Shown here: positions 1 to 53,467 of the stretch, piece by piece
How the letters are laid out: the number at the start of each line of letters is the position of its first letter
How positions within the stretch are numbered: the stretch's first letter is position 1
Origin: Lachnospiraceae bacterium UBA1753
GTDB lineage: Bacteria; Bacillota; Clostridia; Lachnospirales; Lachnospiraceae
Reading direction: 5' to 3'
Assembly (NCBI GenBank): GCA_002317595.1
Contig: DCHL01000103.1
Span: forward strand, 1 to 53,467
Length of the DNA stretch: 53,467 nucleotides
Notes under the pieces: generated by a model
What the model saw: only the letters and a program-made list of their open reading frames with translations
What the model was told of the DNA's origin: nothing
The model's database searches: none
Made by a program: the position numbers and the translations under genes

Positions 1-996
1 CTTGAGAACCTTGGTGCTTCACCTGAGCCCAACCTTACAGTTCTCTGGTCTCCTCGCCTTCCTGAGGCATGGAAGAGATACTGCGCTAAGATTTCTATCA
101 CAACATCTTCTATCCAGTACGAGAACGATGAGCTTATGAGACCTGTTCACGGTGATGATTACGGTATCGCTTGCTGCGTATCTTCAATGGTTATCGGAAA
201 GCAGATGCAGTTCTTCGGAGCACGTGCTAACCTTGCTAAGTGTATGCTTTACGCTCTCAACGGTGGTGTTGATGAGGTTACAAAGAAGCAGGTTGGACCT
301 AAGTACCGTCCTGTAGAGGGTGAGTACCTTGATTACGATGATGTTATGGCTAAGTTCATGGATATGATGGAGTGGCAGGCAGATGTATATGTTAACACTC
401 TTAACATCATCCACTACATGCATGACAAGTACTGCTATGAGAGAGCTCAGATGGCTCTTCATGACAGAGACGTTCTTCGCTACTTCGCAACAGGTGTTGC
501 TGGACTTTCAATCGTTGCTGACTCACTTTCAGCTATCAAGTATGCTAAGGTTAAGGTTATCCGCGACGAGGATGGCATCATCACAGACTTCGAGACAACT
601 GGCGAGTTCCCTAAGTACGGTAACGATGATGACCGCGTAGACGATATCGCTCAGGAGATCGTTCACAAGTTCATGACAGCTGTAAGACGTCACCATACAT
701 ACAGAAATGGTGTTCCTACAACTTCAATCCTTACAATTACATCTAACGTAACATACGGTAAGGCTACAGGTAACACACCTGACGGACGTAGAAAGGGACA
801 GCCTTTCGCTCCTGGTGCTAACCCGATGCACGGCCGTGATACTCACGGTGCAGTAGCTTCTCTGTCTTCAGTTTCTAAGCTTCCTTACAAGGATGCACAG
901 GATGGTATCTCTAATACCTTCACAATCATCCCTGGAGCTCTTGGAAAAGAGGATCAGGTATTCGCAGGAGACATCGAGATCGATCTTAACAAGTAA
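1..996 (+). CDS. pflB: Pyruvate formate-lyase (formate C-acetyltransferase), large catalytic fragment; 5' end lies outside the window; ORF stops before the glycyl-radical loop
   Basis: Frame 1 is open from nt 1 ([48 protein letters not shown]...). The catalytic Cys-Cys lies in [13 protein letters not shown] (codons 172-177). The sequence is PFL-like up to [14 protein letters not shown], followed by an 11-aa unrelated tail ([11 protein letters not shown]) and TAA at 994-996. This ORF has no RVSGYAV loop. Confidence 0.9.
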
Positions 997-1110
997 TTGA
1001 TCTTTGTTTGATATGTATTATTCCGGCTTCGGAACCAGGCCCCTGTAGGCTTAGCTCTTTTGGGTTCCCGGTTCCGACCCGGCATCGCATATACTTTTGG
1101 AGGTTTTGAC

Positions 1111-1314
1111 ATGGATGAAAAACAGATGGTAGACGATATTGTGGCTATGTTAGACGGTCAGATGTCTAACGGTACCGGCCATGTAAATCTGGACTATTCA
1201 GACAAGGCCGCTTCTGCAAAGAGCGTTGAGACAATGGGATGCGCAGATTGCTCTCGCACACCACTTGCATGCAGTGTTCCAACACTTCATCAGGGTCTTG
1301 ACGATTACAAATAA
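1111..1314 (+). CDS. Small hypothetical protein (67 aa) lying between the two PFL pieces; N-terminus resembles the start of the glycyl-radical fragment, tail contains three Cys
   Basis: ATG at 1111 is preceded by GGAGG (1099-1103, 7-nt spacer) and lies inside track ORF 1060-1314. MDEKQMVDDIVAMLDGQMSNGTGHVNLDY aligns without gaps to [25 protein letters not shown] of the next ORF. The tail GCADCSRTPLACSVP has no radical glycine motif. Confidence 0.5.
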   Translation: MDEKQMVDDIVAMLDGQMSNGTGHVNLDYSDKAASAKSVETMGCADCSRTPLACSVPTLHQGLDDYK

Positions 1315-1333
1315 TTTTTAGGAGGACAAACCA

Positions 1334-1576
1334 ATGGCAGCAAATACACAGCAGGTTGACAACCTGGTAAACTTACTTGATGGCTATTCAAAGAAGGGCG
1401 GCCATCATCTCAACGTAAACGTACTCAACAGAGACACTCTTCTTGATGCACAGGCTCATCCTGAGAAGTATCCTCAGCTTACAATCCGCGTTTCTGGATA
1501 CGCTGTAAACTTCGTTAAGCTTACACCTGAGCAGCAGGCAGACGTTATCTCTCGTACATTCCACGAGGCGATTTAG
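1334..1576 (+). CDS. grcA: Free-standing glycyl-radical domain protein (80 aa, GrcA/YfiD-like), equivalent to the C-terminus of PFL
   Basis: AGGAGG (1320-1325) lies 8 nt before the [62 protein letters not shown] is the canonical PFL/GrcA radical domain. The radical Gly codon is at 1496-1498. Confidence 0.85.
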
Positions 1577-1608
1577 TTAAGCTACAAGCCATGCACCCAA
1601 GCATGGAT

Positions 1609-1646
1609 AACGCCCTCCGAGCTTGCTCGAGAGGGCGTTTATTTAT
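1609..1646 (+). terminator. Rho-independent terminator-like hairpin after the glycyl-radical gene
   Basis: AACGCCCTCCGAGC-TT-GCTCGAGAGGGCGTT (about 14 bp with one bulge) is followed by TATTTATGCTT. A second 6-bp hairpin, CCATGC-ACCCAA-GCATGG, sits just upstream (1589-1606). Confidence 0.6.
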
Positions 1647-1775
1647 GCTTGGGTATACGGCGACAGCCGTCTACGAAGCAGACGCATGTCTGCGAGTAGG
1701 GCATGGCGCAGTTGCTCGAAAAAGCGGTTTATTTTTGCTTTGTCATTCGGCGACAGCCGTCTACGAAGCAGACGC
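1621..1775. repeat. Tandem direct repeat, two copies with 90-nt period, in the grcA-like/pflA spacer
   Basis: Copy 1 (1621-1685) and copy 2 (1711-1775) are similar throughout. They share an identical 28-mer, CGGCGACAGCCGTCTACGAAGCAGACGC, at 1658-1685 and 1748-1775. Each core contains the hairpin CGTCT-ACGAAGC-AGACG. Confidence 0.7.
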
Positions 1776-1801
1776 TTATGCTTTTCAGAAAGGGTAATAA
1801 G

Positions 1802-2572
1802 ATGGCATTAAAAGGACGTATTCATTCTCTCGAAAGTTTTGGTACAGTTGATGGACCCGGAACAAGATTCGTAGTCTTCTTTCAGGGCTGCCCCATGAGA
1901 TGCAAATACTGTCATAATCCTGACACTTGGCCACTTGATGGCGGCACAGAGATGACAGTTGATGAAATCATCACACAGTACAAGCGCAACGAGAGTTTTT
2001 ACGAGAATAAGGGTGGTCTCACTACAACAGGTGGCGAGCCTATGATGCAGCTCGATTTTCTTATCGAACTATATGAGGAGTGTCATAAGAGAGGCATCCA
2101 TACCTGTCTTGATACTTCCGGAATAGCTTTCAACCCTGACAGTGAGACAAACGTCGAGAAGGTTACTCGCCTTCTCAAATCAACAGACCTGATTATGCTT
2201 GATATAAAGCATATAGATCCTGAGCTTCACTACGACCTCTGCAAACAGAAGAATTCAAATATTCTTAAGTTTGCCCAGTTTGCATCAGACCAGGGTGTTG
2301 AGATCTGGATTCGACATGTAATTGTTCCCGGACTCACAGATGACCCTGTATATCTTGAGAAGCTTGGATATTTTATCGGTGGACTTAAAACACTCAAGGC
2401 TCTTGACGCACTTCCCTATCACACAATGGGAGAGGTCAAGTACGAGAAGATTGGTATGGAGTACCCACTCAAGGGGGTTCCTGCAATGGATCAGAGCACT
2501 CTGCTTGAGAAGAAGAAGTTCATCCTCGAAGGAATCAAGAAAAGACGTGCTGAAGATAATGCAAACGCATAA
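1802..2572 (+). CDS. pflA: Pyruvate formate-lyase activating enzyme (radical SAM)
   Basis: MALKGRIHSLESFGTVDGPGTRFVVFFQGCPMRCKYCHNPD carries the CxxxCxxC radical SAM cluster motif and the PflA-typical N-terminus. The track ORF 1703-2572 starts inside the repeat region, so ATG 1802 is the likelier start. Confidence 0.9.
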   Translation: MALKGRIHSLESFGTVDGPGTRFVVFFQGCPMRCKYCHNPDTWPLDGGTEMTVDEIITQYKRNESFYENKGGLTTTGGEPMMQLDFLIELYEECHKRGIHTCLDTSGIAFNPDSETNVEKVTRLLKSTDLIMLDIKHIDPELHYDLCKQKNSNILKFAQFASDQGVEIWIRHVIVPGLTDDPVYLEKLGYFIGGLKTLKALDALPYHTMGEVKYEKIGMEYPLKGVPAMDQSTLLEKKKFILEGIKKRRAEDNANA

Positions 2573-2601
2573 TTGATTTATTCGAAAAAATATATTACAA
2601 T
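2573..2601 (+). promoter_or_regulatory. Sigma-70-type promoter for the ferredoxin gene
   Basis: TTGATT (2573-2578), a 17-nt spacer, then TACAAT (2596-2601), about 60 nt upstream of the ferredoxin ATG. Confidence 0.5.
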
Positions 2602-2664
2602 ATTTTTCATTGAAGCAGACTGTACTAACAGTCCTAATCTTACTTTTGAAAGGAGAACTGAATT

Positions 2665-2835
2665 ATGGCACATGTTATTTCTGACGCTTGTGTAGCTTGT
2701 GGCGCTTGCGCTTCTGATTGTCCTGTTGGAGCAATCGCTATGGGCGATGGCAAGTATGAGATCGACGCTGATACATGTATCGATTGTGGCGCATGTGAGG
2801 GTGCTTGCCCTACAGGCTCAATCTCAGCTGAGTAA
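2665..2835 (+). CDS. fdx: Clostridial-type 2x[4Fe-4S] ferredoxin (56 aa); absent from the ORF track because it is under 60 aa
   Basis: AGGAG (2651-2655) precedes ATG 2665. MAHVISDACVACGACASDCPVGAIAMGDGKYEIDADTCIDCGACEGACPTGSISAE has two CxxCxxCxxxCP motifs. TAA is at 2833-2835. Confidence 0.85.
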   Translation: MAHVISDACVACGACASDCPVGAIAMGDGKYEIDADTCIDCGACEGACPTGSISAE

Positions 2836-2860
2836 TCATATTATTATCAAGCAATTTTAG

Positions 2861-2897
2861 AAGGGGCTGTCGCATCAATTTGCGACAGCCCCTTTTT
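2861..2897. terminator. Bidirectional terminator hairpin between convergent ferredoxin and dnaB genes
   Basis: AAGGGGCTGTCGCA-TCAATT-TGCGACAGCCCCTT is a perfect 14-bp stem, followed by TTTTCA on the plus strand. Confidence 0.75.
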
Positions 2898-2916
2898 CAC
2901 GCAACAGCGATTTTTA

Positions 2917-4269
2917 CTATCCTTTAATATCCTTACGCTCGATAGAACCAAACTTAGTATATTCAGCACGCCAAACAAGAGAAATCTCACCAGTTGAACC
3001 ATTTCTATGCTTTGCTATGATAATATCTGCAATTCCCTTACGGTCTGTATCTGGCTTGTAATAATCCTCTCTGTATATGAACATTACGATATCGGCATCC
3101 TGCTCAATTGCACCAGACTCACGAAGGTCTGAAAGAACCGGCTTATGGTCAGGTCTTGAATCAACTGCTCGGGACAGCTGTGACAGCGCAATAACAGGGA
3201 TGTTGAGTTCTCTGGCCAATACCTTAAGCCCTCTTGAAATCTCAGCAATCTCGTTCTGTCTTGAGTCGCTTGCACGGCCCCTTCCCTGCATGAGCTGAAG
3301 GTAATCAATTACAATCAGGTCCAGTCCCTGCTCAAACTTCATCTTCCTGCATCTGGATCTCAGTTCGTTGACTGTAATACCGGGCCTGTCGCATATCATA
3401 AGGTTGGACTTTCCGATCACGCCACCACTCTCTACAATTTTATCCCAATCAGTGTCAGAGAGGTTTCCAGTCTTCATCATTCTTGAATTAACAGTTGCGT
3501 TCATTGCAATAAGTCTGTTAACAAGCTGCTCCTTACCCATCTCAAGACTGAATACCGCTACTGAATAATTCTTCTTAAAGCATGCATATTCTGCAATATT
3601 CAGGGCAAATGCCGTCTTACCCATAGCAGGTCTGGCAGCTATAAGAATAAGGTCAGAGCGCTGAAATCCAGCAAGCATGTTGTCAAGGTCGATGAATCCA
3701 GACGGAATTCCAGTGACATTGCCCACAGTCTTTGATGCCTTCTGAATATTATCAAGAGTGTTCATGACAATCTGGCCGATTGGAACGATGTCATCATCCC
3801 CGCGCCCCTGGAGCAGCGCGAAGATATCACTCTCAGCATCATTGAGAACCTTGTTAGTATCCTCTTCAGAAGCATATCCATCATCTGCGATCCGCTCTGC
3901 AGTCTTAATCAGCCTACGACGAAGAGACCTGTCTGATACAATATTGCAGTACTGCTTGTAATTTGCAGAGGTTGGTGTGTTCTCAAGAATCTGACTGATA
4001 AAACCTATCTCACACACCTCGGGCGGAGCCTGCTTCTCTCTAAGCTTAGCCTGAAGAGTAACATAGTCGACGTCCCTACGCTCGTAGTTCAGGTCTGCAA
4101 TGGCGCTGAAGAGAAGACCGTACTGCTTGAGGTAGAAATCCTCTTCCTTAAGATGCTCAACAGCATAGAGCAGAGCCTCCTCATCCATAAGCATGGATCC
4201 GATGGTAGCACTCTCAGCTTCTTTATCATATGGAATTTTGCGTGTAATTAAACTGGCATTAGCATCCAT
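2917..4269 (-). CDS. dnaB: Replicative DNA helicase (DnaB family; DnaC in Bacillus nomenclature)
   Basis: 450 aa. Walker A is ARPAMGKTAFALN. DYLQLM, SQLSRAVDSRPDHKP and the N-terminal PYDKEAESATIGSML are DnaB hallmarks. Conserved position downstream of rplI. Confidence 0.95.
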   Translation of the reverse strand: MDANASLITRKIPYDKEAESATIGSMLMDEEALLYAVEHLKEEDFYLKQYGLLFSAIADLNYERRDVDYVTLQAKLREKQAPPEVCEIGFISQILENTPTSANYKQYCNIVSDRSLRRRLIKTAERIADDGYASEEDTNKVLNDAESDIFALLQGRGDDDIVPIGQIVMNTLDNIQKASKTVGNVTGIPSGFIDLDNMLAGFQRSDLILIAARPAMGKTAFALNIAEYACFKKNYSVAVFSLEMGKEQLVNRLIAMNATVNSRMMKTGNLSDTDWDKIVESGGVIGKSNLMICDRPGITVNELRSRCRKMKFEQGLDLIVIDYLQLMQGRGRASDSRQNEIAEISRGLKVLARELNIPVIALSQLSRAVDSRPDHKPVLSDLRESGAIEQDADIVMFIYREDYYKPDTDRKGIADIIIAKHRNGSTGEISLVWRAEYTKFGSIERKDIKG

Positions 4270-4274
4270 ACAAA

Positions 4275-4721
4275 CTACTCTTCCTCTACCTTAACTGAGA
4301 GACTTGCTGACACCTGAGGGTGAAGCTTAACTGTTACCTTATATACTCCAAGACTCTTGATGGGCTCATCAAGTGTAATCTTCTTCTTATCGATATCAAG
4401 ATCAAACTGATCCTTAGCTGCAACAGCAATTTCCTTTGAGGATACTGAACCAAAGCTCTTTCCATCCTTGCCAGTCTTAATCTTGCATACTACAGTCGTT
4501 GACTCAACAACCTTGGCATATTCCTTTGCATCTGCCAGCTTCTGTGCAGCAACCTTATCATCATTAGCCTTCTTAAGCTTGATGTCATTGAGGTTCTTAG
4601 GTGTTGCCTCAAGTCCTAATTTTTTCTTAATGATGAAATTGCGGGCATATCCCTCATTGACTTCAACAATCTCATCCTTCTTACCAAGTGACTTTACGTC
4701 CTCAAGTAAAATTACTTTCAT
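4275..4721 (-). CDS. rplI: 50S ribosomal protein L9
   Basis: [36 protein letters not shown] is the L9 N-terminus. GGAAGGAG lies 9 nt before the ATG at 4721. The longer track ORF start (4742) overlaps gdpP. Confidence 0.9.
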
Positions 4722-4722
4722 A

Positions 4723-6789
4723 CTATATTTCTCCTTCCTCAATCATAGAATCTAATACTTCTTTCAGGATATCCACTACCTCATCAGGTGAATGACCCTC
4801 AATCTGTGCACCGGCAATATTCATGTGACCACCGCCGCCAAGCTTCTCCATTACAATCTGGACGTTGATTTCGTCGATGGATCTGGCTGATATGAATACC
4901 TTGCCCTGGTACTGTGTCATTATGAATGATGCCTTGACGGAATTGATATTTAGCAGCTCATTTGCAGCCTGTGCTCCAACAACGGTCGGTGAATCAATTC
5001 CCTCAGATGGCAGTATCGAAATGGCAAATTCGTCCCTATACAGCTCAGCCCTACGCACAGCCTCTGCCCTTGCCTTATAATCCGTAACATCATCCCTGAA
5101 TATTTTCCTTACACGAGTGACATCGGCGCCATTCCTTCTCAGGAAAGCGGCAGCCTCAAATGTACGCACACCGGTCTTTGTCATGAAATTATTCGTATCA
5201 ATCATAATTCCAGCATACAGACAGTCAGCCTCAACGCTCTTCAGCTTAATATTGTCACCAATATACTGAAGAATCTCAGCAACCATCTCACACGCACTCG
5301 ATGCATAGGGCTCAATATAGGACAGCGATGCATTCTCAATTCGCTCCGAGCTCTGTCTGTGATGATCAAGAACAACTATTGTCTTGCACATGTTAAGCAG
5401 TTCGGGGCACTCCGTAATGCCCGGCCTGTTTGTATCAACAACTACAAGAGCTGTAGTTGAATCCACCAGCGATATCGCTTCGCCTGAATTTATGATGATT
5501 CCCTCTTCATAATCAGGACTGTCAACAAAGTCATCCATCATCGCCCTGATTGAAGTAGTGACCTCGTTAATTACTATATTACATTTCTTGCCCAAAAATT
5601 TGGACGCCCTGAAGATACCCACAGCAGAACCAAAGGAATCGACATCGGATATCGAGTGGCCCATTACAATTACACGCTCCTTGCTCTCAATTATTTCCCT
5701 GAGTGCATGTGCCTTGACTCTTGCCTTCACGCGTGTGCTCTTTTCAACCTGCTGGCTCTTTCCACCATAATAGGTTATCTTCTCAGGAGTCTTGACCACT
5801 ACCTGGTCGCCGCCACGTCCAAGCGCAAGGTCGATGGCAGTCTTAGCATATGAAGCACTCTCAAGGAACGAAGGAGCATCCACACCAAATCCCATACTGA
5901 GCGTCACTGTAATCATACCACTGCCAAGACTTACATTTTTTACATCCTCAAGCAGACTGAACTTCTCAGCACACATTTCATCGTATGCCTTTCTCTTCAT
6001 GACAAAGAAATACTTGTCTGTTTCAGTCCTTCTCACTATTGCATCGTATGAAGAAAAATACTTGTTTACACGCCTCTCAATGAGTGCTCCAAGCAGAGAT
6101 CTCCTGACCTCCTCTATAGTCTCAAGCACCTCATCGTAGTTATCAATATAAATCACACCAGACACCAGTGTCTCATCCCTGTACCTGCGGATGTATTCAT
6201 TAAGTTCAGTCTCATCAAACAGAATCATGGCAATGAGGGAGCCCTCAAAAATCCCTCCTCCTGACAGAACACTGTGCCCTGCAAGGTTCTTCATGTTGAG
6301 CTTTCTCAGATTGGCCCTGAAGTCGCTTCCCTCATAGGAAAACTCAAAATCCACCGCTTCATCCGTTGTGGGAAGCTTATCCTTTGTAAGTTCAGGAACG
6401 AGGCTTGTTACTGATTTTTTGAAAAAATTATCCTTCTTAAATACTGTAGCGAAGGCCTCATTCTGCCAGACAAATCTGCCCGAATCATCAAGCAGGGCAT
6501 ATGGAAGGTCAAATTCCTTGAGGAGCTGTCTCTGTACCTGACCATAACTCGTCGCAAAGTCCATCAGCCCATACATGATTGCTGACTTTGATGAAAAATA
6601 TAATGCCGCCGCAATGATTATATACAGGAGTGCTATTCCGCCGACAATAATTCCGGCCTTTGGACTGTACAGGAAAGCCGCCAGTGTCATTATCACCGGC
6701 AGAATTCCAAGATATATCGGCCACAAAATATATGTGTTTAGCCGTCCTCTAACTTTTGCTCTCTTATTACTCATCATAATCCCCCACAA
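4723..6789 (-). CDS. gdpP: Membrane-anchored DHH/DHHA1 phosphodiesterase of the GdpP/YybT type (cyclic-di-AMP phosphodiesterase)
   Basis: Two N-terminal TM helices and a PAS-like region, then a degenerate GGDEF-like region. The DHH motif is VVLDHHRQS and the DHHA1 motif is [12 protein letters not shown]. Conserved gdpP-rplI-dnaB order. The start could be one of the Met codons within the first 6 residues. Confidence 0.85.
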
Positions 6790-6812
6790 TTCAGGCTATA
6801 TTGATATCAACA

Positions 6813-7571
6813 TCAATAGCTCTGCAGGTATACCTTCTCGGTCTTGATAAATTCACTGACACGCTCCATCTCGAGGTTGGTGTCCATCAGTTCTCCCTCT
6901 TCCGAAAACATTGGATGTACCATTATCTCAGCCAGCGCCCCTTCTGGCAGCTGACTATAATATCCAGCGAAGTCCTGAAATGAACCAAAGAATTCTGTCG
7001 TTGTGACGCCTAGCTTCTTCAACCTTCCATTGTAGTAATCCTTATATAATCTGTTGAAGGCTCCCGGCTTAACATCGAACATATTTCTTCCGAGGCGAAC
7101 AGACTTGAATCCATATTTTTTGAAAATGGGTTCTGCTGCCTTCCACACCGATAAATCTGTATGGACATGGTGGTGTGAATCCAGATGCTTTTCAGGAAGT
7201 CCAAAACTCAGATATCTTCGTATCTGCGCCTCAATCTCCTCTGCCACGGCCTTACTCTCTGCAGGACTCAAAATAAGCCTTGATTTTGTGGAACGGTGGA
7301 ATCCAGCGTGGAACTCACCCTTGCCATCGCAGAATGTTCTCATCGACTTAATCGTGCCTGTAAGAGGAACTCCCGCCGTGAGATTGAGATGCAGGCCTAC
7401 TTTGTCAAGAAAGCCTTCCCTCTCGGCCATCGCAGCAGCATCTGCAGCATAGGGCATATTAACCATCAGCGTAGTATTCGTAATTATCCCTTTTTCAAAG
7501 CTGAGACGAATGGCATCATTGACATCTTCACTGATTCCAAAGTCATCAGCATTAATTATTGCTCGAACCAA
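6813..7571 (-). CDS. YdjC/ChbG-family carbohydrate deacetylase
   Basis: INADDFGIS, GLHLNLT and LDSHHHVH motifs. The likely TTG start at 7571 has GGAGAG 9 nt upstream. The N-terminal 38 residues of the track ORF look non-protein-like. Confidence 0.7.
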   Translation of the reverse strand: MVRAIINADDFGISEDVNDAIRLSFEKGIITNTTLMVNMPYAADAAAMAEREGFLDKVGLHLNLTAGVPLTGTIKSMRTFCDGKGEFHAGFHRSTKSRLILSPAESKAVAEEIEAQIRRYLSFGLPEKHLDSHHHVHTDLSVWKAAEPIFKKYGFKSVRLGRNMFDVKPGAFNRLYKDYYNGRLKKLGVTTTEFFGSFQDFAGYYSQLPEGALAEIMVHPMFSEEGELMDTNLEMERVSEFIKTEKVYLQSY

Positions 7572-7697
7572 ACTAACAACCTCTCCGATATTGTTTCTGC
7601 ACAGAAACCGATTTGGATTTATTTTACCACACAACACACAAAAATACACATAAAAAAACACCCCGGCGTCACAGCCAGGGTGCATTATAAATCATTT

Positions 7698-8024
7698 CTA
7701 CTTGAAGAGTTCATCCATATACTCAGATGCTGCTTCCATATCCTTCTCAGAAATTGCGTCCTTCTTGAGGATTGTCTTTCTTGACATCATTCCGATTGCA
7801 AGGACTGCTGCAATTGCGCCAACATAGAGAACAAAGCTGTATGTACCTGCTTCCATCATTCCGTTTGCAAGGGGAACTTCCTCATCCTCAATGATTGTAA
7901 ACTCATATGTACTTGAAGACTCAAGCTGCTTCTCATTTTCATTCTGTGCAAATGCTGTGATGCTGAGCATCAGTGCAAACATAAGTGCAAGAACTGAAAT
8001 AACTGCAATAATTCTTTTCTTCAT
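7698..8024 (-). CDS. Small secreted/membrane protein of unknown function (108 aa)
   Basis: GAGAGG lies 6 nt before the ATG. It has a signal peptide (MKKRIIAVISVLALMFALMLSITAFA), a second hydrophobic segment near the C-terminus and an acidic tail. Confidence 0.6.
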   Translation of the reverse strand: MKKRIIAVISVLALMFALMLSITAFAQNENEKQLESSSTYEFTIIEDEEVPLANGMMEAGTYSFVLYVGAIAAVLAIGMMSRKTILKKDAISEKDMEAASEYMDELFK

Positions 8025-8199
8025 AACTTACCTCTCATCTATCTTTTCCGCAAATCAATACGGGAAACAACTCGTTTTCAATAATAATGACACCGCTGGA
8101 TCCTAAAAAGGTTCATTTTTTTATAAAAAATATTATTTTCATCGTTTTTATTATATAATAGTAATCATATTTTACTAGAATTTCGGGAGAAGATAAATA

Positions 8200-8883
8200 A
8201 TGAATTCATTTAAAGTATCAAAATATATTCAGCTGGCTCTGACGATTCTTTTCGATATTGCCTTTTTCACAATTCTGATAGTCGAGCCTGCTCTTCGCTA
8301 TGCGGTCTTTTCTAACAGGTATCTTCTTACTCTCTGTATTATCATGTGGGCATTCAGCATCGTCACTCTTGCGTTTCTCGTATCTGACCTGCACAAGATT
8401 CTCGAGCTTGAGATTACGCACCACGAACTTAATAAGGAAGCATATCTTGATGACCTGACAGGCATACCCAACCGTCATTCACTTGATTCTGTATTTGATG
8501 AGTATGAATCTTCAGACTCCATTTCCAAACTGGGATGCGCCATTGTTAAACTATCCAACTTAATTGAAATCAACAACGATCTCGGACGCTCTTCCGGCGA
8601 TGAAGCAATTCGTGTCTTCTCAGACATTTTTGAGACAGCTGGAGAGAGCTATGGTTTCGTTGTCAGAAACGGTGGTAATGAATACCTCGCCGTAATAGAG
8701 GACTGCACAGACAGCCGCATGCAGGAATTCATCAAGGGGCTGAAGGCTGCCATTGAAGCCAACAATATGAACCGTGAGAACATCCAGCTGGAGATTGAGT
8801 ATGCGTACGTAATCAACTCCGACATAGAAGCTGACCACATGAGCGACCTTATTGGCGCTGCATATAAGAAACTGGGGGTTTAG
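8200..8883 (+). CDS. Membrane protein with degenerate GGDEF domain (GGNEY in place of GGDEF)
   Basis: About 3 N-terminal TM helices. DDLTGIPNRHSL is a typical GGDEF-domain start. The active-site loop reads VVRNGGNEYLAV, and the upstream metal-binding DxDxFK...GH region is also altered (VKLSNLIEINNDLGRSSGDEAI). Confidence 0.75.
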   Translation: MNSFKVSKYIQLALTILFDIAFFTILIVEPALRYAVFSNRYLLTLCIIMWAFSIVTLAFLVSDLHKILELEITHHELNKEAYLDDLTGIPNRHSLDSVFDEYESSDSISKLGCAIVKLSNLIEINNDLGRSSGDEAIRVFSDIFETAGESYGFVVRNGGNEYLAVIEDCTDSRMQEFIKGLKAAIEANNMNRENIQLEIEYAYVINSDIEADHMSDLIGAAYKKLGV

Positions 8884-8885
8884 CC

Positions 8886-9443
8886 TTGGCTGATATCAAT
8901 CATCTCTATCTCGGGATGCTTGTCCGTAAAGCTCAGGCCCATGACAGTAACGCCTTTGCGGAGCTATACGGACTCACCTACCAAAAACAGTATAATTATG
9001 CCTGTTACTACCTTAAGGACACTCATCTTGCACAGGACGCTGTACAGGAAGTGTATATTCACGTCCTTAAACACATTGGTGACATCAAGGACCCGAAGCT
9101 CTTTCTCGCCTGGCTCAATCAGATTACTTTCCACACCTGTTTTGATATGGCGAAAAAGCAGGACAAGCACTATGGGGAGATAAATCCTCTTGCACTTGAG
9201 CTCTCAGAGGATGATTACATCGACCACAACCCCGAGGCCCTCACCCAGAAACAGGATGAAATAGACCGTCTTAAGAAGGCAATCAATTCACTGCCAGCCC
9301 TCGAGCAGCAGATAATAGTACTTAAATTTTTTAACAACCTGACAATTGATGAAATTGTGCAGGCCACCGGAATCAGCAGAAGCACGATAAAGCGCCATCT
9401 AATCTCAGGAAAGGAACACCTGGCCACAGCAATGGCAACCTGA
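8886..9443 (+). CDS. Sigma-70 family (ECF-like) RNA polymerase sigma factor
   Basis: Region 2 (AFAELYGLTYQKQYNYACYYLKDTHLAQDAVQEVYIHVLKH) and region 4 HTH (LTIDEIVQATGISRSTIKRHL). The TTG start lies 2 nt after the GGDEF stop, with a GGGGG Shine-Dalgarno. An alternative ATG is at 8916. Confidence 0.85.
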   Translation: MADINHLYLGMLVRKAQAHDSNAFAELYGLTYQKQYNYACYYLKDTHLAQDAVQEVYIHVLKHIGDIKDPKLFLAWLNQITFHTCFDMAKKQDKHYGEINPLALELSEDDYIDHNPEALTQKQDEIDRLKKAINSLPALEQQIIVLKFFNNLTIDEIVQATGISRSTIKRHLISGKEHLATAMAT

Positions 9444-9485
9444 GACAGGCAAAAATCCCACTAACAGATTTCGGAGATATTTGGT

Positions 9486-9974
9486 ATGATATTTAATAAG
9501 AAAAATAATTTTGAACATAATCTGGATATGGCCCAGGCTGAAGAGATGCTGCAGAACGTATTTGCCGCTGCTGGAGAGTCGCCAAATACCATAATGCTCG
9601 ATAAGCTCATGCTGCGAAAGAAGGTTCAGACAAGAAGCATTATGACAGCTGGTGCAATCGGAATCATTGCAATGCTGCTTGTGTTATTCTCTCCCCTTGT
9701 ATTCCTAGTATCATATTCACGGATTACTGTTCCTGAAATTGAAGAAAACTATATGATAGGCGACACGCTTTATGTCATAATCAGCCCAGACAGTATAGGG
9801 ACCGACTACTATTCATCCTATGCGAAGGACGATTCCGGCAATACTGTTGCGCCATCTGAAATTGATGAGGAGACGCGGACACTGGCCTTCCCTGCCAGAA
9901 CCGGCTCTCTGAACATTTATATAATGAATTATTCAGGAAAAATCACTCATGCGATTTATACATCACTCAAATAG
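9486..9974 (+). CDS. Single-pass membrane protein, positional candidate anti-sigma factor
   Basis: GGAG lies 9 nt before the ATG. One TM helix (AGAIGIIAMLLVLFSPLVFLV) separates a 50-aa cytoplasmic N-terminus from a 90-aa extracytoplasmic C-terminus. There is no zinc anti-sigma motif, so the assignment rests on position only. Confidence 0.4.
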   Translation: MIFNKKNNFEHNLDMAQAEEMLQNVFAAAGESPNTIMLDKLMLRKKVQTRSIMTAGAIGIIAMLLVLFSPLVFLVSYSRITVPEIEENYMIGDTLYVIISPDSIGTDYYSSYAKDDSGNTVAPSEIDEETRTLAFPARTGSLNIYIMNYSGKITHAIYTSLK

Positions 9975-10890
9975 GTATATAATGTCTTTGTGCGGTTTAT
10001 TGTTGCTTGCCATGCTAATCTTTTCAGGCTGCGGCAGTACCGCCCATGAGAATCCTGACAAGAGCAGTCTTCCGCTGCGCCCATCAGTCCCTGTTGTACT
10101 GATTCCCACCGCGGATGGTACTAAGACTTTTGAGAATGCCAAAGTCAGAATTGATTATTCAAACTGCTCCGAAGGATATATCATCGCTTATTATATTGGC
10201 TCAAGCCAGAAGGCAAGATTACAGATTTCCGGCCCCGACCGCATCACATACACCTACATAATGCATGGCGGTCAGGAAGTATTCCCGCTCCCATCAGGCA
10301 GCGGCCAGTATGAGATTTCTGTGTATGAAAATATCCAGGATGACCAGTATGCAGCCATTCTCATGGAGTCCCTCGAGGTTTCCCTAAAGGATGACCACTC
10401 TGCCTTTCTCTATCCAAGCCAGTACGTCTGGTTTGACGAGTCCACAGAGGCTGTTAAGAAGGGTGAGGAACTGGCAACCGGTTGTCATGATGACCTTGAG
10501 GTTGTTGAGAAGGTGTACACTTTCGTCAAGGACAATATTACCTATGATGAAGAAAAGGCCAAGACAGTAAAGGCCGGATATCTTCCCGTAGTCGATGACG
10601 TTCTCTCCTCCGGGACAGGTATATGCTTTGATTACGCGGCTCTGATGGCAACTATGCTAAGGACTCAGCAGATTCCCACCAGACTCAACGTCGGTTATAC
10701 CGGAAGCGGAGTATACCATGCGTGGTTAAGTGTTTATATCACTGATACAGGCTGGGTTGATGGCTACATACAGTTTGATGGTAAGGACTGGGTACTGATG
10801 GACCCGACTTTCGCTGCATCCTTCGGATCGGAGCGACTACAGAAATATATCGGAGATAACAGCAATTATATTTTAAAATATACATATTAA
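9949..10890 (+). CDS. Transglutaminase-like cysteine peptidase-fold lipoprotein
   Basis: Lipobox IFSGC. Cys-His-Asp triad context is GICFDYAALMATMLRTQQIPTR, YHAWLSVY and LMDPT. It overlaps the preceding ORF by 26 nt; an alternative ATG is at 9982. Confidence 0.75.
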   Translation: MRFIHHSNRYIMSLCGLLLLAMLIFSGCGSTAHENPDKSSLPLRPSVPVVLIPTADGTKTFENAKVRIDYSNCSEGYIIAYYIGSSQKARLQISGPDRITYTYIMHGGQEVFPLPSGSGQYEISVYENIQDDQYAAILMESLEVSLKDDHSAFLYPSQYVWFDESTEAVKKGEELATGCHDDLEVVEKVYTFVKDNITYDEEKAKTVKAGYLPVVDDVLSSGTGICFDYAALMATMLRTQQIPTRLNVGYTGSGVYHAWLSVYITDTGWVDGYIQFDGKDWVLMDPTFAASFGSERLQKYIGDNSNYILKYTY

Positions 10891-10899
10891 GGAGACATT

Positions 10900-11955
10900 A
10901 TGAATCAGATTAAGGCAAGCAATCCTCTGTCAAATCATGAAATATCAACATTTGCCAGTCAGATGGGTATGATGCTTTCAGCAGGAATCACGGTCGATGA
11001 AGCACTTAGACTTCTAGAGACTGACTCCGAGACTGCAGAAGGCCGTAATCTCATCAAGGGCATTTATGAGACACTCGAGGATGGCAATTCCCTCTATACC
11101 TCCATGTCAGAATCGGGGCTTTTCCCCAAGTATGTTCTTGATATGGTGAATATCGGTGAACAGACTGGTAACCTGGACAATGTTTTTTCTTCGCTTTCTG
11201 AATATTATGAGCGTGAGGAATCCATAGCTGAGGGAATCAAGCAGGCGGTTACATATCCCTTTATCATGATTGTGATGATGCTCTGTGTTATCCTTGTACT
11301 CATGATTAAGGTTCTCCCGATATTTGAGCAGGTTTATGAGCAGCTCGGAACCAGCATGACTGGTATTTCAGCATCAATCCTGAACCTCGGCCAGTCGATG
11401 GGAAGATATTCAGCCGTATTTGTCGTTGTCTTTGTTCTTCTCATTGCAGCATTCTTCTATTTCACAAAGACAGAAAAGGGTAAGCTAAATCTTGAGAAGT
11501 TTGCTTCTTCATTTGTTCTTACCAGAAATCTCTACGACAAAATTGCTGCCGGTCATTTCGCAAGCGGTCTTGCACTTGCCATTGGCTCTGGATTTACAAC
11601 AGAGGAAGCCATTGAGATGGTTGAGCAGCTCATAACCAATGAGCAGTATAAAAATAAAATCAAGAAGTGCCGTGAGATGATGGACGATGGGGTTGTCTTT
11701 GCTGATGCGGTTGTTCAGTCAGACATCTTTTCTGGTTCTTATGGCCGTATGGTTTCAATAGGATTTAAGAGTGGTCAGCTCGACCGCGTAATGTCAAAGG
11801 TTGCAACCCGTTACGAGCTTGAAGTGGACAGGGAGATTGGACATTTTGTATCCATCCTCGAGCCTACTCTCGTTGCCATTCTTTCAATCGTAGTTGGTAT
11901 GATTCTGCTGTCAGTAATGCTTCCCCTTATGGGAATTATGAGTTCAATAGGATAA
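10900..11955 (+). CDS. GspF/PilC/ComGB-family platform protein of a type II secretion / type IV pilus-like machine
   Basis: AAGGAG precedes the ATG. 351 aa with two repeated T2SSF-like halves (SAGITVDEALRLL..., SGFTTEEAIEMV...) and three TM segments. Confidence 0.85.
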   Translation: MNQIKASNPLSNHEISTFASQMGMMLSAGITVDEALRLLETDSETAEGRNLIKGIYETLEDGNSLYTSMSESGLFPKYVLDMVNIGEQTGNLDNVFSSLSEYYEREESIAEGIKQAVTYPFIMIVMMLCVILVLMIKVLPIFEQVYEQLGTSMTGISASILNLGQSMGRYSAVFVVVFVLLIAAFFYFTKTEKGKLNLEKFASSFVLTRNLYDKIAAGHFASGLALAIGSGFTTEEAIEMVEQLITNEQYKNKIKKCREMMDDGVVFADAVVQSDIFSGSYGRMVSIGFKSGQLDRVMSKVATRYELEVDREIGHFVSILEPTLVAILSIVVGMILLSVMLPLMGIMSSIG

Positions 11956-11962
11956 ACAGTAC

Positions 11963-12295
11963 ATGAGACGAAACAGGTTAAAAAAAGAAAAACCAAATAT
12001 CGCTTTTGCTGTTGTCTTTCCTCTTGTTACGTTTGTCGTGATCTTTGCCATGTTCTATTATGGCATCACTCAGCTCTCTGAAGCATCTGACCGCCAGCAG
12101 CTCGAAGGTCTACAGACGACCATTGAGCGCGACATCGTACACTGCTATGCTTCAGAAGGAGAATATCCTCCAAGCCTTGAGTATCTTGAGGAAAATTACG
12201 GTCTCACATACGACCACAGCAAATATTTTGTAGATTATCAGCCGGTGGGTACAAATATCCTTCCGGATGTTACTGTGATGGAGGTTTCCAAATGA
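11963..12295 (+). CDS. Small membrane-anchored protein (110 aa), pseudopilin-position gene
   Basis: The basic leader MRRNRLKKEKPNIAF is followed by one hydrophobic helix. The leader resembles that of ORF 13415. No canonical G-FTLxE motif. Confidence 0.5.
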   Translation: MRRNRLKKEKPNIAFAVVFPLVTFVVIFAMFYYGITQLSEASDRQQLEGLQTTIERDIVHCYASEGEYPPSLEYLEENYGLTYDHSKYFVDYQPVGTNILPDVTVMEVSK

Positions 12296-12807
12296 GAGAA
12301 CAGGAAAATAACCACATCATAGATCTGCTCTTCACGCTTACACTGTTCGGTGTCTTTGCGGCATCGGCGCTCCTCGTCGTGATCTTTGGTGCAAGAATAT
12401 ATGAGAATACAGCTTCAAGTATGAACAGAAACTTCACATCACGAACTGCAGTATCATATATCACTGAAAAGCTTCGCCAGAGAGATGTCATTGGAGCTGC
12501 TGATATCACAGACATTGAAGGGATTCCCGCCATCACACTGGTCAAGCAGTATGATTCAACCACCGTGTATACCTACATCTATGCAGACGAAGGGTACCTT
12601 AAGGAGGTTACGGTCACAGGTGATGTCACTCCCACAGCTGCATCAGGCCAGAAAATTATGGCTCTTGATCAGTTCTCTGTCCAGGAAATAGCAGAGGGCG
12701 TTTACTATGTAACTATTGTTGACACAGATGGCAACCACGAGGCTACGTATATCGCCACGAAATGTGATCCTGATTTACGTGGAGCCGCAATGGCTGCGCC
12801 AGAATAG
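12292..12807 (+). CDS. Small membrane-anchored protein (171 aa), DUF4860-like by recollection
   Basis: GGAGG precedes the ATG, with a 4-nt overlap with the upstream ORF. The N-terminal hydrophobic segment is IIDLLFTLTLFGVFAASALLVVIF. Confidence 0.5.
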   Translation: MREQENNHIIDLLFTLTLFGVFAASALLVVIFGARIYENTASSMNRNFTSRTAVSYITEKLRQRDVIGAADITDIEGIPAITLVKQYDSTTVYTYIYADEGYLKEVTVTGDVTPTAASGQKIMALDQFSVQEIAEGVYYVTIVDTDGNHEATYIATKCDPDLRGAAMAAPE

Positions 12808-12818
12808 AGGGAGGTATT

Positions 12819-13418
12819 ATGAACAAATCAAAATCAAGCCTCTTCCTCATGGAACTCATTCTGACCATTCTGGTGTTCTCTATTGCAAGTGCAGTGTGTA
12901 TCCAGATTTTTGTCAAGGCTCATCTGCTCAGCGAGAAGACACAGACACTTAACGAGGCTGTTACGCTGTGCACCAGCTGTGCTGAGCTGTTTTACGGCTT
13001 CGATGGGGATCTGGTAAAAATTAAAAACGAGCTCGATATCAGCAATATGGCAGTAGCTGAATCTTCATCTCTTACTTTGTACTATGATGAGAACTACTCC
13101 CTTGTATATCCTGAAGAGGGAAAGTATACACTTAAGCTTATTAACTCGACAGAAGGAAATATGCTGACCTGCAACATTGCCTTCACAGACATTGTTTCTT
13201 CAGAGTGTATTTATACTGTACCCTGCAGCCTGTATATCAGGCCCGCTGCTCCAGCCACAGATGACATGATGCTCCCCGACGCGGGTGTGCTCCCTAATGC
13301 AGGCGTTCTCCCCGACGCGGGTGTGCTCCCTGATGCAGGCGTTCTCCCTGACGCGGGTGTGCTCCCTGATGCAGGTGTTCTTCCTGAAGGAGATGTTATT
13401 GTAGGAGGTGCGCTATGA
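12819..13418 (+). CDS. Prepilin-like protein (199 aa) with C-terminal LPDAGV hexapeptide repeats
   Basis: AGGGAGG precedes the ATG. MNKSKSS-LFLMELILTILVFSIAS resembles the class III signal (short basic leader, hydrophobic helix, Glu at +5) but has Ser instead of Gly at -1. Seven hexapeptide repeats lie at the C-terminus. Confidence 0.6.
   Translation: MNKSKSSLFLMELILTILVFSIASAVCIQIFVKAHLLSEKTQTLNEAVTLCTSCAELFYGFDGDLVKIKNELDISNMAVAESSSLTLYYDENYSLVYPEEGKYTLKLINSTEGNMLTCNIAFTDIVSSECIYTVPCSLYIRPAAPATDDMMLPDAGVLPNAGVLPDAGVLPDAGVLPDAGVLPDAGVLPEGDVIVGGAL
13272..13397 (+). repeat. In-frame tandem repeat, 7 x 18 nt (effective 36-nt period) encoding LPDAGV-type hexapeptides
   Basis: Units alternate between CTCCCCGACGCGGGTGTG and CTCCCTGATGCAGGCGTT, which are two synonymous spellings of the same peptide. 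The last unit is degenerate (LPEGDV). Confidence 0.9.
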
Positions 13419-13828
13419 GTGAGAACAGATTAAAGAAAAAGGGACCGCAGATTGGTCTGAACATTGGTGCATCCTCTATCCTTGTAGTATTCATCGTTCT
13501 CTGCCTTGTAACATTTGCCGTTCTTTCGCTTGTCAGCGCAAATGCAGATTACAAGCTTTCAAAGAGAGTGGCTGACAGAACTACTTCATATTATCTTGCA
13601 ACTTCTGAAGCACAGAAGCAGCTGGGTGAGATGGCCGATGCTCCAAGGGATATGGAAGAGATAGCTGATTTTTCAGTACCTATCAGTGATACTCAGTCAA
13701 TACATGTTATTGCCAAGCTTCCTCCATCAATGTTTGCCAATCAGATGGAAATTCTCTCCTGGAAGATTGATAACACAGGCAACTGGGAAGCTGATGATAC
13801 GGTCGAAATCTACAAACAGAATCAGTAA
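13415..13828 (+). CDS. Small membrane-anchored protein (137 aa), pseudopilin-position gene
   Basis: AGGAGG precedes the ATG, with a 4-nt overlap with the upstream ORF. The leader MSENRLKKKGPQIGL is followed by the hydrophobic helix SSILVVFIVLCLVTFAVLSLV. Confidence 0.5.
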   Translation: MSENRLKKKGPQIGLNIGASSILVVFIVLCLVTFAVLSLVSANADYKLSKRVADRTTSYYLATSEAQKQLGEMADAPRDMEEIADFSVPISDTQSIHVIAKLPPSMFANQMEILSWKIDNTGNWEADDTVEIYKQNQ

Positions 13829-13841
13829 GCTGATAACTTAT

Positions 13842-13871
13842 AGTCGGTCTTTTTCAAGACCGACTTTTTAA
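13842..13871 (+). terminator. Rho-independent terminator ending the sigma/GspF/pilin-like operon
   Basis: AGTCGGTC-TTTTTCAA-GACCGACT followed by TTTTTA. Confidence 0.7.
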
Positions 13872-13900
13872 GTATATAACCATACAACGGAGGATTCAGA

Positions 13901-15997
13901 ATGAAAATAAGGACAGAAAATAAAAATCCTGCAAAAAGATGTAAGAAGCATCTGGTGCTTCTTGTTGTAATATCACTGCTGCTCTCTATTTTTTTGACAG
14001 GCTGCAGCGATGAAGACGAGGAATACTCTGACGCATCTGTCACAGGCTCGTACGTGGAAACAGATAAGGACGAAGATGATGCTGATGCGGATAATGCTTC
14101 CCCAAAGGACTACAGCAACAAAAAGGGTGATACTGAAGCCTCTAATTTTACTCTCATGATATATATGTGCGGTTCCGATCTTGAGTCGGAAGATGGTGCT
14201 GCCACAATGGATATCATGGAGATGATGGAGGCCCAGCAGAGCGATTCCCTTAATATAGTCATTGAAACCGGTGGTGCTACAGAATGGCAGAACTCAATAG
14301 TTGAGGGTAATACAGTTCAAAGATATCAGCTTGTTGGCGATGATCTCCAGCTTCTTGAGGATAGGGGCAAAAAGCAGATTACTGACGGTAACGAGCTTGC
14401 TGACTTCATTAATTTTTCAACATCAAATTTCCCTGCTGACCGATATGGAATCATTTTCTGGGATCACGGCGGCGGAACTGTTGGTGGATACGGCTCTGAC
14501 CTGCTGTATGACGAAAGCTCAATGAGCATTTCCGATCTTGCAGCATCGGTTGGATCTACGGGCACTCATTTCGATTTAATCGGCTTTGACTGCTGCCTTA
14601 TGGCTACTGCCGAGAATGCATATGCACTTTCTCCCTATGGAGACTATCTGATTGCTTCAGAGGAGTCCGAGCCTGGCACAGGCTGGTATTATACAACATT
14701 CATCGATATGCTTGCTTCTAATCCAGGTATTTCTATTCCAAAGCTTGGAAAGACAATGATTGAGGATTACATTTCTCCAAGTAATACTAATGTAAGTTCC
14801 GGTGTAACTCTGTCTCTCATTGACCTTGGCCAGATGAATAATCTCATGGAAGCATATTATTCATATCTCGGTAGTTCAGAGCAGGCACTTCTCGATGGTG
14901 ATTTCTCAAGGATTTCCAATGCAAGAAGTGATTCACGAAGTTATGGTGATGGCGATTTTGAGCAGATTGACCTTCAGGACTTTGTTGAGAAATCTGCGCT
15001 CTCTGGAGCAGATGAACTTGTGAATGCAATCAGCGATGCAGTACTCATCAACGGAACTAATATGGCTGGTTCAAACGGTATTGCAATCTACTTCCCATAT
15101 AAATACTCAGAGTATTATACCCAGATATCGCTGATTACAGACGAGGCTGGTCTTGATAATGATAATTACAAGACATTCTTCAATGATTTCGTAACTGTCA
15201 TGACAGGAGGTCAGGCAAGCGGCGGTGGCAATTCCAACCCGTACTATTCTGAGGATTCCGAGGCTGTCGACTATACTCAGACAGAGGGTGAGACCTGGTA
15301 CGATGAAGATATTGCAGACACATATGCAGACAGCTATTCATATGTCGACTCTGACGAGCTTGAAATCACTGAAAAGGGTGATGGTTATGTACTTCAGCTC
15401 TCTGAGGACGATTGGGAACTTGTCACTGATATAGATATGGAAGTATATGTTGATGATGGCGAAGGCCATCTCGCTCTTGGATGGGACGATTCCTATGAGT
15501 TTGACGACGATGGAGACCTTATTGTTGATTTCAACTATCAGTGGATGGCACTGAACGGTATGTATGTTCCATACTATTTCTTCGAACAGGGTGAATACAC
15601 CGACGGCACCAGCTACAGCCTTGGCTATGCAGCCGCAACATTAAATGACGAAAAAGACATTCGTATCTGGGTTATTTATGACTGGGAGGAAAATACTCTT
15701 GATGTCCTGGGCTACACTCCTGACATAAATTATGAGGATGGATTCTCTGTTGCCAGCAAGGGATATAAGGATTTCAAGGATGGTGACAGAATTGATTTCT
15801 ACTTTGATTACTACGATTACGACGGAGAATATCAGGACGGGTTTATGCTTGATGACAACTATATTATTTATAGTGATTCAGAAGGACTTACTGCTTCATA
15901 CGAGGATATCGGAGAACTTGATACACAGATCTGCTTCCACCTTACCGATATCTATGGAAACGAATACTGGACCGAAGCACTTAATCTTTCCATGTAA
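13901..15997 (+). CDS. Clostripain-related (peptidase family C11) cysteine peptidase lipoprotein
   Basis: Lipobox LTGC. FTLMIYMCGSDLES. The catalytic His is in IIFWDHGGG and the catalytic Cys in GFDCCLMAT. The linker and C-terminal region are Asp/Glu/Tyr-rich. Confidence 0.85.
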   Translation: MKIRTENKNPAKRCKKHLVLLVVISLLLSIFLTGCSDEDEEYSDASVTGSYVETDKDEDDADADNASPKDYSNKKGDTEASNFTLMIYMCGSDLESEDGAATMDIMEMMEAQQSDSLNIVIETGGATEWQNSIVEGNTVQRYQLVGDDLQLLEDRGKKQITDGNELADFINFSTSNFPADRYGIIFWDHGGGTVGGYGSDLLYDESSMSISDLAASVGSTGTHFDLIGFDCCLMATAENAYALSPYGDYLIASEESEPGTGWYYTTFIDMLASNPGISIPKLGKTMIEDYISPSNTNVSSGVTLSLIDLGQMNNLMEAYYSYLGSSEQALLDGDFSRISNARSDSRSYGDGDFEQIDLQDFVEKSALSGADELVNAISDAVLINGTNMAGSNGIAIYFPYKYSEYYTQISLITDEAGLDNDNYKTFFNDFVTVMTGGQASGGGNSNPYYSEDSEAVDYTQTEGETWYDEDIADTYADSYSYVDSDELEITEKGDGYVLQLSEDDWELVTDIDMEVYVDDGEGHLALGWDDSYEFDDDGDLIVDFNYQWMALNGMYVPYYFFEQGEYTDGTSYSLGYAAATLNDEKDIRIWVIYDWEENTLDVLGYTPDINYEDGFSVASKGYKDFKDGDRIDFYFDYYDYDGEYQDGFMLDDNYIIYSDSEGLTASYEDIGELDTQICFHLTDIYGNEYWTEALNLSM

Positions 15998-16063
15998 TAG
16001 GATGTGTGCTAAAATAATTTTTGGTGTTTAACCACAATACTTAAGAAGGGATATGAGGGACCT

Positions 16064-16903
16064 ATGTACGAACCTATGAACGGACCTGCAAAGCTTACCG
16101 ACATATTTATTGCCGCCGGTGAGAATAAGGCCAAAACAGCTTATTTCAAATTTTTTATCTTAACCATAATGGCAGGAGCATTTATTGCTTTCGGTGGTGC
16201 ATGCAGCTCGCTTGCAGCCCATGCTGTCGAGAATCCCGGACTTGCAAAGCTTGTATCCGGATGCATCTTCCCCTGTGGTCTGATGCTTATCGTGTTCATC
16301 GGAGGTGAGCTCTTTACAGGTGACTGCCTCATGATAATGGGATGCATAGAGAAAAAATATAGTGCACTCACAATGACCACAAGACTTGCAATCGTTCTTG
16401 CAGGCAATTTCGTTGGAGCAATCATTGTAGTACTTCTTGTATATTACAGTGGACAGTACAACATGGGAGCAGGTGCTCTTGGCGCTTATACAATCAAGGT
16501 TGCTTACGGTAAATGCACACTTAAATTTGGTGCTGCTGTTTGTTCAGGTATCCTGTGTAACGTCCTTGTATGTGCGGCAGTTCTCATGGGCGCAGCAGCC
16601 AAGGATGCAGGGGGAAAGGTCCTTGCCATCTTCTTCCCCATCATGACATTCGTTGTCGGCGGATTTGAGCACTGCGTTGCAAATATGTACTACATTCCTG
16701 CCGGACTCATCGCAGCAACCAATGAGACCTATGCTGCAAAAGCCATGGAACTCTACGGGCTTACTGCTGAGCAGCTTGCGCAGATCAATGTTTATAATTT
16801 CTGTGTTACCAATCTCATTCCTGTTGTTATCGGTAATGTACTTGGTGGAATGGTGTTCATCGCACTTCCCCTCTACCTTACAACCAAGACCAAGAATCAG
16901 TAA
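16064..16903 (+). CDS. focA: Formate/nitrite transporter family channel (FocA-like)
   Basis: 279 aa with six TM helices. FNT signatures are GGELFTG and GGFEHCVANMYYIP. Confidence 0.9.
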   Translation: MYEPMNGPAKLTDIFIAAGENKAKTAYFKFFILTIMAGAFIAFGGACSSLAAHAVENPGLAKLVSGCIFPCGLMLIVFIGGELFTGDCLMIMGCIEKKYSALTMTTRLAIVLAGNFVGAIIVVLLVYYSGQYNMGAGALGAYTIKVAYGKCTLKFGAAVCSGILCNVLVCAAVLMGAAAKDAGGKVLAIFFPIMTFVVGGFEHCVANMYYIPAGLIAATNETYAAKAMELYGLTAEQLAQINVYNFCVTNLIPVVIGNVLGGMVFIALPLYLTTKTKNQ

Positions 16904-16918
16904 TTTTCTCGAAATACT

Positions 16919-16952
16919 GGCTGTCGCATATAATATGCGGCAGCCTTTTTTT
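16919..16952. terminator. Terminator hairpin after focA
   Basis: GGCTGTCGCATA-TAAT-ATGCGGCAGCC followed by TTTTTTT. Confidence 0.8.
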
Positions 16953-17031
16953 GGCCCGATTCGGTTGCAGACCAGAAATGGGGAAACCATTCATGAATTG
17001 GAGCATTGGCTATGAAAACGAGATAGAAAAA

Positions 17032-17252
17032 CGCCGCAAGGATACATTGGTGCATGTGAATGCGAAGGGCCCTATAATCATCCGGATTCAGTGAATAACC
17101 AGAGAACGCCTCGCATGGACGCGAGGCGTAGGTGCCAACTGAGCCCGGATGGCGAATTGGCGCCGGTCTCGTTCGTATGATTATACTATCTCTGAATCCG
17201 CAGGTGATTAAGGGTCCCGTAGCACTGAATATGCCCAAGTATCCTTGTGGCG
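17032..17252. ncRNA. 221-nt imperfect palindrome folding into a long rod with two apical hairpins: candidate structured RNA (6S-like?) or MITE-like element; class and strand unresolved
   Basis: 17032-17055 pairs with 17231-17252 (about 19 bp). 17067-17091 pairs with 17192-17218 (about 22 bp). An 11/12-nt internal loop lies between these two stems. Apical hairpins are at 17108-17127 (7 bp, perfect) and 17141-17170. No convincing ORF. It lies between the focA and ftsH terminators. Confidence 0.35.
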
Positions 17253-17287
17253 TGAAAAGGGCCATCGCATTTTTGCGCGACAGCCCC
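17253..17287 (-). terminator. Rho-independent terminator after ftsH
   Basis: On the minus strand, GGGCTGTCGC-GCAAAAAT-GCGATGGCCC (10 bp including two G-U pairs) is followed by TTTTCA. It starts 10 nt after the ftsH stop. Confidence 0.65.
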
Positions 17288-17296
17288 AATACATAA

Positions 17297-19132
17297 TTAC
17301 TCTGTTATTTCTGCGTCTACATCAACGATGTCTTTTGAGAACAACGCCTCAAACTCATCCCTTGTCATCTTCTCATTTTCAATCAGATAAGCAGCAGCCT
17401 TATCAAGCACATCCCTGTTCTGAAGAATGAGCTCATATGCCTTGTTGTAACAGTCGTTGATGATTGTCCTTACTTCCTCATCAATAGCAGATGCTGTCGA
17501 CTCGGAGATTGATTTGGTATGGGCAAGGTCACGTCCGATGAATACCTCATCACCATCGTCAGCGTAATTTACCATTCCAAGTTTCTCTGACATACCATAT
17601 TTGACAACCATGTTCCTTGCCACTCTTGTGGCGTCCTTAATATCCTGTGATGCTCCGCCTGTATAATCATCAAAGACTATACGTTCTGCAATTCTTCCAC
17701 CAAGAGATACCATGATGTGATTGAGCATCATTGTCCTGGTCACATGGACATCATCCTTCTCGGGAAGGGGCATTGTGTATCCCAGGGCACCAGGGCCTGT
17801 TGGAATAATTGAGATGAGGTATACGTTTCCAACGCCTTCCAGAAGGTGGAAGAGGATTGCATGGCCAACCTCATGGTAAGCAGTAATCTTCTTATCGCTG
17901 TCAGAAATCACCTTGGACTTCTTCTCACTTCCGACACCAACCTTTATGAAAGCTCTTCTGATATCATCCTGGCTGATGTATTTCTTATCAGCACGCGCTG
18001 CTGTGATAGCAGCCTCGTTCATAAGATTCTCAAGATCTGCACCGACAAGACCTGCTGTAGTCTTTGCAACCTGATCAAGGTCAACATCATCTCCAAGCGG
18101 CTTATTTTTTGCATGTACATTGAGGATTTCAAGTCTGCCCTTGACATCAGGGCCGCCCACAGCAACCTTTCTGTCGAAACGACCAGGACGCATGATTGCA
18201 GGGTCAAGGATGTCCACGCGGTTCGTCGCAGCCATCACGATAATGCCTTCATTCACGCCAAATCCATCCATCTCAACCAGAAGCTGATTAAGAGTCTGCT
18301 CGCGCTCATCATGACCGCCACCCATTCCTGTACCTCGGCGTCTTGCCACGGCATCAATCTCATCAATGAATACAATACAGGGAGCATTCTTCTTGGCATC
18401 TGCAAAGAGGTCTCTCACTCTTGATGCACCTACTCCGACGAACATCTCTACAAAGTCTGAACCCGAAATGGAGAAGAAAGGTACTCCTGCCTCTCCTGCC
18501 ACAGCCTTGGCAAGAAGCGTCTTTCCGGTTCCAGGAGGGCCCTCAAGAAGCACACCCTTAGGAATTCTTGCTCCAAGCTGAACGTACTTTGCAGGACTCT
18601 TTAAGAAGTCTACTATCTCCTCAAGCTCCTCTTTCTCTTCCTGGAGACCAGCAACATCACCAAAGCGGACCTTGATATCACCATGTGATAGCCTGGCGTG
18701 GCTCTTTCCAAAGTTCGCCATCTTACTGCCGCCCGCTGCCTGTCCATTCATGAGAAGCATAATGAAGTACAGTACGATACCCATAAGGATAATCGGAAGG
18801 ACTGTCGTCATAAACCAGCCTTCTCTCTGCACATCCCTCATGGTATAAGTCGGGAATTTCTCCTTGAGTTCTTCCTCAAGTACTGACACATCTCCGACTA
18901 CCAGTTTTTTTCCTGAACCATCATTTAGCACAACAGTCGCAACACCAGTCGGTGTTTCCTTGTTTGGCTGGATATCCACAGAACTTACGTTTCCTGCGTT
19001 AAGATCTGCCTCAAAACGATTGTACGAGTATGTATCTGCTGCCTTAAGAGCTCCTGCCATTGAATATATCAGGCCAAAAAGCATGAGCAGAAAAATGATT
19101 GAAATAAATGTTCCTCTGTAATTTTTCTTCAT
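17297..19132 (-). CDS. ftsH: ATP-dependent zinc metalloprotease FtsH
   Basis: 611 aa with two TM helices. Walker A is [11 protein letters not shown] motifs DEIDAV and the SRH are present. The zinc site HEVGHA is present. Confidence 0.95.
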
Positions 19133-19139
19133 ATAATTC

Positions 19140-21125
19140 CTATTCTACAACACCAATATAAGGGAGGTTACGATAATCCTGAGCATAATCAAGACCATAA
19201 CCAACCACAAACTCATCAGGGATTACAAATCCTACATAATCCACATCAACATGAACCACTCTTCTGTCAGGCTTGTCAAGCAGTGTGGTAAGCTTCAGAG
19301 AAGCAGGATTTCTTGTCTTCAGAAGTGTAAGCAGATAGCTCAGCGTCCTTCCTGTATCAATAATATCCTCAACTACAATTATATTTTTTCCCTCCAAAGG
19401 CTCATCCATGTCGAGTGTAACCTTAACCTCTCCACTTGAATTTGTGCTGTTTCCATAGCTTGAACAGCGCATGAACTCAACCCTTACAGGAACAGTAATC
19501 CTCTTTGCAAGCTCACAGGTATAGAACACAGAACCCTTCAGAATGCAGACAAGAGTTACCTCCTGCCCTGCATAATCCTCGCTGATCTGTGCAGCTATCT
19601 CCGCAATACGGGTGTCAACCTGCTCCTCTGTAATCATCGTACGGATATTTACATTCATCTTCTTTTCCCCCTGAAGATCGTCCTTGACAAGCTTTGCCTC
19701 CAGGACTTTCTTTGTTTCTGGTGTTACCTTATAATTCTCACTAATCCTGCTGATGTCATCACCAACAACCCAGATCACATCACTTCCAGATTTAAGAGAT
19801 ACAATCATGTAATCGTCTCTCTTATTCGCCGGAATTTTCTGATTGGTAAAAAAATCCTGCAGTTTCTGTGTTCCGACATTCAAGGTGATGCGGTCTCCAG
19901 GACCTCTTCCTCGCAGGACCACATTCCCCTTGATTTTATCATAATCAAACCACTTCGTGTAAAAATCTTTAGGATAATCAAGTTCCTTTCCAGGTTCAAG
20001 ATCAAATACCCAGGTCTTCAGTCTCCAGCCATTTAATGCCTTCTCTGGATTTTTTCCTGCATTCTTGAGTTCACGTACTCTCTCATGTGTGTCCTCTCTC
20101 ATGGTAAAAATAACCTCCTCATAATTCTTGGTGATTTTCAGTCTGTAAGGTAAATCAATACTTTTTCCAGACTGCCCCATGTACAGCCTCTCTATGGCCG
20201 ACAGATGCTCCGCTGTAATATCCTTAAGCTTCCCTGTCATATTTTTTACAGTAAGACGCAGTACCTCTTCCACAACGGCAATATGCTCGTTTGAAAAAAT
20301 GGAGCCATCAATCCGCAGTTCTCTTTCTTCGCCAGCTGCTCCGTTATCTGTCACATACTTATTATAACATTCTCCGGCCGACATAATGAGAAAATCCCAT
20401 ACCCTTGATAATCTATCTGCCGCTTCTCCAATATGCTCCGTGCTGCGCTGGTTGACATGGCTGCACTCGGGGATAATATTATGCCGAATACGGTTTCTAG
20501 AATAATCAGTATCGGCATTTGTCTCATCTGTTCTGAAGGAAAGCCCTTCCTGGCTCAGAAAATCTTCAATCTCACTACGCCTAAAACATAGCAGAGGCCT
20601 GATAAGCAGAGCCTCTTCATAGCTGTCCACCGCTCTCATCCCGCACAGTCCCCTGATTCCAGTACCTCGCAGTAGATTATGTACTACAGTCTCAGCCTGA
20701 TCATCCATATGGTGGGCAACTGCTATAACCTTTCGGCCTTCTCCATCAAGAGCAGACATGAATGACGAATACCGCTCCCGTCTTCCTGCTTCTTCTACCG
20801 TCTCATGCCTCTGTTTTGCTATCTCTGGGATGTTTTTTCTGATTGTTATGCACTCTATGTGGCGCTCCCTACAGAAGTTTTCCACAAATACTGCGTCTCC
20901 ATCTGCACTTTCGCCACGGATACCATGATGAATGTGGATAACCTTCAGCGCGAAGGACTTTCTGTCATTATTTTTTCCACACAGAAATCTTTGATATTTC
21001 CACAACAAAAACAGGAGGCACAGCGAATCTGCTCCTCCTGATACACCTACAACAACCTGGTCACCAACATGGACCATATCGTTCTCTTCTATATATCTGA
21101 ATACTCTGTCAGTAATATTATTCAT
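19140..21125 (-). CDS. tilS: Bifunctional tRNA(Ile)-lysidine synthase / hypoxanthine phosphoribosyltransferase (TilS-HprT fusion ORF)
   Basis: The N-terminal PP-loop SGGADS and TilS body run in frame, with no stop, into a 172-aa HPRT module (19140-19658; VVEDIIDTGRTL PRPP motif). The likely start is MNNITDRV at 21125, overlapping the divIC stop by 8 nt. The longer track ORF extends to 21194. Confidence 0.85.
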   Translation of the reverse strand: MNNITDRVFRYIEENDMVHVGDQVVVGVSGGADSLCLLFLLWKYQRFLCGKNNDRKSFALKVIHIHHGIRGESADGDAVFVENFCRERHIECITIRKNIPEIAKQRHETVEEAGRRERYSSFMSALDGEGRKVIAVAHHMDDQAETVVHNLLRGTGIRGLCGMRAVDSYEEALLIRPLLCFRRSEIEDFLSQEGLSFRTDETNADTDYSRNRIRHNIIPECSHVNQRSTEHIGEAADRLSRVWDFLIMSAGECYNKYVTDNGAAGEERELRIDGSIFSNEHIAVVEEVLRLTVKNMTGKLKDITAEHLSAIERLYMGQSGKSIDLPYRLKITKNYEEVIFTMREDTHERVRELKNAGKNPEKALNGWRLKTWVFDLEPGKELDYPKDFYTKWFDYDKIKGNVVLRGRGPGDRITLNVGTQKLQDFFTNQKIPANKRDDYMIVSLKSGSDVIWVVGDDISRISENYKVTPETKKVLEAKLVKDDLQGEKKMNVNIRTMITEEQVDTRIAEIAAQISEDYAGQEVTLVCILKGSVFYTCELAKRITVPVRVEFMRCSSYGNSTNSSGEVKVTLDMDEPLEGKNIIVVEDIIDTGRTLSYLLTLLKTRNPASLKLTTLLDKPDRRVVHVDVDYVGFVIPDEFVVGYGLDYAQDYRNLPYIGVVE

Positions 21126-21429
21126 TGTCAGGCTTAAAAATAATCTCATCAGAGTAGACAAGTCCAAGCTTCTCCTTTGCGACCTTCTCCGCATACTTCT
21201 TCGTCTTGGTCAGCTTCTTGAGCTCGGCTAACTCCTTAGTGTACTCGTTCTGCTCATCAATCTGCTCCTGGAGCACTGCCTCACGTGCCCTAAGCTCGTC
21301 TCGCTTCGCTGTAAGTGACTTGCAGTTGATATACATTACTGTGAACAGCAGCAAAACAACAAACGATACAATCAGCATTCCGCCCTTATTCTGTTTCTTT
21401 TTTCTTCTAAAAGCAACCCTGCGTCTCAA
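21118..21429 (-). CDS. divIC: Septum formation initiator (DivIC/FtsB family)
   Basis: Basic N-terminus, one TM helix and a coiled coil (RDELRAREAVLQEQIDEQNEYTKELAELKK), then KLGLVYSDEIIFK. TTG start at 21429 with AGAGG upstream. An alternative ATG lies 16 codons in. Confidence 0.7.
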   Translation of the reverse strand: MRRRVAFRRKKKQNKGGMLIVSFVVLLLFTVMYINCKSLTAKRDELRAREAVLQEQIDEQNEYTKELAELKKLTKTKKYAEKVAKEKLGLVYSDEIIFKPDNE

Positions 21430-21484
21430 CTAATCATACCTCTGTGCGCAACTTCCACCTAATATAATAAGTGACTATGTTTAC

Positions 21485-21513
21485 ATAATACTTATGTTTC
21501 AACCAGTAGTCAA
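21485..21513 (-). promoter_or_regulatory. Sigma-70-type promoter for divIC-tilS/hprT-ftsH
   Basis: On the minus strand: TTGACT (21513-21508), a 17-nt spacer, then TATTAT (21490-21485). Confidence 0.5.
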
Positions 21514-21626
21514 CCCGATTTTTCCTTATTTTATGGGGTATTTTCTACTGTGCCTACATATTGTGGTTTACGTAAAGTATTGGCACTACATATCGCATCG
21601 ACGCAAATTTCAAAGTTTACTTATTC

Positions 21627-21866
21627 TTACAGAACTTCGTACATGTCCTTCGCTTCTTCTTTTCTGACAACCTCCTGTACGGATGTCACCTTAACCCTCA
21701 CGGGCTTTGTTCCAAAGGATATCTCAATGATGTCGCCTGCCTTGACCTCAGCTCCTGCCTTGGCAACCTTGTCATTAATTGACACTCTTCCAGCGTCACA
21801 GGCTTCATTTGCCACCGTCCTGCGCTTTATTAACCTTGATACCTTGAGATACTTATCAAGTCTCAT
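21627..21866 (-). CDS. S4-domain RNA-binding protein (YabO/Hsp15-like)
   Basis: MRLDKYLKVSRLIKRRTVANEACDAGRVSINDKVAKAGAEVKAGDII is a typical S4 domain. Conserved position upstream of divIC. Confidence 0.8.
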   Translation of the reverse strand: MRLDKYLKVSRLIKRRTVANEACDAGRVSINDKVAKAGAEVKAGDIIEISFGTKPVRVKVTSVQEVVRKEEAKDMYEVL

Positions 21867-21880
21867 TATCTAACCTCTCT

Positions 21881-21913
21881 AAAAGAAAAAAGAGGGTCCG
21901 TATCCGAACCCTC
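21881..21913 (-). terminator. Rho-independent terminator after hup
   Basis: On the minus strand, GAGGGTTCG-GATA-CGGACCCTC (9 bp) is followed by TTTTTTCTTTT. Confidence 0.75.
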
Positions 21914-21943
21914 CTGGAAAATCTGTCTCGCTAAAAATATGAA

Positions 21944-22219
21944 TTAAGCGTTGATAGCATCCTTAAGAGCCTTACCAGCCTTGAACTTAGGAGCCTTAGA
22001 AGCTGCGATTGTGATCTTCTCCTTTGTTGCAGGATTGAGACCCTCACGAGCTGCTCTCTCAGAAACTGCGAATGTACCAAAACCAACAAGCTGAACTGAT
22101 CCACCAGCCTTAAGCTCGTCTGTAACTACCTCTGTAAATGCCTTAACAACTGCCTCAGCGTCCTTCTTCTGTACGCCAGCCTTCTCAACGATTGCTGCAA
22201 CTAACTCTGTCTTGTTCAT
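21944..22219 (-). CDS. hup: Nucleoid protein HU (DNA-binding protein, 91 aa)
   Basis: MNKTELVAAIVEKAGVQKKDAEAVVKAFTEVV...GFGTFAVSERAAREGLNPATKEKITIAASKAPKFKAGKALKDAIN. AGGAGG precedes the ATG at 22219. The longer track ORF is an upstream extension. Confidence 0.9.
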   Translation of the reverse strand: MNKTELVAAIVEKAGVQKKDAEAVVKAFTEVVTDELKAGGSVQLVGFGTFAVSERAAREGLNPATKEKITIAASKAPKFKAGKALKDAINA

Positions 22220-22293
22220 TATAAAATTCCTCCTAATTATTAGTTCATGATTACATGCGCTCCAATATCTTGTATCTTGCGCGTCCACGCTTT

Positions 22294-22322
22294 ACTATAC
22301 TAATTACCCCCTATTTTGTCAA
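22294..22322 (-). promoter_or_regulatory. Strong sigma-70-type promoter for hup
   Basis: On the minus strand: TTGACA (22322-22317), a 17-nt spacer, then TATAGT (22299-22294). Confidence 0.65.
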
Positions 22323-22399
22323 GGGAATCCTTGATTTTAGGGCATTTTTGCGACTTTTCGGCAATATTAACAGTAAATGATACACCACAAGATAAGGCA

Positions 22400-24130
22400 C
22401 TATTCCTCCTCAATCTTTATCTCTTCGTCACCGCTGTCTCCATCGTCCTTCTCATCGCTGCCACCATCGTCTCCATCGTCCTTCTTATCGCCGTCGTCCT
22501 TCTTATCACCGTCGTCCTTATCTCCACTGTCATCTGTCTCGCCAGTGTCTGTGGCAGGTGAACTCTCTTCTTCAGGATCCTTCTCGTCACCAGATTCCTC
22601 AATCACTCCTTCGACCTCCTCGACGGGATCTTCACCATCTGCAGGAACTTCTTCTACGATACCTTCCTCCTCGGTGTCTTCAGAGATTTCTTCTTCGTCA
22701 TCTGTATTTTTATCATCTGACTTTACAAGATCCTTAAAATTATAGGTCTCATCTGATGAATCAGCTTTAAGATTTATGGTATAGCTCTTTGTTACATAAC
22801 CAGTTTTTCTCAGCGTTATAACATGCGAGCCAGATTCCTTTGTGAAATGAAGCGGAGCTACACCCTTGTAAACGCCATCAAAGTATACTTCAACATCTTC
22901 AGGCTCGTCGATGAACAGCCTTCCCTTCTTAGAAGATGAAGAGTTTGACGATGTTGAACTTGATGATTTAGATGATGATTTCTTAGCAGATGACGATGAC
23001 TTTGAGGAGCTTGAAGACGCCTTCGACGAAGCCCTGTCCTTCACATAGTCAATCGTATTCTCATCGTCCTCTTCCTCATCCTCATTGTTATCAAGTCCGT
23101 CTTCATCTTCAAGGGTGATTCTGACTTCAGCCTTTGGCTTTCCGACCTTGAGGAACTCCTGAATAGGCACATAGCCGTCCCTTGAAGCCTCAATTTTATA
23201 AACACCATACTCAAGCTTTACTGGCAGCACATGGTTTGTCTCCTCGCCATTGATAAGGAGCTTTGCATCCTCAGGGTCTGTCACAAAATTGACCTCACCA
23301 ATCTGAAGTATCTCATCCTTCAGGTCTGATACATCAACCTTTGTCTCTTCATCCCTGGCAATGTGGACCATCTTGCTTCCACCGCGTCCCTTGTAGGAGA
23401 TGTGCATCTCATAGTCACCCTCTGGAACAAGAAGCAGCATCTTATCAGAAATGGGCTTTATTATCTTATTTCCCACTTCAACCCAGCCGCCGACGAACGC
23501 ACTTTCACCCTTCAGCTTAAGGTATCCATGGCCCTTATCGATATTAACTGCAAGCGCCTCTCTTCCAATACCAGTAACTGTAATAATGTCGTTCTCAATA
23601 ATATCCTCAATTCCGCCGACTTCACCATCCATGATTACAACCAGGTTTTCAGGCAGCTTGTAATTTTCCCTACCAAGCTTCATTACACCTGTGTTCTCAT
23701 TATTTGAGTGGTGCTCAACACCCCTTACGGTAAATGTGTTCGGCGATTTCTTAAGGCTGGCAAGCTTCTTCGAATGCGTAGAGAGGCTGACATCCACAAT
23801 ATCCCCGGCTTTTAACTGAGCCGCTGACAGAGCCTCGCCGTACTCATCATTGAAATATGTCCTTCCATCGTAGGACAGTTCATATCTGCTGCCACTCCCA
23901 GTTGTCTGTAGGACAATGCTTTTCTCGCTTTCATTTATATCAATGACAATAGCAGTATCAACAGCCTTAAGTTCATCATCTGAAGGCATCTCACTTTCTG
24001 GCTCAGCCTCAGCCGCGGCCATCTCGCCCTTTATCCTGGTCTTCGCACTTAGTCCATAGATAACGGCTCCCACAGCTCCTGTCATCAGAAATAATACAAT
24101 TCCAAAAATAAGTACTTTTCTCATTCTCAA
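22400..24130 (-). CDS. Membrane-anchored PEGA-domain protein with poly-Ser and highly acidic low-complexity regions
   Basis: An N-terminal TM helix, then two PEGA-like modules (VKLEYGVYKIEASRDGYVPIQEFL and LHFTKESGSHVITLRKTGYVTKSYTINL). A Ser-rich stretch (SSKASSSSSKSSSSAKKSSSKSSSSTSSNSSSSKK) and a C-terminal D/E/G/K repeat (DGDKKDDGDKKDDGDDGG) follow. Confidence 0.7.
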   Translation of the reverse strand: MRMRKVLIFGIVLFLMTGAVGAVIYGLSAKTRIKGEMAAAEAEPESEMPSDDELKAVDTAIVIDINESEKSIVLQTTGSGSRYELSYDGRTYFNDEYGEALSAAQLKAGDIVDVSLSTHSKKLASLKKSPNTFTVRGVEHHSNNENTGVMKLGRENYKLPENLVVIMDGEVGGIEDIIENDIITVTGIGREALAVNIDKGHGYLKLKGESAFVGGWVEVGNKIIKPISDKMLLLVPEGDYEMHISYKGRGGSKMVHIARDEETKVDVSDLKDEILQIGEVNFVTDPEDAKLLINGEETNHVLPVKLEYGVYKIEASRDGYVPIQEFLKVGKPKAEVRITLEDEDGLDNNEDEEEDDENTIDYVKDRASSKASSSSSKSSSSAKKSSSKSSSSTSSNSSSSKKGRLFIDEPEDVEVYFDGVYKGVAPLHFTKESGSHVITLRKTGYVTKSYTINLKADSSDETYNFKDLVKSDDKNTDDEEEISEDTEEEGIVEEVPADGEDPVEEVEGVIEESGDEKDPEEESSPATDTGETDDSGDKDDGDKKDDGDKKDDGDDGGSDEKDDGDSGDEEIKIEEE

Positions 24131-24136
24131 TTCAAG

Positions 24137-25501
24137 CTACTCCGTAATATCGTTGCGATAATTTTCCGCATGCTTCATCAGTTCTTCCCGGGTGTTCTTC
24201 TCCGGACTATCCAGCACAAGGGTCAATAGATACTGCAGGACTTCACCAAGCAGCTTTCCCTTCTCAAACCCTGCCTGCATAAGATCATTGCCATTGACTG
24301 CAAGATCCTTCACAAACAGAGGGTCAGCGTTCTCAATTATCCTGTCATACATTTCATGCAGCTTCCCTGCCCTCTCAAGTTTTCCCTCACGGTCATATTC
24401 AGACTGGGAAAAAATATCCGCCTGCTGCACTGGAAACAGGAGGTAAAAACTATCAAGCCCAACCTTGTTGATTGTCTTCCTCACTCCAGGATATGTCAGT
24501 CTCGGTCTTACATCATGATATTTCACAATATCAAGAATGGTTGTCCTGGACTTATTATCAAATTTCAGTCTTCTAAGAATATTATCGGCAATTTTTACCC
24601 CAACTTCAGCATGTCCATAAAAATGATCCCTGCCATTTATATCAGTCGTCCTGCTCGCAGGCTTTCCGATATCATGAAGAAGCATTCCCACCCTTAGACA
24701 CATGAGTTCATTGTCACCAAAGCCCTCGGATGATATGTTGCAAATACTATGGATTATGTGCTCTCCAACAGAATACATATGATGAGGAGTATTCTGAGCC
24801 GTCTCCATCGTAACATCAAACTCAGGAAGAATCTGACGTGTAATTCCCAGCTCCCACGCCTTCCTGATGAATTCAGGATGTGGAGACACGAGCAGCTTAA
24901 CCAGCTCCTCACGCACACGCTCTGCACTGATATTTTTAAGATTGGGAGCAAGTTTACGGGCTGCACGGCTCGTCTCTTCATCAACATCATATCCAAGCTG
25001 GGCAGCAAACCTCACTGCCCTCATGATGCGCAGCGCATCTTCGGTAAATCTCTCCTTCGGATTCCCAACAGCCCTGACAATCCCATCATTCAAATCTTCC
25101 TGACCGCCAAAGAGATCAACAATTCCTGCCTTCTCGTTATATGCCATGGCATTGATTGTAAAATCCCTTCTTTTAAGATCTTCAGCAAGCTCGGTCGTAA
25201 AGACTACATTCTTAGGATGACGTGAATCCTCATACTCTCCGTCAATCCGGTAGGTCGTCACCTCGTAACCCTCTGCGCCGAGCATGATGGTCACGGTTCC
25301 ATGCTTTATACCCGTGTCTATTGTTCTCCTGAATAACTTTTTCACTTCCTCAGGCTTTGCATTGGTCGTGATATCCCAGTCATGGGGAATACGGGAAAGG
25401 AGGCTGTCGCGAACGCAGCCTCCCACAGCATACGCCTCATAGCCTTCGGCCATGAGGGTATCAATTATCAGTTTTACATTTTCAGGTAATGTGATGTTCA
25501 A
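24137..25501 (-). CDS. cca: CCA-adding tRNA nucleotidyltransferase with HD domain
   Basis: GGCVRDSLL and DWDITT nucleotidyltransferase motifs, RDFTINAMAY, and the HD motif LLHDIGKP. Confidence 0.85.
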   Translation of the reverse strand: MNITLPENVKLIIDTLMAEGYEAYAVGGCVRDSLLSRIPHDWDITTNAKPEEVKKLFRRTIDTGIKHGTVTIMLGAEGYEVTTYRIDGEYEDSRHPKNVVFTTELAEDLKRRDFTINAMAYNEKAGIVDLFGGQEDLNDGIVRAVGNPKERFTEDALRIMRAVRFAAQLGYDVDEETSRAARKLAPNLKNISAERVREELVKLLVSPHPEFIRKAWELGITRQILPEFDVTMETAQNTPHHMYSVGEHIIHSICNISSEGFGDNELMCLRVGMLLHDIGKPASRTTDINGRDHFYGHAEVGVKIADNILRRLKFDNKSRTTILDIVKYHDVRPRLTYPGVRKTINKVGLDSFYLLFPVQQADIFSQSEYDREGKLERAGKLHEMYDRIIENADPLFVKDLAVNGNDLMQAGFEKGKLLGEVLQYLLTLVLDSPEKNTREELMKHAENYRNDITE

Positions 25502-25524
25502 AAAATTACCCCTTTACCCCTGTG

Positions 25525-26727
25525 CTACACAAGCTTAACAGTCTCTCTTGCAATCGCAAGTTCCTCATTAGTAGGAACTATCATTGTAACAACCTTGTCT
25601 GTGTCCTTTGAAAGGATTACTTCCTCACCACGAAGCTTATTCTTTTCGGGATCCACAGAAGTTCCAAGGTATCCTAAGTACTCTGCAACCGAAGCCCTGA
25701 CTCTTGCTGTATTCTCACCAACACCTGCTGTGTAGACGATTACATCAACACCGTTCATGGCTGCTGTGTATGCTCCAATGTACTTAGCCACTCTGTAGCT
25801 GTAAGTATCAAGTGTGTCCTTTGCCGCCTCATTGCCATCATCTTCAGCAGCTGTCAGGTCACGGAAATCAGAAGAGATTCCTCCAGAAAGACCATACACA
25901 CCAGACTTCTTATTTAAGATAGTATTCACTTCATCAGCTGTAAGACCTTCCTTATCTGCAATGAAGCTGATGATTGCAGGATCCATATCACCAGAACGGG
26001 TTCCCATGATAAGTCCCTCAAGAGGAGTGAGCCCCATTGAAGTATCAATGCTCTTTCCGTTCATTACTGCTGAAATCGATGCACCATTTCCAAGATGGCA
26101 TACAATAATCTTCAGATCCTCTCGCTTCTTTCCAAGAATCTCTGCTGCTCTTGCACTTACAAAATCATGGCTGGTTCCATGGAATCCATAACGGCGGATC
26201 TTATACTTCTCATAATACTCAAGAGGCAGACCATAGTAATATGCCTTCTTGGGCATTGTCTGATGAAAAGCAGTGTCAAATACACCAACCATGGGAACCC
26301 CTGGCATTGCCTCCTGGCAGGCGTGGATTCCGATGATATTGGCAGGATTATGAAGAGGTGCAAGGTCATTACACTCTTCAATTGCCTTTATTACTTCGTC
26401 TGTGATAACAACGGATCCAGAGAACTTCTCTCCACCGTGTACGACTCTGTGACCTACCGCACCAATCTCACTAAGCGACTTGATTACGCCAACCTCAGGA
26501 TCTGTAAGCTTCTCAATTACGAGCTTCACAGCCTCAGTATGTGTAGGCATGGGCGACTCAGTTGTCACCTTCTCTCCGCCATCAGGAGTATGTGTAATTG
26601 CACTCTTCTCTATGCCGATTCTCTCACAGAGACCCTTTGCAAGTACCTTCTCTGACTCAGAATCGATGAGCTGATATTTAAGTGATGAACTGCCACAGTT
26701 AATAACAAGAACGTTCATGATCTTCAT
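25525..26727 (-). CDS. ackA: Acetate kinase
   Basis: VLVINCGSSSLKYQL N-terminus. VGHRVVHGG, YGFHGTSH, CHLGNGASI and EELAIARE. Confidence 0.95.
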   Translation of the reverse strand: MKIMNVLVINCGSSSLKYQLIDSESEKVLAKGLCERIGIEKSAITHTPDGGEKVTTESPMPTHTEAVKLVIEKLTDPEVGVIKSLSEIGAVGHRVVHGGEKFSGSVVITDEVIKAIEECNDLAPLHNPANIIGIHACQEAMPGVPMVGVFDTAFHQTMPKKAYYYGLPLEYYEKYKIRRYGFHGTSHDFVSARAAEILGKKREDLKIIVCHLGNGASISAVMNGKSIDTSMGLTPLEGLIMGTRSGDMDPAIISFIADKEGLTADEVNTILNKKSGVYGLSGGISSDFRDLTAAEDDGNEAAKDTLDTYSYRVAKYIGAYTAAMNGVDVIVYTAGVGENTARVRASVAEYLGYLGTSVDPEKNKLRGEEVILSKDTDKVVTMIVPTNEELAIARETVKLV

Positions 26728-26736
26728 ATACCTCCA

Positions 26737-28176
26737 TTAATAAGCCTTACCCCAAAGTACAAGATGCTTTGCAGGTTTTCCACAGCATACACACTTATCA
26801 CTGATAGGATCATTATTTACAAAAGGCATACAGCGTGATGTAGCTGTTGTCTCTTCCTTAATCTTATCCTCACATGCCTGGTCACCACACCACATTGCCC
26901 TTACAAATCCAGGCTTATCCTCGATTGTCTGGCAGAACTGTGCATAATTGGTAGCCTCGTATGTATGTGCTTCTCTGTGAGCCTTTGCAGCCTCAAACAT
27001 ATCATTCTGAATAGTCTCAAGAAGTGCGGGCAGCTTCTCTGCAAGAGCATCAATAGGCATTTCTGTCTTCTCTCCAGTGTCGCGTCTTGCAACAACGCAT
27101 ACACCCTTCTCAATATCCTTAGGTCCGATTTCAACTCTCACAGGAATACCTCTCATCTCCTGCTCAGAGAACTTCCATCCAGGACTCTTCTCAGAATCAT
27201 CAACCTTTACTCTTACGCCTGCTGCCTTAAGAGCATCCCTGATGGCATATGCCTTATCAAGAACTCCCTCCTGCTGCTGACGGATTGGAATGATTGCACA
27301 CTGAACAGGCGCAACCCTGGGAGGAAGCTTAAGTCCTGAGTTGTCACCATGTACCATAATGATTGCTCCGATAAGTCTGGTTGTCATTCCCCATGAAGTC
27401 TGGTGAACATACTCAAGCTTATTGGTCTTATCTGTGTACTGGATACCGAATGCCTTGGCAAATCCATCTCCAAAGTTATGTGATGTACCTGACTGAAGAG
27501 CCTTTCCATCATGCATGAGCGCCTCGATTGTGTATGTCGCCTCAGCTCCGGCAAATTTCTCCTTGTCAGTCTTCCTTCCCTTAATTACAGGCATTGCAAG
27601 TACTTCCTCACAGAACTTTGCATATACATTAAGCATCTGAACTGTACGGTCCTCTGCTTCCTGTGCTGTTGCGTGAGCAGTATGTCCTTCCTGCCACAAA
27701 AACTCCCTGGAACGGAGGAAGGGTCTTGTCTCCTTTTCCCAGCGTACTACTGAACACCACTGGTTATATACCTTAGGGAGATCTCTGTATGAATGAATTT
27801 CATTTTTATAAAAATCACAGAAGAGAGTCTCTGATGTAGGTCTTACACACAGACGCTCCTGAAGGGGATTAAGTCCACCATGTGTAACCCATGCAACCTC
27901 AGGTGCAAATCCCTCAACATGATCCTTCTCCTTCTGGAGAAGACTCTCAGGGATAAACATTGGGAGGTATACATTCTGTACCCCTGTCTCCTTAAACAGT
28001 CCGTCAAGCTGGCTCTGAATAAGTTCCCAGATTGCATAACCCGCAGGCTTGATAACCATACAGCCCTTTACTGATGTGTAGTCGATAAGCTCTGCTTTCT
28101 TTACTACGTCTGTGTACCACTGGGCGAAGTCCTCTTCCATAGAGGTAATCGCCTCAACAAGTTTCTTTTCTGCCAT
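26737..28176 (-). CDS. proS: Proline--tRNA ligase (class II, archaeal/eukaryote-like short form)
   Basis: 479 aa. [18 protein letters not shown]-terminus, class II motifs ([28 protein letters not shown]) and the characteristic C-terminal ...LWGKAY. Confidence 0.95.
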
Positions 28177-28256
28177 CGTTTTTTCCTTTCTTCTGCGGCT
28201 GTGTACTCTTGCACCATGCAGAGCCTTTTAGTCCGCATTCATCCTTTTAGTTTATG

Positions 28257-28290
28257 CCAAAAGCCCGCGATAGTCAATTATCACGGGCTT
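28257..28290 (-). terminator. Terminator hairpin after the GH3 gene; its loop and 3' flank carry a possible proS promoter
   Basis: On the minus strand, AAGCCCGTGAT-AATTGACT-ATCGCGGGCTT (11 bp) is followed by TTGG. Within and after it lie TTGACT (28277-28272), a 17-nt spacer and TAAACT (28254-28249). Confidence 0.55.
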
Positions 28291-28322
28291 CCTTTTAACG
28301 AATATCTCTATCTCATTTTGCA

Positions 28323-30434
28323 CTAAATTTCGATTACTTCTGACACGCAGCTATGACCAGTTAATTTCTCACTCTTTGAATCAGGCTGAGAAACACCAGC
28401 ATACACCGTAAACTTCTTTGCAGCTACACTTCTCTGACCAGCCTCATTTACTACTGTAAACGCTCTTGGTGCAATCTCAAATGTAACCTTCTTCTCTTCT
28501 CCGCTCTCGAGCACTACTCCCTTGAATCCACAGAGTACCGGATTTGATGCAGCAGCCTCACAGTCAGACTTGATATATACCTGAACAACTTCCCTGGTCT
28601 TTACACTGCCCTTATTTGCTACAACTGCTGTGATTGTGCCGTGCAGACCATCCTCTGCCTCTGTTATCTCTGCCTTCTCGATTGCAGTAACGAAGCAGTC
28701 AGAATATGTGAGTCCGTATCCGAAGGGATACTGTGCCTCATTCTTCATATATCTGTAGGTTCTGCCTTCCATGCTGTAGTCTTCGAAGTCAGGAAGCTCA
28801 GCAAGATCTTCATACAACGTAATAGGAAGCTTTCCTGAAGGAGAAACCTCACCAAAGAGAATCTTTGCAATGCCACGTCCACCTCTTGCACCAGGATACC
28901 AGAGCTGGAGTATACCTCCAAAATTATCCCTTGCATAAGACATGTTCATTGCAGATCCTGTCATCATACAGAAAATAACTGGCTTTCCAACAGATGCCAC
29001 TGCCTCAATAAGCTTTCTCTGACATGCAGGAAGCTCTAGGTCGGTCTTATCTCCTGATGCATAACTGTTTCCTGTATCTCCCTCTTCTCCTTCAAGTGTC
29101 TCATCAAGTCCTACAACAAGAACTACAACATCTGACTCCTCGGCAACAGTAAGTGCCTCAGAGATTCTGTCGCTCTCCATCGCAAGATTCTCTGTCTTAT
29201 CCTTAAAGAGAGGACTTCCATCTGAATAGAGGACTCTCACATCTGTTCCGCGCACATATTCCTGAATTCCTTCAAGAACAGTTACATACTCTGATGAAGT
29301 TCCGTGATAGTTTCCAACAAGAGCCGCTCTTGAATTTGCATTAGGTCCGATTACACCTATTGTCTTCACCTTATCAGTGTTAATAGGAAGAACTCCGTCG
29401 TTCTTAAGAAGAACAACACTTTCAAGGGTTGCCTTCTCTGCCTTTGCAATGTGCGCATCACACTCAACCACATTATATGGGATGTTATCAAATTCTGAAC
29501 CATCAATCAGACCAAGAAGGTATCTTGCTGTATACAGTCTTACAGCAGATTCCGTGATGGTCTCTTCTGATACCTTGCCTTCAAGGAAGGCACTGTACAT
29601 ATGAAGATATGTATTACCACAGTTCAGGTCGCATCCAGTGTTAAGTGCAAGAGCCGCTGACTCGGTAACCGTCTTTGTAACCTTATGATTCTCATGGAAA
29701 TCACGGATAGCCCAGCAGTCAGATACAAAATGTCCCTGGAAATTCCATTTTCCCCTAAGTACATCCTTGATAAGGAACTCGCTTCCTGCAGCAGGCATTC
29801 CATATACTCTGTTATATGCACCCATTACAGCCTCAACACCTGCCTCTGTAACAAGTGCCTCGAATGCAGGAAAATATGTATCCTCAAGGTCTCTCTTAGA
29901 GGGAGCAACATCAGCCTCATGTCTTGTTGCCTCAGGACCTGAATGTACAGCATAATGCTTAGCGCATGCTGCAGCCTTCATATGTTCGCCCTCACCCTGA
30001 AGTGCTTTAACATATGAAACACCAAGGCGAGATGTCAGGTACGGATCCTCTCCATAGGTCTCATGTCCACGTCCCCATCTGGGATCACGGAATATATTTA
30101 CATTGGGTGCCCAGAAGGTCAGTCCCTTGTAGATATCACGGTCGTTGTGCTTAGCGCTGGCATTATATTTTGCTCTTCCTTCCTCAGCAACACATGTTGC
30201 CATCTCAGAAATAAGCTCTTCGTCAAACGCTGCAGCCATTCCAATGGCCTGCGGAAATACTGTTGCTGTACCAGCACGTGCAACTCCATGAAGAGCTTCA
30301 CCCCACCAGTTATATGCCGGAATACCCAATCTCTCGATTGGAGGAGCATCATATCTGAGCTGACTTGCTCTCTCTTCAACTGTCATCTGTGATACAAGAG
30401 CAACTGCCTTTCTTCTTGCCTCTTCTCTGTTCAT
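28323..30434 (-). CDS. Glycoside hydrolase family 3 beta-glucosidase/beta-xylosidase, cytoplasmic
   Basis: 703 aa with no signal peptide. GH3 motifs are WGEALHG, FRDPRWGRGHETYGEDP, KHYAVHSG and the nucleophile region HFVSDCWAI. A C-terminal Fn3-like domain is present. Confidence 0.9.
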   Translation of the reverse strand: MNREEARRKAVALVSQMTVEERASQLRYDAPPIERLGIPAYNWWGEALHGVARAGTATVFPQAIGMAAAFDEELISEMATCVAEEGRAKYNASAKHNDRDIYKGLTFWAPNVNIFRDPRWGRGHETYGEDPYLTSRLGVSYVKALQGEGEHMKAAACAKHYAVHSGPEATRHEADVAPSKRDLEDTYFPAFEALVTEAGVEAVMGAYNRVYGMPAAGSEFLIKDVLRGKWNFQGHFVSDCWAIRDFHENHKVTKTVTESAALALNTGCDLNCGNTYLHMYSAFLEGKVSEETITESAVRLYTARYLLGLIDGSEFDNIPYNVVECDAHIAKAEKATLESVVLLKNDGVLPINTDKVKTIGVIGPNANSRAALVGNYHGTSSEYVTVLEGIQEYVRGTDVRVLYSDGSPLFKDKTENLAMESDRISEALTVAEESDVVVLVVGLDETLEGEEGDTGNSYASGDKTDLELPACQRKLIEAVASVGKPVIFCMMTGSAMNMSYARDNFGGILQLWYPGARGGRGIAKILFGEVSPSGKLPITLYEDLAELPDFEDYSMEGRTYRYMKNEAQYPFGYGLTYSDCFVTAIEKAEITEAEDGLHGTITAVVANKGSVKTREVVQVYIKSDCEAAASNPVLCGFKGVVLESGEEKKVTFEIAPRAFTVVNEAGQRSVAAKKFTVYAGVSQPDSKSEKLTGHSCVSEVIEI

Positions 30435-30444
30435 TAGTTACCTC

Positions 30445-30984
30445 TCATTCAATCGTTAATAAATACTCCATTGCAACTGTGGCATTCTCCTGATTCTCTC
30501 CAGTCCTCGCCACTCCTATATACTTCGCTGCATTCCCCATCGCAGCTTCTTCGTAAACAAGCTTTTCGTATCTGCATTTTTCTGGCAGAAGCCGGTAGTC
30601 CCCTGAGAAATAATTATTACTCCGTAACTGCTGCATTTCGTTTTCCGGCGCAATCATTAAATCTATACCACCAGCCGTCGTCCTGACTGAAAAAGCCTGC
30701 ATCTGCTCCATCACAGTTGAGGTGTAAGAAACAACCTCCACAGGACAATCGAGCAGTTCCTCCATTTCATTTTTCAGTGTCTCACTCTTCTCCGTACCTA
30801 CCCTGTCATCAAGAATTAGAACGGAAAGACCGTACTCCTCCTCATTTCCTCCAAGCATCGAAAAAATAAGGTAAATTACAACACCTATTGCAGCGACCAC
30901 ACATGCTGCCTTGAGTCCATAGTACTGAAGCAACCACTGGACTCTCTGTTTCAAAGTCATATTTTTCCAAGTATCACTGTTCAT
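30445..30984 (-). CDS. Membrane-anchored hypothetical protein (about 170-188 aa)
   Basis: One TM helix (AACVVAAIGVVIYLIFSML) is followed by a soluble domain with no motif I recognise. The start is ambiguous: TTG 31011, ATG 30984 or ATG 30960. Confidence 0.5.
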   Translation of the reverse strand: MNSDTWKNMTLKQRVQWLLQYYGLKAACVVAAIGVVIYLIFSMLGGNEEEYGLSVLILDDRVGTEKSETLKNEMEELLDCPVEVVSYTSTVMEQMQAFSVRTTAGGIDLMIAPENEMQQLRSNNYFSGDYRLLPEKCRYEKLVYEEAAMGNAAKYIGVARTGENQENATVAMEYLLTIE

Positions 30985-31615
30985 CCTCGCCAGCACCCTC
31001 AACTTTTTCAAAGATTCTGGTCAGAAGCATACAGCACACATAACCAGGAAATGAAAAACCGTACAGTATCCAAAGAAAGAAAAAATAATTACTCAGACAC
31101 ATAAGCGCAATCGGAAACAGACAGATAATCACCATGCACACTGAACGTGGAAAAAATGCAATCATCAGCTTAAATGCATTTATCACTGTGTTTTTAAGCC
31201 CGTTGTCATAGCGTGCCAGCAGTGGAAAAATATAAAGCAGGAGCATTACTCCAAAAAGCAGAATTCCAAGAATAAGTATTGCAACTGCCTTTTCCATTAT
31301 TCCGAATTCGCTCATTATGCCCTGTCGCATGAGATTCAGGTTTACTGCATAAATAAATCCGACAACCATGGCAACTATCCAGACAACAGTTGAACTCTTT
31401 ATGTTTTCACGGAAAGAACGCCAGAAAGTCTTAGTGAGTCCACCTTCTTCATCTCTACTCATCTTAAGAAGCACTGCATACATAGCTGTGAGAGATGCTC
31501 CAGCTGTGATAACAGGAATGCAGAAGATAAGCGTAAGAATATTCACCCACACCAGGTCTGTTATTTTTCCTATGGTCCTAAAGACCACATTATCCATACT
31601 AAAAATATTATTCAT
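30974..31615 (-). CDS. YesL-family (DUF624) membrane protein
   Basis: MNNIFSMDNVVFRTIGKITDLVWVNILTLIFCIPVITAGASLTAMYAVLLKM is the typical YesL N-terminus. It usually accompanies CUT1 sugar ABC transporters. Confidence 0.75.
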   Translation of the reverse strand: MNNIFSMDNVVFRTIGKITDLVWVNILTLIFCIPVITAGASLTAMYAVLLKMSRDEEGGLTKTFWRSFRENIKSSTVVWIVAMVVGFIYAVNLNLMRQGIMSEFGIMEKAVAILILGILLFGVMLLLYIFPLLARYDNGLKNTVINAFKLMIAFFPRSVCMVIICLFPIALMCLSNYFFFLWILYGFSFPGYVCCMLLTRIFEKVEGAGEDEQ

Positions 31616-31697
31616 TATTTTTCCCTTTAAAAACGGGCGGCCGCCGAAGCCGCCGCCCACTCGTTATACAGGGTTTCCGAACATAATCAGATTTCTA

Positions 31698-32537
31698 TTA
31701 TCCCTTAACACCACCAAGAGCAACACCGGCAATGATGTACTTGGATAACAGGAAGTAAACAATAAACAAGGGCAGAACTGTAAGTGTCAGACCACAATAA
31801 ATTGCACCGTACTCAGTCTTATAAATATCACCCTTCAAAAGGCTTACCATGATAGGCATGGTGTACTTCTCCTGCTTTGTAAGAAGGATCAAGGGCAGGA
31901 ACAGGTTATTCCATGATGAAACGAAACTGAAAATAGCCTGTGTTGCAATAGCGGGCTTCATGATAGGAAGCACAATTGCATTAAATGTATAGAACTCTTT
32001 TGATCCATCAATTCTTGCTGAATTGATAATATCAATAGGAAGTGCAGGAATCATGAACTGCCTCATAAAGAACACCATTGCAGGTGCTGCGATTGCGGGC
32101 AGAATCAATGCCAGGAAGTTATTTGTCATGTGTATCTGATACATGAACTGGTAGAAACCAATACTAACTACCTGTGCAGGAATCATCATGACTGCCAGAA
32201 TGAATGTAAAGAATGGCTGGCGAAGCTTCCACTTATATACAACAAGCGCATATGCAGTCATTGTTGAAAAATATACCGCACAAGCTGTTGATCCTGCAGA
32301 AATAATCATTGAGTTAATAAATCCACGAATGGGATTAAAACTCTTTCCTGTCAGAATCTTAAGGTTATTCAACAGGTACCCTGAGGGAACCAGTGATACA
32401 GCATGCTGCTGAATCTGAGTTGTGCTTCGTGTAGCATTCACGATCATAATGAAGAAAGGCAGAATGCTGAGTATAGCAAGGAGTATGCAAAACAGATACA
32501 TAAAAATACGGACGATTGAAATACGCTCACCTTTCAT
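31698..32537 (-). CDS. Carbohydrate ABC transporter permease (CUT1, MalG-like)
   Basis: 279 aa, six TM helices, with the EAA-loop region INSARIDGSKEFYTFNAIVLPIMKPA. Confidence 0.9.
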   Translation of the reverse strand: MKGERISIVRIFMYLFCILLAILSILPFFIMIVNATRSTTQIQQHAVSLVPSGYLLNNLKILTGKSFNPIRGFINSMIISAGSTACAVYFSTMTAYALVVYKWKLRQPFFTFILAVMMIPAQVVSIGFYQFMYQIHMTNNFLALILPAIAAPAMVFFMRQFMIPALPIDIINSARIDGSKEFYTFNAIVLPIMKPAIATQAIFSFVSSWNNLFLPLILLTKQEKYTMPIMVSLLKGDIYKTEYGAIYCGLTLTVLPLFIVYFLLSKYIIAGVALGGVKG

Positions 32538-33533
32538 TTATGCCACCCCCTTCTTTGCTTCTTTAGCTTTTCTCTTCATTTCCTTCTCGACCTGCTTAAG
32601 CTTCTTAGCCTCAGCTGCCTCGTAGGGATCTGTCATAAGAACGAAGATTATTGCTGACAGAATACTGATAATAATGAACATAATCATGCTGGCTGCAGAT
32701 GCACGGTTGAACATGTAGCTGCCTGAGAATGCCTGATTGTATATGAATACGCTGGTTGTCAGAGTAGCATTATCTGGACCTGACTTTGTAACCAACAGAT
32801 TCGGGATATCGAACATCTGGAGACCACCAATAAGTGAGTTAACAAGCATATAGATAAGCACTGTTCTCAGATTGGGGATTGTGATGTAGATGAATTTTCC
32901 AAAATTAGTTGCACCATCGATTTCGGCTGCCTCATAAAGCTCAGGGTTGATACCCAGAATACCTGAAATCATGATAATCATTGTGTAACCATACCACATC
33001 CAGAACTGGATAAAGGCAACTACGCCTCTTGCTATGGTTTTGTTCTGCATGAAATATACAGGTTCCTTTATAAAACCAAAGGTCTTTAAAAGGTCATTCA
33101 TCGGACTCATAGGATAACCGAACATTGATGCAAAGAGAATTGCAACTGTTGCGGCTGTTATGATATTGGGCATATAGAAAATAACCTTGAAGAAGCCCTG
33201 ACACTTCATAGGTTTTCTGTTATCGGTGAACCAGGCAGCAAGTAAAAGTGCCAGACCGATCTGGGGAAGGAAGTTTACAATCCAGATTCCAACAGTATTC
33301 TTAAGCGCTATCTGGAAACTGGGTGCATTTATTACCGCTATATAGTTTTTGAAAAGATCACCCGACAGGAAATGAGAAGTAGCGATTGAACTTCCCAGTC
33401 CTTTCATATCGGTAAATCCAATAATAATTGTAAATACCAGTGGATACAGTGTGAACAGCAGAAATGCCACAATAAAAGGTATGCTGAAAAAATATCCATA
33501 CTTGGCATATGAAACCATTTTTTGTTTTTTCAT
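32538..33533 (-). CDS. Carbohydrate ABC transporter permease (CUT1, MalF-like) with charged C-terminal extension
   Basis: The EAA loop is YEAAEIDGATNFGKFIYITIPNL. The start MKKQKMV at 33533 has GGGGG upstream. The C-terminal tail EAAEAKKLKQVEKEMKRKAKEAKK is unusual. Confidence 0.9.
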   Translation of the reverse strand: MKKQKMVSYAKYGYFFSIPFIVAFLLFTLYPLVFTIIIGFTDMKGLGSSIATSHFLSGDLFKNYIAVINAPSFQIALKNTVGIWIVNFLPQIGLALLLAAWFTDNRKPMKCQGFFKVIFYMPNIITAATVAILFASMFGYPMSPMNDLLKTFGFIKEPVYFMQNKTIARGVVAFIQFWMWYGYTMIIMISGILGINPELYEAAEIDGATNFGKFIYITIPNLRTVLIYMLVNSLIGGLQMFDIPNLLVTKSGPDNATLTTSVFIYNQAFSGSYMFNRASAASMIMFIIISILSAIIFVLMTDPYEAAEAKKLKQVEKEMKRKAKEAKKGVA

Positions 33534-33640
33534 GTGCGCGCCCCCGTATAAAAAAGGAAACCTGATGCAAACATGCATCCATGTCGCATCAGATTTCCGA
33601 TTGTCATGACTTGGTTACATCGAGATATTCGATATTGTCA

Positions 33641-35095
33641 TTATTCTACAATAACGTCAAGGTTGTCTGCTACGTTTGACTTGAAGCCTGCGATAGCATC
33701 CTCTCTTGTCTTCTCACCAGAAGTGTATGCACGAACTGCATCTCTCCAGTACTGGTTGATTGTCTCATCGTACTGAGTAAGGTTCTTACCATTTGCATAA
33801 GCGTTAGCAGGAACGAATGCATCGAACATATTCTGTCCACCAAGGAACTCGAGCTCGCCATTTGACTTAGACATTACAGTACCAGAAGCAACTGAATCCT
33901 TTGTGCCGCCCTCTCCATTGAGAGTTCCGTTTGCCCACTTGTACTGAAGTCCATCCTCTGAACAATCAAGTGTGATCCACTCGATAAGCTTTCCAACAGC
34001 TTCCTTCTTCTCTGAGTTTGCGTTTGCAAGTACCCATGTACCACCCCAGAAGAATCCGATAGGAGGCTCACATACTGCCCAATCACCATATGTACCCTCG
34101 CCAACTGCTTCTCCGCCGCAGTTAGGAGCAAGTGTGTAGTTGATAAGCCATGCAGGTCCGAAGAAACCGAAGATAGGCTTCTCGCCTTCGCCCTTCATGT
34201 CAGCGAACCAAGCATCCTGCCAGTCCTGAGTATCATTGTGGTAACCGTTAACCTTAAGCTCGTTTGAAAGGTCGATGAATGCCTCTCTCTTAGGATCGAT
34301 TGTAAGCTTTCCGTCTACAATCCAACCCTGATCAGAGCTGTTCTCAACTGCGTGCCAGATATCTCCATCACCAGAAACAATTCCGTAGCCCTTAGCCTTA
34401 AGCTGCTCAGCTGCTGCGAAGAATGCATCCCATGAACCTGAGCCACCGCCGATGATCTTGCTGATCTCTGCGGGATCGTCTGTTCCGAATGTATCCTTAG
34501 CGAGTGAACGACGGTAGATGAATGCTCCACCTGTTGCCTGGTATCCAAGACCAACAAGAGCGCCATCAGAAGGTCTTGTTCCGATATCTACTGTATACTG
34601 AGCGATATCAGCTGCCTTAACCTCAGCGTCAACGTCGATTCCAAGATCAGCATAAGGAGCTGCGAATGAAGATGCATCACCCTGTGTATACTTAAGAACG
34701 AAAGCTGACTCTGCACAGTACATATCAGGAGCGTCTGCGCCGCCGCCTGCAAGTGCTGCATCAAGTGCGGGCTGGTAAGCACCGTCTGTTGTTGCGATGA
34801 TAGTAGGAACTACTTCGTAATCGAACTCAGGATGAGTTTCCTTATACTTCTCGATCATCTTAGGTACTTCGTCTGTGAATGTCCAAAGGTTAATAACCTT
34901 GTCACCAGATGCTGCCTCTGCTGCGGGTGCTTCCTCTGCTGCAGGTGCCTCTTCTGCTGCGGGTGCTTCCTCAGCTGCCTCAGCTGCAGGTGCCTCAGCT
35001 GCAGGTGCGGGTGCTGCTGCTTCAGCGCCACAACCAACAAGCATTGTTCCAACCATTGCTACGCAAAGGAGAACAGATACAATTTTCTTCTTCAT
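33641..35095 (-). CDS. Extracellular solute-binding lipoprotein of the sugar ABC transporter
   Basis: Lipobox LVGC, an Ala/Glu/Pro linker (APAAEAPAAEAAEEAPAAEEAPAAEEAPAAE), then a family-1 SBP body. Confidence 0.9.
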   Translation of the reverse strand: MKKKIVSVLLCVAMVGTMLVGCGAEAAAPAPAAEAPAAEAAEEAPAAEEAPAAEEAPAAEAASGDKVINLWTFTDEVPKMIEKYKETHPEFDYEVVPTIIATTDGAYQPALDAALAGGGADAPDMYCAESAFVLKYTQGDASSFAAPYADLGIDVDAEVKAADIAQYTVDIGTRPSDGALVGLGYQATGGAFIYRRSLAKDTFGTDDPAEISKIIGGGSGSWDAFFAAAEQLKAKGYGIVSGDGDIWHAVENSSDQGWIVDGKLTIDPKREAFIDLSNELKVNGYHNDTQDWQDAWFADMKGEGEKPIFGFFGPAWLINYTLAPNCGGEAVGEGTYGDWAVCEPPIGFFWGGTWVLANANSEKKEAVGKLIEWITLDCSEDGLQYKWANGTLNGEGGTKDSVASGTVMSKSNGELEFLGGQNMFDAFVPANAYANGKNLTQYDETINQYWRDAVRAYTSGEKTREDAIAGFKSNVADNLDVIVE

Positions 35096-35476
35096 TTGGT
35101 TTTTCCTCCCATAGATTATTTTCCCCCCAAGGGGTTTTGTTTTTAGGTGAGGTTATCATAACAATTTGTTCATAATTCATACACAAAATAATTGCTATAT
35201 TACTTACTAATTATTGCTATTCTATCGATGACTTTTATCTGATTTCAAACGTTTTCGTAAGGAAAAATATACAATTTTGCACAACGAAATCGTTTATTAA
35301 GGCTATTACGTTACCCATTTTTTATTGAAAATATACAAAATTACCGCAATTTTCGAAAACCCTATTTTCATAAAACAGAATAATATGTATGCTAAAGTAT
35401 ACTTAAATTATGAACTAAAAATCGTGAGTCAACATGGTTGCTCATCAGAATTCTATTAAAATAAGGGGAATAAGTC

Positions 35477-36400
35477 GTGATTGAACAATTATCCGGCGTA
35501 CATGAAGTCGTCAGCTTTATGGAACAGACGCATCTGCGGCTGTATGAAAATAATACTGCGGAAAACTTTCCGACACACTGGCATAAGCCAGTTGAGATAA
35601 TTATGCCTACTGAAGGATGGTATGAGGCTACTATAGGAAATGACACGTTCAGAATACAGCCCTACGAAATCCTGTTTGTCTGTCCAAGCGTTCTGCACAG
35701 CATTGTTGCACCTGACAGAGGCACGAGAATCATCTTCCAGGTTGATATGTCTGTTGTAAGTGAAATATATGGACTCAACTCCATTATTTCATTACTTAAC
35801 CCATATGCCGTGTTCACACCTGAGAACGCTCCTGCAATACATGATGAACTTGTAAAAATCATTCTGGAAATAGTCAAGGAATACAGACAGAGCAGTGATC
35901 TTAACAATAAGCCAGTGCATAATCCAAAGGAATCACTTACTGTCAGCGACAACAGCATGTGCGAGCTGGCAATCTATGCTCTTATGATAAGAATGATTAC
36001 ATTAATCAGCCGCCACAGGATTCAGGCCAATCAGATTGATTCGCACAATCTTGATAAACAGCAGGAGTACATCAGTAAGTTCATGTCAATCTGTGAATAT
36101 ATTGACTCCCATTTTTCTGAGGATCTGTCACTGGAAGCAATTGCGGCCATGAGCAATTTCAGCAAGTACCACTTTTCACGCCTGTTTAAGGACTTTACCA
36201 ATATGTCCTTCTATAAATACGTGAACAGAAAACGCATTTCCTATGCTGAGCAGCTTCTCACAAACCCGAAGCTTTCAGCAACTGAGGTGGCGATCATGTC
36301 TGGATTCTCATCACAGTCAGCATTTATAAGAATGTTCAGGCAGTTTAACAACTGCACTCCTACTGAATTCAGGAAGATGCTTCAGCTTCATGAGTTCTGA
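35477..36400 (+). CDS. AraC-family transcriptional regulator (cupin-like sensor + HTH)
   Basis: GTG start with AAGGGGA upstream. The C-terminal AraC HTH is LSLEAIAAMSNFSKYHFSRLFKDFTNMSFYKYVNRKRISYAEQLL...SGFSSQSAFIRMFRQFNNCTPTEFR. It is divergent from the ABC operon. Confidence 0.85.
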   Translation: MIEQLSGVHEVVSFMEQTHLRLYENNTAENFPTHWHKPVEIIMPTEGWYEATIGNDTFRIQPYEILFVCPSVLHSIVAPDRGTRIIFQVDMSVVSEIYGLNSIISLLNPYAVFTPENAPAIHDELVKIILEIVKEYRQSSDLNNKPVHNPKESLTVSDNSMCELAIYALMIRMITLISRHRIQANQIDSHNLDKQQEYISKFMSICEYIDSHFSEDLSLEAIAAMSNFSKYHFSRLFKDFTNMSFYKYVNRKRISYAEQLLTNPKLSATEVAIMSGFSSQSAFIRMFRQFNNCTPTEFRKMLQLHEF

Positions 36401-37079
36401 CAAATTCTTTTCCTGATGGCAGGGACAGGCTCTCTGCCGTCAGGGCAATGGCACCTCTTTTTAACTCACATATCTTCGAATATTTTTTCTCGGCAGACAT
36501 CCCACCGTATTTTACATCTCCATATATCGGCATGCCGGCATTAGACAGCTGCACTCTTATCTGGTGATGTCGCCCTGTCTGCAGCTTTATTCTCAATCTG
36601 TAAAATCTGAATCCTGTTTCTGAATATACAGCATCAGCATTCTCACATGGGTCTGCCGTGAATTCAAGAACTGCCTTTTTTGCACCCTTCGTGCCCTCAC
36701 TTACAACGCAAGAGGTATTGCTCTTCGTGTCCTTCAGAAGATAATCCGTGAGTATCTGCCTTCCTTCAGGAATGACATCCTTTGAGCAGACTATAGCAGA
36801 ATATATCTTACATGCAGTCTTCTCCCTGAAATATCCCGAGAGCTCAGCTGCAGCTTTTGGCGTCTTTGCAAAAGCGACCAGTCCTGCAACGGGCTGGTCA
36901 AGTCTGTGAACTACGGCAAGATACGGCTCCCGTCCGGCATTCCCAGGCTTCTTTGCTAGATAGCTCTTCAAGAGACTTTCGAGGTCCTTTTCTGCTAACT
37001 TTCTGGTCTGAACAGCCACTCCTGCCGGCTTATCTGCCACAATTATCTCATTATCTTCGTAAACAATGCGAAGTTCCAT
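36369..37079 (-). CDS. RluA-family pseudouridine synthase
   Basis: IVYEDNEIIVADKPAGVAVQ, the catalytic Asp context HRLDQPVAGLV, and TGRHHQIRVQL. Confidence 0.8.
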   Translation of the reverse strand: MELRIVYEDNEIIVADKPAGVAVQTRKLAEKDLESLLKSYLAKKPGNAGREPYLAVVHRLDQPVAGLVAFAKTPKAAAELSGYFREKTACKIYSAIVCSKDVIPEGRQILTDYLLKDTKSNTSCVVSEGTKGAKKAVLEFTADPCENADAVYSETGFRFYRLRIKLQTGRHHQIRVQLSNAGMPIYGDVKYGGMSAEKKYSKICELKRGAIALTAESLSLPSGKEFVRTHEAEASS

Positions 37080-37096
37080 ATCTCTCCCGATGTAAA

Positions 37097-37786
37097 TTAA
37101 ACCTTGAATCTATAACCAACGCCCCAGATAGTCTCTATATACTGTGGGTTTGAAGTATCATACTCAATCTTCTCTCTGATTTTTTTGATATGGACTGTTA
37201 CAGTTGCGATATCACCAATCGATTCCATATCCCAGATATTTCTGAAGAGTTCATCCTTTGAAAAAACACGGTTTGGATTTGAAGCAAGGAAAGTAAGCAG
37301 GTCAAACTCCTTTGTCGTAAGCTGCTTCTCCTCGTTATTGAGGAATACCCTTCTTGCGGTCTTGTCAATCTTAAGTCCACGTATTTCTATAATATCATTC
37401 TGTGGCTGTGCCGCTGTCACGAGTCTTTCGTATCTGGTAAGATGCGCCTTCACCCTGGCCACCAGCTCATTTGGCGAAAAGGGCTTTGTCATATAGTCAT
37501 CAGCGCCAAGTCCAAGCCCACGAATCTTGTCAATGTCATCCTTCTTTGCAGATACCATCAGTATTGGTGTATTCTTGACCTCGCGAATTTTTTTGCATAT
37601 TGAAAATCCGTCAAGTCCTGGTAACATCAGGTCGAGAATATACAAATCAAAATCCTCGCCCATTGCTCTTTCAAGGCCCTTGTCTCCCTCGCTCTCTGTC
37701 ACGACGTCATATCCACTCATCTCAAGATAATCCTTCTCGAGGTCTGCAATTGCAACTTCATCTTCAATAATCAGTATTCTGCTCAT
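37097..37786 (-). CDS. OmpR-family response regulator
   Basis: Receiver domain (ILIIEDE, DLYILDLMLPGLDG, KPF) plus a winged-helix output (TKEFDLLTFLASNPNRVFSKDEL...GVGYRFK). Confidence 0.9.
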   Translation of the reverse strand: MSRILIIEDEVAIADLEKDYLEMSGYDVVTESEGDKGLERAMGEDFDLYILDLMLPGLDGFSICKKIREVKNTPILMVSAKKDDIDKIRGLGLGADDYMTKPFSPNELVARVKAHLTRYERLVTAAQPQNDIIEIRGLKIDKTARRVFLNNEEKQLTTKEFDLLTFLASNPNRVFSKDELFRNIWDMESIGDIATVTVHIKKIREKIEYDTSNPQYIETIWGVGYRFKV

Positions 37787-38937
37787 TTCTGTTCCTCATA
37801 CTTTCTCAATTCAATGTGCATTGTTGTTCCTTCTCCCACTGTGCTTGTCGCCCAGATTCGTCCTCCATGGTCTTCAACAATTTTCTTTACAATGGACAGA
37901 CCTATTCCGCTTCCACCAGTTGTGGAAGAGCGCGATGCGTCCGACCTGAAGAATCTGTCAAAAATCTGTGGCAGCTCCTTTGCCTGTATTCCCTGTCCAT
38001 TGTCCGATATCTCAATCAGCACAAATGTCTCTGCATCACGGAGGTTTATCCTTATTCGACCCTGTGCCTTATCGCTGTATTTTATCGAGTTACCGACAAT
38101 ATTGTTGATTACCTTGCGCAGCTGCTCGGAGTCTGCAATTATCTGCGTTCCCTCAGGCACATCGTTCCTGTATGTCAGACTGAAATTCCTGCTCTCAAGC
38201 TCTGCTCCAAGGTCATCCGTACAGTCCTGAAAATACTCTCCAATATCGATTTTGGCAAAATTGTATGGAATGCGGCTCTGATCAATGTGGGTGTAATACG
38301 TCAACTCATTAAGAAGCTTATCAAGCTCCCCTGCCTTGTTGTAGATTGTCCGCAGATATTTCTCCTGCTTCTCCGGAGTCACTGCTACTCCATCAAGAAG
38401 TCCCTCGGCATATCCCTTGATAGTGGTAATCGGCGTCTTCAGGTCATGGGTGATATTACTTATCAGCTGCCTGTTGAGTTCCTCATTCTCAATCTTGCCC
38501 TCTGCAGATTCCTTAAGCCTGCGTCTCATATCCTCAAAGTCCATACAGAGCTCATCCAGCTCATCATCATGTCCTGCTGGTTCGATGGTAAAGTCCAGAT
38601 CACCCTCGGCAATTCTCTTCGTCGCCTCCGACAGAACCTTAAGGGGCGACATGATATCACTGTACACTCTCGAATAGAGCAGTATTCCAAGCATTATCAG
38701 GATAAAAATTACACAGACCAGCATTCTCAGTGCTGTAATCTGAACCGATGGTACGAAATCACTGCCGTACTGGTTACGCATCTTTGATATTGCAAAATGG
38801 GACATTCCCACGCCCACCATCGCAATTATTACATTTGCAATGATTGTTCCGAGAACAAAGGTGACAATCATTCTCTTCTTCAGTTTTGAATTCGGCTTAT
38901 CGCAGTCGCAATTTCCGTCTTTTTTAAACATTTTCAT
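37783..38937 (-). CDS. Sensor histidine kinase (two TM, HAMP, HisKA, HATPase_c)
   Basis: H-box SNITHDLKTPIT, N-box NIVGNSIKY and G-boxes DNGQGI / GGSGIGLSIV. 4-nt overlap with the regulator gene. The start is uncertain (38991, 38937 or 38931). Confidence 0.85.
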   Translation of the reverse strand: MKMFKKDGNCDCDKPNSKLKKRMIVTFVLGTIIANVIIAMVGVGMSHFAISKMRNQYGSDFVPSVQITALRMLVCVIFILIMLGILLYSRVYSDIMSPLKVLSEATKRIAEGDLDFTIEPAGHDDELDELCMDFEDMRRRLKESAEGKIENEELNRQLISNITHDLKTPITTIKGYAEGLLDGVAVTPEKQEKYLRTIYNKAGELDKLLNELTYYTHIDQSRIPYNFAKIDIGEYFQDCTDDLGAELESRNFSLTYRNDVPEGTQIIADSEQLRKVINNIVGNSIKYSDKAQGRIRINLRDAETFVLIEISDNGQGIQAKELPQIFDRFFRSDASRSSTTGGSGIGLSIVKKIVEDHGGRIWATSTVGEGTTMHIELRKYEEQK

Positions 38938-39005
38938 AAGAGATAGTATACGACAGTTGTTAGCAGTAAAGGTTAAACTTTTTATAAACAATAATTAAAA
39001 TGAAA

Positions 39006-40160
39006 TTAAGCGAAGAACTTATCATTTCCAGCAATCAGCTCGTATATCCTTGCTGTGAGTGTCACCGGGTCATCTGTTCCCCTGCAGAAAATATTTTTTT
39101 CTGCATCATACGTGAATTCCAGCTGTGTAGCGCATACCTTTTCATACTCACCTCTGAGCTCATCTGTCCACAGATTAAAGGCATCATATATTCTCCCGAG
39201 TTCAAAGGCAGGTGAGTTATACCCATACGCAAAGAGATTGTATTTTACATCGAGCTTTGACTTCACTCTTGTACCGTCAAGCTTCCTGTCAGCATCAGCA
39301 AGCTTCTCGATATATGGAACTGACGATGTGTAGGAAAGATATTTCCGAAACTGCGACGAGCCAAGGAACCCTATTTCCTTATAGTTTTCCTTAAGGATTA
39401 CAAATCCATAGGCACTGAAAGAATTGTAGCCCTCCTCCTTATATGCCATCGATGGCCTTCCAATCTTTTCCTGAACATCAGATTTGAGGTCCCTGTATAT
39501 TCTTCCAAAATAACTGATCAGGCCGTTCTGGTCATTTGCCGTGAAATGTCCGACCCTGCCATCAGCCCTAACCTTCATATTCTGAGGAAGGCGGGCAATG
39601 AATCGCTCGAGCCTCTCCTCAATGTCCTTATCTTCACGGTAATTATTTATCATTGCGCCCGCTGCCGCAAACCAGAGCTGATGGTTGAAGGTCACATCAA
39701 TTCCAAGAACTTCATTTTTTGTATTGCGGCGAAACCACAGGCCTAATCTTTCATTAAATGGCACAACGTTGAACAGGAGTGATGCTCTCGCGTAGTACTT
39801 GTCATCTCCTGTAACCCTTGCAGCATAAATCAATCCTTCAATAATCCATGCAGGCCCAATCACTCCATTCACCTCATCAGGACCTGATGTATCACGGCAT
39901 TTATAAACTCCGAGACCATTGTGATACGGCGAATCCATAATTGCGTCAGCCAGCGTCACAACAATATTTTTATACCTTTCTTCACCAGTGTGTCTGAAAT
40001 ACTCAGCAAATACCACACACCAGTGTGCCATATTTCTCACGTTTGTTTCGTTGTTGTAGTAGGGACCGTTATTTCCGGAGATGACGGCAGACGCACCAAT
40101 ATTTTCTATCTGCTGCGCCATATCGAGAGCAACTTTGTTAACTGTTTCATATAATTTCAT
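39006..40160 (-). CDS. Hypothetical cytoplasmic protein, possibly an (alpha/alpha)6-barrel epimerase/hydrolase-like fold
   Basis: About 384 aa with no signal peptide. Repeated aromatic/Gly-rich helical hairpin motifs (GPAWIIEGLIYAARVTGDDKYYARA, NHQLWFAAAGAM) recall AGE/GH-type barrels, but that is only a recollection. GAGG lies 6 nt before the ATG at 40160. Confidence 0.45.
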   Translation of the reverse strand: MKLYETVNKVALDMAQQIENIGASAVISGNNGPYYNNETNVRNMAHWCVVFAEYFRHTGEERYKNIVVTLADAIMDSPYHNGLGVYKCRDTSGPDEVNGVIGPAWIIEGLIYAARVTGDDKYYARASLLFNVVPFNERLGLWFRRNTKNEVLGIDVTFNHQLWFAAAGAMINNYREDKDIEERLERFIARLPQNMKVRADGRVGHFTANDQNGLISYFGRIYRDLKSDVQEKIGRPSMAYKEEGYNSFSAYGFVILKENYKEIGFLGSSQFRKYLSYTSSVPYIEKLADADRKLDGTRVKSKLDVKYNLFAYGYNSPAFELGRIYDAFNLWTDELRGEYEKVCATQLEFTYDAEKNIFCRGTDDPVTLTARIYELIAGNDKFFA

Positions 40161-40195
40161 ATCAGACCTCATTTTCAATCTGCACATATTCTATA

Positions 40196-40237
40196 AAATA
40201 ATTTAAACAGCGGCCCACGGATAATCCGTGAACCGCT
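40196..40237 (-). terminator. Terminator after the DAACS symporter gene
   Basis: On the minus strand, AGCGGTTCACGGA-TTA-TCCGTGGGCCGCT is followed by GTTTAAATTATTTTAT. Confidence 0.6.
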
Positions 40238-40264
40238 TTCATTCTGAATAATTCAGTCCAGTAC

Positions 40265-41473
40265 CTATTTCTTTTCTGTCACATTCTTAAGCGTATGCTT
40301 GAGAACGGTACTGCAGGCAAGGTCACCAAGTACGTTTACACAGGTTGCGCCCATATCAGCAAGTGTATTTACGCTGATGTAAACACCAAGAATTGTGTTA
40401 AGTGGAAGTCCTGCGATAGGTGCAAGTGCTGCAAATGCTGCAATGGCACCACCGGGAACACCAGGTGTACCGATACTGAGAAGTACGTTACATGCAAGGA
40501 TTGTAACCATTGTACCTGTTGTGAGCGGTACGCCACATGCAGATGCAAAGAATGTAATCATAAAACTCATAACGATGGAAACAGCGTCCATGTTGATTGT
40601 TGCACCAAGAGGAAGTGTAAGGGATGTAATCTCCTCAGGAATCTCAAGGTTTTCTGTTGCACACTTCATACTGATGGGAAGTGTAGCCGATGATGAGCAT
40701 GTTCCGAAAGCATTGAGCGCTGCAGGTGCAACACCCTTGAAGAACTTAATGGGGCTATACTTACCGGCAATCTTAACCATTCCACCATAAATGAGAATTG
40801 CATAGAGAGCATAGGTAATATACAGGGCAATCATAACCTGTGCAAGCTGAATCATTGTCTCGGTTCCGTTCATATGCATAACGGTTGCAATACAGCAGAG
40901 GACACCAACGGGTGTGAAAAGCATTACCTTGCTTACAACAAGAATCGAAATCTCATTAACTGAGTTGCATAAGTCAATGAAGGGCTTTGCCTTATCCTTA
41001 AGGCTTAAGCATGCAAGACCAATGATTACTGCAAATGCAAGTACCTGAAGCATATTTCCGTTTGTGAAGCTCGCAAAAGGATTTGAAGGAATGATGCTTG
41101 TTACTGTATCAAGAAGACCACTGAAGGTTGCTGCCTCTACTTCTGTGTCTGTTGCAACGATTGTTGCATTCTCACCAAGATGAAGAATCTTGGGTAAGAT
41201 AAGACCAAGTCCAGATGCGAATGCGGTTGTGCCTACATACCAAAGAATTGCATGAAGACCAATCTTTCCTGTCTTTGCAATGTTTCCAATTCCTACGATT
41301 CCAAGCACGAGGCTGCAGAATACGAGAGGATAAATCATCATCTTCAGTGCTGCCATATAGATGGTGGCAACAATACTAAGAGGTGTGTTTAACCAGTCAG
41401 GCATGATAATGCCGATGATAACTCCCAGCACCAGACAGATGGCAATCCATAATGTCACGTTGTACTTTTTCAT
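40265..41473 (-). CDS. Dicarboxylate/amino acid:cation symporter (DAACS family)
   Basis: 402 aa, polytopic. It has the signature CSSSATLPIS and the typical C-terminal hairpin region. Confidence 0.9.
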   Translation of the reverse strand: MKKYNVTLWIAICLVLGVIIGIIMPDWLNTPLSIVATIYMAALKMMIYPLVFCSLVLGIVGIGNIAKTGKIGLHAILWYVGTTAFASGLGLILPKILHLGENATIVATDTEVEAATFSGLLDTVTSIIPSNPFASFTNGNMLQVLAFAVIIGLACLSLKDKAKPFIDLCNSVNEISILVVSKVMLFTPVGVLCCIATVMHMNGTETMIQLAQVMIALYITYALYAILIYGGMVKIAGKYSPIKFFKGVAPAALNAFGTCSSSATLPISMKCATENLEIPEEITSLTLPLGATINMDAVSIVMSFMITFFASACGVPLTTGTMVTILACNVLLSIGTPGVPGGAIAAFAALAPIAGLPLNTILGVYISVNTLADMGATCVNVLGDLACSTVLKHTLKNVTEKK

Positions 41474-41547
41474 TTTAATATCCTTTCTCCCATTTGTTCA
41501 TTTTATACATTACAACTGCTTAATTATAAATGAAACAGCCTGAAATG

Positions 41548-42372
41548 TCATTTCTTTTTAATATCGGGACAATCTGCATCCGTTTTAATGTCGCACCGGT
41601 CAGCAAGAGCCGGAAAACCAGATCTGTATTCCCGAACCCTATCTGTTTCTATTTCCGCCTTAAGAATCCCTGGTCTGTCATCGAGTTCTTTAACGATTGT
41701 CCCATCCGGTGACACAATCATACTATGCCCGGCATGCCGCACTCCGCAAAGCTCCCCTGCACAGTTGCAGGAAATAAGATAACTCTGGTTCTCAAGTGCC
41801 CTGACCTGATTAAAGAGTCTCCAATGTTCAAGTCTTGCCTCGGGCCAGTCGGATACTACAAGAAGTATTTCTGTTCCCGCATCAGTCATTGCCCTGAACT
41901 GCTCTGGGAAACGCAGGTCATAGCATGTCGCAAGACCGACACAGCCAAAATCTGTCTTTGCTGTAGCAATGCCGCTGCCAGCTTCAAGGAGCTTCGTCTC
42001 CTTAGATTCATATCCGAATAGATGCAGCTTATCGTAGGTCTGCAGCAAGGATCCATCTCTTCCAAACAGCATGGAGGTATTGTAATATTTCCCTTCCCTG
42101 CAGGTTATCATGCTGCCACCAAGAATATAGGAATTCAGCTTACGGGCTGCCTCAGATATCATTCTGGCAGTCTCACCGCTGTAATCCTCAGCGGAAGAGT
42201 AATACGCTTCGTAGTCAAAGAATCCACAGGGCCACAACTCGGGAAGCAGGATAATGTCAGCATCTCCCTCTGACATTTCTGAGAGAATTCTGTTCACCCG
42301 TTCTCTTCTTTTTTCGATTGTCTCACCGTCACTTACATCAAGCTGAATGGAACAGACACGTACAGTACTCAA
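41548..42372 (-). CDS. Carbon-nitrogen hydrolase (nitrilase superfamily) protein
   Basis: Catalytic triad contexts are LPELW (Glu), a Lys region, and the Cys in ATCYDLRFPE. TTG start. Confidence 0.85.
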   Translation of the reverse strand: MSTVRVCSIQLDVSDGETIEKRRERVNRILSEMSEGDADIILLPELWPCGFFDYEAYYSSAEDYSGETARMISEAARKLNSYILGGSMITCREGKYYNTSMLFGRDGSLLQTYDKLHLFGYESKETKLLEAGSGIATAKTDFGCVGLATCYDLRFPEQFRAMTDAGTEILLVVSDWPEARLEHWRLFNQVRALENQSYLISCNCAGELCGVRHAGHSMIVSPDGTIVKELDDRPGILKAEIETDRVREYRSGFPALADRCDIKTDADCPDIKKK

Positions 42373-42384
42373 TATTTTCCCTCA

Positions 42385-43431
42385 CTATTTTTTCTGACCA
42401 TATACTTCGTTGTATAGATGGAAGCCGCCATCTACAATGACCTCATCCATATTGTCCGCTGTAACGGCAACTGGTTCAAGCAGGATGGCCGGAACCGTCT
42501 TCAGTCCATTATCCATCTCGGTCTCAGCTTCAACGTTCCCGGTTTTTATGAGCTCAATGGTTCTGTTTGCCGCTTCCCTTGCCAGTGTCTCAACAGATTT
42601 ATACACTGTCATGCTCTGCCAGCCGTTGACTATTCTCTGACAGGCAGCGAGGTCCGCATCCTGTCCGACCATAATAACAGAATCTGTCATTCCGCGTTCC
42701 GAAAGCGCCTTATATACCATCGTTGCAATATCATCATTTCCACACATGATGGCATCGTATTTTATCCTGTCATTCAGGATACCATCCATAATCTCGTAGG
42801 CATGCTCCGCCTCCCAGTTCGGACAGTAATCTGTATATACAATTGCAAGACCTGTGTCATCTATTACAGAATGAAAGCCTTCCTGCACCTCTGATACATT
42901 GTTATCCTGCTCAGATCCGTTAATGCTAATTATTCTTCCGTTTGGCTTTACATCCTTTACAATCTCCTGTGCCATCAGCTGGCCAACCTTTCGGTTATCA
43001 AAGGTTACCAGAAGGTCTATATCTGCATCGAGAACCATTCGGTCATAGGAGACAACATATATTCCGGCATCTTTTGCCTTGGCAATCACATCTGTAAGTG
43101 TTGAGCAGTCAACAGCGACAATAACAATCGCATCCATTTCCTTCTCAATGAAGTATTCTATCTGTGCAATCTGCTCTTTGACATCACCATCGGCGACCTG
43201 TACCAGAACTTCTGCTCCCTGCTCCTTGGCTGTTGATACAAAGACATCCCTGTCTCTCTGCCATCTCTCGATTACGAAGGAGTCAAAACTCATACCAATT
43301 CTTATGGTGTCGTCATCCTGTGTCTCTTTCTGTCCAGTTTTCTCACCCGAAGCACAGCCGGAAAGCATTGAAACCGTCATTACAAAAACCAGCAATGTAC
43401 ATACGGCCTTCCATATTTTTCTTTTCATCAT
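42385..43431 (-). CDS. Periplasmic-binding-protein type I sugar-binding lipoprotein (xylose/ribose-binding-like)
   Basis: Lipobox LSGC. IRIGMSFDSFVIERWQRDRDVF... is a typical PBP-I fold sequence. 4-nt overlap with the upstream regulator gene. Confidence 0.85.
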   Translation of the reverse strand: MMKRKIWKAVCTLLVFVMTVSMLSGCASGEKTGQKETQDDDTIRIGMSFDSFVIERWQRDRDVFVSTAKEQGAEVLVQVADGDVKEQIAQIEYFIEKEMDAIVIVAVDCSTLTDVIAKAKDAGIYVVSYDRMVLDADIDLLVTFDNRKVGQLMAQEIVKDVKPNGRIISINGSEQDNNVSEVQEGFHSVIDDTGLAIVYTDYCPNWEAEHAYEIMDGILNDRIKYDAIMCGNDDIATMVYKALSERGMTDSVIMVGQDADLAACQRIVNGWQSMTVYKSVETLAREAANRTIELIKTGNVEAETEMDNGLKTVPAILLEPVAVTADNMDEVIVDGGFHLYNEVYGQKK

Positions 43432-45002
43432 GCTTTCCTCTCTCTGTATTCTCCAGGTGTCATTCCCTCATATTTTTTAAACGAACGACTAAAATAATTT
43501 GGATCAGAGTATCCTACGCTCACACAGATTTCCTTAACTGACTGTTCTGTAGTCTCAAGAAGACGCTTTGCATGCTCCATTCTCGTTCCCGTGAGATATT
43601 CGATGAAGTTTCTTCCTGTCTTCTCCTTGAACAGCTTACTGAAGTAATAGGGGCTGATATACACCATCTCCGAGATATCATTCAGGGTGATATTCTCCAT
43701 GTAGTGCTGCTCGATATAGAGCCTTGCCTGCTCCATACTCGATACGGAGGCCTCTTCCTTCTCCTCGATATTTTTCATCATGGATTCAGATAGCTTACTC
43801 AGGAACCAGGATTTTAATTCATCCATTGAATTCATTCCATTGAGCGTCTCCAGGTATCCATGTCGATCCATGAAATGGTAGGTGCGGCCTCCCGTGTGGA
43901 ACATCAGGTAGTCCACCCGAAGTACAAGTTCAAGGGCCTTCAGTTTCACATCGCTGAAATCGTCTGAATGATAATATTCCATCCAACCAAAGAATCCTTC
44001 GGCATATTTAAGGGCAAGCTCTGCATCTCCAGCCTCTGCAGCATCATATATTGCATACTCTTCATCCTGTGGATAGCCTTCCTCCCAGTGTTTTCCAATG
44101 GGGAGGTCCGAGAAGTGTGCGACGCTTCCGCTCTTCTCACCAATTGCCGCAACTGCCTGAGTATATGAATCTGCCAACTGGCATATGGGCATTATGCTTC
44201 CAATTCCAATTTCAATGCTAATTCCGAGTATTTTCTCAAGCCGCTCCTGCAGCTCGGATACTCTGTTAATTATCTGAAGTCTTGCAGCATATTCATCCTG
44301 TGGCTCATTGACAAGAACGGCTGTCAGCTCACGCTTTCCCATCTGCTGGCTCACGCAGTCCCTGAACAGCTCCTTATACAGTGCCTTGATTTTTCCGGAA
44401 TACCCGACTAACTCCACACTACTGTCAGGATTATCATCTATGTTGTAGTCCGCAACAATAAAATATCCATGCGTCTTCTCAACGCCAAGAAGCCTCATAT
44501 AATTCGAGGTGACTGACATCCAGTCCTGATGAAGAAGAATGGAATAGATAAATCCTGCTTCAAGCATCGGAATGGCAGCATCAAGACGTTCCCTAAGCAT
44601 GAGATCCTCTCGCCTTTGAGACTTTTCCTTGTCTATCTCCGCCATCAGTGACCTGATTTCCGTCACAAGCTGCTGCCTATTGATGGGCTTGGTCAGATAT
44701 CCGCTGACGCCTATACTAAGCGCCTTCTGCACATATTCGAAATTGTCATAGGCTGTGAGCATCAGAAACTTTCCACTGGAGTGGTCCTTCCTGATTTCCT
44801 TGATGGCATCAAGTCCGTTTATTCCCGGCATCTGGATATCCATGAGTATTATCTCAGGCCTAAAGGTCTCAAACACCTCAATGGCAATTCTTCCCGACGC
44901 AGCCGTCTCTATGCTAATTTCATCCCCAAATTCTTTCTGAAGTATAATCCTGAGTCCATTCAGCTCAAGACCTTCATCATCAACAACTAGTATTCTGTAC
45001 AT
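43428..45002 (-). CDS. Response regulator with AraC-type output domain (YesN-like)
   Basis: Receiver (ILVVDDE, ILMDIQMPGINGLD, KPI), a long linker, and the C-terminal AraC HTH (ITLNDISEMVYISPYYFSKLFKEKTGRNFIEYL...GYSDPNYFSRSFKKYEGMTPGEYR). Confidence 0.9.
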   Translation of the reverse strand: MYRILVVDDEGLELNGLRIILQKEFGDEISIETAASGRIAIEVFETFRPEIILMDIQMPGINGLDAIKEIRKDHSSGKFLMLTAYDNFEYVQKALSIGVSGYLTKPINRQQLVTEIRSLMAEIDKEKSQRREDLMLRERLDAAIPMLEAGFIYSILLHQDWMSVTSNYMRLLGVEKTHGYFIVADYNIDDNPDSSVELVGYSGKIKALYKELFRDCVSQQMGKRELTAVLVNEPQDEYAARLQIINRVSELQERLEKILGISIEIGIGSIMPICQLADSYTQAVAAIGEKSGSVAHFSDLPIGKHWEEGYPQDEEYAIYDAAEAGDAELALKYAEGFFGWMEYYHSDDFSDVKLKALELVLRVDYLMFHTGGRTYHFMDRHGYLETLNGMNSMDELKSWFLSKLSESMMKNIEEKEEASVSSMEQARLYIEQHYMENITLNDISEMVYISPYYFSKLFKEKTGRNFIEYLTGTRMEHAKRLLETTEQSVKEICVSVGYSDPNYFSRSFKKYEGMTPGEYRERKA

Positions 45003-46480
45003 TATATTTTTTCCCCAAAAGCTACCGGAATCAGGATTCTGATTTCTGTACCTGTTCCATCCGGCATAGTACCTATCTCAATAACATCGTCCCTATCATA
45101 GAACAGCCTGAGCCTGCTGATAACGTTTGCCATACCGATTCCATGCATCTTATCCTTTGATGTATGGAGTGACCTGTCCTTGTTCTCAAGCAGTTCCATA
45201 GCCTTGTCCTGCGGGAATCCATCTCCATTGTCAGCAACAGTGACAACAACTACATCACCGGCGTCTTCAACAGATATCACCAGCCTCTTTTCCCTATCCT
45301 CAAGAACTCTGAGTCCATGGTCAATGGCATTCTCCACAATGGGCTGAAGAATCATACCCGGAAGCCTTGCCTCAGGAAGCTTTTCTGGCATATCTTTTTC
45401 AAAGTGAATATCCCCAGCAAATCTGGTGTTCATGATAAAAATATAGTTTTCAACCTGAAGAAGCTCTTCTTCAAGAGACACATCGTTTCCTGCCCTGTGA
45501 AGGTTATACCTGAAATAATCTGCCACATGCTCAAGGAAGATACTTGTCTGCTCCGCATCCTCAATCATCGCAAGCTGAGATCCAGCATTCAGCGTGTTGT
45601 AGAGGAAATGTGGATTAATCTGCGCCTGAAGTGCACCAAGCTGCGAATCCTTGAGAAATGTCTCAAGCTGAAGCTGCTCCTGCTTAAGGCGGTTCTCCTC
45701 TCGCAGCTGCTCCTGCTGAAGACGGATGTGTTCATTCAGCCGGACCACCATCTTGTTAAAGGCAGACGTAACCTGCCCCACCTCATCCTGGGATTTGACT
45801 TCAAGGGGCGGCATGTCCATCTTTCCATGTCCGACTTCCCTTGCTCTCTCCGCAAGACTTGAAAGTGGGCCGATGAATTTACCTGTCATGTAGATGATAA
45901 CAAGGATTTCCATAAGAGATGCAAACATAAGCAGAACCATATTCAGCATCTGCGTGTATTTTTGAACCTCTGACAGCATCTCATACTTGCTTGTATTCTC
46001 TGTAAAGGTCTCATTGTTCAGTGTGTATATGTTTGTTTCCAGATATCCATATACAGTTTTTGCACGTTCATAGCTTGATGAATACTGCTCAATATCTGTA
46101 CCTCTGTGTCCAGAAACCGCCTCCTCGGCCAGTGCCAGATATGTCTCCGCAAGATTCCTGATATTTTTTTCCACAAGCTTTGTCCTATTGTAGGAAGGCT
46201 CATTGTTAAGCTCAAAAATCTGGGACTCAAGTGCATTTCTGTTTGAGTAGTATCCCTTGAGGGAATCATACTCACCATTAAGATATGCATAGAGATCCTC
46301 CTGCATGCTCCGGAGCGTATTCTGAAGCATAGTAATCTGAATGTTACTCTCGTATGCCTGGTCCATGCTCGAAATCATCTTCCCAATCTGACTGTAGATA
46401 TAGAAATTTAGGCCGAAAACCAGAACAATCATCGCAACAAATGAAATTACCAGCTTCACCTGGAGAGACATGTTTTTCAT
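45002..46480 (-). CDS. Sensor histidine kinase of the LytS/YesM type
   Basis: Two TM helices flank an extracellular domain, followed by HAMP. The His_kinase motif is QINPHFLYNTLN and the HATPase is ENAIDHG...DNGDGF...GIGMANV. The start overlaps the upstream stop (TGATG). Confidence 0.9.
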   Translation of the reverse strand: MKNMSLQVKLVISFVAMIVLVFGLNFYIYSQIGKMISSMDQAYESNIQITMLQNTLRSMQEDLYAYLNGEYDSLKGYYSNRNALESQIFELNNEPSYNRTKLVEKNIRNLAETYLALAEEAVSGHRGTDIEQYSSSYERAKTVYGYLETNIYTLNNETFTENTSKYEMLSEVQKYTQMLNMVLLMFASLMEILVIIYMTGKFIGPLSSLAERAREVGHGKMDMPPLEVKSQDEVGQVTSAFNKMVVRLNEHIRLQQEQLREENRLKQEQLQLETFLKDSQLGALQAQINPHFLYNTLNAGSQLAMIEDAEQTSIFLEHVADYFRYNLHRAGNDVSLEEELLQVENYIFIMNTRFAGDIHFEKDMPEKLPEARLPGMILQPIVENAIDHGLRVLEDREKRLVISVEDAGDVVVVTVADNGDGFPQDKAMELLENKDRSLHTSKDKMHGIGMANVISRLRLFYDRDDVIEIGTMPDGTGTEIRILIPVAFGEKI

Positions 46481-47520
46481 CAGTCATCCACCTCCAGATA
46501 CTTCTGCTTATACTCAGTCACATTGTCAGACTTTATGAGCATCATCTCAAGCGGCATATAATCATTAGTTCTGCCCGCTTCCTTAAGCTCAACCATCTCT
46601 GACACACAAATCCGTCCAAGCTCATAGGGGTCAACTGCCACTGTACAGTACAGGGTTCCCTTCTGAATGTAATCCAGTATGTCCTCGCTGATATAGCTTC
46701 CAATGACATTTACTTTACCAACCTTGTTCCTGTCTACAAGCACCTGACATGTACTTGTTGTGAAAAGATAATCAGTGCAGATTATTACATCCGGTGCATC
46801 ATCCCTTGATATGAGCAGCTGTATGTCACGCTTGATATTGAAGACACTGCTCTGGTTTATGTGCTTTACCGAAATCTCCACATCGTCAGACAGTTCATTC
46901 CTGTTGAGGTACTCAATGATACTTGAGTAAATGAGGTCACCCGATTGTTCGCTGTCATCATCGTCATTCCTCGTGTTGGTCCTTAGAAGAACAACCTTAC
47001 TGCAGCCCTTATTTTCATAAAGCTCGGCAACAAGCTTTCCGTAGGCAAGACCCTGCTCGTAGCTGTTAATTCCCACATATCCTGCTCTTCCCGACGCGGA
47101 ATCATTTTCCATGATGGAGATGACAGGAATCTTGTATTTCTCAGTTGCCGTCTTAATCCAGTCGTTGACGGTCTGTGTTCCATCAGGCACCACAAAAATA
47201 CCATCCACCTTCGAGCAGATGGCCATCTTCAGGCGGTCAAGAAGGTTGTATTCCTCTGCAAGCTCAACACCTGTAAGTTCTATGACAATATCTTCCTCCA
47301 CAGCCTCTTTCTTTGCACCTTCATACACCATGTCCCAGTACGGATTCTCAAGCTTACCAACAACCAGGGAAAAATGATATCTGTAATCAGGCTCACTTTC
47401 TGACGATGTCAGGGAACGCTGTGCAATAGCCGCATTCGCCCAGATGATGACACCCAATAAGACGCAGAGTGTCACAACAATCATCGTTATTAAAATTATG
47501 CTTTTTTTGCTTCTCTGCAT
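46480..47520 (-). CDS. Membrane-anchored PBP-I-type sugar-binding sensor partner (XylFII-like)
   Basis: An N-terminal TM anchor rather than a lipobox, then a periplasmic binding-protein fold. It is the first gene of the binding protein-kinase-regulator operon. Confidence 0.8.
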   Translation of the reverse strand: MQRSKKSIILITMIVVTLCVLLGVIIWANAAIAQRSLTSSESEPDYRYHFSLVVGKLENPYWDMVYEGAKKEAVEEDIVIELTGVELAEEYNLLDRLKMAICSKVDGIFVVPDGTQTVNDWIKTATEKYKIPVISIMENDSASGRAGYVGINSYEQGLAYGKLVAELYENKGCSKVVLLRTNTRNDDDDSEQSGDLIYSSIIEYLNRNELSDDVEISVKHINQSSVFNIKRDIQLLISRDDAPDVIICTDYLFTTSTCQVLVDRNKVGKVNVIGSYISEDILDYIQKGTLYCTVAVDPYELGRICVSEMVELKEAGRTNDYMPLEMMLIKSDNVTEYKQKYLEVDD

Positions 47521-47544
47521 ATTTTAGAATTCCAATCAGATTAA

Positions 47545-47581
47545 TAAAAAACCACTTTTCATTATATCTTTTGAAAAGTGG
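47545..47581 (-). terminator. Rho-independent terminator after ORF 47620-48858
   Basis: On the minus strand, CCACTTTTCA-AAAGATATAA-TGAAAAGTGG is followed by TTTTTTATTAA. Confidence 0.75.
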
Positions 47582-47619
47582 CTTTGTAAACTAAATATAT
47601 GATTATGGAAGTATCGTTT

Positions 47620-48858
47620 CTAGTCTGTCATTTTAGTACTCAGGTCAATTTTCTCAAGATTGTATTCATCTCCAAACCAGCCCTGAAGACTGTTCTTAAT
47701 ATTTTTATCCAGATATGAAGCGGAGAAAAGCTGCGCACTTTCCTCATTCAAATTGACATTTCCATTCTTGTCCACAGTCATGGACTCAAGAGCGACAACC
47801 GCCTCAGCATCGCATCCCGTGCCATTTGCCTGCTGGATATGCACCTCGTAGACGAGCTCGAGGTAATTGTAAGGCTTAGAGTTGTGGCCCGCGTACTCAT
47901 CCTTGACAACCTCAACGTAGGACGACAGGATTCTGGGGTTAGACCACTCAAATGTATAATCCTGGGTTCCCACCCATGTATATGTAAGGCCAGCCTCAGT
48001 GAATATTCTGAGTCCGTACTCATTTGCCCTTACAAAACAGGTCTTTCCAAGCTCAACTGCTTTCTGGAACACCTCTGGTGACAGCTGGTCTGACGAAGTC
48101 AGATACTCATCATACCCATCAATCTCCACTGTCTTCTCCAAGCTTCCAGCCTGTATGTCCAGATGCGCCGCAACTGCCCTGTCACCGTCATAGGAAGCCC
48201 TGACTGTCAGCTTATCCCCATTCTTGTAGTATTCCTGCTCAGGAGTTATCGCATAGGACACAGAAGCAAAGAAATCCCCAAGAGGAGCAGTATTATCCAC
48301 CGTCACGGTAAGCAGAGGTGAAACACCCTCGACATTAATCTCCATATACTTAAACAGATCATCCGCTGTCACAACAGTCGCATCCGCAAGCCCCTCAACA
48401 GTAAAGGGAATCTCCTCGTACTTCATTCTGATTCCAAGCTTCTCTGCGAGTTCCTTGTCATACTGAATAGTGATGTTGACCTTATCACTATTCTTAAGGT
48501 TCTCTGACTTATCGAGAACACCACTAAAAGAAGCGGCAAAATCATAGAAATCATCTGACTTATACTTCTTTATGATTGGCCAGAGTGAACTGTCATACTC
48601 CGTAAATGCTGTGTCCATTTCAGACCTGAGCTTTGCACTGTCAACTGAAATCTGTGCGCTTGCCACACCCTGATATCCACTGTAATGAACAGTGATAACA
48701 TTTGTCGGGTCAAAAATATATCCGCCACTGAGTGCGCTGATTAGGAGAAATACAAGGAACACAACCAAAACCAGACTGGCCACAAGACCAGTCTTCATGG
48801 CAAACACCTTCTGTCTGCGCTTCTTATATTCTTTTTGCCTGGTTGCCCAATCCTTCAT
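47620..48858 (-). CDS. Membrane-anchored extracellular protein of unknown function (412 aa)
   Basis: Basic N-terminus, one TM helix (LVASLVLVVFLVFLLISAL) and a large beta-rich ectodomain. No motif recognised. It starts 2 nt after the stop of the GH3 gene. Confidence 0.55.
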   Translation of the reverse strand: MKDWATRQKEYKKRRQKVFAMKTGLVASLVLVVFLVFLLISALSGGYIFDPTNVITVHYSGYQGVASAQISVDSAKLRSEMDTAFTEYDSSLWPIIKKYKSDDFYDFAASFSGVLDKSENLKNSDKVNITIQYDKELAEKLGIRMKYEEIPFTVEGLADATVVTADDLFKYMEINVEGVSPLLTVTVDNTAPLGDFFASVSYAITPEQEYYKNGDKLTVRASYDGDRAVAAHLDIQAGSLEKTVEIDGYDEYLTSSDQLSPEVFQKAVELGKTCFVRANEYGLRIFTEAGLTYTWVGTQDYTFEWSNPRILSSYVEVVKDEYAGHNSKPYNYLELVYEVHIQQANGTGCDAEAVVALESMTVDKNGNVNLNEESAQLFSASYLDKNIKNSLQGWFGDEYNLEKIDLSTKMTD

Positions 48859-48859
48859 T

Positions 48860-50275
48860 CTACTCTTCTGCTTCTTCAGACTCCTCTGATTCCTCAGATT
48901 CCCCGTCTGTTTCTCCCATAGAAAGCTTTGCCCTTACTATTCTGACCACCGACTCATTTATCCTCTCTTCGGATAATGTACCATCGGAGACTGCCGTAAG
49001 CACACCGTCATATGCCTCGTGAAAATCCTTAGGCATCATTATTATATCCACGCCAGCCTTTAATGCCTCAACGGCTGCCGTCTTAGAGTCATAACTGTCA
49101 CTAATTGCGCCCATGCCCATGGCATCAGTCACAACAATTCCGGAATAACCAAGGTCGCCCCTCAGCTTCTCAGTAATGAGAATCCCCGACATAGATGCAG
49201 GAATTTCATCTCCTGTCACTTCAGGAGCACTGATATGGGAAACCATGATGAACGAAACTCCCTTATCTACCAGAGCCTTGAAAGGAACAATCTCCGCTTC
49301 TTCCATGTCACTCCAGCTTCTCTCCGATACAGCCTTTCCATCATGTGAATCTTCCTTTGTTCCACCATGACCTGGATAATGCTTCGGACAGCCGAATATT
49401 CCAGCCTCGTGAAGACCGTCGAGATACTCACAGCTCATTTCAGCAACCACTTCTGGATCAGTTCCAAAAGACCTGTCGCCTATCACCTTATTCTCTTCCT
49501 CCGTGATTACGTCCGCATCAGGAGCAAAATCAATATTAAAGCCATATTCCTTGAGATACGAACCGATTGTCAGGCCTGCTGAGTATGCCTTGCGCGAATC
49601 TGCAGTCTCTCCAATCGACTGCATGGTTCCAACCTTGTCCACATCAAAACCATCCGTATCCGCAATCCGCGTTACACGACCGCCCTCTTCATCAATTCCA
49701 AGGAACAGCGGCAAAGAAACTGCCTCTTCACTATATTTCTGGAGATTGGCTGTCATTTCCTTAAGCTGATCAGGATTCTCAATATTTTTCTTGAAAAAAA
49801 TAATTCCACCAACTGGATACTCATTAAAGCAGCTCTTCGTCTTCTCGCCTGCTGCAGTTGTCGGATCAACTCCAGTTAAAGCCTCAGGTGCCACAAAAAA
49901 CAACTGCGCAACCTTCTGTTCCAGGCTCATTCCCTCAACAGCACTCTTTGCCTTTTCAAGAAGTTCATCTACCTGTGGCTCCTCTTCAACAGCCTCCTCA
50001 GGCTCCTCGAGTATAGTCTCATCAACATCCTCAAATATTGTATCAAGATCCTCTTCAGAAATCGCCTTCTCTTCAGGTTCTTCCGGCGCAGGTTCTTCCT
50101 CTACCGGCGCCTCTTCAGCGACCTGCTTCTTTGGCATCAGCTCCTGAAGCTTGGCAGTCACAGGTCCCTTTAATGCAAGCACGGCAAAGACAATACCAGT
50201 TGCAAGCACTAAAGTCACAAGCAGAAATATAACCCAGGCAATAAGGCGTTCCTTTTTTCTGTTTCGCTTTGCCAT
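48860..50275 (-). CDS. Membrane-anchored GH3 beta-N-acetylhexosaminidase-like enzyme (NagZ-type catalytic domain only)
   Basis: A TM anchor and an acidic Pro/Glu linker. GH3 N-terminal domain motifs are IDEEGGRVTR, KHYPGHGGT and VVTDAMGMGAI. The tail is acidic. Confidence 0.85.
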   Translation of the reverse strand: MAKRNRKKERLIAWVIFLLVTLVLATGIVFAVLALKGPVTAKLQELMPKKQVAEEAPVEEEPAPEEPEEKAISEEDLDTIFEDVDETILEEPEEAVEEEPQVDELLEKAKSAVEGMSLEQKVAQLFFVAPEALTGVDPTTAAGEKTKSCFNEYPVGGIIFFKKNIENPDQLKEMTANLQKYSEEAVSLPLFLGIDEEGGRVTRIADTDGFDVDKVGTMQSIGETADSRKAYSAGLTIGSYLKEYGFNIDFAPDADVITEEENKVIGDRSFGTDPEVVAEMSCEYLDGLHEAGIFGCPKHYPGHGGTKEDSHDGKAVSERSWSDMEEAEIVPFKALVDKGVSFIMVSHISAPEVTGDEIPASMSGILITEKLRGDLGYSGIVVTDAMGMGAISDSYDSKTAAVEALKAGVDIIMMPKDFHEAYDGVLTAVSDGTLSEERINESVVRIVRAKLSMGETDGESEESEESEEAEE

Positions 50276-50322
50276 AATAAAAAAATAAGCCTCCCTCTGA
50301 GACCGAGTTTGCTAATAAAAAA

Positions 50323-50584
50323 CGCGCGCCTTGCGTCGAACACATCCCCACACACGTTACCCCAGCAGCCAGCTCAGCCCAGGCACCCTCACGGCACCCA
50401 AATGGTCCCGCTTAGTGCTGCTTCGTTCCCGACCTGACACGGTTCACGGGTATCTGTCGCGTGAGACCCAGACGTCTCCACCACTTACTGGGGGCGGCTA
50501 TGTAAGTAAGAGCCCTCGGCAAGGCATCACCCCAACTATAGCGGATTGAAGGTTCAGGGAGCCGCTACTTCCCCGGCTGCGCAC
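50323..50584 (-). ncRNA. ffs: Signal recognition particle RNA, long Bacillus/Clostridium type with Alu domain (scRNA)
   Basis: On the minus strand, the domain IV core GUGUCAGGUCGGGAACGAAGCAGCAC matches the conserved CAGGUCCGGAAGGAAGCAGC region. The 5' part GGGGAAGUAGCGGCUCCCUGAACCUUCAAUCCGCUAUAG resembles the B. subtilis scRNA Alu domain. The ends pair (GUGCGC / GCGCGC) and U6 follows. Conserved tadA-scRNA synteny. Confidence 0.85.
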
Positions 50585-50614
50585 TAAATAGTATATCCAA
50601 GACACTCTTCAATG

Positions 50615-51139
50615 TCAATCTGACAACGTTTTGTTTTCAGTATTTTCACACATTGCCTTCTCTTCCTTTTCTGCCTTATTTCGGACGCGCAGTTCCTTGA
50701 AAAAAGTTGTCAGGACCTCACTGCACTCCTCTTCAAGAACACCCTCTGTAATCTCAACCTGATGATTAAACTGCTTCATCTGAAGTACATTCAGAACAGA
50801 GCCGGCACAGCCGGCCTTAGGATTCATGGCACCAATCACGACCCTGTCGATTCTTGCCTGCACACTGGCACCTGCACACATCTGACAGGGTTCAAGGGTC
50901 ACATACATGGTGCACCCCTCCAGACGCCAGTCGCCAATGTACCTGCTCGCCTTTTTTATTGCCGTAATCTCCGCATGGTTAAGCGTGCATTTGTCCGTAT
51001 TTCTCCTGTTGTAGCCCCTTCCGATTATCTTACCCTCATACACAATCACGCATCCGATGGGGACCTCGCCAAGCTTATACGCCTTTTTCGCCTGACGGAG
51101 TGCTTCTCTCATATATTTGATATCTTCTTTGCTATCCAT
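50615..51139 (-). CDS. tadA: tRNA adenosine(34) deaminase
   Basis: The CMP/dCMP deaminase zinc motifs HAEITAI and PCQMCAGA are present, and the N-terminus YMREALRQAKKAYKLGEVPIGCVIV is typical. Confidence 0.9.
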   Translation of the reverse strand: MDSKEDIKYMREALRQAKKAYKLGEVPIGCVIVYEGKIIGRGYNRRNTDKCTLNHAEITAIKKASRYIGDWRLEGCTMYVTLEPCQMCAGASVQARIDRVVIGAMNPKAGCAGSVLNVLQMKQFNHQVEITEGVLEEECSEVLTTFFKELRVRNKAEKEEKAMCENTENKTLSD

Positions 51140-51187
51140 TGTCTTTTATCCTCTGCCTATTTTGAGTATCTGTGATAAAATAAAACC

Positions 51188-51883
51188 ATGAACATACATG
51201 GACTGAATAAAACTACATTACTTGATTATCCTGGTCGGGTTGCCTGCACCGTCTTTCTTGGCGGATGCAACATGCGATGCCTATACTGCCAGAACTCGCC
51301 TTTAATTCTATCACCCGAAGGAGAGCCTGTCATTCCAGAAGATGAATTCTTCTCATTCCTAAAAAAGCGCAGGAATATCCTTAAGGGAGTCTGTATCTCG
51401 GGCGGCGAACCTACAGTCAATGCAGGACTTGAAGATTTCATAAGGGCAATAAAGAGAGAAGGATACCCTGTCAAGCTTGACACAAACGGTACAAATCCTG
51501 CCATCCTAGAGAGACTTCTTATGGCAGATTCCCTGGACATGATTGCCATGGATATCAAAGGAGCCCCAAAGGACTATCCCTTCATTACAGGCATTCCTGA
51601 TATCTGTGTTGAAAAAATAATGGATTCCGCTTCTCTGATTATGGGAAGCAAAATAGAATACGAATTTCGCACAACAGTCGCCGATGGCCTTCTTAATGAG
51701 GACTCTTTCCATCAGATTGGTTCCTGGTTAAGCGGAGCCAAGACCTATTTCCTGCAGTCATACTCAGACTCTGATATGGTCCTTACGAAAGGACTTAAGG
51801 CACCCTCCCAGGAATCCATGATTTCCTATCAGTCCATTCTCTCGCAGTACATTCCCAATACAAAAATAAGGGGCATCAACTGA
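51188..51883 (+). CDS. nrdG: Anaerobic ribonucleotide reductase activating protein-like radical SAM enzyme (NrdG-like), no nrdD nearby
   Basis: TTLLDYPGRVACTVFLGGCNMRCLYCQNSPL carries the CxxxCxxC motif in the NrdG-type context. GVCISGGEPT and DTNGTNP are also present. Confidence 0.75.
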   Translation: MNIHGLNKTTLLDYPGRVACTVFLGGCNMRCLYCQNSPLILSPEGEPVIPEDEFFSFLKKRRNILKGVCISGGEPTVNAGLEDFIRAIKREGYPVKLDTNGTNPAILERLLMADSLDMIAMDIKGAPKDYPFITGIPDICVEKIMDSASLIMGSKIEYEFRTTVADGLLNEDSFHQIGSWLSGAKTYFLQSYSDSDMVLTKGLKAPSQESMISYQSILSQYIPNTKIRGIN

Positions 51884-51895
51884 TGCTGATGCCCC
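51862..51895 (-). terminator. Terminator for the PucR-like gene, overlapping the 3' end of the nrdG-like gene
   Basis: On the minus strand, GGGGCATCA-GCATCAGT-TGATGCCCC (9 bp) is followed by TTATTTTTG. Confidence 0.65.
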
Positions 51896-51902
51896 CTGAC
51901 TG

Positions 51903-52991
51903 TTACTGCTGCTTTTTCTCCAGATATTTCATATAGCTGACTACCATGAGCGCTATCTTTAATGTGAGCGCATCATCAAATACTCTTATATCAAGTCCAG
52001 TGCTCTTCTGCAGCTTCTCAATCCTGTACACAAGAGTGTTTCTATGAACGTAAAGCTGTCGCGATGTCTCAGACACATTAAGGTTGTTCTCAAAGAACTT
52101 ATTGATTGTCGTTAACGTCTCCTCATCAAGATCATCGGGGATATTTTCACCAAATATCTCCTTCATGAACAGCTGGCACAGAGGTATCGGAAGCTGATAA
52201 ATCAGTCTACCTATTCCAAGAGTACTGTAAGGAACCACTGTCTTTTCGTTATAGAATATCTTGCCTACATCCATGGCCATAAGAGCCTCCTTGTAGGACT
52301 TCGATACTTCCTTCAGATCTTCCACAACTGTTCCATATGTCACACGCACCTTGACCATCGCCTCGGCATTCATCATGTCGACAATCATCTTGGCAATCTC
52401 ACCTGTCGCCTCAGCGTCGTCATCCTTTTCAAGGCTCTTTATCAGGATAATATTTTTCTCATCGACCGCAGTCACAAAATCGCCCTGCTGCTGGGAAAAC
52501 AGACCACGGAGCGTCTCCATAACTGTAATGTCCTTCTGTCCGACAACTTCAATGAGGTATACTAAACGTCTCTCAGAAATGTTTACACGAAGCTTTTTTG
52601 CCCTGTTATATATATCCACAAGAAGCAGGTTATCAAGGATCAGATTCTGGAAAAAATTATTGAGGTCCAGTCTCTCCTTATGTGCTTCCATAATATTCAT
52701 AATCTGGCTGACAGCTATTCTGCCTATCACAGAACTGTTCTCACCCGAGCCATTCACTATTACTACATACACTGTTCCTGACTCATCATCAACTTTAAAG
52801 AAATGTCTTCCAACGACAACCTGCGCATCTGCTGAGGAATCGATAAACGCCCTGATTTCCTGAAGCGAGACAGCATCATCTCCTATTGTGCTTACAATAA
52901 CAGTACCCTCTGTATCGGTCACACAGATACCTGCCTTTGTTATAGTACTGAGCTCCAGTATGCTTTTATGTATGATCTGATTTGATGTCAT
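51903..52991 (-). CDS. PucR/CdaR-family transcriptional regulator
   Basis: The C-terminal PucR HTH is NLNVSETSRQLYVHRNTLVYRIEKLQKSTGLDIR. The N-terminal half is a putative sugar-diacid sensor region. Confidence 0.8.
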   Translation of the reverse strand: MTSNQIIHKSILELSTITKAGICVTDTEGTVIVSTIGDDAVSLQEIRAFIDSSADAQVVVGRHFFKVDDESGTVYVVIVNGSGENSSVIGRIAVSQIMNIMEAHKERLDLNNFFQNLILDNLLLVDIYNRAKKLRVNISERRLVYLIEVVGQKDITVMETLRGLFSQQQGDFVTAVDEKNIILIKSLEKDDDAEATGEIAKMIVDMMNAEAMVKVRVTYGTVVEDLKEVSKSYKEALMAMDVGKIFYNEKTVVPYSTLGIGRLIYQLPIPLCQLFMKEIFGENIPDDLDEETLTTINKFFENNLNVSETSRQLYVHRNTLVYRIEKLQKSTGLDIRVFDDALTLKIALMVVSYMKYLEKKQQ

Positions 52992-53065
52992 ATTAACCCC
53001 ATATTACAGACAAAGGGGTACTCCTTTAATGGAATACCCCTCAAATTAATCCGACTAATTATTGA

Positions 53066-53467
53066 CTAGTTAGTAATAACCTGCTCTGTCTCCTTATCGA
53101 ATACATGAATCTTTGTAACATCGATAGCGAACTTGCAAGCATCACCAGGTCTTGCTGTTGTTCTAGGATCTACTCTTGCTGTCATAGGGAACTCCTCAAG
53201 ATCGAAGTACAGATAAACCTCTGCACCGAGAAGCTCGTATACACGGATTGTAGAATCGAATGTAGCGTTCTCGTTAACTTCGCTAACCATCTGAGCATCA
53301 TAAACATCCTCAGGACGGATACCAAATGTAACTGTCTTTCCGTTGTAACCACCCTCGATAAGCTTCTTAGCCTTATCTGCAGGAAGCTGGAACTTATGTC
53401 CAGAAGCATTGAGGACAACCTTCTCGCCCTCAACCTCAACTACAGCATCAAGGAAGTTCATCTGAGG
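53066..53467 (-). CDS. C-terminal regulatory (TOBE-like) domain of a MalK/MsmX/UgpC-type sugar ABC transporter ATPase; 5' part outside the window
   Basis: PQMNFLDAVVEVEGEKVVLNASGHKFQLPADKAKKLIEGGYNGKTVTFGIRPEDV...VTKIHVFDKETEQVI is the typical MalK-family C-terminus. The frame stays open to the window edge. Confidence 0.85.
   Translation of the reverse strand, partial: PQMNFLDAVVEVEGEKVVLNASGHKFQLPADKAKKLIEGGYNGKTVTFGIRPEDVYDAQMVSEVNENATFDSTIRVYELLGAEVYLYFDLEEFPMTARVDPRTTARPGDACKFAIDVTKIHVFDKETEQVITN

Follow-up and report, generated by a model that had tools for sequence, protein, structure and literature searches.

Pyruvate formate-lyase (PFL) is central to fermentation in many anaerobes, and oxygen cuts its chain irreversibly at the glycyl radical. 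To our knowledge, a single remedy for this cleavage has been described, the spare part GrcA/YfiD, which occurs in facultative anaerobes. The locus considered here lies at the start of a 53,467-nt stretch of DNA from a Lachnospiraceae bacterium, which we refer to as the window, and it carries the catalytic body of PFL and the glycyl-radical domain on separate open reading frames (ORFs). Are the two ORFs the working parts of one enzyme, or what is left of a gene that has been broken? The original prediction, made from the sequence of the window alone, was that the radical domain may be an obligate, exchangeable subunit of a two-piece PFL activated by the adjacent PflA. The features of the locus are collected in Table 1; the coordinates first given for the ORFs, the stop codon, the AGGAGG site, the glycine codon and a repeated CAGGT pentamer (955-959 and 1352-1356) all hold.

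Table 1. Coordinates of the features of the split PFL locus and its downstream genes in the window
Feature	Position	Strand	Remarks
PFL large catalytic chain, 3' part	1..996	+	331 codons and stop; 5' end beyond window start
Catalytic Cys-Cys pair codons	172..177	+	IACCVS (nt 166-183); E. coli C418/C419
Acidic C-terminal tail of large chain	961..993	+	Conserved; no counterpart in single-chain PFL
GGAGG ribosome-binding site of middle gene	1099..1103	+	7 nt 5' of ATG; read from sequence
Middle gene, 67-aa protein	1111..1314	+	Between truncated PFL and grcA3
AGGAGG ribosome-binding site of grcA3	1320..1325	+	8 nt 5' of ATG; read from sequence
grcA3, 80-aa glycyl-radical subunit	1334..1576	+	Equivalent to E. 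coli PFL 681-759
Gly55 codon, predicted radical site (RVSGYAV)	1496..1498	+	Aligns to E. coli G734
Hairpin, then T-rich run, after grcA3	1588..1661	+	Likely terminator or attenuator before pflA
pflA, pyruvate formate-lyase activating enzyme (radical SAM)	1802..2572	+	TIGR02493 281.9 bits, cut-off 231.75
2x[4Fe-4S] ferredoxin, 56 aa	2665..2835	+	Pfam Fer4 families; 3' of pflA

The catalytic chain and the radical-domain protein

The large-chain fragment matches the Pfam PFL-like family (PF02901) with an E-value of 1.5e-102. It also covers positions 345-665 of the 744 in TIGR01255, with 532.9 bits; the equivalog cut-off of 994.2 bits applies to the whole protein, of which the window has only the C-terminal 331 residues. 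A fold search with a model of the fragment (PDB up to 2026-04-08) finds E. coli PFL at 65% identity, and two PDB entries of 2026 (38la, 38lb) contain large chains of the truncated type. Full-length large-chain homologs in relatives are 678-685 amino acids long (about 679). The catalytic Cys-Cys pair, aligned to E. coli and PDB chains, is kept even in the distant relatives L085 and L088. The RVSGY loop, on the other hand, is not on the large chain: the alignment to E. coli PFL runs up to residue 680/681, and the chain stops 11 residues beyond the equivalent of residue 680, where a TAA (994-996) closes the reading frame. These 11 codons had been described as unrelated to PFL. They indeed lack any counterpart in single-chain PFL. 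Far from being junk, they encode a conserved acidic tail with the consensus V-F-[AS]-G-D-[IL]-[ED]-[ILV]-D-L in approximately 70 related loci, and the tail takes forms such as …ELDLD… and …DLDIDL… in distant tripartite loci.

The remainder of the glycyl-radical domain is encoded by the 80-amino-acid ORF. Residues 9-79 of its product align to E. coli PFL 683-758, and Gly55 is therefore the equivalent of PFL Gly734. The Pfam Gly_radical profile (106 positions) is divided between the two ORFs, with positions 1-51 on the large chain and 50-106 on the small one; this cut at position 50/51 bears out the claim that the catalytic body and the radical domain are separately encoded. In terms of the alignment, the two chains part between residues 680 and 681 of E. 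coli PFL. The arrangement had been put forward as one not known to have been described, but the small chain itself is not new to databases. It matches the NCBIfam model NF038360 (autonomous glycyl radical cofactor GrcA3) with 161.8 bits against a cut-off of 158, over residues 4-80 of the ORF and positions 2-78 of the 78 in the profile, and its homologs, one of them from Acetatifactor muris, carry the NCBI name GrcA3. Its scores with the models for GrcA (TIGR04365; 100.2 bits, cut-off 170) and GrcA2 (NF008341; 108.9 bits, cut-off 145) are below threshold. When GrcA3 is aligned with YfiD, only YfiD 67-126 pairs with GrcA3 20-79, and GrcA3 is without the disordered N-terminal stretch, approximately 60 amino acids long, of the YfiD type.

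The middle gene

The 337 nt that separate the PFL stop codon from the grcA3 start codon hold a conserved gene of 67 codons. The description of a "two-piece" PFL is thus right about the split and incomplete about the number of genes, since a third conserved gene stands between the pieces. Its product (7.3 kDa) consists of a GrcA3/PFL-like helix and strand (approximately 32 amino acids), a variable acidic linker, and a conserved C-terminal motif, (G)C-x-D-C-S-R-T-P-L-A-C-S-V-P-T-L-x-x-G-L-D, which contains an invariant Cys-x6-Cys-x2-Pro. Across the family C47 and C54 alone are invariant, while C44 and H60 vary, and the family alignment does not show the four-cysteine pattern of Fe-S proteins. 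Homologs of the 67-amino-acid protein form 1326 clusters (213 at 50% identity), and a relative is found in at least 243 genomes at the species level.

What is this protein related to? A Pfam search gave no match at E-values up to 1, and the sole match in NCBIfam was a weak one to positions 3-30 of GrcA3. Comparison of profiles with hhalign is more telling: the N-terminus of the protein matches GrcA3 with an E-value of 5e-5, and the broad family matches it with 94.7% probability and an E-value of 5.6e-8. At the level of sequence profiles, the first 32 residues or so are homologous to the N-terminal helix and strand of GrcA3, which makes the protein, as judged by the same comparison, a partial paralog of GrcA3 and the radical domain. 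Several other candidates were discarded. Thioredoxin, the only sequence match in the PDB, is a chance hit (E-value 1.5), as are the matches to two long, repetitive proteins (P0361 and P0370). A reading of the cysteine motif as that of a RiPP precursor was dropped, PflA being without a SPASM domain, and a sulfatase-type reading was dropped because the motif does not fit C-x-P-x-R. The structure predicted for the protein alone is one helix (residues 3-19) and otherwise disorder (pLDDT 56).

Conservation of the split and rival explanations

Is the split peculiar to one genome? Conservation in related pfl loci, which the original prediction had proposed examining, is found in every related locus examined, in 80 species-level genomes as well as metagenome contigs. 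The order truncated PFL, 67-amino-acid gene, GrcA3-like Gly_radical gene of approximately 80 codons is seen in all of the roughly 85 loci with enough DNA; the metagenome contigs have the same three-gene order, and so do five distant family members (profile E-values from 1e-9 to 1e-14, and two near 1e-6). Acetatifactor muris and the isolate YSD2013 are among the carriers. Among the fetched loci there is no long ORF that contains the glycine loop. In related loci, the spacer that precedes the middle gene measures 14-234 nt and the one that follows it 2-216 nt. Purifying selection acts on all three genes, with pN far below pS for each in 12 comparisons. It is stronger on the large chain (pN 0.03-0.10 versus pS of about 0.5-0.7) than on the small genes (for the middle gene, pN 0.14-0.24 versus pS 0.7-1.0). 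In every locus, across two phyla, the truncated PFL adjoins GrcA3; in genomes with two loci (L015/L021 and L036/L039) both copies are split, and no second PFL was found within the 53-kb window.

The split is not artefactual, it is not due to an intron, and the gene is not decaying. An error of sequencing or assembly, or a pseudogenising mutation that arose recently in one genome, has nothing in its favor but the bare interruption of the ORF. It is refuted by the purifying selection and by the presence of the same architecture in independent assemblies, hundreds in number, which come from a variety of laboratories and hosts and include that of a cultured isolate; its probability is negligible. 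An intron or other removable element, or recoding, could in principle restore one chain and make the mature enzyme an ordinary single-chain PFL; exact loss of 397 nt (960-1356) would join the two frames, and the 994-1113 spacer contains a modest hairpin (1020-1085, z = -2.3). We regard this too as extremely improbable. An Rfam search of positions 700-2000 at E-values up to 10 returned no group I or group II match and nothing except miRNA and lncRNA noise (E >= 0.19). Moreover, the intervening DNA codes for a protein under purifying selection, the non-coding spacers vary in length, each of the three genes has its own Shine-Dalgarno site and ATG, and the tail and the stop codon of the large chain are conserved. 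Nor do the CAGGT pentamers mark the edges of a segment of about 397 nt inserted into an intact ancestral gene, as had been suggested. They are Gln-Val codons; the pair in the large chain corresponds to PFL 679-680 and that in the small chain to 681-682. These are neighboring residues and do not represent a duplicated target site. A pentamer is shared there in only 37 of 70 related loci, and the spacing of the sites ranges from 297 to 672 nt.

A spare-part role for GrcA3 deserves more attention, though we consider it improbable. According to this explanation, GrcA3 serves an intact PFL elsewhere in the genome, and the truncated chain is a remnant or has some other role. NCBI classes the small protein as an autonomous glycyl radical cofactor, the model name rad_fix_GrcA3 suggests that the curators see a repair part and not a core subunit, and a spare part is the sole kind of small PFL partner described in the searchable literature (PMC13450708). 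However, purifying selection is stronger on the truncated chain than on the small genes, and the chain keeps both the Cys-Cys pair and the conserved tail and stands beside GrcA3 in every locus, across two phyla. The two-locus genomes in which both copies are split, the lack of a second PFL in the window, and the scores below the GrcA and GrcA2 cut-offs argue in the same direction. The comparative evidence (a split in every related locus, purifying selection on both chains, the retained Cys-Cys pair and no intron match) instead supports the earlier view of body and radical domain as co-functioning chains served by the adjacent PflA. We conclude that the product of the locus is probably a PFL that is split by nature into several subunits and whose radical subunit would be exchangeable; selection and synteny suggest that the arrangement may be obligate.

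Related systems and a proposed mechanism

A two-gene PFL split at the same residue is found in Coriobacteriia (Olsenella, Thermophilibacter), with a GrcA3-like gene of 83 codons and pflA directly downstream. Unlike the locus studied here, it has no middle gene, and its large chain ends in a longer acidic tail (30-55 amino acids) that terminates in Cys motifs (…PDCGCC, …VDCAC…). The PDB entry 38lb is the closest solved relative of this two-gene PFL; no protein identical to its C-terminal part was found, the best matches being approximately 83% identical and from Olsenella and Thermophilibacter.

The E. coli system of PflB and GrcA/YfiD, like phage T4 Y06I, shares with the present one a small free protein bearing the PFL radical domain's strand, RVSGYAV loop and last helix. 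YfiD/GrcA restores E. coli PFL that oxygen has cleaved, through insertion of its own strand and glycine loop (PMC8683613). As is predicted for GrcA3, its activator is PflA, and its partner in trans is a PFL body without a working glycine loop. E. coli, however, has an intact PFL and uses GrcA as a back-up after oxygen cleavage, whereas here the PFL gene itself is without the domain and a third gene is always present. GrcA3 further differs from YfiD in that its 80 amino acids include an extra helix, equivalent to PFL 683-695, in addition to lacking the disordered N-terminus. An engineered pair, tPFL(1-695) and truncated YfiD(61-127), resembles the natural system in pairing a body that lacks beta10 and the glycine loop with a minimal radical-domain protein; it can be activated, but binding and activation are poor (Andorfer et al. 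2021, PMC8683613). PFL residues 696-733 are a recognition element, and because their removal weakens YfiD binding in E. coli (PMC8683613), a split PFL is not automatically functional. The cut made in the laboratory is 15 residues downstream of the natural one at 680|681, and the natural system, unlike tPFL, has an acidic tail on the body and an extra protein with a second copy of the helix and strand.

In benzylsuccinate synthase and 4-hydroxyphenylacetate decarboxylase, the large chain retains the glycine loop, and [4Fe-4S] clusters are bound by the small subunits. The beta and gamma subunits of the former and the gamma subunit of the latter are, like the 67-amino-acid protein, short, contain cysteines, and are encoded beside a large glycyl-radical chain; the 67-amino-acid protein differs from them in having two invariant cysteines, no Pfam family, and an N-terminus paralogous to the radical domain. 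The family name of NF038360 covers the small protein only, as a cofactor. Neither a naturally split PFL nor GrcA3 was the subject of any paper found in literature searches, and searchable sources gave no description of the truncated partner, its tail or the middle gene.

How might the parts work together? The large chain (about 679 amino acids, approximately 77 kDa) would form the catalytic barrel with the Cys-Cys pair, ending after the equivalent of V680 and the acidic tail. GrcA3 would contribute in trans all that comes next in a single-chain PFL (a helix, strand beta10 of the barrel, the RVSGYAV glycine loop and the final helix), presumably by non-covalent assembly, and the adjacent PflA would place the radical on Gly55. 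Since the radical domain is encoded as a separate subunit of 80 residues, the oxygen-sensitive part is probably replaceable. The expected benefit is one of repair: after cleavage at the glycyl radical, the cell would replace a 9-kDa subunit only, and not an enzyme of 85 kDa. The 67-amino-acid protein, which appears to have kept the docking helix and strand and to carry Cys-x6-Cys-x2-Pro in place of the glycine loop, may dock at the GrcA3 site as a placeholder, an assembly factor or a regulator of subunit exchange. We offer this role tentatively, as plausible but short of probable. A complete plug-and-swap cycle is more speculative and, on balance, unlikely: the glycine-less mimic would fill the radical-domain slot whenever no intact, activated GrcA3 is available, shield both the open barrel and the catalytic cysteines in it, in a manner that may be redox-sensitive, and then be displaced by freshly activated GrcA3.

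The 67-amino-acid protein might also belong to a split PFL without being a placeholder, either as a permanent third subunit bound elsewhere or as a partner of free GrcA3 or PflA in radical installation. This is quite possible, if doubtful. The disordered N-terminal 60 residues of E. coli YfiD are required for efficient activation (PMC8683613), and GrcA3 has no such region. Small accessory subunits are reported to regulate radical chemistry in other glycyl radical enzymes, and in Coriobacteriia, which have no middle gene, the longer large-chain tail with its Cys motif might act in cis. On the other side, the part that the protein has in common with GrcA3 is exactly the barrel-docking helix and strand, which argues for the same binding site, and an Fe-S subunit of the kind just described is not suggested by two invariant cysteines without a four-cysteine pattern or a Pfam match. 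The binding site is nevertheless a guess, because the lone protein is predicted as little besides one helix and disorder.

If the split is indeed obligate throughout these lineages of Lachnospiraceae and Coriobacteriia, gut commensals have made a fragile cofactor into a cheap, replaceable subunit, which bears on the oxygen tolerance of strict anaerobes near the gut mucosa. Plug-and-swap, if true, would give abundant gut anaerobes a dedicated means of exchanging a protein-radical cofactor, and would be nature's answer to the poor performance of the split in engineered E. coli PFL. The locus would also offer a natural system for separating radical installation, subunit docking and catalysis, and a template for the engineering of glycyl radical enzymes. 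Approximately 1300 clusters of small "hypothetical" proteins now have a context and a testable role.

A terminator-like site at 1624-1637, with the tail TTTATTTATG, lies within an inverted repeat (1588-1610 / 1639-1661) between grcA3 and pflA. The product of pflA is a canonical PflA with a radical SAM domain (PF04055, E-value 2.4e-24), and the gene is at the same position in relatives. The 56-amino-acid ferredoxin encoded after it, whose gene likewise follows pflA in L001-L004, might supply PflA with electrons. In favor of co-expression of the split PFL genes, each has a Shine-Dalgarno site of its own, and in L088, one of the distant relatives, the start of the middle gene overlaps the stop codon of the large chain.

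Division of the enzyme between two chains

Judged from its sequence, the locus encodes a split pyruvate formate-lyase (PFL) that is real, ancient, and widespread and has a third component not described before. The window begins within a PFL gene, which is read in frame 1 to a TAA stop; this large chain contains a PFL-like domain (Pfam, E 1.5e-102) and the catalytic IACCVS motif, and can be aligned to the solved E. coli PFL as far as residue 680/681. The Pfam Gly_radical profile (106 positions) is divided between the large chain (positions 1-51) and an 80 amino acid ORF (positions 50-106), which has an AGGAGG 8 nt upstream of its ATG. Residues 9-79 of this small protein match E. coli PFL 683-758, so that its Gly55 corresponds to Gly734. 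Beta10 and the glycine loop are missing from the catalytic chain, and exactly those elements are carried by the small protein. Translation, Pfam, and the alignment bear out the original prediction that the PFL body and its radical domain are separate ORFs, and the AGGAGG and both CAGGT pentamers lie where it placed them. Its two-ORF picture, however, missed a third gene: the 337 nt separating the two ORFs contain a 67-codon ORF preceded by a GGAGG.

NCBI has already named the family to which the small radical protein belongs, “autonomous glycyl radical cofactor GrcA3” (NF038360). The protein exceeds the curated cut-off of this model (161.8 vs. 158 bits) and falls below those of the NCBIfam GrcA and GrcA2 models; its homologues are already labelled GrcA3. 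In contrast to YfiD, GrcA3 lacks the disordered N-terminus (approximately 60 amino acids) and contains a helix equivalent to PFL 683-695. The activating enzyme, PflA, is canonical.

Features of the split PFL locus and its surroundings; pN and pS are ranges for the window against 12 relatives
Feature	Position (nt)	pN	pS
Large chain (5' end outside the window)	1-996	0.03-0.10	0.48-0.70
Cys codons of IACCVS	172-177
Large-chain TAA stop	994-996
GC-rich hairpin	1020-1085
GGAGG of the middle gene	1099-1103
Middle gene (67 amino acids)	1111-1314	0.14-0.24	0.69-1.0
grcA3 (80 amino acids)	1334-1576	0.05-0.15	0.52-0.76
Gly55 codon	1496-1498
49-nt direct repeat, two copies	1637-1685 / 1727-1775
pflA	1802-2572
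Ferredoxin gene (56 amino acids)	2665-2835
Strong hairpin	about 2863-2893
Housekeeping neighbours	2917-21194

Conservation of the three genes

Using one genome per species, we find at least 243 genomes that encode the 67 amino acid protein, and we fetched 80 loci, among them loci of Acetatifactor, Eisenbergiella, a Blautia MAG, and the isolate YSD2013. Wherever a locus spans enough DNA, the order is identical: a PFL chain of approximately 679 amino acids ending in GK-x-x-x-V-F-[AS]-G-D-[IL]-[ED]-[ILV]-D-L, a gene of approximately 67 amino acids, and a gene of approximately 80 amino acids with RVSGYAV. None of the loci examined has a long ORF with the glycine loop. In metagenome contigs a matching operon precedes pflA, a small ferredoxin, and dnaB, just as it does in the window. 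The 67 amino acid family also has five very distant representatives that are flanked by a PFL of 681-684 amino acids and a Gly_radical gene of 78-80 amino acids; in L093, whose contig stops just past the middle gene, only the upstream PFL is visible. In the distantly related L088, the middle gene and the large-chain gene share 8 nt (2428-2435), with the start of the former overlapping the stop codon of the latter, which suggests translational coupling. Some MAGs have two split PFL loci on different contigs (L015/L021 in JAZQOL01, L036/L039 in JAGBMJ01, L046/L055 in JAEEIK01). In the first two pairs both copies are split and contain all three genes; the L055 contig ends before any GrcA3 gene could be visible.

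Could the arrangement be an intron, a decaying pseudogene, or an assembly error? For all three genes pN is far below a nearly saturated pS. The non-coding spacers differ in length, with 14-234 nt upstream of the middle gene and 2-216 nt downstream of it, and a search of 700-2000 with Rfam, including the intron covariance models that the original prediction had proposed, gives no family match even at E up to 10. These three observations together lead us to reject all three readings. Nor is a segment inserted between two CAGGT pentamers, as first supposed, compatible with the alignment, which shows no duplicated target site: the Gln-Val of the large chain and Gln7-Val8 of GrcA3 correspond to PFL 679-680 and 681-682, i.e., adjacent residues. 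The pentamer is common to both positions in only 37 of 70 loci, at distances of 297 to 672 nt. Similarly, the 11 codons after GKEDQV, once taken to be unrelated sequence, encode an acidic tail of the large chain that is conserved among relatives, in distant tripartite loci (…ELDLDRL…, …DLDIDLDGL…), and in Coriobacteriia. The spacer past the large-chain stop also contains a GC-rich hairpin (CCGGCTTCGGAACC…GGTTCCGACCCGG) with a modest fold (z = -2.3); since this spacer can measure as little as 14 nt in related loci, the hairpin is not a conserved element.

The 67 amino acid protein and a proposed working of the enzyme

The middle protein has no Pfam match. Its homologues form 1326 clusters at 90% identity, all unannotated or “hypothetical,” and where a taxon is named it is almost always within Lachnospiraceae. 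Among 1.8 billion cluster representatives, a search with the profile yields 213 clusters at 50% identity, with lengths almost always of 45-130 amino acids. The protein matches GrcA3 positions 3-30 in NCBIfam (E 0.022) and GrcA3 itself in hhalign, both for close relatives (E 5e-5) and for the broad family (residues 3-34 vs. GrcA3 4-35; 94.7% probability, E 5.6e-8). By these comparisons the two N-termini are homologous over a helix and the barrel strand beta10 (IDDLVxMLD…GxGHxNV in one, …GGHHLNVNV in the other). An acidic linker of variable length and a highly conserved end follow. T41, G43, C44, D46 to S55, P57, T58, L59, and G62 are invariant in the close clade, and D15, H24, C47, C54, and P57 across the whole family. 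Predicted alone, the protein has one helix (residues 3-19) and otherwise low confidence (mean pLDDT 56), as would be expected of partner-dependent folding. Some members (P0273, P0282, P0327, P0314) reach 105-129 amino acids through long insertions, very acidic or Ala/Thr/Glu-rich, that lie either within the linker or beyond the Cys motif; both regions therefore tolerate large length changes.

The catalytic chain and GrcA3 are both maintained by selection and adjoin pflA. GrcA3 would dock non-covalently and complete the barrel of the large chain, PflA would place the radical on Gly55, and cleavage by oxygen would require replacement of the 9-kDa subunit alone. The 67 amino acid protein shares exactly the docking helix and strand with GrcA3, with a Cys-x6-Cys-x2-Pro motif in place of the glycine loop, which makes the GrcA3 slot the likeliest of its possible sites. 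It is tempting, though tentative, to see it as binding there in the role of placeholder, assembly factor, or regulator; the main alternative is that it serves permanently as a third subunit or helps to activate GrcA3. Among systems studied by experiment, the nearest is an engineered E. coli tPFL(1-695) combined with truncated YfiD, whose activation was weak (PMC8683613). In that study PFL residues 696-733 acted as a recognition element for YfiD, and by analogy the acidic tail of the large chain may have a similar role.

A two-gene form and the surroundings of the locus

Two chains named “Formate acetyltransferase,” 38la_A and 38lb_A, are listed in the PDB sequence file (2026). Both are of the truncated type and nearer to the window large chain than E. 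coli PFL is. The former (687 amino acids) ends in …SLGKED, and the latter (739 amino acids) continues …ALGKSGNVMFGECD plus about 44 further residues. We find no GrcA3-like partner chain beside either among the PDB sequences. Both are missing from a fold library ending 2026-04-08 and are thus more recent, and the depositions suggest that these enzymes are under study elsewhere. Relatives of 38lb occur in Olsenella and Thermophilibacter (Coriobacteriia). Here the large chain has an acidic tail of 30-55 amino acids ending in Cys motifs (…ENPAPDCGCC; …VDCACAAD… in the Thermophilibacter and Olsenella loci, L089 3-976 and L090 3-934), directly followed by an 83 amino acid GrcA3-like gene and pflA; the middle gene is absent. 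The split residue is identical, so the split is common to two phyla, with two genes in one form and three in the other. A literature search found no paper on GrcA3 or a natural split PFL, and spare parts of the YfiD type are all that a 2026 review of glycyl radical enzymes mentions (PMC13450708). As far as we could find, there is no description of the split architecture, of the conserved tail, or of the 67 amino acid mimic.

Directly downstream of pflA lies a gene for a 2x[4Fe-4S] ferredoxin, followed by a strong hairpin. The ferredoxin may be the reductant for PflA, given its matching position in relatives L001-L004. The genes beyond it (dnaB, ribosomal protein L9, a GdpP-type c-di-AMP phosphodiesterase, FtsH, and a TilS-HPRT fusion) have housekeeping roles on the chromosome, and the locus therefore does not belong to a mobile element or phage. 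Between grcA3 and pflA, the two copies of the direct repeat are 90% identical and 90 nt apart. Each consists of a T-rich terminator tail and a CGTCT…AGACG hairpin, a composition that indicates tandem terminator-like elements upstream of pflA.
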